Sequence record: SRR2962707_875
Length of the DNA stretch: 47,012 bases
Reading direction: 5' to 3' (one strand)
Shown one piece after another: positions 1-47,012 of the stretch. Below the pieces are notes generated by a model. The model worked only from the letters and a program-made list of their open reading frames with translations, had not been told where the DNA came from and did no database searches. Numbering within the stretch: the stretch's first letter is position 1; the number at the start of each line of letters is the position of its first letter. A program made the translations under genes and the position numbers.

Positions 1-1524
1 GCACCAGTTTTCCAGGAACTGGCTGGGCAGTTCCACCGCGTCCCAGGCAACACCGTTAATGCCGGAAATCCCGGACACTTCCTGTTCGGTCAGCATATGG
101 TGGAGGCCATGACCGAACTCATGGAACAGTGTCACCACCTCGTCGTGGGTCAGCAGGCCCGGCTTGCCCCCGGCCGGCGGCGCGAAATTACAGGTCAAAT
201 AGGCCACCGGGGTTTGCAGGGAACCATCCAGCCGGCGGCGGCGAATACGGGCGTCATCCATCCAGGCGCCGCCGCGTTTACCGGTGCGCGCGTACATGTC
301 CAGGTAGAAGGCGGCGCGGACACTGCCGTCATCGTCCACCAACTCGAAGAAGCGGACATCCGTATGCCAGGTGTCCACATCATGGCGTTGACGGAAGCGG
401 ATACCGAACAGTTTGCCGACCACGGCGAACATGCCATCGATGACTTTTTCCGCCGGGAACCAGGGGCGAAGTGCTTCGTCGGAAAGATCGTAACGGGCTT
501 CACGCAGACGCTCGCTCCAGAACCCAATGTCCCAGGGCTGCAGATCCGTGGCGCCCTGTTCCGCGGCGAAGTCCTGTAATTCCCGCAATTCCTTCTCTGC
601 CTGAGGTTTGGCCTTGAACGCCAGATCGTGAAGGAAATACATCACCTCATCGACGCTGCGGGCCATCTTGGTGGCCAGCGATTTCTCCGCATAACTCCCG
701 AATCCGAGCAGTTTGGCCTGGGCATCACGCAGCGCCAGAATCTCGTCCATGACCGGGCCATTGTCGAAACGGCCGGCGTCTGGCCCTTGATCGGAAGCGC
801 GCGTGGTGAAGGCACGATACATTTCCTCGCGCAGGGCGCGATTACGGGCGTGGCTCATGACCGCCAGATAGACCGGAAAATCCAGCGTCAGCAGCCAGCC
901 ATCCAGACCCTCCGCCCTGGCACGATCGGCGGTACCGGCCAGCGCGGTTTCCGGCAGGCCTTCCAGCTCCTGCTCATCGGTAACATGCTTTTTCCAGTTC
1001 TGGGTGGCGTCCAGAAGCTGGTTTTCATACTGTGTGGTGAGTTCGGAGAGGCGCTTGGCGTTCTCCATGTAACGGCGCTTGTCTTCCTCCCCGAGGGCGA
1101 CACCGGACAAACGGAAATCACGCAGGGTGTTATCAATATCCTTGCGCTGGGCTTCATTGAGAGCAGCGAATTCGGCGCTGTCGTGGAGCGCCTGATAGGC
1201 CGCGAACAAGGCGCTGTTCTGGCCTACCTCGGTGCCGTATTCACTGAGCAGCGGCAAACAGGCATTGTAAGCTTCCCGCAATGCCTCGTTCTGAGCCACC
1301 GCGTTGAGATGCGCCACCGGGCCAAAGGCCTTGCCAAGGCGATCGTCTTCCTCGTCGAGCGCGGCCACCAGCGCCTGGTAGCCCACGTCACCGGCTTTCA
1401 GCACCGTCTCGATACGCTGGCGGCCATCCGCGATCAGTTGCTCCACCGCCGGTTTTACATGCTCGGGGCGAATCTCGGAAAAGGGGGGCAGATCCGGGTA
1501 GTCGATCAACGGGTTGTGACTCAT
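1..1524 (-). CDS. prlC: Oligopeptidase A (M3 metallopeptidase), 3' end runs off the window
   Basis: Absent from the ORF track because its stop lies outside the window. Manual translation from ATG at 1524 gives MSHNPLIDYPDLPPFSEIRPEHVKPAVE; the zinc motif TLFHEFGHGLHH lies near 97-133. Divergent from a yrdA-like gene, as in other gammaproteobacteria. Confidence 0.93.
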   Translation of the reverse strand, partial: MSHNPLIDYPDLPPFSEIRPEHVKPAVEQLIADGRQRIETVLKAGDVGYQALVAALDEEDDRLGKAFGPVAHLNAVAQNEALREAYNACLPLLSEYGTEVGQNSALFAAYQALHDSAEFAALNEAQRKDIDNTLRDFRLSGVALGEEDKRRYMENAKRLSELTTQYENQLLDATQNWKKHVTDEQELEGLPETALAGTADRARAEGLDGWLLTLDFPVYLAVMSHARNRALREEMYRAFTTRASDQGPDAGRFDNGPVMDEILALRDAQAKLLGFGSYAEKSLATKMARSVDEVMYFLHDLAFKAKPQAEKELRELQDFAAEQGATDLQPWDIGFWSERLREARYDLSDEALRPWFPAEKVIDGMFAVVGKLFGIRFRQRHDVDTWHTDVRFFELVDDDGSVRAAFYLDMYARTGKRGGAWMDDARIRRRRLDGSLQTPVAYLTCNFAPPAGGKPGLLTHDEVVTLFHEFGHGLHHMLTEQEVSGISGINGVAWDAVELPSQFLENWC

Positions 1525-1569
1525 GGGGCCTCTCGTTATAAACGGAATTCACCTGATTGGGAGAAAGAG

Positions 1570-2106
1570 ATGGGGATTCGTCGCTTCGAAGACAAGGTAC
1601 CGCAACTGGGCGAACGGGTATATGTTGATCCCGCCGCCACCGTGATCGGTGACGTGGCCCTGGGCGAGGACTGTTCAATCTGGCCGGGGGCGGTGATCCG
1701 CGGCGATATGCATCGTATCCGCATTGGCGCTCGCACCAGCGTCCAGGACAATGCCGTGCTGCACATTACCCACGCTTCCCGTTTCAACCCGGACGGCTTT
1801 CCGCTGACCATCGGCGAGGATGTCACTCTTGGCCACCAGGCCATGTTGCATGGTTGCACCGTGGGCAACCGGGTCATGGTGGGCATGCAGGCGATGATCA
1901 TGGACGGCGCGGTGGTGGAAGATGACGTGATGATCGCCGCCGGCACTCTGGTGAGCCCCGGCAAACGCCTGGAAAGCGGTTGGCTGTACCGGGGCAGCCC
2001 GGCCAAACCGGCGCGCCGGCTGACCGAGGAGGAGTTGGCGTTCCTGCCCTATGTGGCGGGCAATTACGTGAAGCTGAAGGACCAGTACCTTAAATCGCCC
2101 ACATGA
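1570..2106 (+). CDS. yrdA: Gamma-class carbonic anhydrase family protein (YrdA-like, hexapeptide repeats)
   Basis: C-terminal part of ORF 628..2106 from ATG 1570: VYVDPAATVIGDV, IRGD, VQDNAVLH, GHQAMLHGC. The upstream in-frame extension is the antisense of prlC. Confidence 0.88.
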   Translation: MGIRRFEDKVPQLGERVYVDPAATVIGDVALGEDCSIWPGAVIRGDMHRIRIGARTSVQDNAVLHITHASRFNPDGFPLTIGEDVTLGHQAMLHGCTVGNRVMVGMQAMIMDGAVVEDDVMIAAGTLVSPGKRLESGWLYRGSPAKPARRLTEEELAFLPYVAGNYVKLKDQYLKSPT

Positions 2107-3069
2107 ACGACATGTTGCCGAAGCTGATCGGATCACTGTCGCGGATCGGTGATGTGGAGTGCTGCAGGGTCATGGTAAAGCTGAAGCGGTCGTTGCGAAC
2201 ACCGGCCCCACCGATCAGCGTGACGGTCCAGTCTTCCTTGTCGATGTTGTAGTCCCCGCCCTTACGCTCGATGTAGGAATAGCCGTTGTACTGCACGGAT
2301 GACCCCAGGAACAGCTCCCAGCCGAACCCGGGGTTATCGAACAGTCCCACCAGGGACCCGGCGGTACCGATACCCGCGTAATCCGGAATGAAATTGCCGG
2401 GCAGGTTGCGGCCGAAACGGATGAAGCCTCCGCTCTGCGCGTTGCCGTCGAAATTGTTGACGTCAATGCCCCAGGCACCGCCCAGCTCCAGCTGATAACC
2501 GCTGTCGTATTCCCGCTTGAGGAAGCGATGGGCGTGCAAAAAATAGACCCCGCCGATGAGATCCGGGCCGAGCTGATTGTCCCACCCCCTTGGCCGGGTG
2601 GAACCCGTGACCTTGTGGACGATCTTCTGGCTTTCCTCCGCGCCGGAGTCCGGCCCCACCACGCCACCTCTGATACCGTAACCGTACAGATTATGGGTGT
2701 CCCAACTGAACAGGCCCAGTTCCAGATTGCTGTAGCCCACATAGGGCACATCACTGTAATCCGGTGTGGAACGCTCGATATCGTCGGGCGTCGCCATGAT
2801 CTGTTCCAGGCTGACGGTGAGAGCATGGCGCTCATCCGCCGCGGACACTCCCGGCAGCGGATCCAGAGCCCGCGCCACCGCGCAGGTTGCCCCGCCGTTG
2901 TCATCGCACTTGCCATGGCCATCACCGACCCAACTGATGCGCAGGCCATTGGTGTAATTCTTGTCCAAACCGACGAACAGGTCGTTATCCCAGGCGAAAC
3001 CAAACGTATCCGCACCACATACGCCAGCGAAGGAAAGGCCGGCACCAAGGATCCAATTTCGCATCTGAA

Positions 3070-3073
<4 letters not shown>
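2090..3073 (-). CDS. Lipid A 3'-O-deacylase LpxR family / DUF2219 outer-membrane protein
   Basis: Signal-peptide-like N-terminus; motifs WDNDLF..DKNYTNG, DVPYVG, QKIVH, GWDNQL. ATG at 3073 overlaps the aroE stop (ATGA). Confidence 0.75.
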
Positions 3074-5379
<2,306 letters not shown>

Positions 5380-5494
5380 TTAAAAAGCGCGTCAGGACGA
5401 ATGGGGAGAGCCTCTCCGGTCGGCACGTAGGATACCCGTTGTGGCGGCCATCCCGCCAGCACCGGACGGATTGCTGCCCGACAGCCTTGGCGGG

Positions 5495-6565
5495 TCAGCC
5501 CGGCGGACGGCTCACATAGCCGCCACCGACCCGCTCGATGTGCCCCTCCCGCTCCAGTTCCAGCAACGCCGCGGTCAGCTCCGGCGGCGCCAGACCGGAG
5601 CGCTCACACAGCTGGTCAAGGCTGTTCACACCGCCGATGAAATACCGCAGCAACGGTGGCCTCGGCTTGCTCAATGACGGACTGTGCGCCACGGTGCGAT
5701 GAAAGTCCTCGAACGCCGCCAGCACATCGTCGGTACATTCCAGCCAGTTGGCCCCTTCGCGCAGCAGTTTATGGCAGCCCTTGCTAAGCGGGTTATGAAT
5801 GGATCCAGGGATGGCGAACACTTCCCGCCCCTGCTCGGCGGCACAGCGGGCGGTGATCAGAGAACCACTGCGCAGCGCCGCTTCCACCACCACGACCCCC
5901 AGACTCAGGCCGCTGATGAGCCGGTTGCGTTGCGGGAAAGAACGCCGGGACGGCGGGCGCCCCGGGGCGAATTCACTGACCAGGGCTCCGCCGGCGGCGA
6001 TGATCTCCCCGGCCAGCCGGCGATGGCGTGGTGGATAGAGCTTGCCGGGACCATGCCCCAGCACCGCCAGGGTGATCCCGGGGGCGGCAAGGGCGCCACG
6101 GTGGGCGGCGCCGTCCACCCCCAGGGCCAGCCCGCTGGTGACGGCGAATCCCGCCGCGGCCAGGCAACGGCTGAAACGATAGGCGTTGGCCTCCCCTTCG
6201 GCGGACGCGCCACGGGCCCCGACCATGGCGATTTGAGGCCGCGCCAGCGCGGACACCTCGCCCAGTACCGCCAGCACCCCCGGCGCGTCCGGCAGATCCG
6301 CCAGCAGCGGCGGATAATCCTCGTCCCCCAGGGCCAGCCAGCGCCAGCCCTGAGCGGCCAGCGGTCGCCACTGCGGCTCGAGGGATTCCGGGGCCGTCAG
6401 CCAGCGCCGGCGTTCGCTCGGATTCGGCAGGCGCCCGGGCAGGGCCTCGGCATAGCGGGTCAGCGGGGTTTCGTCGATGGGCCGGCGGCGCAGGGCCTCG
6501 CCGAGCTGCATGGAAGCGGGATCGAACGCCTTGGCCAACGCCAGGCGCGCAAGCTGGTCTCGCAT
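5495..6565 (-). CDS. dprA: DNA-protecting protein DprA (Smf)
   Basis: IAMVGAR, VTSGLALGVDGAAH, FPQRNRLISGLS, VVVEAALRSGSLITA, GREVFAIPGSI; C-terminal winged-helix-like LLELEREG. Confidence 0.95.
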   Translation of the reverse strand: MRDQLARLALAKAFDPASMQLGEALRRRPIDETPLTRYAEALPGRLPNPSERRRWLTAPESLEPQWRPLAAQGWRWLALGDEDYPPLLADLPDAPGVLAVLGEVSALARPQIAMVGARGASAEGEANAYRFSRCLAAAGFAVTSGLALGVDGAAHRGALAAPGITLAVLGHGPGKLYPPRHRRLAGEIIAAGGALVSEFAPGRPPSRRSFPQRNRLISGLSLGVVVVEAALRSGSLITARCAAEQGREVFAIPGSIHNPLSKGCHKLLREGANWLECTDDVLAAFEDFHRTVAHSPSLSKPRPPLLRYFIGGVNSLDQLCERSGLAPPELTAALLELEREGHIERVGGGYVSRPPG

Positions 6566-6621
6566 AAAAACGCACCTCCCTGTGCGCGTTATGGACTCTG
6601 TAAATCGGCCTGAGGCCGCGG

Positions 6622-7692
6622 CTAGTAACTGCCTTCCGGGCTTTCCACCACGTCGTTCATGTAAACCGGGCGCTGGGATTCCATGATCAGCCCGTAGCTG
6701 ACTTTCTCGAACACCCGGAACAGCACCAGGGAACCGGCGCGGGTACGGGGCAGGCGTACCATCTCGTCCTGCTGCCGGTCCCGGACCTGCTCGCCCTGCT
6801 GGAAGATATCCAGCACGTGGCCTTCCTCCATGCCTTCCCGGGCGCCACGGTTGATCACCACCACGTCGTTGCGGGCGACACTGCTGATCCGGTCGAAGAA
6901 GCGGATGATACGGCCTTCCACTTTTTCATCCGGCGCGTGCGGATAGAGCAAGGCGCGCACGCGCTGGTCCGGTTGCGGGAACAGACGATCATCCACCCGC
7001 AGATCCTCGGAAGAACGCAACACCTGAAGGGTGGCCATGTCTTCCTCGATACGCTCCACCGAGGCCAGACCGACCTGGCGGGCCTCGTAGCCCAGCACTT
7101 CATCGGTGACCGGGTCCACGTATTCCTCGCCCACCCGATACAGTCCATAGCGCTGCTCGGCGTTTTCCCAGCGCTGCTCCGGGTCACGGGCGTGGACGGT
7201 ATCGCCGCCGCCGAAGATGACACGGCGATCCTGCCCACCGAGAATATAGGGCGCGGCGCTGATATCCGCGCGTTCCAGCACCAGGGCCTGCTTGAGATAG
7301 CTCTGGATGGCGTTCATCGGAATCGCGGGAATGGCGTCCTCCCGGCTCATTTCCCGCACCCTTGGTGACAGCTTCACGGTGCCGTCGGGCAACTGGCTTT
7401 GCTCACCGCTGGCGCGATCCAGTTCCAGCCGTGGCTCACCGTCCACCCAGGACAGGCGAATGGCGTCGCCGGGAAAAATCAGGTGCGGGTTCTTGATGGC
7501 GGGATTAACGTGCCAGATCTCGGGCCATTGCCAGGGATGTTCCAGGAAACGCCCGCTGATGTCCCAGAGAGTATCGTCTTTCTTGACGTAGTAGACGTCC
7601 GGGTGATTATCGCGCAGGGTTACGGCGGAAACGCCGGCGGCCACCACCAGCATCGCGCACGCCACCGCCAGGCGCCGGAGCGTTTTGATCAT
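6622..7692 (-). CDS. LysM peptidoglycan-binding protein (TsaP-like)
   Basis: Signal peptide from ATG 7692; LysM domain YYVKKDDTLWDISGRFL...WPEIW...IKNPHLIFPGD. Conserved position between def and dprA. Confidence 0.85.
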   Translation of the reverse strand: MIKTLRRLAVACAMLVVAAGVSAVTLRDNHPDVYYVKKDDTLWDISGRFLEHPWQWPEIWHVNPAIKNPHLIFPGDAIRLSWVDGEPRLELDRASGEQSQLPDGTVKLSPRVREMSREDAIPAIPMNAIQSYLKQALVLERADISAAPYILGGQDRRVIFGGGDTVHARDPEQRWENAEQRYGLYRVGEEYVDPVTDEVLGYEARQVGLASVERIEEDMATLQVLRSSEDLRVDDRLFPQPDQRVRALLYPHAPDEKVEGRIIRFFDRISSVARNDVVVINRGAREGMEEGHVLDIFQQGEQVRDRQQDEMVRLPRTRAGSLVLFRVFEKVSYGLIMESQRPVYMNDVVESPEGSY

Positions 7693-7842
7693 CAGTGGTT
7701 TCCTTTTATGATTATGAGCACCCACGTTGTGGATGCATCCCCCAAATCGGCGAGAGCCGATTCTCGATACTAGCAACGTGATCATAGAGTTAGCAACCAA
7801 ATCTAAAGTAGTCTGGCAATAGCAGACTAGCCGGGACCCCAA

Positions 7843-8349
7843 ATGGCCAAACTGGAAATACTTGAATTCCCCGACCCCCGACTCCGCACCGTAGCAAAAC
7901 CGGTGGAGCAGGTGGATGACGCGCTTCGCAAACTGATCGACGATATGATCGAAACCATGTATGAAGCGTCCGGCATCGGCTTGGCGGCGACCCAGGTGAA
8001 CGTCCATCAGCGTTTGCTGGTGATCGATGTCTCCGAGGAGCGGGATCAGCCGCTGGTGTTCATCAACCCGGAGATCACCCCGCTCACCGAGGATCTCGCC
8101 CCCTATGAGGAGGGCTGCCTGTCGGTGCCGGGCTTCTACGAACAGGTGGAGCGGCCGGCGCGGGTGATGATCAAGGCCCTGGACCGGGACGGCAATCCGT
8201 TTGAGATGGAGGCCGACGGCCTGCTCGCCACCTGCATCCAGCACGAGATTGATCATCTGGATGGCAAGCTGTTCGTGGATTACGTATCGCGGCTCAAACG
8301 CGACCGTATCAAGAAGAAACTGCAGAAAATTCACCGCCAGCAAGCCTGA
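7843..8349 (+). CDS. def: Peptide deformylase
   Basis: [22 protein letters not shown] motifs. Confidence 0.98.
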
Positions 8350-8463
8350 GCACCGGTTTAAGAGCCTGTTCAAGGTTTCCACCCCCGGACGCACGAGCAG
8401 GCTCTGACACTCATTTCCCCAGGGCGGCGGCGCTGCCCTGCTTCCTGGAGACGGATCACCATC

Positions 8464-9429
8464 GTGGCCCATTCCGAACCATCTTCCCGATTACGGCTGG
8501 CCTTCGCCGGCACGCCGGACTTCGCCGCGAGCTGCCTGCAAGCACTGCTGGACAGCTCGCACGACGTTGTCGCCGTCCTTACCCAGCCGGACCGGGGCGC
8601 CGGTCGCGGCAAAAAGGTCAAGCCGGGGCCGGTCAAAGCACTGGCGGAGAGCGCCGGCATCCCGGTTCTGCAACCCGCCACTCTTAAGGACGAGGCGATC
8701 CAGACCCGGCTCCGCGATCTCGAACTGGACGCGCTGATCGTGGTCGCCTACGGCCTGATCATCCCCCAGGCGGTGCTGGATATCCCCCGGCTGGCCTGCG
8801 TCAACGTGCACGCTTCGCTGCTGCCGCGCTGGCGTGGCGCGGCGCCGATCCAGCGCGCCATCATGGCCGGTGACCGGCAAAGCGGCACCACCATCATGCG
8901 CATGGACGCCGGCCTTGATACCGGCCCCATGCTGCTCGCCGAAGCGCTGGACATCGGCGAGCGTGAAACCGGTGGAGAACTGCACGACCGGCTGGCCGGG
9001 CAAGGCGCGCGCCTGCTGGTCACGGTGCTGGAGGATCTGCCCGGCCATTTACAGCGGGCACAGCCACAGCCGGACGATGGCGTCACCTACGCCCACAAGC
9101 TGAGCAAGGAAGAAGCCCGCCTGGACTTCCGCCTGCCGGCCCGGGCCCTGAGCTGCCGCATCCGCGCGTTCAATCCCTGGCCGGTGTGCTGGTTTGATCT
9201 GGATGGCAAGGCCGTGCGGGTATGGGAAGCGCGGGAGTGCGACGCCGACACCACCCTGCTGGAGCCGGGCGACATCGTCACCGCCGACGCCGACGGCGTA
9301 GTGGTGGCCTGCGGCGACATCGCATTGCGGTTGCAGCGTATCCAGTTGCCAGGCAAGAAGCCGATGAGCGTGGCCGAGGTACTGCGCGGCCACCCGGATC
9401 TGTTCGCGCGGGGCGGTCATCTTGGCTGA
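8464..9429 (+). CDS. fmt: Methionyl-tRNA formyltransferase
   Basis: FAGTPDFA, TQPDR, NVHASLLPRWRGAAPIQRAI, GLDTGP; follows def. Confidence 0.97.
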   Translation: MAHSEPSSRLRLAFAGTPDFAASCLQALLDSSHDVVAVLTQPDRGAGRGKKVKPGPVKALAESAGIPVLQPATLKDEAIQTRLRDLELDALIVVAYGLIIPQAVLDIPRLACVNVHASLLPRWRGAAPIQRAIMAGDRQSGTTIMRMDAGLDTGPMLLAEALDIGERETGGELHDRLAGQGARLLVTVLEDLPGHLQRAQPQPDDGVTYAHKLSKEEARLDFRLPARALSCRIRAFNPWPVCWFDLDGKAVRVWEARECDADTTLLEPGDIVTADADGVVVACGDIALRLQRIQLPGKKPMSVAEVLRGHPDLFARGGHLG

Positions 9430-10726
9430 GGCCACCCCCAACCCCCGTCTGGTGGCGGTACGCGCCCTCAATCGTGTGCTGCCCGGCAGTGGCGATGGCG
9501 CCAGTCTGCGCGAAGTGCTGCGCGCCCAAGCCCTGGACGGCGCCGCCGGCGGCCTGATGCGCGACCTCTGCTTTGGTGTCTGCCGCTACTTGCGCCCGCT
9601 CAATCACTGGCTCAACCAACAGCTGAGCAAGCCGCTCAAACCCAGTGCCCAACCGGTGCGTCTGGCGCTCCTGTGCGGCCTTTACGAACTGTGGTTCAGC
9701 GACCGCGCCGATCATGCGGTGGTCAATGCCTATCCGGACTTGTGCCGCAAATTGAAAGCGGGCTGGGCCAGCGGCCTGGCCAACGCGGTGTTGCGCAAGG
9801 CCAGCCGTATTGACGCCGCCACCGCCTTCGCCGACTACCCCGACGCGGTGCGCTGGTCGCTGCCGGACTGGCTCTGGCAACAGTGGCAAAGCGACTGGCC
9901 GGATCAGGCCGCCGCCATGGCCGAGGCCAGTCTGACGCCGCCACCGCTGACCTTGCGGGTGAATCAGCGGCACCACCACCGCGACCACTGGCTGACACAA
10001 TTCGGCGACGAAGCCCGCGCCGGCGCCCTCTCTCCCTGGGCGCTGTATCTGTCGCCGCCCCGCCCGGTCACCGCCCTGCCCGGTTTCGCCGAGGGCGAAC
10101 TGACGGTGCAGGATGAAGCGGCACAACTGCCGGTGACCCTGATGGCGATACCGGACGGCGCGCGCATACTCGACGCCTGCGCCGCGCCCGGCGGCAAGAC
10201 CGGGCAGTTGGCCGAAGCCTTTCCCGGCGCGCGGCTGGTGGCACTGGACGTGTCCGAGCCACGCCTGCGTCAGGTGCGTGAGGCGCTCAAGCGTCTCGGC
10301 GCCGAGGCCACCGTGCTCCAGGGTGACGCCGCCGATCCGCAAAGCTGGTGGGACGGTGAGCCGTTTGACACCATTCTGCTGGACGCCCCCTGCTCGGCTA
10401 CCGGCATCCTGCGCCGTCAACCGGATGTGAAATGGCACCGCCGCCGCCAGGACCTGCCGGCACTGGTGGATTTACAAGCGCGCATGCTGGATGCACTATG
10501 GCCGCTTCTGCGCCCCGGGGGTACGCTGGTGTACGCCACCTGCTCGGTGCTGCGCGCCGAAAACGATCAGCAAATCAGTGCGTTCCTCGAGCGCACCGAA
10601 GACGCCACCGAGGACACGCCGGGCATTGGCGATCCGTCACCGGCGTCGCGGGGCTGGCAATTGCTGCCGCGGGATCAGGGGCCGGACGGTTTTTATCTGG
10701 CCCGCCTGCGCAAAACCATGGGGTGA
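9422..10726 (+). CDS. rsmB: 16S rRNA m5C967 methyltransferase
   Basis: NusB-like N-terminus; [41 protein letters not shown]. Confidence 0.95.
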
Positions 10727-10739
10727 TCGGACCGCGATC

Positions 10740-12116
10740 ATGAAGATCATTATTCTGGGTGCCGGCCAGGTGGGCGGCACGTTGGCGGAGAACCTCGCCG
10801 GCGAACGCAACGATATCATCGTCATTGATACCGACGGCGAGCGCCTGCGGGAACTGGGGGACCGCCTCGACATCGGCACGGTGCAGGGCATGGGCTGCTA
10901 CCCCAGCGTGCTCAAGGACGCCGGCGCCGAGGACGCCGACATGCTGATCGCGGTGACCAACTCCGACGAGGTCAACATGGTCGCCTGCCAGGTGGCGTAC
11001 AGCCTGTTCCGCACCCCCACCAAGATCGCCCGGATCCGCACCGCCCATTACACCAGCCGCGCCGACAAGCTGTTTAACGAAAGCGCCATTCCCATCGACG
11101 TGATCATCAGCCCCGAGCAGGTGGTCACCGACTATATCAAGCGTCTGATCGAACATCCCGGTGCTCTGCAGGTGGTGAATTTCGCCGGCGGCCGGGTGCA
11201 ACTGGTGGCGGTGCGCGCCTATTACGGCGGCCCACTGGTGGGTAACGAGCTGCGTGAACTGCGCAAGCACATGCCCAATGTGGATACCCGGGTGGCGGCG
11301 ATTTTCCGCCGCAACCGGCCCATCATTCCGGAAGGCAACACGGTCATCGAGGCGGACGACGAAGTGTTCTTCATCGCCGCCAAGAACGACATCCGCGCGG
11401 TAATGAGCGAGTTGCGCCGGCTGGAGCACAACTACAAGCGCGTGCTCATCGCCGGCGGCGGCAATATCGGCTATCGCCTGGCGAAAAGCATCCAGCACCG
11501 CTACAACGTCAAAGTCATCGAACGCTCACCGCAACGGGCCGACTGGCTCGGTGAAAAACTGGAGCACACCGTGGTGCTGCAAGGCCTCTCCACCGATCGC
11601 GACGAATTACTCAAGGCCAACATCGAGAACACCGATGTGTTCTGCGCTCTCACCAACGACGACGAGGCCAACATCATGGCCTCGCTGCTGGCCAAACGCC
11701 TGGGCGCGCGCAAGGTGATGACGCTGATCGCCAACCCCGCCTACGTGGACCTGGTTCAGGGCCATGACATCGACATTGCCATTTCACCGCAACAGTCCAC
11801 CATCGGCAGCCTGCTCACCCATGTACGCCGTGGTGACGTGGTCAACGTCTATTCGCTGCGCCGCGGCGCCGCCGAGGCCATCGAGGCGATTGCTCACGGT
11901 GACGCCAAATCCTCCAAGGTGGTGGGTCGCGCCATCGAGGACATCGACTTGCCGGAAGGCACCACCATCGGCGCCGTGGTACGCGGTGAACGGGTGCTGA
12001 TCGCCCATGATGACGTGGTGATCGAACCGAACGATCACGTGATCCTGTTCCTGATCGACCGGCGCCGCATCCGCGATGTGGAGAAGCTGTTCCAGGTCGG
12101 GTTCACGTTCTTCTGA
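10740..12116 (+). CDS. trkA: Trk potassium uptake NAD-binding subunit
   Basis: ATG at 10740 ([12 protein letters not shown]), second RCK motif IAGGGNIG; 458 aa. Confidence 0.97.
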
Positions 12117-12198
12117 TGAAGGCCGTTGCGTTGATGATGACGGAGAGAGCAAAACACCGGGCAGCGGGCGCCCCCTTTTTCATTGACGAGGGGACGCC

Positions 12199-13650
12199 AT
12201 GCATTTCGCGCTGATCTCCAAAGTGCTCGGCCTGCTGTTGGTGGTGTTCAGTTTCACCATGATGCCACCGGTGGCGGTGTCCTACTTCTATCAGGACGGC
12301 AGCGAAGGGCCCTTCCTGGCCTCCTTCGTGATCTCGTTGCTGCTCGGCCTGGTGCTGTGGCTGCCGTTCTTCCGTCATCGCGCCGAACTGCAGACCCGTG
12401 ACGGCTTCCTGGTGGTGACGCTGTTCTGGTCGGTACTGGGCGTGATTGGCGGCCTGCCGTTTTTGATTTCCGCCGACACTCCGGTGGGTTTCACCGACGC
12501 GGTGTTTGAATCCGTGTCCGGCCTGACCACCACCGGCGCCTCGGTGCTTTCCGGTCTGGATACGTTGCCAAAATCGATTCTCTATTACCGCCAGCAACTG
12601 CAGTGGTTTGGCGGCATGGGCGTTATCGTGCTGGCGGTGGCGATTCTGCCCATGTTGGGCATCGGGGGTATGCAGCTGTACAAGGCGGAAATTCCCGGGC
12701 CGATGAAGGACGCCAAGCTGACCCCGCGCATCGCCGAAACCGCCAAGGCGCTGTGGTACCTGTACCTGTTCATTACCGTGGCATGCGCTTCGGCCTACTG
12801 GCTCGCCGGTATGACCCTGTTCGACGCCATCACCCACAGCTTCAGCACCGTGGCCACCGGCGGTTTCTCCACCCATGATCAGTCCATGGCCTATTGGGAT
12901 AGTGCCGCCATCGACTGGATCACCACCGTCTTCATTATCATCGGCGGAACCAACTTCGCCCTTCATTTCGCCGCCATTCGCGGCCTCTCACCACTGACTT
13001 TCGTGCGTGATCCAGAGTTCCGGTTCTACATCGGCATGGTGTTCCTCTACATTTTGCTGGTGACCCTGGGTCTGCTGGCCTTCAACGTGTTCCAGAGCGC
13101 CGATGAAACCCTGCGTCACGCCGCGTTCCAGGTAGCCTCGTTCAGCACCGGTACCGGCTACACCAGCACCAACGCCGCCGCCTGGCCGGGTTTCGTGCCC
13201 TTTTTGCTGGTGTTCACCAGTTTCCTCGGCGCCAGCGCCGGTTCCACCGGTGGCGGCATGAAGAGCGTGCGCGGGGCTCTGGTGTTCCACCACAGTATTC
13301 GCGAACTGCGGCGGCTGATTTACCCCAATGGCGCCTTTGCCCTGCGCTTCGGCCGCCATACGGTAAATGATCGGGTGCTGCAGGCGGTGTGGGGCTTTGT
13401 CGGTGTTTACATCACCATCGCGGTGGTCTTCACCCTGCTGTTCACCGTCACCGGCCTGGACCTGACCACAGCGGTCAGTTGTGTTGCCGCCAGTCTGAAC
13501 AACCTGGGTGTGGGCATTGGCGGCGTGGCCAGCGGCTTCGCCGATATTTCCCCCGCCGCCAAGTGGATGATGACGCTGCTGATGCTGCTCGGCCGTCTGG
13601 AGATCTTTACCTTGCTGGTGCTGTTCACGCCACTGTTCTGGAAGCAGTGA
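12199..13650 (+). CDS. trkH: Trk potassium uptake membrane subunit
   Basis: FESVSGLTTTGAS, QWFGGMG, TVATGGFS, GSTGGG, LMLLGRLEIFT; many TM segments. Confidence 0.96.
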   Translation: MHFALISKVLGLLLVVFSFTMMPPVAVSYFYQDGSEGPFLASFVISLLLGLVLWLPFFRHRAELQTRDGFLVVTLFWSVLGVIGGLPFLISADTPVGFTDAVFESVSGLTTTGASVLSGLDTLPKSILYYRQQLQWFGGMGVIVLAVAILPMLGIGGMQLYKAEIPGPMKDAKLTPRIAETAKALWYLYLFITVACASAYWLAGMTLFDAITHSFSTVATGGFSTHDQSMAYWDSAAIDWITTVFIIIGGTNFALHFAAIRGLSPLTFVRDPEFRFYIGMVFLYILLVTLGLLAFNVFQSADETLRHAAFQVASFSTGTGYTSTNAAAWPGFVPFLLVFTSFLGASAGSTGGGMKSVRGALVFHHSIRELRRLIYPNGAFALRFGRHTVNDRVLQAVWGFVGVYITIAVVFTLLFTVTGLDLTTAVSCVAASLNNLGVGIGGVASGFADISPAAKWMMTLLMLLGRLEIFTLLVLFTPLFWKQ

Positions 13651-13714
13651 TCGTGATTGGAACCACAGCGGCTTCGTAGCCCGGTTTGTGGAAAGGCGTG
13701 GCGCCAACCGCGAA

Positions 13715-14749
13715 TCATTGGCCCTGCGGAATCTCCAACCGGTACGTTTCAATGGCATTTTCCCGGAACAATGCCGCTTTCTCCGCCTCGGAAAAACCGG
13801 CGGCGTACCGTTTGAAGGCGTTCCACAACACCGCGTAGGAACAGGACACCTGGTCCACCGGGAAGTTACTTTCGAACATCGCCCTTTCCACACCGAAGGC
13901 GGACAGGCAGACATCCAGATAAGGGCGCCAGAGCTCCACCAGAGCCTCCGAGGAGGGCGGTAACGGCTGACCATCCAGGCCAAAACCGCAGCTGTGCATG
14001 CCCAGACCACCCAGTTTGATCCGTACATTGGCGCAGCGCGCCAGCGATTCGATCGCCATGCGCCATTCCGGGAACAGCGCGTCACGACGCCCGGCGTAAG
14101 GCCCGACACCGAGCACGCCGCCGACGTGATCCAGCACGATGACCGTGTCGGGGAACGCCCGCGCCAGATTCTCCAATTCCGGCAACTGGTGGAAGTAGGT
14201 CCAGCAATCGAAGCTCAGTCCCAGCGGCGCCAGACAGGCGAACCCTTCGCGGAAATTCGGATCCAGCAGCAGCTTCTCCGGTGGAATCCGGGAGGTGGTG
14301 CGTACCGTCGGGTCTGGATCCCAGACGCTGGACTGGCGAATGCCGCGGAAACGGCCGCCGCCTTCCTTCAGGTGACCTTCCAGCACCCGATTCACCGAAG
14401 TGCCCAGGCGCAAATCGGCGTGACCGACGATGCCAGTGCAGACGCGGCCGCCGGTGGCCTCCGCCACACTCCGGGCAAAACGGGTCTCGCCCAGCGGCCG
14501 CATCGGCTCCGGACCGGTGTCACGGTACTGTTCCAGGCATTCCACGAAGACAGTGCCAATGATGCGGTGGCCGGCGTTCAAATCAGTTTCGATATCCGCT
14601 TGCAGATAGGTGGCGCGCGGCGGCCCCCACAGATGATGATGCGGGTCGACGATGGCCAGATCCGGCTCCAGCACCGGCTCCTGATGTCGTGCCAGCCAGT
14701 CCCGATCCGGACCCGGCAGCACCGGTTTTTGTGACGTTGTTGTTGTCAT
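13715..14749 (-). CDS. Amidohydrolase-2 family metal-dependent hydrolase (lactonase-like)
   Basis: IVDPHHHLW, RFRGIR, VLDHVG, IKLGG, RAMFESNFPVD. AGGAG RBS upstream of ATG 14749. Confidence 0.85.
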   Translation of the reverse strand: MTTTTSQKPVLPGPDRDWLARHQEPVLEPDLAIVDPHHHLWGPPRATYLQADIETDLNAGHRIIGTVFVECLEQYRDTGPEPMRPLGETRFARSVAEATGGRVCTGIVGHADLRLGTSVNRVLEGHLKEGGGRFRGIRQSSVWDPDPTVRTTSRIPPEKLLLDPNFREGFACLAPLGLSFDCWTYFHQLPELENLARAFPDTVIVLDHVGGVLGVGPYAGRRDALFPEWRMAIESLARCANVRIKLGGLGMHSCGFGLDGQPLPPSSEALVELWRPYLDVCLSAFGVERAMFESNFPVDQVSCSYAVLWNAFKRYAAGFSEAEKAALFRENAIETYRLEIPQGQ

Positions 14750-14846
14750 CAAGGCTCCTGATTGTCCCGGCCTGTTGTTTTCATTTCCGGGTTTCCGATC
14801 CCGGACGGGCCGGAATCAGCCCGATACTTTTCCACTTTTCGTGACG

Positions 14847-14866
14847 ACAATCAAAGCTGATTTTTT
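14847..14866. promoter_or_regulatory. Putative TetR operator copy 1 (core AATCA-N4-TGATT)
   Basis: ACAATCAAAGCTGATTTTTT matches the reverse complement of 15703-15722 at 17/20 positions. Confidence 0.65.
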
Positions 14867-14914
14867 ATAATCGCCCTTCCTGGCCACTTGCCACGGACCG
14901 AGCTACCAAGCCGT

Positions 14915-14987
14915 TGTAGGAGCTTGCCTTGCAAGCGAATCGGGCTGCCGGCCCCCCAGAAAAACGCTTGCAGGGCAAGCTCCTACA
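14915..14987. repeat. GTAG-family REP doublet (REPIN-like inverted pair)
   Basis: TGTAGGAGCTTGCCTTGCAAGCG (14915-14937) and CGCTTGCAGGGCAAGCTCCTACA (14965-14987) are inverted copies with 1 mismatch. Each has the GTAG tetranucleotide and an internal GCTTGC/GCAAGC palindrome. Confidence 0.85.
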
Positions 14988-15006
14988 GAGGGATGGCGGC
15001 CCGGGA

Positions 15007-15654
15007 TTATTCAGCCAGCAGCCCCACCAGGCTGGTCTTGAGCAACGCCAGCGCCGGCTGCACCCGCTCCTCCGGCCCCATCTCGATGCGCCTGAGAGCA
15101 ATGCCGCGCAGAGCGTCCATCATGTAAGTGCGCACACCGACCAGAGTGTCGGTGTCCAGCGACACGTCGGCGAACAGACGCACCCATTCCCGGTGGCGCG
15201 TTTCCGCCAGCTCCCGCATTTCCTGGCACAGCTGGGCATGGAGCGCGCCGTTGAAACGCTCATACAGGCGGATCTCCATGGCCGCCACATAATCATCGCT
15301 GCCCAGCACCGACCAGTAATGGTCCACCACCCAGGCCACCCGCTCAGCCAGAGGCCGGGCCGCCAGCTCCGCCACCGGAAACCCCCAGTCCAGGCGCAAT
15401 GCCAGACGGCTGCGAACCGCCACGAACAGATCGTCACGGGAGGCGAAATGGTATTGCAGCGCACCGCGGGAGACGCCCGCGCGGCGTGCCACCAGCGGGG
15501 TGCTCAGGGCGGCATAACCTTCCGTGCGAATCAACTCCAGGGCAGCGGTCACCAGCTTCTCCCGGGTATCCAGACTGCGCGCCTGCCGGGGGGCGCGCCG
15601 GGCACCGGGGACTTCCGCGTCCGTCGCCGGAGAGTTCTCTACGTCTTCGGTCAT
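15007..15654 (-). CDS. TetR/AcrR family transcriptional regulator
   Basis: HTH TREKLVTAALELIRTEGYAALSTPLVARRAGVSRGALQYHF; divergent from the thiolase operon. Confidence 0.92.
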   Translation of the reverse strand: MTEDVENSPATDAEVPGARRAPRQARSLDTREKLVTAALELIRTEGYAALSTPLVARRAGVSRGALQYHFASRDDLFVAVRSRLALRLDWGFPVAELAARPLAERVAWVVDHYWSVLGSDDYVAAMEIRLYERFNGALHAQLCQEMRELAETRHREWVRLFADVSLDTDTLVGVRTYMMDALRGIALRRIEMGPEERVQPALALLKTSLVGLLAE

Positions 15655-15702
15655 GGTTGTGGTCCATTGCGTTCGCCGGATGCCGATCATCTTGACCGGC
15701 AA

Positions 15703-15722
15703 AAAAAATCATGGTTGATTGT
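15703..15722. promoter_or_regulatory. Putative TetR operator copy 2
   Basis: AAAAAATCATGGTTGATTGT in the tetR/thiolase divergent spacer, just downstream of a TTGACC hexamer (15692-15697). Confidence 0.65.
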
Positions 15723-15873
15723 TTATCCCGTTTTGTCGAGCCCCAAACGGCCTTTTTCGCGCCAGGGTCCCAGACCCGACGGGCGATGCCCCCCCGGATA
15801 TTCCCGGATGGCGGCCGTCGGAACAATAATGAATCCCCCCTGCCGCCGGGCAATCCCCGGCATGGAGTCCGTC

Positions 15874-17058
15874 ATGACTGAAACCGCCGTTATCGTCGAC
15901 GCCCTGCGTACACCCATGGGTCGTGGCAAGTCCGATGGCGGGCTGGCCGGCCTGCACCCGGTGGACCTGCTCGCCGCCTTGTTGAAAGAGACCGTCCAGC
16001 GCCACGATATCGACCCCGGCCTGGTGGACGACGTCATGATCGGTTGCGTCAGCCAGTCCGGGGAGCAGTCCGCCACCCCCGGCCGCATGGCCTTGCTCGC
16101 CGCCGGCTTTCCCGAACAGGTTCCCAGCACCACCATCGACCGCAAATGCGGCTCCAGCCAGCAAGCGGTGCATTTCGCCGCCCAGTCGATCATGGCCGGC
16201 GCCAATCAGCTGGTGATCGCCGGCGGCGTGGAGTCCATGAGCCGGGTCCCCATGGGCAGCGCGCGCATGGGCCAGGATCCGTTCGGCCAGGGCGTGAGCG
16301 AACGCTATGCCCCCGGCCTGGTGTCCCAGGGCGTGGCCGCCGAACTGGTGACCAGCCGCTATCAACTGGATCGCGAGACGCTGGATCAATACGCCGCCCA
16401 ATCCCATCAGCGGGCAGCCGCTCATCGGGAAGCCGGCGCGTTCCGCGATGAAATCGTGCCGGTGACCCTGCCGGACGGCCGTGTCCTGTCCGAGGACGAA
16501 ACCATCCGCCCCGCCACCACCGCGGAACGGCTGAGCGAATTGCGTCCGTCCTTCCAGGACGACGCCCTGAAACAGCGGTTCCCGGAAATCAACTGGAGCA
16601 TCACCGCCGGCAACGCTTCCCAGATCACCGACGGCGCCTCCGCTCTGCTGATCATGAGCGAGAGTCTGGCCAACAAGCTGGGGCTCAAGCCGCTGGCCCG
16701 CTTCGTCAGCTTTGACGTCTGCGGCGACAGCCCGCTGACCATGCTGACGGCACCGATTCCGTCCAGCAAACGGGCCCTGCAAAAAGCCGGCATGAGCGTG
16801 GACCAGATCGATCATTTCGAGGTCAACGAGGCCTTCGCGCCAGTCCCCCTGGCCTGGCAAAAAGAGCTGGGCGCGGACCCTCAGCGGCTTAATCCTCGTG
16901 GCGGCGCCATCGCGCTTGGCCATCCGCTCGGTGCTTCCGGAGCCCGGCTGATGACCACTCTGGTGCACGCCCTGGGTCAGAACGGCCAGCGCTATGGTCT
17001 GCAGACCATGTGCGAGGCCGGCGGCATGGCCAACACCACCATCATCGAGCGCCTGTGA
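15874..17058 (+). CDS. Acetyl-CoA C-acyltransferase (thiolase)
   Basis: IDRKCGSSQQA (catalytic Cys), GGVESMS, NEAFA, GGAIALGHPLGASG, TMCEAGG. Confidence 0.95.
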   Translation: MTETAVIVDALRTPMGRGKSDGGLAGLHPVDLLAALLKETVQRHDIDPGLVDDVMIGCVSQSGEQSATPGRMALLAAGFPEQVPSTTIDRKCGSSQQAVHFAAQSIMAGANQLVIAGGVESMSRVPMGSARMGQDPFGQGVSERYAPGLVSQGVAAELVTSRYQLDRETLDQYAAQSHQRAAAHREAGAFRDEIVPVTLPDGRVLSEDETIRPATTAERLSELRPSFQDDALKQRFPEINWSITAGNASQITDGASALLIMSESLANKLGLKPLARFVSFDVCGDSPLTMLTAPIPSSKRALQKAGMSVDQIDHFEVNEAFAPVPLAWQKELGADPQRLNPRGGAIALGHPLGASGARLMTTLVHALGQNGQRYGLQTMCEAGGMANTTIIERL

Positions 17059-17064
17059 GGTTCC

Positions 17065-18129
17065 ATGGACGATAGTCGCAGCCTGCTGCTCGATACCGCC
17101 GGGCGGCTCTTCGCCGAACTGCGGGAAACGCCCGGCGACGCTGACGCGGCCTGGCAACGGGTGGTCGAACTCGGCCTGCCACTGGCGCTGGTGGATGAGG
17201 CCCATGGCGGCTTCGACCTGCCGGTGGCGGACGCACTGGCGGTGGTTCGCCTGGCCGGTCAGTACGCGCTGGCGGCGCCGCTGGGCGAAGCTCTGCTGGC
17301 CAACCGGTTGCTTGCCGAAGCCGGCGCCGACATCGCCGAAGGGCGGCCCACCCTGGCCGTGGCGGACCCGCATAGCCCACTGACACTGAACCGGGAAGGG
17401 GACCGCTGGCGGGTCCACGGCCGGCTACCGGCCGTGCCTTGGGTGGAACACGCCGAAGTAGTCGTAACGATCGCCCGGCACGATCGGCAAAACCGGCTGC
17501 TGCTGCTCGACCCCGACAGTCTGGCAGCAACGCCTGGAACCAATCTGGCCGATCAGCCGCGCACCGATCTGACACTGGACCTTGATCTGGACAACCGCCG
17601 GGTGCGCGAGCTGCCCGAGACGCTTGGCGCGGAATGGCTGTTCGAAAGCGGCGCGCTGTTGCGCTGCCAGGAAATCGCCGGAGCCCTCGCCACGGTGCTC
17701 GATATGACCGTTCAATACGCCAGCGAGCGAGTGCAATTCGGCAAGCCCATCGCCCGGCAACAGGCGATCCAGCAGCAACTGGCGGTACTGGCCACCCAGG
17801 CCGCGATAGCCGCCGGGGCCGCCGACATGGCGGTGGACGCGTTCCATGATCCGCGCCGCCACGCTCTGATTGCCGCCGCCAAGGCCCGTTGCGGCGAAGC
17901 CGCCGGCCAGGCTCTGGCCATCGCCCACCAGGTCCATGGCGCCATCGGCATGACCCGCGAATACCGGCTCAACCTGTACAGCCGGCGGCTGTGGAGCTGG
18001 CGCGACGAATTCGGCAGCGAACGCTACTGGCAGGCCCGGTTGGGCGAGCAGGTGCTGGCGCGCGGCGCCGATGGCCTTTGGCCCTTCATCACCGAACTGG
18101 GCAGCAGCAGCGAAGGAGCGCGCCAATGA
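17065..18129 (+). CDS. Acyl-CoA dehydrogenase family protein (short, probable non-catalytic subunit)
   Basis: C-terminal ACAD motifs YASERVQFGKPI..QQAIQ and AHQVHGAIGMT; divergent N-terminus; 354 aa. Confidence 0.85.
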   Translation: MDDSRSLLLDTAGRLFAELRETPGDADAAWQRVVELGLPLALVDEAHGGFDLPVADALAVVRLAGQYALAAPLGEALLANRLLAEAGADIAEGRPTLAVADPHSPLTLNREGDRWRVHGRLPAVPWVEHAEVVVTIARHDRQNRLLLLDPDSLAATPGTNLADQPRTDLTLDLDLDNRRVRELPETLGAEWLFESGALLRCQEIAGALATVLDMTVQYASERVQFGKPIARQQAIQQQLAVLATQAAIAAGAADMAVDAFHDPRRHALIAAAKARCGEAAGQALAIAHQVHGAIGMTREYRLNLYSRRLWSWRDEFGSERYWQARLGEQVLARGADGLWPFITELGSSSEGARQ

Positions 18130-19274
18130 TCGATTTGTCCTTCCCGACGCCTCCAGAATCGCAGCAGGCGGAGAGCTTCCGCGAACAGGTACGCGACTTC
18201 CTCGCCGCCGAGCTGGCCGGCCGCACGCCACTTCAACGGGTCGAATCCTGGATGGGGTTCGACGCCGGCTTCAGCCGCCGGCTAGGAGAACAAGGCTGGA
18301 TCGGCCTGACCTGGCCGAAGCAGTACGGCGGCAGTGAACGCAGCGCTCTGGAACGCTACGTGCTGCTGGAGGAACTATTAGCCGCCGGCGCGCCAGTGGC
18401 GGCGCATTGGATCGCGGACCGGCAAAGCGGCCCGCTGCTGTTGCGCTATGGCACTGAAGCCCAGAAGCAAGCGATCCTGCCACGCATCACCCGCGGTGAA
18501 TGCTTTTTCTGTATCGGCATGAGCGAGCCGGATTCCGGTTCCGACCTGGCCGCCGCCCGCACCTACGCCGAGCCGGTGGACGACGGCTTCATCGTCAACG
18601 GCACCAAGCTGTGGACCACCTACGGCCACAAGGCCCATTACATGGTGCTGTTCTGCCGCACCAGCCGTGACCATGAGGACCGCCATGGCGGCACCAGCCA
18701 GTTGCTGATCGATCTGACTTTGCCAGGCATCACCATCCGGCCGATCCACGATCTGTCCGGCGCCCATCATTTCAATGAGGTGGTGTTCGAAAACGTCCAG
18801 GTTCCCCGCGACGCCCTGATCGGCGAGATGGGCGACGGCTGGAACCAGGTGCTCAGCGAGCTGGCGTTCGAGCGCAGCGGTCCGGACCGGTTTCTCTCCA
18901 CTCTGTGGGTGCTGATCGAGTTGATCCGCGCCCTGGAAGGCCGCGATGACGATCAGTCCCGCATCGCCGTTGGCCGCCTCGCCGCCCATTTGATGAGCCT
19001 GCGCCGACTGTCACGCAGTGTGGCCGGCATGTTGCAACGGGGCGAGAATCCAACTTTGCAGGCGGCCATCGTCAAGGATCTGGGGGCCCTGCTGGAACAG
19101 GACATTCCGGACATTGCCCGGCAACTGGTGGACACCGGCCGCGCCGACGCCGCTCACCGGGACTTTTTCCAAGTGCTCCACTACGCTGTGCAACAAGTAC
19201 CCGCATTTTCATTACGAGGCGGCACCCGGGAAATTCTGCGCGGCATCATCGCGCGTGGCCTGGGTTTGCGTTAA
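18126..19274 (+). CDS. Acyl-CoA dehydrogenase
   Basis: ATG 18126 overlaps the upstream stop (ATGA); CIGMSEPDSGSDLA, NGTKLWTT, HFNEVVF, LAFERSG, LRGGTREI. Confidence 0.92.
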   Translation: MIDLSFPTPPESQQAESFREQVRDFLAAELAGRTPLQRVESWMGFDAGFSRRLGEQGWIGLTWPKQYGGSERSALERYVLLEELLAAGAPVAAHWIADRQSGPLLLRYGTEAQKQAILPRITRGECFFCIGMSEPDSGSDLAAARTYAEPVDDGFIVNGTKLWTTYGHKAHYMVLFCRTSRDHEDRHGGTSQLLIDLTLPGITIRPIHDLSGAHHFNEVVFENVQVPRDALIGEMGDGWNQVLSELAFERSGPDRFLSTLWVLIELIRALEGRDDDQSRIAVGRLAAHLMSLRRLSRSVAGMLQRGENPTLQAAIVKDLGALLEQDIPDIARQLVDTGRADAAHRDFFQVLHYAVQQVPAFSLRGGTREILRGIIARGLGLR

Positions 19275-19289
19275 TAACAAGGAATCTTC

Positions 19290-20093
19290 ATGAGCGAACT
19301 GGTTACCTATCAAATCGACGACGGCATCGTCACCCTGACCCTGAACAGCCCGGAAAACCGCAACCCGATTTCCGACTCCGACATGATCGAAGCGCTGCTG
19401 GATGCCCTGGACCGCCTGGAGGCGGACCCGCAAGCCCGGGTGGCGATTCTCACCGGCGCCGGCAGCGCCTTCTCCAGCGGCGGCAACGTGAAAAAGATGG
19501 GCGCCGCCGGCGGTCTCAACGACGCCACCGCCCCGGTGAAAACCCGGCGCAACTACAAAACCGGCATTCAGCGCATTCCGCTGGCGTTCGAAAAACTGGA
19601 AGTCCCGGTCATCGCCGCCGTCAACGGCCCGGCGGTGGGCGCCGGCTGCGATCTCGCCTGCATGTGCGACATCCGCATCGCCGGCGAGCGTGCCTGGTTC
19701 GCCGAGAGTTTCGTCAAGTTGGGCATCATTCCCGGAGACGGCGGCGCCTGGCTGCTGCAGCGCGTGGTGGGCTTTTCCAAAGCGGCGGAAATGGCACTCA
19801 CCGGCGACCGCGTCGGCGCCGAGGAGGCGCTCGCCTGTGGTCTGGTGTCCCGAGTGGTGCCCGACGACAAGCTGCTGGACGAAGCCCGCGCCCTGGCCGC
19901 CCGTATCGCCTCCAATCCACCGCAGGCAGTACGCATGACCAAACGCCTGCTGTGGACCGCCCGTTCCTCACGCCTGGATACGGTGTTGGAAATGTCCGCC
20001 GCCATGCAGGCGCTGGCGCACACCACCGACGACCACGACGAGGCCGTGGCTGCCTTCATCGAAAAACGGGACCCGAGATTCAGCGGCCAGTAA
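19290..20093 (+). CDS. Enoyl-CoA hydratase/isomerase (crotonase) family
   Basis: FSSGGNV, PVIAAVNGPAVGAGCDLACMCDIRIA, FVKLGIIPGDGG, AFIEKRDPRFSG. Confidence 0.93.
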   Translation: MSELVTYQIDDGIVTLTLNSPENRNPISDSDMIEALLDALDRLEADPQARVAILTGAGSAFSSGGNVKKMGAAGGLNDATAPVKTRRNYKTGIQRIPLAFEKLEVPVIAAVNGPAVGAGCDLACMCDIRIAGERAWFAESFVKLGIIPGDGGAWLLQRVVGFSKAAEMALTGDRVGAEEALACGLVSRVVPDDKLLDEARALAARIASNPPQAVRMTKRLLWTARSSRLDTVLEMSAAMQALAHTTDDHDEAVAAFIEKRDPRFSGQ

Positions 20094-20102
20094 CCCCTGA
20101 CC

Positions 20103-20123
20103 AGGGCGCCCACGCGCCCTTTT
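20103..20123 (+). terminator. Probable intrinsic terminator after the crotonase gene
   Basis: AGGGCGC-CCAC-GCGCCCT stem followed by TTT and a T-rich tail. Confidence 0.55.
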
Positions 20124-20171
20124 CGTTTCCTGTCCGGCACGGTCCGCGTGCCGGTCACTGGACGGACTCCG

Positions 20172-21446
20172 ATGCCCCTTCCCACTGTCGACGCCGAGCC
20201 CCGCGTCTATCAACACCCGGGCTTCGTGCCTTTCGTTCTCGCCCGCCTGGGCGCGGCGTTGGCCATGCAAGTGCAGGCCATCATCGTCGCCTGGCAGGTT
20301 TACGCACTGACCCGGGATCCGCTCAGCCTCGGTTATGTGGGCCTGGCCCAGTTTCTGCCAATGGTGGTGTTGCTGCTGCCCGCCGGCGATCTGGTGGACC
20401 GCTTTGACCGGCGTCTGATCCTGCACGCCAGTTGGGCGGCGCAAGCCGTATGCAGCGCGCTGTTCATCATGCTTTCCCTGAACCCGCCGGATCATGCCGG
20501 TCCGTTCTATGCGGTGTTGGTGCTGTTCGGCGCCGCCCGCGCCTTCACCGGCCCGACCCTACAAAGCCTGCTACCGCAAATCGTGCCGCAAGCCTTACTT
20601 GGCAAAGCCATCGCGCTCAATTCCTCGATCATGAAGATCGCGGTCATTGGCGGGCCGATGCTGGGAGGATTGCTTTATCCGCTCGGTGCCACCACCGCTT
20701 ACAGTGTGGTCCTGGGCTGCTTCCTGTTCGCCCTGGCCATGCTTTTTCTGGTGCCGGTCCGCTACCGACAGCGCCCTCTGCATTCCGGCGACACCACCTC
20801 CTGGCAACGCTTTACCGCCGGTATTCTTTATATCCGCCATAAACCGGTCATTCTCGGCATCATCTCCCTGGACCTGTTCGCCGTCTTGTTCGGTGGCGTG
20901 GTGGCGCTGCTGCCAATCTACGCCGACGAAATCCTGCACGTGGGTTCGGAGGGGCTTGGCGCCCTGCGCAGCGCCATTGCTCTCGGTGCTTTCGTCATGG
21001 GTTTGTATCTGGGAGTGCGCGCCATTCGCCGGCATACCGGCCTGGTGATGTTCGCGGCGGTGGCGATTTTCGGCGTCGCCAATCTGGTGTTTGCCTTATC
21101 CACCTCATTCTGGCTGTCGCTGGCCGCCCTGTTCATTGCCGGCGCCGCCGACATGATCAGTGTCTATGTGCGGCTGACGTTGCTGCAACTGGCCACGCCG
21201 GACGAAATGCGGGGACGCGTCAACGCCGTGAATATGCTGTTCATCGGGGCATCCAATGAGTTGGGAGAATTCGAGTCCGGCATTACCGCGTCCTGGTTCG
21301 GCACCGTGCCGGCGGCGGTGATTGGCGGCGTCGGCACACTGGCGGTGGTCGGCCTGTGGATGTGGGGCTTTCCGGTTTTACGCCGGGTGGATCGACTTGA
21401 AGACGTTGCGGTGGAGGAAGATCAGCATAGCGCCTTGCGCAAATAA
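20172..21446 (+). CDS. MFS transporter (MFS_3/EntS-like)
   Basis: About 12 hydrophobic segments; GDLVDRFDRR, DLFAVLFGGVVALLP, TPDEMRGRV, SNELGEFESG. Confidence 0.88.
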   Translation: MPLPTVDAEPRVYQHPGFVPFVLARLGAALAMQVQAIIVAWQVYALTRDPLSLGYVGLAQFLPMVVLLLPAGDLVDRFDRRLILHASWAAQAVCSALFIMLSLNPPDHAGPFYAVLVLFGAARAFTGPTLQSLLPQIVPQALLGKAIALNSSIMKIAVIGGPMLGGLLYPLGATTAYSVVLGCFLFALAMLFLVPVRYRQRPLHSGDTTSWQRFTAGILYIRHKPVILGIISLDLFAVLFGGVVALLPIYADEILHVGSEGLGALRSAIALGAFVMGLYLGVRAIRRHTGLVMFAAVAIFGVANLVFALSTSFWLSLAALFIAGAADMISVYVRLTLLQLATPDEMRGRVNAVNMLFIGASNELGEFESGITASWFGTVPAAVIGGVGTLAVVGLWMWGFPVLRRVDRLEDVAVEEDQHSALRK

Positions 21447-21889
21447 ATGCGTCGATAAACCCCCTGCTCCAGACGCCGCTCGCATTCTTCGTAGCCATGA
21501 TCCAGGTAAAACACCAGGTTTTCGACCATGGCTTCGCTGATGTAGATATAGAGCATGTCGTGACCGGCATCACGAGCCAGCTGTTCGGCCTGCTTCAACA
21601 GCCTGCGGCCCAACCCTTGTTTCTGAAAATCAGGATCCACCGCCATATTCTTGGTGAGCAATCCGAAGTCGGTTTCTTCCAGCTCCACCACTCCTTGAAT
21701 GCCGAGGCCGTCGTCCGCCACCCACACGGTGTTCCGCAGCACGACTTGATTGTAGTCATCGGTCATCGGCGCCGGGGGGCGCCCCATGCGCGGAACGAAA
21801 TGCTGATAAGCTCGCAGCACGCAACGGGAAATAGCCGCCGCGTCCTGCCGACGGGCCGGACGTAGAACGACGGGACGGTGCCTATCCAT
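21422..21889 (-). CDS. GNAT family N-acetyltransferase
   Basis: NMAVDPDFQKQGLGRRLL acetyl-CoA motif; NLVFYLDHGY. Start uncertain (21889 or 21898). Confidence 0.85.
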   Translation of the reverse strand: MDRHRPVVLRPARRQDAAAISRCVLRAYQHFVPRMGRPPAPMTDDYNQVVLRNTVWVADDGLGIQGVVELEETDFGLLTKNMAVDPDFQKQGLGRRLLKQAEQLARDAGHDMLYIYISEAMVENLVFYLDHGYEECERRLEQGVYRRIYLRKALC

Positions 21890-22108
21890 GACGACCATGA
21901 CGTATGAAACGCTTTCCTCGTGACGGCGCCCGGGCCCAAGGCCCCAGGCAATGGAAGTTGCACTGTAAGAAGAATCCCGCCCAATGAGAAGGGGCTGTTC
22001 CATAATACGAGAAAGCCGACCCGGACAATGTCGCAATTTGCGTATACCTGGTGATTCACGACAGCCCTTCGGGTACCTGGTGCCGCGCCTCAATTCGCGT
22101 GATGATAA

Positions 22109-22124
22109 TTGACAACGCCTTGAC
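22109..22124 (+). promoter_or_regulatory. Tandem direct repeat TTGAC-N6-TTGAC upstream of the response regulator
   Basis: TTGACAACGCCTTGAC; 11-bp periodicity typical of OmpR/PhoB-family sites. Confidence 0.5.
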
Positions 22125-22167
22125 GCGATCAGGTGGAAGATGCACGAAAGAAAACAGGAGTGACATC

Positions 22168-22866
22168 GTGAAGAATCTGTCTGTTCTGCTGGTGGAGGAC
22201 CATCGCCAACTGGCCCAAACCGTGGTCGAGTATCTGGAACAGGAGGGCGCGATAGTGGACTACGCCGGCGACACTGATCTGGCTCGCTCGCTGGTCAAGG
22301 AACACCACTACGATATTCTGATACTCGATGTGATGTTGCCCGGCGAGGACGGTTACAGCTTCTGCCAGTATCTGCGCCGTGATCTGGCTCTGGATACGCC
22401 GGTGATCTTCCTCACCGCACGGGACCACCTCGATGACAAGCTGGAAGGATTCGAGCGCGGTGGCGACGATTACATCGTCAAACCTTTCGCGCTCCCGGAA
22501 CTGGTGGCACGTGTTCGCGTTTTGGTGCGCCGGGAGCGCCGCGAGGTCACCCCCAACGTGATTACCATCGCTGATCTCCAACTGGATCCCGCTCGACAGG
22601 AAGTCCGCCGTGGAGGACAAATTCTGAAGCTCTCTCCCACCGCATTCCGAATCTTGCGCATTCTGATGCGCGAATCGCCCAAAGTGGTTAGCCGCGAACA
22701 ACTCGAACAGGAACTCTGGGGCGACCTGGTACCCGATTCCGACGCGTTACGCAGCCATCTGTATAATCTGCGCAAGGCGGTGGACAAGCCGTTTGATCAT
22801 AGCCTGATGGAGACTCTGCCCGGCGTCGGCTTCAGCATCCGGGCTCCGCGGAGCGAGAGTGCCTGA
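22168..22866 (+). CDS. OmpR-family response regulator (ColR-like)
   Basis: GTG start after AGGAG; LLVED, LDVMLPGEDG, FLTARD, GGDDYIVKPF, LRSHLYNLRKAVDKPF, TLPGVGF. Confidence 0.92.
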   Translation: MKNLSVLLVEDHRQLAQTVVEYLEQEGAIVDYAGDTDLARSLVKEHHYDILILDVMLPGEDGYSFCQYLRRDLALDTPVIFLTARDHLDDKLEGFERGGDDYIVKPFALPELVARVRVLVRRERREVTPNVITIADLQLDPARQEVRRGGQILKLSPTAFRILRILMRESPKVVSREQLEQELWGDLVPDSDALRSHLYNLRKAVDKPFDHSLMETLPGVGFSIRAPRSESA

Positions 22867-22876
22867 GCCCGGGGCC

Positions 22877-24139
22877 CTAACGAAACCTTACGCGAACGTC
22901 CGTGCCCTTTCCTGGCTGGCTGGCCACGTCCAAATGCCATTCAAATCGCTCACAGAGGCGCTGCACGATAGCCAGCCCCAATCCATAGCCACCCTCACTG
23001 CTGGAACCTCGCTCGAACGGCTTCAAAAGCCGAGCCAGTTCCTCGCGATCCATTCCGGTTCCGGTATCCACCACGTGCACCGCATCCGCGACCACGACCA
23101 GAGTGATACGGCCCGAACCGCTGTAATTGATGGCGTTACGAATCAGGTTGGTGAAGACGATGTTCAGTACCGTTTCCGACGCTTCCAGTGATAACAAGGC
23201 CTTCTGCTTCACCCGGAGATGAATCTGTTTACGCTCCGCCAACGGCTGCAGCCGTTCTATCAGATTCGCCACGACGTCGTTCACCACCAGCGACTCCGAT
23301 GCCGACGGTCGTTGCTCCGTGCGCGCCAGCAGCAATAACGTCTCCACCAGCGCTTCCATATCGTCGACGGTATCCGACATCCTGTCGATCAACGGACGAT
23401 CCCCGACTTGGCGCTCCAACAGTTCCAGATTGGCACGAAACACCGCCAGTGGCGTACGCAGTTCATGGCTGGCATCCCGAGTAAACTGCCGCTCCCGCTC
23501 AACAAAACGCAAAAGGCGGTCGGCATACGCATCCAGCGCGGCGATCAGTACCGATGCTTCACTGCCCGGCTCGGCCTCGACCTGAGTAAAATCCGGTCGT
23601 GCCTGCCGCGGATCAAGCACATTGGCATAGCGCAATGTTTCCGACAGCCGAACCAACGGCGACACCAGTTCCCGGGACTTTCTCCAACCAAGAAAGGAGG
23701 TCAGGTAAATCACCAGCAACACGCCGGTCAGAGGCAAAATACCGAACATGAATGCCAGAACGGATACTCTCTGCTCGTCGAAGATCAGATAAAGCCTGGC
23801 CTCGCCTTTATGTTCTATGTATACCAACGGCTGCTCGCCATCCAGCGTTACCCTCTGATAACCGTCGGGCAATGACAGCAGGATCTCGGGCACCGGATCC
23901 TGGGTTCTCCCATCCACCAGCAGTCCGAGCAAGTGGCGGGTGTTGGGGCGGGGAAAATCCGGGTCGCGCTGATAGAGTTGCCAGTAGTGCTCAGCCTCTT
24001 TCATCAAGGCTTCCTTAACCAGCACATTCTCAATGATTTTCGCCGTGGCCCAGACGCCAAGCACCGTCGCCAGGCTGATAAACAGAATCTGTATCAGAAA
24101 AACCCGGGTGAGCCGGTGCTGGACCCCTTTACGTGTCAT
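22877..24139 (-). CDS. Sensor histidine kinase (ColS-like)
   Basis: Two TM segments; H-box FTRDASHELRTPL, N-box NLIRNA, DTGTG, F-box PFERG, GYGLGLAIV. Start overlaps the upstream methyltransferase stop. Confidence 0.92.
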   Translation of the reverse strand: MTRKGVQHRLTRVFLIQILFISLATVLGVWATAKIIENVLVKEALMKEAEHYWQLYQRDPDFPRPNTRHLLGLLVDGRTQDPVPEILLSLPDGYQRVTLDGEQPLVYIEHKGEARLYLIFDEQRVSVLAFMFGILPLTGVLLVIYLTSFLGWRKSRELVSPLVRLSETLRYANVLDPRQARPDFTQVEAEPGSEASVLIAALDAYADRLLRFVERERQFTRDASHELRTPLAVFRANLELLERQVGDRPLIDRMSDTVDDMEALVETLLLLARTEQRPSASESLVVNDVVANLIERLQPLAERKQIHLRVKQKALLSLEASETVLNIVFTNLIRNAINYSGSGRITLVVVADAVHVVDTGTGMDREELARLLKPFERGSSSEGGYGLGLAIVQRLCERFEWHLDVASQPGKGTDVRVRFR

Positions 24140-25151
24140 CTTGATCCCGACTGAACAAATAATGGCCAACGAACCATTCCTTGCCTTCACCATAGTTGAA
24201 CAGTTCGGCGCAGGCCATGAAAAACATCCGCCAACGCTGTAGCCAGATCACCCCTTCATTGCCGCCGTATAATTCATCCAGTAGTGGAATCAACTCTTCC
24301 CGCTGGCGATCCGTTGCTTCCAACCAGGCCTCGAGGGTACGACCATAGTGGCGGCCATTTATGGCCCAGGACTGTTCCAGGTTGAGCCGATCGGCACAAC
24401 GGGGCAGCCAATCGAAGGACGGCATGACCCCGCCGGTAAAGAAGTAACGCCCCATCCAATTGGCATCACCTTCCGTTTCGAAAAGATATGTCAGCTGCCG
24501 ATGGCAGAATATGTGCACGAACAACTTGCCACCGGGCTTCAACCAATGGTGAATACGGCGGGTCAGCTCACGATGATTACGCATGTGTTCAAACATCTCC
24601 ACCGAGACCACACGATCAAAGTTCCGATCCGGTTGGAACACGGCCACATCAGCGGTGATGACACGAAGATTATCCAGTCCCCGCGCCTTGGCCCGGGCCA
24701 GAATCCATTGCCGTTGCGAGTTTGAATTGCTGACCGCGGTAATACGGCTGTGCGGGTAGCGGTCGGCCATCCACAGGGAAAGCGATCCCCAGCCGCAACC
24801 CAACTCAAGCACCTCCTGACCATCACTGAGATTCGCCCTTTCGCAGGAGAGTGACAGCATTGCTTCCTCCGCCGCGGTCAGATCGTCCACGCCATCCGGC
24901 CAGTATCCGCTGGAGTATTTAAGATGCCGTCCAAGAATCCGCGAATAGAAGCGAGCATCCACCTCGTAGTGCTGTTCATTGGCTTCTCCTTGTGCCACCG
25001 CCACCGGGCCGCCGGAGAGTGTGTCGAGCAGTTGACTCTGTTCGGATCGGCGGGGCTGTTCCCGCCGCAGACGTTTGCCAAGCAAGTAACGAATACCTTG
25101 GCGGACTAGCCTGTCGGGCAACAAGCCGGATTCAGCCAGACGAATCATCAT
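24129..25151 (-). CDS. Cfa-family SAM-dependent methyltransferase (coclaurine N-methyltransferase-like clade)
   Basis: ANEQHYEV, KYSSGYW, VLELGCGWGSL, FDRVVSVEMFEHMRN, FFTGGVMPS, RWRMFFMACAELF. Confidence 0.9.
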   Translation of the reverse strand: MMIRLAESGLLPDRLVRQGIRYLLGKRLRREQPRRSEQSQLLDTLSGGPVAVAQGEANEQHYEVDARFYSRILGRHLKYSSGYWPDGVDDLTAAEEAMLSLSCERANLSDGQEVLELGCGWGSLSLWMADRYPHSRITAVSNSNSQRQWILARAKARGLDNLRVITADVAVFQPDRNFDRVVSVEMFEHMRNHRELTRRIHHWLKPGGKLFVHIFCHRQLTYLFETEGDANWMGRYFFTGGVMPSFDWLPRCADRLNLEQSWAINGRHYGRTLEAWLEATDRQREELIPLLDELYGGNEGVIWLQRWRMFFMACAELFNYGEGKEWFVGHYLFSRDQDDT

Positions 25152-25924
25152 GAGGCGGGCCTCCAGGGGATAAACGGACTGGTAGTACGTTGGTAATCAC
25201 GATAATCCGCGCCACGGGATTTCAGCGCCTGCTTCTCGGTATAGGGAATGCCAGTGACGAACCAGAGAAACAGCAGCATCATTACCGGCAGGCCCCACAG
25301 CCAGACTCCACCTGTCGCACCAACGGCGATCAGTGGATAGCTGAACCAATGCAACCACTCAAAAAAATAGTTGGGGTGCCGTGAGTATCGCCACAGGCCG
25401 TCACGGCAGGTTCGCCCGTGACTGTCGTCTCGCGCCTTGAACCGTGCCAATTGATGATCCGCCAGGGCTTCTCCCCATATCGCCACCAAGCCGATGACGA
25501 CGCCCGCGGCCATCGCCCACGGGGAGAACCTCGGCTGGCCGGCGATGACGTGGAATGGCAGCGCGAAGAGCCAGGCCAGTCCCGCCTGTGCCCAGAACAC
25601 CAAGAGGAATGCAGGCTGCGCACCACGCCCCAGCCGTTCACGCATCGCCCGGTAGCGGCCATCTTCTTGTTCCTCGTTAACCACCCGTTTAAGAATGTGG
25701 CCACCAAGACGCATCGCCCAGACCAGCAACAAGACACCCGCCGCCAGTCTCGGCAGCAACTCACCTTCTCCAACAACAAGGTACGACAACCCGGTCACAC
25801 CGATACCCACACTCCAGGCCACATCCACATAACCCGCGTTCCCCGCCAGCCGCTGAATCCACCATGCCACGGTAAAAGCCAGCAGCAGCATAACCAGGCT
25901 GAATGTCAAAATACTGGAGATCAT
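25148..25924 (-). CDS. DUF1295 family membrane protein (steroid 5-alpha-reductase-like)
   Basis: VDVAWS, EDGRY, EALADHQL, GLWRYSRHPNYFFEW, YRDYQRTTSPFIPW; ATGA coupling at both ends. Confidence 0.88.
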   Translation of the reverse strand: MISSILTFSLVMLLLAFTVAWWIQRLAGNAGYVDVAWSVGIGVTGLSYLVVGEGELLPRLAAGVLLLVWAMRLGGHILKRVVNEEQEDGRYRAMRERLGRGAQPAFLLVFWAQAGLAWLFALPFHVIAGQPRFSPWAMAAGVVIGLVAIWGEALADHQLARFKARDDSHGRTCRDGLWRYSRHPNYFFEWLHWFSYPLIAVGATGGVWLWGLPVMMLLFLWFVTGIPYTEKQALKSRGADYRDYQRTTSPFIPWRPAS

Positions 25925-26463
25925 GGCGCTTTCTCCCATTCACGTCGCGACATGGCCGCCAACAACGGCACCACCGCCGCCCAGAGCAGCGCATAACATA
26001 ATGCCAACGGTAGCCAGCCCAGCGGCGCGCTCGCTGCCCCAAGCCGGATCCCCATGCTCACCGAGACCACACCTCCCACCGCCCCCAGCATGGCGGCCCA
26101 ACGCGGTCGTTGGTGCAACCAGGCCAGTGAATAGTTAAAGCTTACCGCGAAGCCCAGCCATAAACTCCATATCCATGACGGCGGCCACCACGCGCCACCG
26201 CCTGTCGCGTAGCGCAATAATCCGGTGAGCATCAACAGCGGCTCCACTAAAACGCAGCCCAGGGCACCGGCCAACAATAGTCTTGAATCCGACCGCCAAT
26301 TCCTCTCCAGCGCCCAGAGCAGCACCAGCATCACCATCACGACGCTCCAAGCCGGAACCGCCCATTGACGCACGGCCCCGATCACCGCCACCGGCCATAA
26401 CGCCTGCAACCCAATAAAGTTAACCGCTGTCGCGGCAAACGCGCGATTCATGTGTGGCAGCAT
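25921..26463 (-). CDS. DUF2878 family membrane protein
   Basis: NFIGLQALW, PPSWIWSLWLGFA..NYSLAWL, AAMLGAVGG..S...G.RLGA; the family is typical of cfa/photolyase clusters. Start uncertain (26466, 26463 or 26451). Confidence 0.75.
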   Translation of the reverse strand: MLPHMNRAFAATAVNFIGLQALWPVAVIGAVRQWAVPAWSVVMVMLVLLWALERNWRSDSRLLLAGALGCVLVEPLLMLTGLLRYATGGGAWWPPSWIWSLWLGFAVSFNYSLAWLHQRPRWAAMLGAVGGVVSVSMGIRLGAASAPLGWLPLALCYALLWAAVVPLLAAMSRREWEKAP

Positions 26464-26475
26464 CACCCACTCTTC

Positions 26476-26512
26476 GTCAACGGCTCGTGAACCGGCCTCA
26501 CAGCGGATTCAC
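26476..26512. promoter_or_regulatory. Two oppositely oriented YTSAC-N6-TTSAC boxes in a divergent spacer
   Basis: Minus strand 26476-26491 reads TTCAC-GAGCCG-TTGAC; plus strand 26497-26512 reads CTCAC-AGCGGA-TTCAC. Confidence 0.5.
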
Positions 26513-26555
26513 AACCACCATGAAAGAGTGGCGACCATGTACCGAGGAGATCCCC

Positions 26556-27116
26556 ATGACGCGCTTCCTGTGGCCCATCGCCGCTATAACGTTTCTGTCC
26601 GTCACCGGCTGTTTCCACACCCCCGAATCTCCGGGTTATTCTCATCTCTACGAGCAGGCTCTGGCGCAAAAGCGTGGTGTGGCGTCCCCGCCACCGGCGG
26701 CACTGGAGCGTTTTATAGCACTCTACTCCCCGATCAACGCCGACTATATCCGGGAACATCTGGATGAGGTCTATGCGGAGCAGATTTATTTCAACGATAC
26801 TCTCGCCACTTTCTATCGACGTGATGAACTCAAGAAACATATGCTGAAAACCGCCGGCCGGCTTGATGAGATGAAACTCCATGTTCGCAAGATCTGGCGG
26901 GATGAGGATGATGTTTTTCTGCAATGGATCATGGAAACCCATTTCAAGATTCTTGGTCGAAATCGCAGCTCACGTACTATTGGCATCTCTCAGCTTCGCT
27001 TCAATCGGCAGGGCCAGGTCATTTTCCATCAGGATTTTTGGGACAGCAGCCAGGGGCTCGACCAGCACCTACCGATTATTGGCACACTGACGCGGACATT
27101 ACGGGAGCACCCCTGA
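26556..27116 (+). CDS. NTF2/SnoaL-like protein, probable lipoprotein
   Basis: GAGGAG RBS; lipobox-like FLSVTGC; VYAEQIYFND, GISQLRF, VIFHQDFWD, HLPIIG. Confidence 0.75.
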   Translation: MTRFLWPIAAITFLSVTGCFHTPESPGYSHLYEQALAQKRGVASPPPAALERFIALYSPINADYIREHLDEVYAEQIYFNDTLATFYRRDELKKHMLKTAGRLDEMKLHVRKIWRDEDDVFLQWIMETHFKILGRNRSSRTIGISQLRFNRQGQVIFHQDFWDSSQGLDQHLPIIGTLTRTLREHP

Positions 27117-27649
27117 TGTGGCGACGCTTCCGGAAGTCCACTGTGATGTTCGCCGTGGTGCTCTGCCCAATCCTCAGCGCCACTGTTGGCGCGCGGCCAT
27201 TCGATACCATGCCAGTCTGCTCCCAAGCCGAGGTAAAGGCACTTCGATTCATTACCGTTGGCCGGGCTTCCCTGCATCGGCCCGATTGCAACACCACATC
27301 CCCGTTGTCAGCGCCACTTCGCCTTGACTTCACGTATTACCGGGAAATCCCCGGTGATGCCTTCGCCAAAGCAGCTCGCAAGATCATCAAACGCAACCTT
27401 CCCGCTGTCGCCTTTAAGCGTCTGGCGTCACGCATAGACGCTTTCAATGCTGCCTATCAAACGATTCAGGAAGGCGACCGTTATAGCCTTGATTACCATG
27501 CCGATGGCACCCTCGTTCTTCTCCTTAACGGCGAAGCCGTGGCGAGGGAAAAGGGCGACGACTTCGCTAGCGCCTATCTTTCCATCTGGTTTGGTGAACG
27601 TCCTTACTCCGATGCACTTAAAGCCGCGCTTATGGATGTCGGCTCCTGA
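27116..27649 (+). CDS. Chalcone-isomerase-like (Chalcone_3) exported protein
   Basis: TGATG coupling to the upstream gene; signal peptide; GDRYSL, DFASAYLSIWFGERP..LKAALM. Confidence 0.75.
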   Translation: MWRRFRKSTVMFAVVLCPILSATVGARPFDTMPVCSQAEVKALRFITVGRASLHRPDCNTTSPLSAPLRLDFTYYREIPGDAFAKAARKIIKRNLPAVAFKRLASRIDAFNAAYQTIQEGDRYSLDYHADGTLVLLLNGEAVAREKGDDFASAYLSIWFGERPYSDALKAALMDVGS

Positions 27650-28886
27650 GGGGATTCACCTCATCCCGATATTGCTCCCCGATAGCTACCAGATGCACGG
27701 TGCTGATGGCTCTCTCCAAAAAGGCGCCCTGACAGTAACAAAGATAGTAGTTCCACATTCGACAGAAGCGCTCATCGAACCCCATCTCACTGATCTTCGG
27801 CAAGGCGGACACAAAGCGCTCCCGCCAATGTCCCAGGGTGCGGGCGTAGTCCAGGCCAATATCGTGCAATGCCACCGGGACCAGGCGAGTATGGCGGCGC
27901 AAAGCGTCACACATCACCGTGACCGACGGTAGAAAGCCGCCGGGGAAAATGTACCGCTTTATGAAATCCACATTATCCCGCGCGTACTCATAGCGTTGCT
28001 CGGGCACCGTGATCGCCTGTAGGAGCAGCATTCCGTCCGGCTTGAGGAGGTGATCCAGGATTCTGAAGTATCCGCTCAGGTATTGATGCCCCACCGCCTC
28101 GACCATCTCCACGGAGACCACGCGATCATAAGTGCCGGTCAGTTCCCGATAATCGCGCTCCAGCACTTCAATGCGGTTTTCCAGGCCGGCCTTTTTTATT
28201 TCCTCACGAGCGTAATACGCCTGTTCCCGGGACAGTGTCGTGGTCGTTACCCGGACGCCATAATGACGAGCGGCATATATCGCCAATCCGCCCCAGCCGG
28301 TACCGATCTCCAGCAAGTGCATGCCTTCGCGCAGACGCAGGCGGCGGCAGATCAGATCCAGTTTATGCAATGCGGCGGTTTCCAGGTCCGCCTCCGGGTC
28401 GGGGTAGATAGCGCTGGAGTACATCATGCGTGCATCCAGAAACAGAGAAAAAAACGCATTGCCCAGATCGTAATGGGCGGCGATGTTACGGCGCGATCCG
28501 TTCACGGAATTACGATTGGCGAAGTGCAGGGCCTTCAACAGCGGCTTGGCCAGTAGTGCCGTCCCGCTTTCCAGTGACCGGATGACGTTCACGTTGGCCG
28601 CGAAATAGCGCATCACCGCCACCAGATCGGGGCTATCCCAACCACCATCCATATACGCTTCCGCTGCCCCCAGCGCACCGCCGGTCATCATCCGGCGATA
28701 GCAGTCCCAGTCGGAAATATGCAGGCAAGCATCGCCGTTGCCGAAGCGCACCAGAGCACCATCCGGCTCATAAAGAGAAAGACCACCGGCAGGCAGAGCC
28801 GCCAGCCGCCTGTGCACCAGCTTGCGCGCCACTCTCTGCAGCCAGGTCGGATGTCGCATCGTCAATGCCTTATCCGCGTCCATCAT
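27630..28886 (-). CDS. Cfa-family fatty acyl methyltransferase (UfaM/CfaS-like)
   Basis: GAAEAYMDGGW, SRRNIAAHYDLGN, MMYSSA, LEIGTGWGG, VSVEMVEAVG, YIFPGGFLPS, YYLCYC. Confidence 0.92.
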   Translation of the reverse strand: MMDADKALTMRHPTWLQRVARKLVHRRLAALPAGGLSLYEPDGALVRFGNGDACLHISDWDCYRRMMTGGALGAAEAYMDGGWDSPDLVAVMRYFAANVNVIRSLESGTALLAKPLLKALHFANRNSVNGSRRNIAAHYDLGNAFFSLFLDARMMYSSAIYPDPEADLETAALHKLDLICRRLRLREGMHLLEIGTGWGGLAIYAARHYGVRVTTTTLSREQAYYAREEIKKAGLENRIEVLERDYRELTGTYDRVVSVEMVEAVGHQYLSGYFRILDHLLKPDGMLLLQAITVPEQRYEYARDNVDFIKRYIFPGGFLPSVTVMCDALRRHTRLVPVALHDIGLDYARTLGHWRERFVSALPKISEMGFDERFCRMWNYYLCYCQGAFLERAISTVHLVAIGEQYRDEVNPLRSRHP

Positions 28887-29655
28887 GGCTGTTTTCCTCT
28901 TCTCTCAACTCACTTCGCCCGGGATGGGCGTGAAACGGCACCCCTTTTCGCCATAACTTCCAGGCCTGCCAGTAGATGCCCGCCATGGTCCTCAGACTCT
29001 GCGCGCCAAAGCGGTAAATGATCCTCGCCATGGCACCGGCATCGGCGTCGAGCATGCGCATGTTCAAGCCAGCGGCAAACACGACCCGATCATCATCACG
29101 GTCTTCCAACGTTAAGCGCAGATCGGGAAACAACGCGTGAAGACACCAGTGATAACGCAGTGCCATGGGCAAGAATGGAGAAACATGGAAGGTCTTGTCG
29201 TGACAGGCGGTCTGGCCTTGCACGGCGGAGATCAACGGCAGCGGGTAAAAATACCGTTCATGCCAGGGCGTATTCCTCACCTCCGCCAGCATCGCCGCGG
29301 GGCGATCAGCGCCAGGAGGAAAGTGCATATACAGCACCAGTGGATTGAACACAGCGCCGAAAGTGCGCCATTGCCCCAGCATGAAGACCCGGCCCGACGA
29401 CCAATCGAGCCCATGTATCAGAGCCTGTTCACGTACTTTTTCTCCCAGCGGCCGGTCCCGGCCATCGACAAAGTCCCGGTCCCGGAATGTCACCGGGCGC
29501 CAGCGCCGCCCCCACAACTTCTGCCGCCGCAACAGCCGATCCGGTTCGTCCACATTGCACCACACCAGCCATAGCGGATACTGGAAGGCATGCGCCACCG
29601 GCTCCGGGCGACGGTGCCAGACGTGGCCGCGAGCCAGCGCGAAATCCGGAATCAC
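28870..29655 (-). CDS. DUF1365 family protein (UfaO-like)
   Basis: GHVWHRR..PVAHAFQY, FNPLVLY, AEVRNTPWHER, KTFHVSPF, IYWQAWKLWRKG.PF..HP; GTGA coupling. Confidence 0.88.
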   Translation of the reverse strand: MIPDFALARGHVWHRRPEPVAHAFQYPLWLVWCNVDEPDRLLRRQKLWGRRWRPVTFRDRDFVDGRDRPLGEKVREQALIHGLDWSSGRVFMLGQWRTFGAVFNPLVLYMHFPPGADRPAAMLAEVRNTPWHERYFYPLPLISAVQGQTACHDKTFHVSPFLPMALRYHWCLHALFPDLRLTLEDRDDDRVVFAAGLNMRMLDADAGAMARIIYRFGAQSLRTMAGIYWQAWKLWRKGVPFHAHPGRSELREEENSHDGRG

Positions 29656-30917
29656 GGATTCCCCCCGCAGCGGTCAAGCCCCTCAACCACGTCCAGAGCC
29701 GATACCACCCCGTCCTCGTGGAAGCCATTACGGCACCAGGCGCCGCAAAACCAGGTTCGCCGCTTGCCGTTGCGCTGCAAAAGACGCTGGCGTGCGACGA
29801 GCCCTTCCGGGGTGAACACTGGATGGCGAAATACCTGGCGGTGCAACACCGCTTCCTCGCGAATCCGGTCGCCCGCGTTCAGTGTCACACAGAATGTTTC
29901 CGGCGAAGTCAGCCCTTGCAGCAGGTTCATGTTGTAGGTCACTTGCACCGGTTCGGTATCACCCGCTTTCCCCAACAATGCGTTCCAACTGGACCAGGCC
30001 CGCCGCCGGCGGGGCAACAAGCGGATATCGGTATGCAGCACCACATCATTGGCCTGATAGCGCAACGCATCCAGGCATGTCTTCTCCAGCGGGTCCGCAT
30101 CCTCCAGTATTCTCGACACCTGGTCGCTGTGACACGCAAGAATTACCTGATCGAAGCGGCGACATCTCTCTTCCCCCGCCAGCTTCAGGTCCACCCCTGT
30201 GGCATCGCGGCGTACCGATACCACCGGGCGCCCGGTAACCCATTGCGCCGGACATGTTGAACACAACGCTCGCACGTAGCTGCGGGAGCCGCCTGGGATA
30301 ACGTACCATTGCGGCCGACCGCGCAATGACAGTAAGCCGTGATGCTCAAAGAAACGCACGAAAAAGCGGACCGGGAAAGCCTCCATTTGCGCCAGCGAGC
30401 AAGACCAGATGGCACCGCCCATGGGTAGAATGTAGTGCCGCCGGAAAGCATCGCTGTAACCGCGTTCCCGCAAGAACGCCCCCAGTGGTTGTTCGCCTCC
30501 CGGCTCGGCCAGCAACGCCGGAGCCTCCCGATTGAAGCGCAGGATGTCACGCAACAGGTTCCAGTGCCGGGGGCGAACCAGGTTGGCGCGCTGTGCAAAG
30601 AACCCTCCCAGGCCATCACCGCAATATTCCAGCCCGGTGTGCGAATCGGACACCGCGAACCCCATGCGGGTCGGTTGGCGCCCTATTCCCAGCAAGGTCA
30701 GCAAGGCTTCAAAATTCGGGTAAGTACGGTCATTGAATACGATAAAACCCATGTCCACGGCGTAATCACCGTGGTCACGGCGCACGTCCACGGTATAAGT
30801 GTGTCCGCCCAATTGCACTTCCGCTTCGAAAACCGTGACCTGATGACGGGCACCGAGGTACCAGGCCGCGGTCAATCCGGCAATGCCGCCGCCGACAATG
30901 GCAATACTCTGACTCAT
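29652..30917 (-). CDS. FAD-dependent oxidoreductase/desaturase (UfaD-like)
   Basis: IVGGGIAGL, LGGHT, VDMGFIVFNDRTYPNF, LACHSDQ, AWSSWN, TYNMNLLQ, WFCGAW..NGFHEDG. Confidence 0.9.
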   Translation of the reverse strand: MSQSIAIVGGGIAGLTAAWYLGARHQVTVFEAEVQLGGHTYTVDVRRDHGDYAVDMGFIVFNDRTYPNFEALLTLLGIGRQPTRMGFAVSDSHTGLEYCGDGLGGFFAQRANLVRPRHWNLLRDILRFNREAPALLAEPGGEQPLGAFLRERGYSDAFRRHYILPMGGAIWSCSLAQMEAFPVRFFVRFFEHHGLLSLRGRPQWYVIPGGSRSYVRALCSTCPAQWVTGRPVVSVRRDATGVDLKLAGEERCRRFDQVILACHSDQVSRILEDADPLEKTCLDALRYQANDVVLHTDIRLLPRRRRAWSSWNALLGKAGDTEPVQVTYNMNLLQGLTSPETFCVTLNAGDRIREEAVLHRQVFRHPVFTPEGLVARQRLLQRNGKRRTWFCGAWCRNGFHEDGVVSALDVVEGLDRCGGNP

Positions 30918-32359
30918 GCCTTACGCTCCCCGGCCTGCTGGCTCCAAGCGTCACGCGCGGCACGAAACGCCGCTTCCACACGTTGCTTGACCCCCTCATG
31001 TGGCACCAACGGAGGCGGATAGTCCCCGGTCAGTAATGGCTGCTTCCAGGGTTCATGGATAGCGTTGTTATCAAGCTCCGCCAGCTCGGTGACATAGCGG
31101 GCGATAAAACGCCCTTCCGGATCGAACCGCCGGCTCTGCCGCACCGGGCTGAAGACCCGGAAATAAGGCGCCGCGTCGGTGCCGGTGGACGCGCTCCATT
31201 GCCAGCCGCCGTTGTTGGCGGCGAAGTCTCCATCAATCAGATGTTGCATGAAAAACCGCTCCCCCCTTCGCCAGTCAATAAACAGATGCTTGGTCAGAAA
31301 CATGGCGGTCAGCATGCGCAGGCGATTATGCATCCACCCGGTGCTCACCAGTTGCCGCATCGCCGCGTCGACCAGCGGATAGCCGGTACGCCCATTACAC
31401 CAGGCTGCAAAATGCGCTTCATTGTCATTCCAACGCAGCAGCCGCGTTTCCGGACGGAATGGCGCCCCCTTCGCCAATGCTGGGAACCGGTGCAGAATTT
31501 GCCGGTAAAAATCCCGCCACGCCAGCTCGCCGATCCAGGTCACCGCGCCTTCCCTGGCCGCCGGATCCCGCATCGCCATTCGCGCCGCCCGCCACGCCTC
31601 CGCCGGTGCCAGGGTGCCGGCGGACAACGCCACCGACAGTTCACTGGTGGCCGTCTCCGCGGGCACATCACGCAACCTCTTGTAATCGCCGATATGCTCC
31701 TCAACGAACACCTTCAACCGCCGCACGGCGGCGTCTTCTCCTGGCAGCCAGAGTGCTCTCGGCGCCTGCCCGAGCGACAGCGCCGATAGCGCCCCGTCCA
31801 CCGTGTCATGCCCGACAAAGCGGCCCCGCCGTCTCGGCCAGCGCGGCGCCTCCGGCACTTGTGGACCGTATTCTTCCATCCACTGATCCCAGCGTCGCTT
31901 GTACGCCGTGAAGACCGTGTAAGGGGTACCTTTGCCCGTGTTCAAGGATCTTGGCGGCACCAGAACGCCATCGTCGAAGCCATGGATACGGACCCCTTCC
32001 GCCTCCAGTTCGCGCGCGACGGCCCGATCCCGGTTCAGTTCATTCAGCGGGTACTCGCGGTTGCAAAACACATCGGTAATGTTGTGTTGGCGAACAAAGT
32101 CCGTCACCACCCCCACCGTGCCCTCAAAGTCACCGCCGTCGATCACATGCAGATCAACGCCGCGCGAGGCCAGCGTATGTCCCAGCTCCAGCAGACTCTC
32201 CAATACGTACCAGCGGCGCAGCGGCGCAACCCCGTGCCGGTCCCATTGGCCCGGACACAATACATACAAGGCGATCACCGGCTCACCAGCCGCCAATGCC
32301 CGCTGCAGGGGGGTGTGACTGTGACATCGCAGATCGTTACGGAACCAGATCAGACGCAT
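30914..32359 (-). CDS. phrB: Deoxyribodipyrimidine photolyase (class I CPD)
   Basis: WFRNDLR, ELAWRDFY, GRTGYPLVDAAMRQL..TGWMHNRLRM, DGDFAANNGGWQW, YFRVFSP. Confidence 0.95.
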   Translation of the reverse strand: MRLIWFRNDLRCHSHTPLQRALAAGEPVIALYVLCPGQWDRHGVAPLRRWYVLESLLELGHTLASRGVDLHVIDGGDFEGTVGVVTDFVRQHNITDVFCNREYPLNELNRDRAVARELEAEGVRIHGFDDGVLVPPRSLNTGKGTPYTVFTAYKRRWDQWMEEYGPQVPEAPRWPRRRGRFVGHDTVDGALSALSLGQAPRALWLPGEDAAVRRLKVFVEEHIGDYKRLRDVPAETATSELSVALSAGTLAPAEAWRAARMAMRDPAAREGAVTWIGELAWRDFYRQILHRFPALAKGAPFRPETRLLRWNDNEAHFAAWCNGRTGYPLVDAAMRQLVSTGWMHNRLRMLTAMFLTKHLFIDWRRGERFFMQHLIDGDFAANNGGWQWSASTGTDAAPYFRVFSPVRQSRRFDPEGRFIARYVTELAELDNNAIHEPWKQPLLTGDYPPPLVPHEGVKQRVEAAFRAARDAWSQQAGERKA

Positions 32360-33221
32360 GGTCCGCCCTCCCCGCCGCCATGGTCGCCGACCAATCGCTC
32401 ATCGCCCCGGCCACTTCGGCGAAACCGCCCGGGCAGCGCGTCAGCCACTCCGGTGTGCGTAACTCCCCGGTCAGAGCCGGCCCGCAGCACCATAGCGCGA
32501 GCCCGGAATCCGGCATGCGCTCGGGCCACAACCGGTTACTCTGTCGTCTCCCGGGGTGCTCCCCGAGCACCCAGAGCAAGCCGTCCAAATGGGAATGGCT
32601 CAACCAGGCCCCGAGCTCCGCGCCCGCCACCGGCAGCACCAAAGTCCATACCGGCACTTCTGACAAAGCGGCCTGAAACATCGCCGGCAGGGGATCCCCC
32701 ACCGCCATCACCAGCCAGCCGTGTTGACGGCGACTGGGAGCGGCCGCCAACAGTGGGCCGGACAATTTCTGCCGCAAAAAGCTGTCAAACAGGGCACGGG
32801 CGGCAATACGTCCCGGCATTTGCAGATGCGACCGCAACGGCTCACACCAGCCGTTCACTACCTGCTCCAGCGGGTAGTCACCGGTCAGCCGGCGGAACAA
32901 CTGTTCCAGTCGGCGGACGTTGAGGTCATCCAGAGCCACCCGGGCCTCTTCCATGGCCTGGTGCCAAGGCCCCGTCACCGCCCCGGGGGCCTCTCCCCGC
33001 TCCAGCACAGCACGTACCTGACTGATCGGCAGCCCCCGGTCGAGCCAGGCGAGAATAGAGCGGATGCGGGCCACGTCCGCTTCGTTGTATCGGCGATGTC
33101 CCCGCTCTGTCCGGGCCGGACGGATCAATCCGTAGCGCCGCTCCCAGGCCCTCAACGTCACCGGGTTCACACCGCAACGCCGGCTCACCGCCTGGATCGT
33201 CAGCCTCTCTTTCGTGTTCAT
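32337..33221 (-). CDS. MerR-family regulator, LitR/CarH-like
   Basis: N-terminal IQAVSRRCGVNPVTLRAWERRYGLIRPARTERGHRRY; located between the DUF523-DUF1722 gene and phrB. Confidence 0.88.
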   Translation of the reverse strand: MNTKERLTIQAVSRRCGVNPVTLRAWERRYGLIRPARTERGHRRYNEADVARIRSILAWLDRGLPISQVRAVLERGEAPGAVTGPWHQAMEEARVALDDLNVRRLEQLFRRLTGDYPLEQVVNGWCEPLRSHLQMPGRIAARALFDSFLRQKLSGPLLAAAPSRRQHGWLVMAVGDPLPAMFQAALSEVPVWTLVLPVAGAELGAWLSHSHLDGLLWVLGEHPGRRQSNRLWPERMPDSGLALWCCGPALTGELRTPEWLTRCPGGFAEVAGAMSDWSATMAAGRADHASDLVP

Positions 33222-34189
33222 AACCGGTTCCTCAAACCCAGGGCATCCGGATACGGGCGCAGATACTCCTGGGTCGCCAGATAAGGTTGCTCCACTTTGC
33301 TCTGAGCGCCCCTCAGCATCGTCATCGGCACAACCAGAGGAACTTCACCGCGCTGATAGGCCTCGATCTGCTGATGAATCAAGCGGCGATCCTCGGCGCT
33401 CAGCGCCTCGCGCAGAAAGCCGGTCAGGTGCAGCATGGTATTGACGTGGCTGCCACGTGACACTCGCCGCGCCAGCGCCGGCATCACCTGGGTGATGTAT
33501 TCCTCCGCGATCACCGGCAGAGGCTGACGCTTGAGATCGGACAATAGCGGGCCCACCCGCCGGTAGGTGGACTGACAGTGCGCCAGCAATTGAAACTTGT
33601 GACGACGATGGAAGGCCAGCAACCCTTCCGCGGTGAGCCCACCCTCCTGCAAGCGGCACCAGTCGTCATAAACGAACACCCTCTCAACGAAGTTTTCACG
33701 CAGACCGTCGTCATTCAGCCGCCCTTCCTCCTCCAGCGGCATCAGCGGAAACCGCCCCGCCAGCGCCGCCGCGAACAGCCCGCTGGCATCCCGCCTCGCC
33801 ACCTCACCATCGGCGCGATAGACCCTTATTCGCTCCATGCCGCAACTGGGTGACTTGGCCATCAATACAAACCCTCTGAGGTGCGCGAGGTGTTCCAGCT
33901 CCTGGTCAATAAAGCCGTGCATCAGCGCGGTGAAATCCTTTTCCCCGCGCGTGGCGCGCAGCCGGATCTGACCATCGATCTCCACCAACCGCATGGCCTG
34001 ACGAGGCGCGCTCATGCCAGCGCCCATCTCCGGACACAAGGAATGAAACTGGAAGTAGCGGCCCAGCACCTCCGTGCAGTAACGGGAGTGCTTATGCCCA
34101 CCGTCGTGGCGTACCGGGCTGCCCAGCAGGCAGGCACTGATCCCCACGGGGATGCGTCGATCCTTGGTGTCTCCCGGATGCGCGCTCAT
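33218..34189 (-). CDS. DUF523-DUF1722 fusion (YbgA family; RudS-like 4-thiouridine desulfidase)
   Basis: Three Fe-S Cys motifs GISACLLG, CPE, KSPSCG; then EEEGRLND..LRENF, FH...K..LLAH, N.MLH..GF, QEYL.PYP. Confidence 0.88.
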   Translation of the reverse strand: MSAHPGDTKDRRIPVGISACLLGSPVRHDGGHKHSRYCTEVLGRYFQFHSLCPEMGAGMSAPRQAMRLVEIDGQIRLRATRGEKDFTALMHGFIDQELEHLAHLRGFVLMAKSPSCGMERIRVYRADGEVARRDASGLFAAALAGRFPLMPLEEEGRLNDDGLRENFVERVFVYDDWCRLQEGGLTAEGLLAFHRRHKFQLLAHCQSTYRRVGPLLSDLKRQPLPVIAEEYITQVMPALARRVSRGSHVNTMLHLTGFLREALSAEDRRLIHQQIEAYQRGEVPLVVPMTMLRGAQSKVEQPYLATQEYLRPYPDALGLRNRL

Positions 34190-34217
34190 GGTTAGGCTCC
34201 GTTCGCTTTCTTTGACC

Positions 34218-34241
34218 TGTACAAGAATGCCGCTCTGTACA
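34218..34241. promoter_or_regulatory. LitR/PplR-type operator TGTACA-N12-TGTACA
   Basis: TGTACA-AGAATGCCGCTC-TGTACA, 28 bp upstream of the first gene of the light-response operon. Matches the T(G/A)TACA-N12-TGTA(C/T)A consensus recalled for Pseudomonas putida class II LitR (PplR). Confidence 0.8.
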
Positions 34242-34369
34242 AGTTTCAACGAGCCGTGATGAAGGCACCGTGAAGATCCGTGAACGCCACCGGTCAGGCT
34301 GACGTCGGGAGTCATTCTCGGGGTTGCGTCAGTGGCAACCCGAAGAGTGGTTACCATGGGCGTCGAACC

Positions 34370-34408
34370 AAAAAAACCCCGGGTACCGCAGTCGATACGG
34401 CCCGGGGT
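34370..34408 (-). terminator. Probable intrinsic terminator downstream of alkB
   Basis: ACCCCGGG...CCCGGGGT stem adjacent to an A7 run (U-tract on the minus strand). A second perfect hairpin GAGCCCGGC-AAG-GCCGGGCTC lies at 34429-34449. Confidence 0.6.
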
Positions 34409-34467
34409 CCTGAAGGAAGCCAGGAAATGAGCCCGGCAAGGCCGGGCTCCGTGTCATCAGCAGGTAT

Positions 34468-35616
34468 TCATGCGATGTTGTTCACGCGGCGCGCATTGCG
34501 GAACAATTGATCCATCTCCCCTTCGTAGTAAGCCTCGACGCGGGGATTCATGACCTTTTTCCACAGCGGCGGGAACAGCGCCAGCACGTACATGGCGGCG
34601 TAACCACCTGGCAATTGCGGGCTTTCCTCATAGTGGCGCAGGACCTGATAGCGCCGCTTGGCGTAGGCATGGTGGTCACTGTGGCGCTGCAGTTGGAACA
34701 GGGCCAGATTGGTGAGGAGGTAATTGGAGTTCCAGCTATGCGCCGGGGTTACCCGCTCATAGCGGCCATTCTCCTGAACCCGACGATGCAGGCCATAGTG
34801 CTCGATGTAGTTGATGACCTCCAGCGTCAAGGCGGCAACGAAGCTTTGTGCCAGGAAGAACAGCACACCCTGCCAGCCGAAAGCAATTCCGAAAGCCACC
34901 GCGAACAGAGCGGAAATGCTGTACCACCAGATCAGCTCATTATGGATGCTGACGTTCTTTTTGCCCTTACGCTCCAGATACTGCTTTTCCAGCTTCCAGG
35001 CATTGAGGAAGTTGTGCTTGATGGCGCGCGGCAGAAAACTGTACAGCCCCTGGTTGTACTGGGATGAGGAGGCATCCTGCGGGGTGGAAACATGGACATG
35101 ATGGCCGCGCACGTGCTCCACCTTGAAGCCGGCATAGGTCACCGAGGACAGTAGCAACCCGCCCATCCAGTTCTCCAGTTTGGGATCCTTGTGGACGAAT
35201 TCGTGGCCCAGATTAATGGCGATGATGCCACCCACGGTGCCAATGGACACAATCCAGCCCAGTTTGCCGAACCAGCTGTAGTCATTGCTGATGAACACAT
35301 GACCGGCATAGAACAACACGCCCAGCCAGATAAAGCCCATCAGAAACAGAAAGAACGTGTAGATGCGCTCCTCGCTCAGGGAGGGCACCTGAACCTTCTC
35401 ATCCGGGTTGGAGGGATCCTTGCCGATTAAGTAGTCGAGCAACGGCACGATGCCGAACACGACGAAATAGATGAACCAGGCCCAGTAGTCCTGGGTGCCG
35501 GCCTCACGTCCCACATGGACGCTGAACGGCAACAGCGGCAGTACCGCGGCCCAGAACAGGAGATAGCCCCACTTTTTTATTTTCAACATGGTGTCGGACG
35601 ACATTTTGGCGAACAT
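34468..35616 (-). CDS. alkB: Alkane 1-monooxygenase (AlkB2-type)
   Basis: All four His boxes present: HEFVHK, EHVRGHH, NYIEHYG, LQRHSDHHA; N-terminal TM helices. Confidence 0.97.
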   Translation of the reverse strand: MFAKMSSDTMLKIKKWGYLLFWAAVLPLLPFSVHVGREAGTQDYWAWFIYFVVFGIVPLLDYLIGKDPSNPDEKVQVPSLSEERIYTFFLFLMGFIWLGVLFYAGHVFISNDYSWFGKLGWIVSIGTVGGIIAINLGHEFVHKDPKLENWMGGLLLSSVTYAGFKVEHVRGHHVHVSTPQDASSSQYNQGLYSFLPRAIKHNFLNAWKLEKQYLERKGKKNVSIHNELIWWYSISALFAVAFGIAFGWQGVLFFLAQSFVAALTLEVINYIEHYGLHRRVQENGRYERVTPAHSWNSNYLLTNLALFQLQRHSDHHAYAKRRYQVLRHYEESPQLPGGYAAMYVLALFPPLWKKVMNPRVEAYYEGEMDQLFRNARRVNNIA

Positions 35617-35674
35617 GATCGGCCTCGCTAGTGACAGTAACAGTCTTCGATGGCAACGTTAGCACGATTAACTC

Positions 35675-35689
35675 AATTGTCAAACAATT
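35675..35689. promoter_or_regulatory. Putative GntR/FadR-type operator
   Basis: Palindrome AATTGT-CAA-ACAATT in the AT-rich alkB/gntR divergent spacer. Confidence 0.6.
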
Positions 35690-35748
35690 CAATTCGTGAC
35701 ACATCCACCCATAATGGCGATAATCGCTGCCATCAAAAGGAGCCCTTT

Positions 35749-36411
35749 ATGACCTTGAGAGCCGTGAGCCTCAGCGAGCAGATCGCCGATCATCTGGCCG
35801 AGCAGATTGTCCGCGGCGAGCGAAAACCGGGGGAGAAGCTGCCGGAGGCGGAGCTGGCAAAACAGCTTGAAGTGAGTACCAACTCACTCCGAGAGGCCTT
35901 CAGACTCTTGGAGAAGCAACATTTGATCGAACTCCAGCCGCGCCGCGGCGCGCGGGTTTGCGAGGTCAGCGAAAGCGAGGTCCGCGATCTCTACGACTTC
36001 CTGTTTCTGCTGCTCTCCCGTCTGGCGGCCCAGGCGGCCAGCAATTGGCAACCGGGTCAGATCGAGGATCTCGCCGCCATGCTGCCGGACTTCCAGCGCT
36101 GCTACGATCAAGGCGACGTCCAGGGCGGCCATCAGCTGGCCTTCCGTTTCGTCGAGATCGCCACCGACCGTTTCGCCAACAACCGCTACCTGGCGGCCGA
36201 CATCACCGACCTGATGCCCTTGTTGAAGCGGTTCTCCTTCATCGCCCTGCAAGAAGAAACCACCGAATTCGATGTGTCCTTGCGAATCTTCCAGCGGCTG
36301 CTGGAAAACGTACTGGCGCGGGATCCCGAGAAGGCCGCGGCGGACATTCGTGAGTATGGCGAGAATCAGTGCCGTATCGTGCTGAGGGCGGTGGCCAAGC
36401 GGGAACTTTGA
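35749..36411 (+). CDS. GntR family transcriptional regulator (FCD domain)
   Basis: AAGGAG RBS; SLSEQIADHL..QIVRGE..PGEKL.EAELAKQLEVS...LREA...L.......P RRGARV; divergent from alkB. Confidence 0.92.
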   Translation: MTLRAVSLSEQIADHLAEQIVRGERKPGEKLPEAELAKQLEVSTNSLREAFRLLEKQHLIELQPRRGARVCEVSESEVRDLYDFLFLLLSRLAAQAASNWQPGQIEDLAAMLPDFQRCYDQGDVQGGHQLAFRFVEIATDRFANNRYLAADITDLMPLLKRFSFIALQEETTEFDVSLRIFQRLLENVLARDPEKAAADIREYGENQCRIVLRAVAKREL

Positions 36412-36515
36412 CACGGAGTGGGCGGAGCCCCCCACCTCTTCCACACAAAACCCACATAAGAGTCTCATTCAGGCTGTCCATGCTGTCCCCGACCTAACCT
36501 GCGAGGGGAACCGAC

Positions 36516-38513
36516 ATGACCATTCGCCTGCTTGCCACGCGGCCCGGTGCCGCACCCCGCAACGCCCTGCCCCGGGCTTTGCTTTGCCTGGCCGCGCTGC
36601 TGTTGTCCGCCACCGCCCACGCCCTGCCCCGGGATACTCCGGAGGAGCCGGGCAGCGGCGTGTTCCTGATGTTCGATGACGATGGCCAGGAGATGCCCGC
36701 AACCCTGCTCTCCACTGACGTGGACATCCGTATCAGCGGCCCGGTGGCCCAGGTCACCCTGGTGCAGTCGTTCCAAAATGAAGGCGCGCTCTTCAGCGAG
36801 GGGCGTTATGTGTTTCCGCTGCCGGAGCAGGCGGCGGTCACCGGTATGACCCTGACGGTGGGCGAACGCCGTATCGTCGGTGAGATCCAGCCGAAACAGG
36901 AAGCCAAACGCCGCTACCAGCAAGCCAAGAGGGACGGCCATCGCGCCGGGCTGGTGGAGCAACGCCACAGCAATCTGTTCACCTCTTCCGTGGCCAACAT
37001 CGCTCCTGGCGAACGCGTCGAAGTCACCTTGCACTACAGCCAGACCGTGGATGTGCAGGGCAACGACTTCCGGCTACGGGTGCCGATGACGCTGACGCCC
37101 CGTTACCAGCCCGAGGGCGGCGAGAACCTGTCCGGCCCCTTCCATTCCCCGGATAGCAGCGCCGCCCCCAATATGGCCCGCCTGCGGGTGGAACTGGATG
37201 CCGGCCAGTCGATTCTGCCGCCGGACAGCGGCAGTCACGATCTGAACGTGGACGGCGCCCGCGGCCTTTATCGGATCCATCCCAGCGACGGCCTGGTACC
37301 CATGGATCGGGATTTCCTGCTGCATTGGCGCATCGCCAACGCCGGGCAAAGCCGCGGCAGCCTGTTCGTGGAGACGGTGAATGGCGAACACTACGCGCTG
37401 GTAATGTTGACCCCACCCTCGCAGCCCTCCGCCACCCGCGCCCTGCCCCGGGAAACCCTGTTCATTATCGATACCTCCGGCTCCATGAGCGGCGCTTCCA
37501 TTCGCCAGGCCCGCGCCAGTCTGCTGGAAGCGCTGGCGCATCTGCGTCCTGGCGATCGCTTCAATGTGATCGAATTCAACAGCGTCCATCACGCCCTGTT
37601 CGAAGCGCCCAGCCCCGCCGACGAGGTGCACTTGCAGCAGGCGCGCCGCTTTGTCGCCGGCCTGGAAGCCAGCGGCGGCACCGAGATGCTGCCCGCTCTG
37701 CACACCGCTCTGACCATGCCCGCCGATGCCGAATACCTGCGCCAGGTCATGTTCATCACCGATGGCGCGGTGACCAATGAGGACGGCATATTCAGCCTGA
37801 TTCACCGGCGCCTGGGCTCGGCCCGTCTGTTTACCGTCGGCATCGGCTCCAGTCCCAACAGTCATTTCATGCGCAAGGCGGCACAGTTCGGCCGCGGCAC
37901 CTTCACTTATATCGGCAACTTGCAGGAAGTGTCGAAAGCCATGAATGACCTGTTCGTGAAGCTGGAAAACCCGGTGATCCGCGATGTCCAGCTGACACTG
38001 CCGCCGGGCGTGGAGGCGGAAGTCTGGCCGCGCCGTATTCCGGACCTGTACGCCAGTGAGCCGCTGCTGCTGACACTGAAGCTGAATCGCGTTCCCGAGT
38101 ACCTGACCTTGACCGGTCTCACACCCGCCCCCTGGGAACAGACCCTGCCACTGCCCGAAGGACGGCAACACCCCGGCATCGCCCGACTTTGGGCCCGCAA
38201 CAAGATCGAGGCGCTGAACGACCGGCTGGCGCTGGGCGAACCGGAAGAAGTGATCCGTCCGCTGCTCACCGACGTGGCACTGGAGCATTCGTTGATGAGC
38301 CGCTACACCAGCTTCGTGGCGATCGAGCGCACTCCTTCCCGCCCGCTGGACGAGCCGTTGATCCGGGAGGACATCGCCAACACCCTTCCCGATGGTCTGG
38401 CGTGGCCCGCTACCGCCACCGGCGTGGACCGGCTGTGGCGCCAGGCCGTGGTACTTGCCCTCACCGGTCTGCTGCTGATACTGGTGTTCCGCCGGAGACG
38501 CCACCGTGGCTAG
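36516..38513 (+). CDS. Marine proteobacterial sortase target protein (VIT + vWA domains)
   Basis: Signal peptide; VIT region (EGRYVFPLP, NLFTSSVANI); MIDAS FIIDTSGSM, FITDG; C-terminal WPATAT + hydrophobic helix + RRRRHR tail. Confidence 0.9.
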   Translation: MTIRLLATRPGAAPRNALPRALLCLAALLLSATAHALPRDTPEEPGSGVFLMFDDDGQEMPATLLSTDVDIRISGPVAQVTLVQSFQNEGALFSEGRYVFPLPEQAAVTGMTLTVGERRIVGEIQPKQEAKRRYQQAKRDGHRAGLVEQRHSNLFTSSVANIAPGERVEVTLHYSQTVDVQGNDFRLRVPMTLTPRYQPEGGENLSGPFHSPDSSAAPNMARLRVELDAGQSILPPDSGSHDLNVDGARGLYRIHPSDGLVPMDRDFLLHWRIANAGQSRGSLFVETVNGEHYALVMLTPPSQPSATRALPRETLFIIDTSGSMSGASIRQARASLLEALAHLRPGDRFNVIEFNSVHHALFEAPSPADEVHLQQARRFVAGLEASGGTEMLPALHTALTMPADAEYLRQVMFITDGAVTNEDGIFSLIHRRLGSARLFTVGIGSSPNSHFMRKAAQFGRGTFTYIGNLQEVSKAMNDLFVKLENPVIRDVQLTLPPGVEAEVWPRRIPDLYASEPLLLTLKLNRVPEYLTLTGLTPAPWEQTLPLPEGRQHPGIARLWARNKIEALNDRLALGEPEEVIRPLLTDVALEHSLMSRYTSFVAIERTPSRPLDEPLIREDIANTLPDGLAWPATATGVDRLWRQAVVLALTGLLLILVFRRRRHRG

Positions 38514-39114
38514 GAGCGAGCGTGCGCTGTTGGGGTTGGTTCTGGGCTTGCTGATACTGGTGGCGGGCAAGGCGAGCTGGATCGAAGCCAAGGCCTGGGT
38601 GGCCCAGGCGCTGATCGCCCAGGCCTGGGAGCGCACCCTGGCCGAAGGCGGTCACCATCCCCCCTGGCCCTGGGCGGACACCTGGCCGGTGGCACGGTTG
38701 ACCGACAACAACGGCAAGGATCTGTATATCCTGGAAAGCGCCAGCGGCCAGGCCCTGGCGTTCGGCCCCGGCCGGATGGCGGCAACTGGCGGCGGTTGGG
38801 TGGTGGCCGGACACCGGGACACACACTTCCGCTTTCTGGAGGGCTTGGAAAAGGACGACCGGTTGAGCTTACAGAAAGCGGACGGGGGCTGGACCCGCTA
38901 CCGGGTGTCGGCCACCAAAGTGGCCGACACCCGCCGGGACAGCCTGCAACCCCCAGAGGACCCGCAAGCGCTGGCGCTGGTGACCTGCTATCCCTTTGAC
39001 GCCAGCGCAGCGGGAGGGCCGCTGCGCTATGTGGTCAGGATGGAACCGGTGGCCCGTGCGGAATCGGTGGTCAGCGCGGAAACACTTAGCGGCCGAGGAT
39101 ATCCCGGGCGATGA
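38506..39114 (+). CDS. Class GN (marine proteobacterial) sortase
   Basis: WIEAKAWVAQ, PWPWADTWPVARL, LAFGPG, AGHRDTHF (His), LVTCYPF (Cys), LRY (Arg); overlaps the substrate gene. Confidence 0.92.
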   Translation: MARSERALLGLVLGLLILVAGKASWIEAKAWVAQALIAQAWERTLAEGGHHPPWPWADTWPVARLTDNNGKDLYILESASGQALAFGPGRMAATGGGWVVAGHRDTHFRFLEGLEKDDRLSLQKADGGWTRYRVSATKVADTRRDSLQPPEDPQALALVTCYPFDASAAGGPLRYVVRMEPVARAESVVSAETLSGRGYPGR

Positions 39115-40225
39115 TTTCCTTCATGATTTCGCTGGTACCGCCATAGATGCGCTGAATGCGAGCGTCCACGTAGTCCCGGGAAATCGGATATTCCTTCATG
39201 TAACCGTAACCGCCGAACAATTGCAGACACTGGTCCGCCACCTTGCCCTGCAGTTCCGTGGTCATCAGTTTGGCGATGGAGGCATTGGTGGTGCTCAGTT
39301 CACCTCGGCCGTACTGATCGATGCACTGGCTGGTGAAGGCTTTGTTGACCTCGACCATGGCGTGCAGATTGGCAAGCACGAAGCGGGTATTCTGGAATTT
39401 GGCCACCGATTGCCCAAACGCCTGGCGCTCCTGAACGTACTCAATGGTCCGCTCCAGCATGCCCTCGCAAGCGGCCACCGCGCTTAGCGCCAGAATCAGG
39501 CGCTCGCGGGGCAACTCGTTCATCAGGTTAAAGAACCCTTTGCCCTCTCCGCCAAGAATCTGGTCCGCGCCAACGCGTACGTCCTGGAAAAACAACTCCG
39601 AGGTATCCGCCGCGTGATGGCCCATCTTTTCCAGATTACGGCCACGGGAGAACCCCGCGGTGGTGGCGTCCACGGTAAACAGCGTCACGCCCTTGGCGCC
39701 GGCATTGGGATCGGTTTTGGTGGCCAGGACGATAACGTCGCTGTGCTGGCCATTGGTGATAAAAGTCTTCTGACCATTGATCACATAGTGGTCGCCGTCT
39801 TTTTCCGCGCGGGTTTTCATGCCTTGCAGATCGGAACCCGCGCCGGGCTCGGTCATACCGATGGAGCCCACCGCCTCCCCGGTCACCATCTTCGGCAACC
39901 AGGCCTGCTTCTGCTCCTCAGTGCCCAGGTGCAGGATATAAGGGGCAACGATATCGGAGTGCACGGACAGGTTGGACGCCAGGGCGCCAAACCCCAAACG
40001 GGAAGCCTCTTCCACGATCACCGCGGAAAGCCGGAAATCGGCGCCGAAGCCGCCATAAGCCTCCGGCACGTCAACACACAGGAACCCGTTTTCACCTAAC
40101 TGGTTCCACAATTCGCGGGGAAACTTCTCTTCTTTCTCCCACTGATCATAGTGCGGCGCGACTTCCTTCTCGAGGAACTTGCGGACGTTATCGCGGAATA
40201 ACTCAATTTCGTTTTGGTCAAGCAT
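39086..40225 (-). CDS. Acyl-CoA dehydrogenase (long-chain-like)
   Basis: IGMTEPGAGSDLQ, NGQKTFITNG, DTSELFF, LPRERL, CLQLFGGYGYM.EYPI, IYGGTSEIMKE. Confidence 0.95.
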   Translation of the reverse strand: MLDQNEIELFRDNVRKFLEKEVAPHYDQWEKEEKFPRELWNQLGENGFLCVDVPEAYGGFGADFRLSAVIVEEASRLGFGALASNLSVHSDIVAPYILHLGTEEQKQAWLPKMVTGEAVGSIGMTEPGAGSDLQGMKTRAEKDGDHYVINGQKTFITNGQHSDVIVLATKTDPNAGAKGVTLFTVDATTAGFSRGRNLEKMGHHAADTSELFFQDVRVGADQILGGEGKGFFNLMNELPRERLILALSAVAACEGMLERTIEYVQERQAFGQSVAKFQNTRFVLANLHAMVEVNKAFTSQCIDQYGRGELSTTNASIAKLMTTELQGKVADQCLQLFGGYGYMKEYPISRDYVDARIQRIYGGTSEIMKEIIARDILGR

Positions 40226-40554
40226 GACTCACCTGTTTTGTAACCTGGCCATCTGAAAACGGGGCCCTCCCGGCCCCCGTAATGGGTACCCGAACCACCC
40301 GGATACCGCAAAGGACATACCGGCTCGCCGGAAAGCGCTCCATTCTAAGGCGTGATGCTTCAGGATAACACTTGACGTAGCGTCAACCTGAAGACTTGGC
40401 GGTTGCCGCCCACGCGACATTTTTTACCTATCCTCCGCCTTCCCATCACGGCCCCGCCTCGTCCATTCCGCCGATTGTCACCGGGCAAGTCTGGACAGCA
40501 CCGTCACCGCCATGGATCATCTGCCGTTTCCCGAATCGGCAGGACGGAGCGTTC

Positions 40555-41226
40555 ATGGCCAAACTGTTTCTGGTACGTCACGGCCAAGCGGCCTTCGGCG
40601 AAGACAATTACGATCAGCTTTCCGAGCTCGGACACCAACAGGCACGCTGGCTTGGCGAGTATTTCCGTGAACGGGGCGTCACCTTCAAGCGGGCCCTTGC
40701 CGGCGGGTTGATGCGGCAACAGGACACCGCCAAGAGCCTGCTCGCCGCCACCGAAAACCCGCCTCCTCTGGATACCCATCCCGGCCTGGATGAATACGAT
40801 GGTCATGCGCTTTATACCAGCCATACCGGCAGCGCCGATGTGGCCGGCCATCAAAAACGGGACGCGGTGGACTACTGGCGCACTTTTCGTGGAGCCTACC
40901 AGGGCTGGGTGGACGGCACCCTTGTCGGAGAACACGAGAGCTGGGCCGATTTCGGTGGTCGTATTCAGCAGGCATTGAGCACGTTGTGCACAGGTTTGTC
41001 CCGGGAAGACAATGTTCTCGCGGTCAGCTCTGGCGGCGTCATCGGCACCACCATTGCCGGCCTTTTACAGACCGCGCCGCGTTCCGCCATCGAATTGAAT
41101 TTCCAGTTCCGCAACAGCGCGTTCTGCGAGATCATCGTCGGCCGTTCCGAATGGCGGCTTTCCACATTCAACGCCCTTCCCCACCTGGATCGCCCTGACC
41201 GGCGTGACGCCATTACTTTTGTTTGA
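40555..41226 (+). CDS. Histidine phosphatase (phosphoglycerate mutase) family protein
   Basis: LVRHGQA, YDQLSELG..QA, RQQDTA, VSSGGVI; GGAG RBS. Confidence 0.88.
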   Translation: MAKLFLVRHGQAAFGEDNYDQLSELGHQQARWLGEYFRERGVTFKRALAGGLMRQQDTAKSLLAATENPPPLDTHPGLDEYDGHALYTSHTGSADVAGHQKRDAVDYWRTFRGAYQGWVDGTLVGEHESWADFGGRIQQALSTLCTGLSREDNVLAVSSGGVIGTTIAGLLQTAPRSAIELNFQFRNSAFCEIIVGRSEWRLSTFNALPHLDRPDRRDAITFV

Positions 41227-41350
41227 CGGCTGGCCCCTGCCGGCAAATCGTCGTAACAGACGATAACCGGTTATGGCTTTGTCGATAGGGTAAGGACGGC
41301 CAGACCCGCCTTTTTACCGCGGGTTATTCACCTTTTTTGGGAGGTCGTCC

Positions 41351-42508
41351 ATGCGTCTTTCGCTTGTCGTTCTACGTCCGATCCTACTGGTGGTTATGTT
41401 CGCCGGCATGGCCGGCGCCCACGCCACCACCTTGCGTTATGCCACCGGCTATCCTCCGGGATCCCTGCCCGCCGTGGCGGCTGAAAACTACGCCAAAGCG
41501 GTGGAAAAATATTCCAGCGGTGATCTGAAACTACGTGTTTTCGCGCTGTCTCTTCTCAACGCTTCGGAAACTTCCGATGGCATTCGCGATGGTATCGCCG
41601 ACGGTGGCTATTTGCTGACCGTGTATTTTCCCGCCATGTATCCGCATACCAATCTGGTCAACGAATCCGCCATGCAACTTCTGCTATTCGACGAGGACGA
41701 ACTGAACGGCAAAGGCGCCTTGGCTTACGAAGGCGCCATGACGGAATTCACTTTCTTCAACTGCCCTGAATGCCTTGAAGAATACGAAAAGCAAAAGCAG
41801 GTCTATACCGCCAACGCCGCCAGTTCCAGCTATGGATTGCTGTGCAACAAGCCGGTCTCCAATCAGGAACAACTCAAAGGCAAACGTCTTCGGGTAGCCG
41901 GCTCTCACTGGTCCCGCTGGTCCGAGCACTTCGGCGCCACCTCCATGTCGCTGACCATCAACGATACACTCGAAGCACTGCATCAAGGTGTTATTGACTG
42001 CACCATCGCCTCAGCACCTGAGCTGATCAATCTAGGACTGATCGAAGCCGTCAGCGATATCACCATGAGCGTGCCCGGCGGCGTCTATGCTGGTGCCAAC
42101 GCCGGCAGTTTCAATATTGATGTCTGGCGCAAACTGGACGAGAAACAACGCCAGGCCATTCTCCGGGCCGGTGCCCGCTTTACCGCTGAAACCCCCTGGA
42201 GCTATCTGCAGCTTGAGAAAGAAGCACTGGAAAAAACCGAAAAAAAAGGCGCCACACTCCATCAAGCATCACCAGATCTGATGGAAGCCAGCCGCGAATT
42301 CGTCAAGCAGGATCTCAACACCATCATCGACTACTACGCCAAGAATCACGGTGTCGAACGTGGTGAGGAAATGCTCGATACCTTCCGCGGTCTTCTCAAG
42401 AAATGGGTCGGCCTGGTACAGGATGTGGATAGCCTCGATGAGCTGGAAACACTGTACTGGAACGAGGTTTTCTCCAAAGTGGACGTGTCCAGCTACGGCA
42501 TGAAATAA
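41351..42508 (+). CDS. TRAP transporter substrate-binding protein (DctP-like), paralog 1
   Basis: Signal peptide; GIRDGIAD, LKGKRLRVAG, EALHQGVIDC, FNIDVWRKL. Confidence 0.8.
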   Translation: MRLSLVVLRPILLVVMFAGMAGAHATTLRYATGYPPGSLPAVAAENYAKAVEKYSSGDLKLRVFALSLLNASETSDGIRDGIADGGYLLTVYFPAMYPHTNLVNESAMQLLLFDEDELNGKGALAYEGAMTEFTFFNCPECLEEYEKQKQVYTANAASSSYGLLCNKPVSNQEQLKGKRLRVAGSHWSRWSEHFGATSMSLTINDTLEALHQGVIDCTIASAPELINLGLIEAVSDITMSVPGGVYAGANAGSFNIDVWRKLDEKQRQAILRAGARFTAETPWSYLQLEKEALEKTEKKGATLHQASPDLMEASREFVKQDLNTIIDYYAKNHGVERGEEMLDTFRGLLKKWVGLVQDVDSLDELETLYWNEVFSKVDVSSYGMK

Positions 42509-42537
42509 CTCGATAACACAGAAAAAGGTGACTGATT

Positions 42538-43698
42538 ATGGCGATAACAAAAAGTGTCACCCGTGCTTTTCTTTTGGCAATGCTCCTGATTGGTTTCGGT
42601 CAGGCCAGCGCCTCGGAAACGTTGAGACTAGCGCTGGGCTATCCGCCGGGTTCAAAGGCCGACGAGGTCATGCAGAAGTACGCCGAAACGGTAAAACAAT
42701 ATACCGACGGCAGTCTGTCAGTGAAGGTGTATCCGATGTCATTGTTGAGCGCCGCGGAAATTTCCGACGGTGTACGTGACGGCATCGCCGATATCGGCGT
42801 CATGTACACGGTGTACTTTCCGGCCATGTACCCTCACACCAATCTCCTCAACGAATCCGCCATGCAACTTCTGTTGCTGGATCCGGAAAAACTGAAAGGC
42901 AAGGCGGCCATGGCATTCGAAGGGGCCATGTCGGAGTTTACTCTGTTCCACTGCCCCGAATGCCTGGAGGAGTATGAGAAACAAAACCAGGTTTATACCG
43001 CCAATGCCACCAGTATCAGCTACGGCCTTCTCTGCACTTCTCCTGTAACCAATGAAAAGCAACTGAAAGGCAAACGAATCCGTGTCGCCGGTTCACACTG
43101 GTCGCGCTGGGCCAAGCACTTTGGCGCCACTCCGACGTCCCTGACCATCAACGAAACTCTGGAGGGGCTGAGCCAGGGCGTGATCGACTGCAGCATCACT
43201 TCCCCGGTGGAATTGATCAACCTCGGTCTTGCCGAAGTGGTAACCGATATGACCCTGGCTATTCCCGGCGGGCTCTATGCCGGCGCCAGCGCCGCCGGTT
43301 TCAACAAGAACGTGTGGCAAGGGCTGACCGAAAGTCAACGCCACGCCATACTCCGCGCCGGAGCCTCCACCACCGCGTTGTCTCCCTGGAGCTCGCTGGA
43401 GCAGGTTCCACAAGCCTTGGAACTAGCGGAAAAGGAAGGCATTAAACAGCATGACCCCGACCCCGCTCTGGTTAAGGCGACCCGCGAGTTCGTGGAACAG
43501 GATATGAACACCATCGTCAACTATTACGCCAAAAACCACGGCGTAAAACGCGGCAAGGAAATGCTCGATTCCTTTCACGACGTTCTGGTCCGCTGGGTTG
43601 ATCTGGTTCAAGACGTCGACAGCCCCGAGGAACTGGAAAAGCTGTATTGGGACGAGATCTTTTCGAAGGTGGATGTGGCGACCTATGGCATGAAGTAA
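42538..43698 (+). CDS. TRAP transporter substrate-binding protein (DctP-like), paralog 2
   Basis: Same architecture as paralog 1, with long identical blocks such as YFPAMYPHTNL, NESAMQLLL and CPECLEEYEKQ. Confidence 0.8.
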   Translation: MAITKSVTRAFLLAMLLIGFGQASASETLRLALGYPPGSKADEVMQKYAETVKQYTDGSLSVKVYPMSLLSAAEISDGVRDGIADIGVMYTVYFPAMYPHTNLLNESAMQLLLLDPEKLKGKAAMAFEGAMSEFTLFHCPECLEEYEKQNQVYTANATSISYGLLCTSPVTNEKQLKGKRIRVAGSHWSRWAKHFGATPTSLTINETLEGLSQGVIDCSITSPVELINLGLAEVVTDMTLAIPGGLYAGASAAGFNKNVWQGLTESQRHAILRAGASTTALSPWSSLEQVPQALELAEKEGIKQHDPDPALVKATREFVEQDMNTIVNYYAKNHGVKRGKEMLDSFHDVLVRWVDLVQDVDSPEELEKLYWDEIFSKVDVATYGMK

Positions 43699-43724
43699 GC
43701 CCATTGGCGGCATATGAAAAGCAG

Positions 43725-43756
43725 AAAAAGGCCGGCATCACAGCCGGCCTTTTTTT
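43725..43756. terminator. Bidirectional intrinsic terminator
   Basis: AAAAAGGCCGGC-ATCACA-GCCGGCCTTTTTTT between convergent genes. Confidence 0.85.
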
Positions 43757-43767
43757 CAACAAAATTA

Positions 43768-44220
43768 CTACTTTTCCGGCCTCACACTCACCGAGGCTTT
43801 GAGGGAATTGGCCACGAAGCAGTTACGGTGGGCGCTTTCGTGGAGGCTGCTCAGCGTCGCCTCATCCACCTCCTCACCTTCAAAAACCACTTTCGGATGC
43901 AGCACCACCTCGGTGATGGACATACGGCCTTCCGCATTCTTATCCACCACCCCCTGGGGCCGGTCCACATAACTGAGCACCCGCAGTTTCTTCTTGGCGG
44001 CGATGGAAAGGAAAGTAAGCATGTGGCAACTGGACGTGGCGGCGATCACGGCTTCGTCCGGGTTCACCCGGCTATGGCAACCGTAGTAGTCCGGCGATGC
44101 CGACGCCTGAACCACCTCGCCACCGGCGAACGTCCATTCATGATCACGAGGAAAGGTTTCGTACTGGAAATCCGCACCCGGCGGCAAATGCCAGGCAACG
44201 CTGGCGGTGTACTCGGTCAT
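43768..44220 (-). CDS. OsmC/Ohr family protein
   Basis: NPDEAVIAATSSCHMLTFL and AHRNCFVANS (two conserved Cys); GGAG RBS. Confidence 0.88.
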   Translation of the reverse strand: MTEYTASVAWHLPPGADFQYETFPRDHEWTFAGGEVVQASASPDYYGCHSRVNPDEAVIAATSSCHMLTFLSIAAKKKLRVLSYVDRPQGVVDKNAEGRMSITEVVLHPKVVFEGEEVDEATLSSLHESAHRNCFVANSLKASVSVRPEK

Positions 44221-44321
44221 GGTCACTCCTCCCTTTGGCCCTCTGAACAAGCTCCAGTTTAACCATGCCCCCGGTCGAGGTTCCTGGCAAGTGATCAAGA
44301 TCAATGCCGACCGCGAAAACG

Positions 44322-45173
44322 TTACCCCAGGCTCTCATCCTGTAGCCCTTCGGCCACAGCCCGTGCCACCCGGCGGCTGTAGAGCAGGGCGCAATGGCCG
44401 AGGTAGGGCACATGCACGGAGCGTTCAGCTCCGTCCAGCAAGGCACTTGAAGCCGGCAGGATAAAGTTGTCCATGGTGGAGTAAATTACCTGGTAGCGGG
44501 CCCCGCCGGGGCAAGCTCCGCCTTCTTCCAGCTCCTTGATGAAAGGACTGTCATAACGCATCTGAGCAGCAGCGCCACGGGGTGCGAACAGTGCCGAGAT
44601 ACGCGATCCGCGATGCGGGCTGCCCAGGGTGATGACCCTATCCACTTTACCGGCCAACCCCAGATTCTTGAGCGCATAGCGGGCCAGGGGGCCGCCCATG
44701 GAATGGCATACCAGATCGGCTTTCTCCGCCCCGGTCAGGACCAGGATGCGGTTTACATGATCCGCCACCTGTTGAGCCAGCTTGCGCGCGTTGATATGGG
44801 GTGGGGTATAACTCACCGAATACACATTGGCCCAGCCCCGGCGCCGCAACCACCATTGCAGCCAGAGAAAATTGGTGCTGTTGCCACCGTACCCATGGAC
44901 CAGAATGATCGGTTTCTGCCCTTGCTGACGGGAGCGCTGCGGCGACGCGTCCTGGACCAGCCGCAATGGATAGCTGAGCACCAGCACCGTCAGACTGATG
45001 GCCTCCCGCGCCACCGCCAGTAAAGCGGGCAGGGGACGCAATGCTGTTTCCCGATCCGCTGGCGTGGGGGAGGGGAAAGCACGCCGGTCATAGTACCAAA
45101 GCAGATAGAACACCAGGGTCAGAGCGCCGGGGATAAGCATCAACACCAGCAACAAGCAGAAAATCCAGGACAT
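44322..45173 (-). CDS. Membrane-anchored alpha/beta hydrolase (lipase/esterase-like)
   Basis: N-terminal TM segments; ILVHGY, CHSMGG nucleophile elbow, ITLGSPHRG, D..I and GHCALL. Confidence 0.85.
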   Translation of the reverse strand: MSWIFCLLLVLMLIPGALTLVFYLLWYYDRRAFPSPTPADRETALRPLPALLAVAREAISLTVLVLSYPLRLVQDASPQRSRQQGQKPIILVHGYGGNSTNFLWLQWWLRRRGWANVYSVSYTPPHINARKLAQQVADHVNRILVLTGAEKADLVCHSMGGPLARYALKNLGLAGKVDRVITLGSPHRGSRISALFAPRGAAAQMRYDSPFIKELEEGGACPGGARYQVIYSTMDNFILPASSALLDGAERSVHVPYLGHCALLYSRRVARAVAEGLQDESLG

Positions 45174-45359
45174 ACGGGCCTCTCCTTTCGTTCCCGGCAC
45201 CCCCGGTACCGGATCCATTCCGGCAAACTACGCGCCCCCGGCGCCCGGCTCAACGCGATACTGGCACCGGCGTACCGCCGGCGGTCATTGACATGACCGC
45301 GGCGGGGATGTCATGGCAAACTGGCTGACCTTTTCGGGAAGAGCACGAACGAGAACAAT

Positions 45360-46283
45360 ATGAGCGACACCGTCATAGTCAACGAAGTGGGCCTGCGTGA
45401 TGGCCTGCAAAATCAGCCCGTCACCGTGGACACCGACACCAAGGCGCGCCTGGCCCGCCTGCTGGTGGACGCCGGTGTCCGCTATCTTGAGCCGGTCAGC
45501 TTCGTCAGCCCGAAAGCGATCCCGCAGATGGCCGACGCCGCCGCGCTGACGCCCCGGTTACCGGCCGACGAAGGGCTGCACTACACCGCCCTGGTGCCCA
45601 ATCTGAAGGGTTATCAGCTGGCCCGGGATGCCGGTTACCGCACCGTGGCACTGGTCCTGTCCACCACCGACACCTTCAACCAGCGCAACCTGAACATGAG
45701 CCTGGAGCAGGCCGCCGCCAGTTGCGAGAGCATCATCGCCGCCGCCCGTGAAGACGGCGTGGCCACCCGGACCTACATTTCCGGCGCTTTCGCTTGCCCT
45801 TACGACGGTCCGGTGCCGGTCAGCCTGCCGCAACAGCTGACCGGGCGCATGTTCGCCGCCGGCAGTGATGAGGTCGCCATCGCCGACACCATCGGCGCCG
45901 GCAACCCGAAACAGATGAAGGACATCATGACGCCGCTGATCCGTGAATACGGGGCCGACAAGTTCTTTGTCCATCTGCATGACACCCGCGGGCTGGCCGC
46001 GGCCATGGCCTGGGAGGCAGCGGACCTGGGCGTGCGCCGCTTCGACGCCTCCGTGGGCGGTCTCGGCGGCTGTCCGTTCGCGCCCGGCGCCACCGGCAAC
46101 ATGGCCACCGAGGATCTGGTCTATCTGCTGGAAAGCTGCGGCCTGAAAACCGGTATCGATATCCAGGGTCTGCGTGAAGTGGTGACACTGGCGGCGGAAG
46201 CGACCCAGCGGCCGCTGGGCGGACGGATTCTGGAATGGATGGCGTCCCAGGAGAAGCGCGGCAAAACCCCCTGCCTTTGGTAA
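45360..46283 (+). CDS. Hydroxymethylglutaryl-CoA lyase family
   Basis: EVGLRDGLQN, SFVSPK.IPQMAD, IADTIG, HLHDTRG, GGLGGCPFAPGATGN.ATED. Confidence 0.92.
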   Translation: MSDTVIVNEVGLRDGLQNQPVTVDTDTKARLARLLVDAGVRYLEPVSFVSPKAIPQMADAAALTPRLPADEGLHYTALVPNLKGYQLARDAGYRTVALVLSTTDTFNQRNLNMSLEQAAASCESIIAAAREDGVATRTYISGAFACPYDGPVPVSLPQQLTGRMFAAGSDEVAIADTIGAGNPKQMKDIMTPLIREYGADKFFVHLHDTRGLAAAMAWEAADLGVRRFDASVGGLGGCPFAPGATGNMATEDLVYLLESCGLKTGIDIQGLREVVTLAAEATQRPLGGRILEWMASQEKRGKTPCLW

Positions 46284-46297
46284 AATTCCTGGGAAAT

Positions 46298-46343
46298 GAG
46301 GCCAATATCCGCAAATTTCATTAAAAATTCGGACATTGGCCTC
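46298..46343. terminator. Inverted repeat between convergent genes (possible bidirectional terminator)
   Basis: GAGGCCAATATCCG ... CGGACATTGGCCTC, 13/14 complementary, around an AT-rich core. Confidence 0.5.
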
Positions 46344-46360
46344 GAAAAGGAACGACCCCG

Positions 46361-46909
46361 CTAATGCAGCTGAAACAGAATCTTCAGCAACTGCACCCCA
46401 AGCAACACGATCAGCGGACTTAAATCCAGGCCTCCCATATCCGGCAGCAAGCGGCGGGCCGGCGCCATGATCGGCTCGGTGATCTGTACGATCACCCGTA
46501 CCATCGGGTTATACGGATCCGGGGCGATCCAGCTCAGGATCACCCGGATCAGCACCATCCAGAATACGTAGTTGAGGATCAGCGACGCCAGCTCACGCAA
46601 GGTGTAGATCAATAACTGGGGCCCCAGACCGGAAGGCAGGGAGCCGTAATGGATGGCGCTAAGCACCAACACCTTGGCGATGATCAGAATCACCACCAAC
46701 ACCAGCGAGGCAATGTCCAGACCGCGCCAACCCGGGATGATCCGACGCAACGGCGCCAGCAGGGGGTTGGTGGCGCGCAGTACGAACTGGGAAATCGGGT
46801 TGTAGAAGTCGGCCCGGGCCAGCTGCAGTACAAAGCGGGTCAGAACGATGAAAATATAAATGCTGAACGCCACATTGATCAGGAAGATCGCGGCACCCTG
46901 GGGGTTCAT
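46361..46909 (-). CDS. yggT: YggT family membrane protein
   Basis: RADFYNPISQF...TNP.L.PLRR.IP, RVILSWI, TEP..AP.RRLLP..GGLDLSP (two YGGT repeats). Confidence 0.92.
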   Translation of the reverse strand: MNPQGAAIFLINVAFSIYIFIVLTRFVLQLARADFYNPISQFVLRATNPLLAPLRRIIPGWRGLDIASLVLVVILIIAKVLVLSAIHYGSLPSGLGPQLLIYTLRELASLILNYVFWMVLIRVILSWIAPDPYNPMVRVIVQITEPIMAPARRLLPDMGGLDLSPLIVLLGVQLLKILFQLH

Positions 46910-47012
46910 AGGCTCTCCGGCGGTGTCATTTGGCGAAAGAGTATTGGGGCAAATCGGCGTGAATTCAAACCGGATCGATGGGGGAGGTGATTGGAAGGAG
47001 CCGGCACCCTGG

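Follow-up and report, generated by a model that had tools for sequence, protein, structure and literature searches.

The pho box of PhoB is an example of class II activation by a dimer of an OmpR-family regulator, in which the box is followed by a -10 element. ColRS of Pseudomonas pairs an OmpR-family regulator with an EnvZ-type kinase, and its footprinted sites follow the consensus (T/C)(T/C)NA(C/G)NN(T/C)TTTTT(C/G)AC (PMC2689224). Light control is represented by the class II LitR proteins, such as PplR1 of P. putida and PmlR2 of P. mendocina, which are dark repressors associated with operons of the rudS-litR-phr type and have furan-fatty-acid-type genes among the light-induced genes; the parts of these papers available to us describe no second regulator for the Pseudomonas promoters (PMC9758184, PMC11417400). 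The published operator consensus is T(G/A)TACA-N12-TGTA(C/T)A (PMC9758184), and RudS is defined in PMC11417400. In Rhodobacter sphaeroides, the photo-oxidative (singlet-oxygen) stress cluster RSP1087-1091, with ufaM, belongs to the regulon of Sigma-E/ChrR, an ECF sigma and anti-sigma pair; the same source, in the part available, gives the roles of UfaM, UfaD and UfaO and the link to DUF1365 (PMC7380195).

The window analysed here is the whole of a 47,012-nt stretch of DNA from sequence record SRR2962707_875. It contains an island (Table 1) in which an operon of the rudS-litR-phr type, with an operator in common with class II LitR systems (PMC9758184), lies next to a two-component system and a set of lipid genes.

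Table 1. Genes and predicted regulatory sites of the island, numbered from the first letter of the window.
Feature	Position	Strand	Annotation
Box TTGAC-AACGCC-TTGAC	22109-22124	+	43 nt before regulator GTG start; predicted autoregulatory site
OmpR/PhoB-family response regulator, 232 aa	22168..22866	+	Pfam Response_reg and Trans_reg_C
Sensor histidine kinase, 420 aa	22877..24139	-	Pfam HisKA and HATPase_c; convergent to regulator
Short CFA-synthase-like SAM methyltransferase (CMAS family), 340 aa	24129..25151	-	Pfam CMAS 1.7e-39
DUF1295 membrane protein (steroid-reductase / ICMT-like)	25148..25939	-	Pfam DUF1295 2e-63
DUF2878 membrane protein	25921..26451	-	Pfam DUF2878; first gene of the lipid operon, of which the kinase is the last
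Box TTCAC-GAGCCG-TTGAC	26476-26491	-	Facing DUF2878 operon; end 24 nt from ATG at 26451
Box CTCAC-AGCGGA-TTCAC	26497-26512	+	Facing SnoaL-like and CHI-like genes
SnoaL/DUF2358-like protein	26556..27116	+	Pfam DUF2358 and SnoaL_2; lipoprotein signal (cysteine after hydrophobic leader)
Chalcone-isomerase-like (CHI-like; Chalcone_3) protein	27116..27649	+	Pfam Chalcone_3 7.9e-19; signal-peptide-like N-terminus
CFA-synthase-like methylase	27630-28886	-	Pfam; UfaM domain family
DUF1365 protein	28870-29655	-	Pfam; UfaO domain family
FAD amine-oxidase-type oxidoreductase	29652-30917	-	Pfam; UfaD domain family
DNA photolyase	30914..32359	-	Pfam DNA_photolyase and FAD_binding_7
MerR-family LitR-like regulator	32337..33221	-	Pfam MerR_1 and MerR only
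RudS-type protein (TudS desulfidase fused to DUF1722)	33218..34189	-	Pfam 2-thiour_desulf and DUF1722; first gene of six-gene photolyase operon
LitR operator TGTACA-N12-TGTACA	34218-34241	-	Fits published class II LitR consensus
Box TTCAC-GGTGCC-TTCAT	34259-34274	-	Exactly 17 nt upstream of LitR operator
Extra half-site TTCAC	34280-34284	-	10-nt period, upstream of box at 34259-34274; weak

The domain annotations leave some of these proteins only broadly classified. The regulator reaches no NCBIfam equivalog cut-off. A Pfam search gives no sensor-domain family for the kinase, whose two membrane helices enclose a periplasmic domain some 88 aa long; this domain, whose structure was also modelled, can be aligned across orders. 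The 5' end of the kinase gene and the 3' end of the methyltransferase gene upstream of it share 11 nt. For the LitR-like protein a B12-binding domain was not detected by Pfam, and its NCBIfam matches to CarH and MlrA are weak and below cut-off. The likely start of DUF2878 was placed by alignment to orthologues beginning MN(K/R)(S/A)F, the reading frame being open to 26466. Each of the three genes at 27630..30917 is predicted to encode a protein of the same domain family as one of the furan-fatty-acid enzymes, UfaM, UfaO and UfaD, and together with the further CFA-synthase-like and membrane genes they recall the Rhodobacter sphaeroides cluster (PMC7380195). The island differs in having no ECF sigma/anti-sigma pair, the kinase/regulator pair standing in that place.

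The first-pass annotation had described four 16-mer boxes, each directed at the gene behind it, and linked the resident pair to the island through these TTSAC repeats of 11-bp period, acting alongside LitR. All four were found where it had placed them, on the strands given, and the gene map bears out their directions; the additional TTCAC above the rudS box is also present, with a period of 10 nt and not 11. We propose that the kinase/regulator pair probably activates, through these boxes, the lipid operons, the regulator's own gene and, together with LitR, the photolyase operon. The phosphorylated regulator would bind TTSAC-N6-TTSAC as a head-to-tail dimer, and the boxes would overlap or replace the -35 region of four promoters: that of the regulator's own gene; that of the DUF2878-DUF1295-methyltransferase-kinase operon, giving positive feedback on the kinase; that of the divergently transcribed genes encoding the exported SnoaL-like lipoprotein and the CHI-like protein; and that of the rudS-litR-phr-ufaD-ufaO-ufaM-like operon. 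Expression from this last promoter would need two inputs, as in an AND gate: activation by way of the kinase signal, and light, which would release the LitR repressor. Binding by the regulator, its activating sign and the AND logic with LitR are what we infer; as for the signal, we guess at a cue of photo-oxidative damage in the periplasm or the membrane. If this is true, a photolyase/lipid cluster would be under kinase/regulator control as well as the light control of LitR. No published description of such wiring to photoprotection was found.

The present analysis establishes the anatomy of these promoters, the conservation of the boxes and their co-occurrence with the kinase. With best-scoring sites chosen, which inflates the apparent perfection of what follows, TTSAY-N6-TTSAY is perfect upstream of the regulator in 27 of 29 unique Alcanivoracaceae sequences at the syntenic place (9 of 10 positions in the other two), the back-to-back pair is present in all 30 unique divergent spacers (start-to-start 21 nt in 19), and the pentamers carry about 2 bits per position against mostly 0 to 1 bit for the N6 and flanks. 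In orthologous promoters of this family, then, the pentamers are kept and the sequence between and around them diverges. The box before the regulator gene is not a general feature: outside Alcanivoracaceae only 3 of 32 lipid-linked loci have, within 200 nt upstream of that gene, a site that fits 9 or more of the 10 positions.

Gene order, that is regulator / kinase-methyltransferase-DUF1295-DUF2878 / SnoaL(-CHI), is kept in 20/20 related loci, and in all 20 the CMAS-family methyltransferase adjoins the kinase. The first-pass annotation had treated the whole region as one island. It is so here, where the parts are adjacent, but in 18 of the 20 related loci the regulator/kinase/lipid module lies apart from the photolyase operon, so that two modules are a better description.

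The rudS promoter deserves separate consideration. The -35 consensus of sigma-70 likewise reads TTGAC(A/G), and the rudS box could be a -35 element plus a fortuitous half-site, with only the own-gene and divergent-spacer promoters targeted and LitR alone controlling the photolyase operon. TTCAT(C), 18 nt and TACAnn do make a weak -35/-10 pair, and the distance from box to putative -10 (about 18 nt) is unlike that at the other three promoters (about 13 nt). Class II LitR is moreover sufficient for light control in Pseudomonas, according to the available parts of PMC9758184 and PMC11417400. Against this, the LitR operator is present in 14 of the 15 genomes of the genus examined (the remaining one, G013, has another kind of operon, which lacks LitR), and in 13 of these 14 the box lies upstream at a gap of exactly 17 nt, a feature that also sets the island apart from the Pseudomonas promoters. 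In those 13 both pentamers and the gap are invariant, and the N6 and flanks vary; in most of them the photolyase operon is not beside the kinase/regulator pair. The sole boxless genome of the 14, G007, is also the sole one without the pair: it lacks kinase, regulator and lipid genes, everything from the regulator gene through the ufaD-like one being absent as a block, yet it retains rudS-litR-phr at 93-97% identity. In G013 boxes stand directly before SnoaL-CHI-rudS-phr, and in G338 the sequence separating rudS from the regulator gene contains a back-to-back pair; neither place has a LitR operator. Loci of the K189A type have a photolyase gene between the kinase and regulator genes. Hence we regard a plain -35 as a rather improbable account of the rudS box, and dual control by the resident regulator and LitR is retained. 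The extra half-site TTCAC is retained in G009, and another clade has TTGAG at 11 nt instead.

The wiring recurs in many marine and soil Gammaproteobacteria outside the oil-degrading marine host. Among the best 80 kinase loci in public genomes, a lipid-cluster gene precedes the kinase at a distance of no more than 400 nt in 17/17 loci from Alcanivoracaceae and in 27 of the 39 lipid-linked loci from other taxa. Of the 50 lipid-linked loci in which a regulator gene (at least 45% identical) was found, 49 have it on the opposite strand. In other orders the kinase usually ends the lipid operon, and perfect TTCAC-N6-TTCAC pairs occupy the same divergent promoter. In 27 distant loci (407,197 nt) there are 39 perfect matches, 32 of them within 250 nt upstream of SnoaL, a region making up 1.66% of the sequence; the reversed control of the same loci gives 6, with 1 in these windows. 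Seven of the 27 have no perfect SnoaL box, only matches at 9 of 10 positions.

An even set of 400 Gammaproteobacteria was also sampled, of which 27 genomes have the SnoaL-like gene. By locus, a perfect box is found in 9/9 with the pair adjacent and in 1/18 without it (Fisher 2e-6, a significance that is overstated, as related genomes do not count as independent); the 1 is G120, which carries the kinase at another place in its genome. By genome, the box is present in 10/10 that are kinase-positive and in 0/16 that are kinase-negative, with one further genome having a divergent kinase and no box. The SnoaL-like gene adjoins the boxes in all kinase-positive loci. Every comparative test run thus supports wiring of the resident pair to the island: the boxes recur at the same promoter in other orders, they go with the kinase, and the rudS box is gone from the pair-less G007.

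Counts of the motif are less informative. YTSAC-N6-TTSAY has 5 matches in the window against 1.09 +/- 1.12 in shuffles (0/100 reach 5), a comparison that overstates the case since the pattern was fitted after the fact; the fifth match, at 10416-10431, is within an rsmB-like ORF. It had been suggested that the box should exceed background genome-wide, and it is not clearly enriched: in G001, the nearest genome, strict TTSAC-N6-TTSAC gives 12 matches against 9 in the reversed control and the relaxed pattern 62 against 44, so near the control that the count alone is no evidence. Such counts, and the post hoc pattern, are what would be expected if the boxes had arisen by chance or were generic promoter-like sequence, not bound by any protein of their own. 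That idea is already disfavoured and hardly credible, given that the pentamers alone are conserved at the same promoters across families and orders and that the boxes are absent where the kinase is absent. What exceeds chance is the placement and conservation of the boxes.

The layout of the promoters bears on the sign of regulation. Canonical sigma-70 promoters number 0 in the island, where 4.3 would be expected, and a -10-like hexamer, where visible, lies 12-13 nt after the second pentamer; both observations fit activator-dependent promoters. As at a pho box, tandem 11-bp repeats replace the -35 at a short fixed distance before the -10-like hexamer. The island differs from the PhoB system in its half-site, in having no link to phosphate, and in the back-to-back pairs that serve divergent operons. 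The regulator might instead bind the boxes and repress, because they fill most of the 89-bp divergent spacer near the start codons: two dimers would cover about 37 of its 89 nt, the minus-strand box ends only 24 nt from the DUF2878 ATG, and some OmpR-family regulators do repress, for example VgrR on tdvA (PMC5231390, in the part available). We consider repression unlikely, since the boxes point at genes in the geometry described and there is no canonical -35/-10 pair in the island to occlude.

Finally, the relation to ColRS was considered. The pair had been called ColRS-like, which holds for the half-site and the period, both sites being two TTSAC-like pentamers at an 11-bp period (PMC2689224), and membrane and lipid functions, targets there, would be targets here. 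It does not hold for orthology. The island kinase has no ExxE motif beside its second membrane helix (from the translation), it is convergent to its regulator and last in a target operon, the box spacers are G+C-rich and not T-rich, and the downstream methyltransferase and Kdo/WaaP-kinase genes are missing. The true ColRS-like operon is elsewhere in G001, on contig C6, where a second pair shows all three features: ExxE in the sensor, a T-rich spacer and the neighbouring genes typical of ColRS. The island pair belongs to a widespread, unnamed family of ColRS paralogues. Its regulator and the ColR-like paralogue of G001 share 46% identity and have similar recognition-helix regions, and the paralogue, with its near-identical predicted half-site, may cross-bind the island boxes. 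A stronger version is that this ColR orthologue binds the boxes, alone or with the resident regulator, making the cluster part of a metal/envelope ColRS regulon. The DNA-binding regions are alike, the ColR consensus has the same half-site and period (PMC2689224), and the paralogue's own TTGAC-N6-TTGAC precedes the downstream methyltransferase gene. This is nevertheless very unlikely: the boxes track the resident kinase family across the class, as counted by genome above, the island spacers, rich in G+C, do not match the ColR consensus at its TTT positions, and G007 has the ColR-like paralogue and yet no rudS box. Two public Alcanivorax records name the kinase 'ColS'.

As judged by sequence comparison, the regulator/kinase pair of the window is a newly recognised, widespread two-component system of the photolyase/furan-fatty-acid/CFA-synthase cluster, which forms the core of the bacterial response to light and singlet oxygen. 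Control of this cluster has been attributed, in the portions of the literature available, to sigma-E/ChrR or to LitR-type repressors, and the available portions of the LitR, RudS and FuFA papers (PMC7380195, PMC9758184, PMC11417400) mention no kinase/regulator pair as a second regulator. No such pair controlling the cluster was found in the open-access and bioRxiv literature searched, a provisional result with subscription papers outside its scope. Many taxa have the pair as a constant component of the cluster, among them Alcanivorax, Methylophaga, methanotrophs, Hahella and the marine K189A clade.

The regulator and kinase genes are convergent, with stop codons 10 nt apart in the window, and their domains (see table) are those of an OmpR/PhoB-family two-component system. 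The kinase belongs to a minus-strand operon in the order DUF2878, DUF1295, short CFA-synthase-like methyltransferase and kinase, the start of the last overlapping the methyltransferase stop. Between this operon and two divergent genes, encoding a SnoaL/DUF2358-like lipoprotein (SnoaL) and then a chalcone-isomerase-like (CHI) protein with a signal-peptide-like N-terminus, there are 89–104 nt. A further minus-strand operon has six genes with overlapping stops and starts: rudS, a MerR-type LitR-like gene, photolyase, and genes of FAD amine-oxidase type, DUF1365 and CFA-synthase-type methylase. The region is present in four RNA-seq runs of one study, as long assembled contigs spanning the whole stretch. 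The genes directly upstream of the rudS promoter encode an AlkB-type alkane hydroxylase and, divergently, a GntR/FCD regulator; the 278-nt alkB-rudS gap contains a box (a direct repeat of TTSAC-like pentamers with an N6 spacer and an 11-bp period) and a putative LitR operator.

Locations of the genes, boxes and related features discussed (window positions unless a locus is named)
Feature	Location	Strand	Remarks
OmpR-family regulator gene	22168-22866	+	Pfam receiver domain and winged-helix Trans_reg_C
Sensor kinase gene	22877-24139	minus-strand operon	Pfam HisKA and HATPase_c
SnoaL gene	26556-27116	+	
Box before regulator gene	22109-22124	+	
Box in divergent spacer	26476-26491	-	
Box in divergent spacer	26497-26512	+	
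Box before rudS	34259-34274	-	
Additional TTCAC	34280-34284		
Putative LitR operator	34218-34241		TGTACA-N12-TGTACA
GTGA(T/G/A) element	22097-22101		…cGTGAtgatgaTTGAC…
Minus-strand spacer box to DUF2878 ATG	26451-26491	-	
alkB and GntR/FCD regulator genes	34468-36411		
Block missing from G007	~22100-30917		~8.8 kb
GAF/GGDEF gene of a genus locus	L033:2270-3214	+	
Second pair and following genes, G001 contig C6	L153:~3336-6183	-	L153 = G001:C6:107000-116000
TTGAC-N6-TTGAC site before C6 methyltransferase gene	L153:4123-4138		TTGACATCTCTTTGAC
G052 regulator, kinase and photolyase	L175:10612-13945		
G052 TTGAC-N6-TTCAC	L175:9026	-	

The RudS protein contains Pfam domains 2-thiour_desulf (residues 15-155) and DUF1722 (198-314), the composition of the tRNA 4-thiouridine desulfidase RudS, in which, according to the available text of PMC11417400, the TudS desulfidase domain is fused to DUF1722. 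The adjacent FAD amine-oxidase-type, DUF1365 and CFA-synthase-type genes match, at the level of the Pfam family, UfaD, UfaO and UfaM. In furan fatty acid synthesis these are an FAD desaturase, a DUF1365 oxygenase and a SAM methylase of the CFA-synthase family, with phospholipid acyl chains as substrate (PMC7380195, available portion). The LitR-like protein matches only MerR_1 and MerR in Pfam (E up to 0.001) and scores 53.8 bits against the CarH NCBIfam model, for which the cut-off is 400 bits; it has the MerR helix-turn-helix and no complete B12-binding module, as expected of class II LitR. The available parts of PMC9758184 and PMC11417400 describe class II LitR as a dark repressor, and the former gives its operator as T(G/A)TACA-N12-TGTA(C/T)A; the predicted window operator fits this consensus and is conserved in the genus Alcanivorax/Alloalcanivorax. 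For the pair itself the databases give less specific answers. The best PDB relatives of the regulator are DrrD, PhoP, BasR/PmrA and MtrA, neither protein reaches an NCBIfam equivalog cut-off, and no Pfam family matches the N-terminal 215 residues of the kinase, including its periplasmic domain of ~88 aa.

The first-pass annotation had placed four 16-mers in the window, and all are there at the coordinates and on the strands claimed, each oriented toward the gene that follows it. Its degenerate pattern gives 5 matches in the window against 1.09 +/- 1.12 in shuffles, with 5 reached in 0/100 shuffles, a contrast that is overstated because the pattern had been fitted to these same sites. The fifth match (10416) lies inside an rsmB-like ORF and was rejected as a regulatory site. 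The annotation had also accepted that boxes no more frequent than background would count against it, and the nearest genome compared, G001, comes close to this, with 12 genome-wide matches to the strict pattern against 9 for the reversed control, and 62 against 44 for the relaxed pattern. Frequency by itself is therefore unremarkable, and the case rests on placement and conservation.

Conservation within the family Alcanivoracaceae is high. The proteins of the region are 99–100% identical in G001, and regulator orthologues (73–100% identity) occur in 21 of 25 family genomes. Twenty such loci were taken for a comparison of synteny. The order regulator / kinase-methyltransferase-DUF1295-DUF2878 / SnoaL is kept in all 20, with CHI next in 18. 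The photolyase operon adjoins the pair module in only two of the 20 (G001 and a second genome, G009) and is separate in the other 18, and the "island" of the first-pass annotation is therefore two modules that happen to abut in this lineage. In most genus loci the regulator gene is followed at once, on its own strand, by a gene for a 314-aa GAF and partial GGDEF protein (L033, or an equivalent 1-kb gap), which may be a c-di-GMP-type output of the pair's circuit. The window, G001 and G009 lack this gene, and their regulator and kinase stops have the 10-nt separation.

For footprinting, the 20 loci were pooled with the Alcanivoracaceae among the best 80 of 595 kinase relatives and duplicates were removed, leaving 38 loci with 29 unique regulator-upstream sequences and 30 unique divergent spacers. 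TTSAY-N6-TTSAY is perfect upstream of the regulator gene in 27/29 and matches at 9/10 positions in the other two, while every divergent spacer (30/30) has a back-to-back pair of boxes, each at no fewer than 9/10 positions; as the sites were chosen as best scorers, these figures are somewhat flattered. The start-to-start distance of the two boxes is 21 nt in 19 spacers, 22–25 nt in 6 and 31–70 nt in 5. In the pooled loci the pentamers carry ~2 bits per position, with N6 spacers and flanks free to vary. The comparison of orthologous spacers proposed in the first-pass annotation has thus come out in favour of the boxes, which are conserved in the family while the surrounding spacer varies.

Among 400 evenly drawn Gammaproteobacteria, a SnoaL alignment matched 28 genomes, and 27 were examined besides G001. 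Counted by locus, 9/9 with the pair adjacent have a perfect box no more than 330 nt from the SnoaL start, against 1/18 without (Fisher 2.1e-6), the one exception (G120) having a full-length kinase orthologue on another contig. Counted by genome, the box is found in 10/10 with the kinase (E up to 1e-100) and in 0/16 without a kinase at E up to 1e-70; the one further genome, G052 (contig C3), has a divergent kinase (2e-79) and no perfect box at SnoaL. In the 16 kinase-negative loci the enzyme genes are the same, and MerR genes accompany them in several; the box therefore goes with the kinase and not with the enzymes. Together with the conservation in the family, this lends comparative support to the central proposal that the pair would be wired to the cluster through the boxes: the observation is confirmed, and the wiring is supported as far as comparative genomics allows. 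Regulators of the OmpR/PhoB family bind tandem direct repeats spaced by roughly a helical turn, and the boxes, with their 11-bp period, are candidate sites of this kind. The kinase occurs in 24 of the 400 genomes (E up to 1e-70). The G052 locus (L175) has regulator, kinase and photolyase in that order beside ufaD/ufaO/ufaM-like genes, the regulator 43% and the kinase 33% identical to those of the window, and may represent a sister family doing the same job; it also contains a TTGAC-N6-TTCAC.

A scan with the kinase alignment, using one genome per species, gave the 595 relatives, of which the best 80 loci were analysed; the statements in this paragraph refer to these 80. The periplasmic domain aligns in all groups, with shared motifs. 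Outside Alcanivoracaceae (n=63), lipid-cluster genes lie beside the kinase in 39 loci and a photolyase gene in 12; 27 of the 39 have the kinase downstream of a lipid gene, on the same strand and at most 400 nt away. A typical operon in other orders reads desaturase, ufaD-like, DUF1365, CFA synthase, DUF2878, DUF1295, methyltransferase, kinase. The orientation of regulator and kinase tracks linkage to lipid genes: with the regulator gene counted at 45% identity or more, it is convergent to the kinase in 49/50 lipid-linked loci where it was found, while 20/21 unlinked loci, mostly Lysobacterales, have regulator then kinase. The strict pattern, fixed on the window, was scanned over the 27 lipid-linked loci outside the family with a SnoaL match. 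Over 407,197 nt it matches perfectly 39 times, 32 of them within 250 nt upstream of SnoaL, that is, in 1.66% of the sequence (binomial P 1e-50, overstated by relatedness); the reversed control gives 6 matches, 1 of them in these windows. One box per strand is present in 12/27, usually 32–34 nt start-to-start, and in 7/27 a perfect box at SnoaL is missing, with 9/10-position matches only. The box upstream of the regulator gene, conserved in Alcanivoracaceae, is not general, which counts against the first-pass picture: a site with at least 9/10 positions within 200 nt upstream of the gene was found in 3/32 lipid-linked loci outside the family, against 18/21 unlinked loci. In the Lysobacterales-type loci (L124-L149), with the pair unlinked to lipid genes, this region has TTCAC-N6-(A/T/G)TCAC, with a palindrome-like CTTCAC-N4-GTGAAG ~40 nt further downstream.

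Orthologues of rudS are present in 15/16 genus genomes searched, and a LitR operator lies 9–28 nt before the start codon in 14 of these 15. Thirteen of these 14 operators are preceded by TTCAC-N6-TTCAT at a distance of exactly 17 nt. The box N6, the 17-nt gap sequence and the operator N12 all vary between genus clades, and in most of these genomes the rudS operon and the pair are on separate contigs. The sole exception among the 14, G007, has no box before rudS. This genome is 99% complete, its best kinase match is 32% identical and corresponds to a paralogue also present in G001, and a DUF1295 search of it gave no match. Its locus (L151, contig C56) has the order GntR-AlkB-rudS-litR-phr-GNAT-MFS, which is the window order minus the regulator-to-ufaD-like block, with flanks (GNAT/MFS and phr/litR/rudS/alkB/gntR) 93–100% identical. 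The block behaves as a presence/absence island. This natural deletion, a single case, points in the direction expected from wiring of regulator to box. The G007 rudS upstream region differs and is ~0.8 kb longer. Three further arrangements tie the pair to rudS or to the photolyase gene. In G013, a genome without LitR, a perfect back-to-back pair of boxes separates SnoaL-CHI-rudS-phr from the long lipid operon whose last gene is the kinase; in G338, which belongs to another family, such a pair lies between rudS and the regulator gene; and in K189A-type loci the photolyase gene sits between the kinase and regulator genes.

The pair had been described as ColRS-like, which is right for the half-site but not for the pair as a whole. 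The half-site is shared with the ColR consensus of two TTSAC-like pentamers with 11-bp period and T-rich spacer, YYNASNNYTTTTTSAC, in the available text of PMC2689224. Both pentamers of this consensus are matched by all four boxes of the window, but its TTT run is not, their spacers being G+C-rich. In ColRS/RaxHR sensors the second membrane helix is immediately preceded by an ExxE metal-binding motif (PMC8306577), whereas the periplasmic stretch of the window kinase (~residues 37-124) contains no E-x-x-E. The gene order also differs: ColRS is a regulator-kinase operon followed by envelope genes under ColR control, for a methyltransferase and an LPS-kinase-family protein, while the window pair is convergent amid CFA-synthase/DUF1295/DUF2878 genes.

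Contig C6 of G001 carries another pair, with the regulator gene first, then the genes for the sensor kinase, a methyltransferase and a Kdo/WaaP-family kinase. In the sensor kinase of this pair (P0084), EQQE and EARE immediately precede the second membrane helix, and the site before the methyltransferase gene matches the ColR consensus at 15/16 positions (by eye). PP0903 we take to be a methyltransferase gene, followed by an LPS kinase gene. According to the available portion of PMC2689224, it lies downstream of colRS and is ColR-regulated. The window regulator is 46% identical to the C6 ColR-like paralogue, and the pair is best described as a putative unnamed family of ColRS paralogues. Among the best 120 kinase relatives, two public Alcanivorax records carry the label 'ColS', which is corrected here; the other names are generic, and none is that of a named Xanthomonas system. 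Two paralogous regulators with a common half-site in one genome make a clean case for the study of cross-talk avoidance.

As for mechanism, a sigma-70 consensus scan of 21900-34500 found 0 promoters against 4.3 expected, and in many orthologues the regulator and SnoaL promoters have a -10-like hexamer (TATACT, TAATAA, GATACT, CATTGC, CAGTAG) 12–13 nt after the second pentamer. The repeat would stand in for the -35 element, as in activator-dependent promoters. Pho boxes are found in such promoters, where the repeat replaces the -35. At rudS, where 17 nt separate the second pentamer from the first TGTACA of the operator, the operator would overlap the -10 and the start site; on the simplest reading this would be an AND gate, in which the phosphorylated regulator activates and light frees the promoter from LitR. 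The proposed circuit would also be self-amplifying, because one of the target operons encodes the kinase and, in this family, a box also precedes the regulator gene.

The signal is approached from the structure of the kinase and from the predicted regulon. A model of residues 1-215 (30-row alignment, mean pLDDT 78) has two long helices with a small four-stranded sheet between them. The only Foldseek match in the PDB below E 0.001 is an integrative WalK model with weak likeness in the extracellular sensor, and the others are weak Cache/PDC-type ligand-binding domains at E 0.08 and above; a small PDC-like sensor domain is a lead from this model. The protein atlas places residues 1-165 in unnamed clusters, with only generic two-component N-terminal or PhoQ-sensor leads. 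A complex prediction for the periplasmic domain with the SnoaL-like lipoprotein scored 0.00, below the mark for a verdict either way. The predicted regulon comprises photolyase, tRNA s4U desulfidase, furan-fatty-acid-type enzymes and exported proteins of lipid-binding fold, and this content suggests, as a guess, a cue tied to near-UV or photo-oxidative envelope damage. A more far-reaching joint reading, which we consider doubtful, is that the kinase family is dedicated to sensing either photo-oxidative damage of the envelope or some cue in the periplasm or lipids that derives from light, and so adds to sigma-E/ChrR and LitR a third regulatory paradigm for the cluster, with a hard-wired AND gate with LitR at the fixed 17-nt register in Alcanivorax, and with the box-flanking SnoaL-like and CHI-like proteins taking part in generating or presenting the signal. 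The analysis yields a predicted binding site, a compact regulon and a kinase sensor domain without an assigned ligand, and opens to direct test both the cue by which non-phototrophs sense light damage to the envelope and the joining of a kinase signal with a photoreceptor-controlled repressor at one promoter.

Some minor features of the sites may be added. The GTGA(T/G/A) element, an inverted partial half-site kept only within the genus, lies 8 nt 5' of the regulator box, counted from its first pentamer. In G001 a near-identical 16-mer on contig C30 lies within an ORF and is read as chance. The 16-mer TTCAC(A/C/G)CTATTTTCAT occurs at seven sites over five G001 contigs (C28, C31, C37, C39, C40), several near contig ends, and raises the relaxed-pattern count; it is probably part of a repeated element or of rRNA/tRNA-linked sequence. 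The minus-strand spacer box ends 23–24 nt before the conserved DUF2878 ATG (in the window and in L033-type spacers), with a -10-like hexamer ~7 nt before the ATG, and the DUF2878 transcript may lack a leader or have only a very short one.
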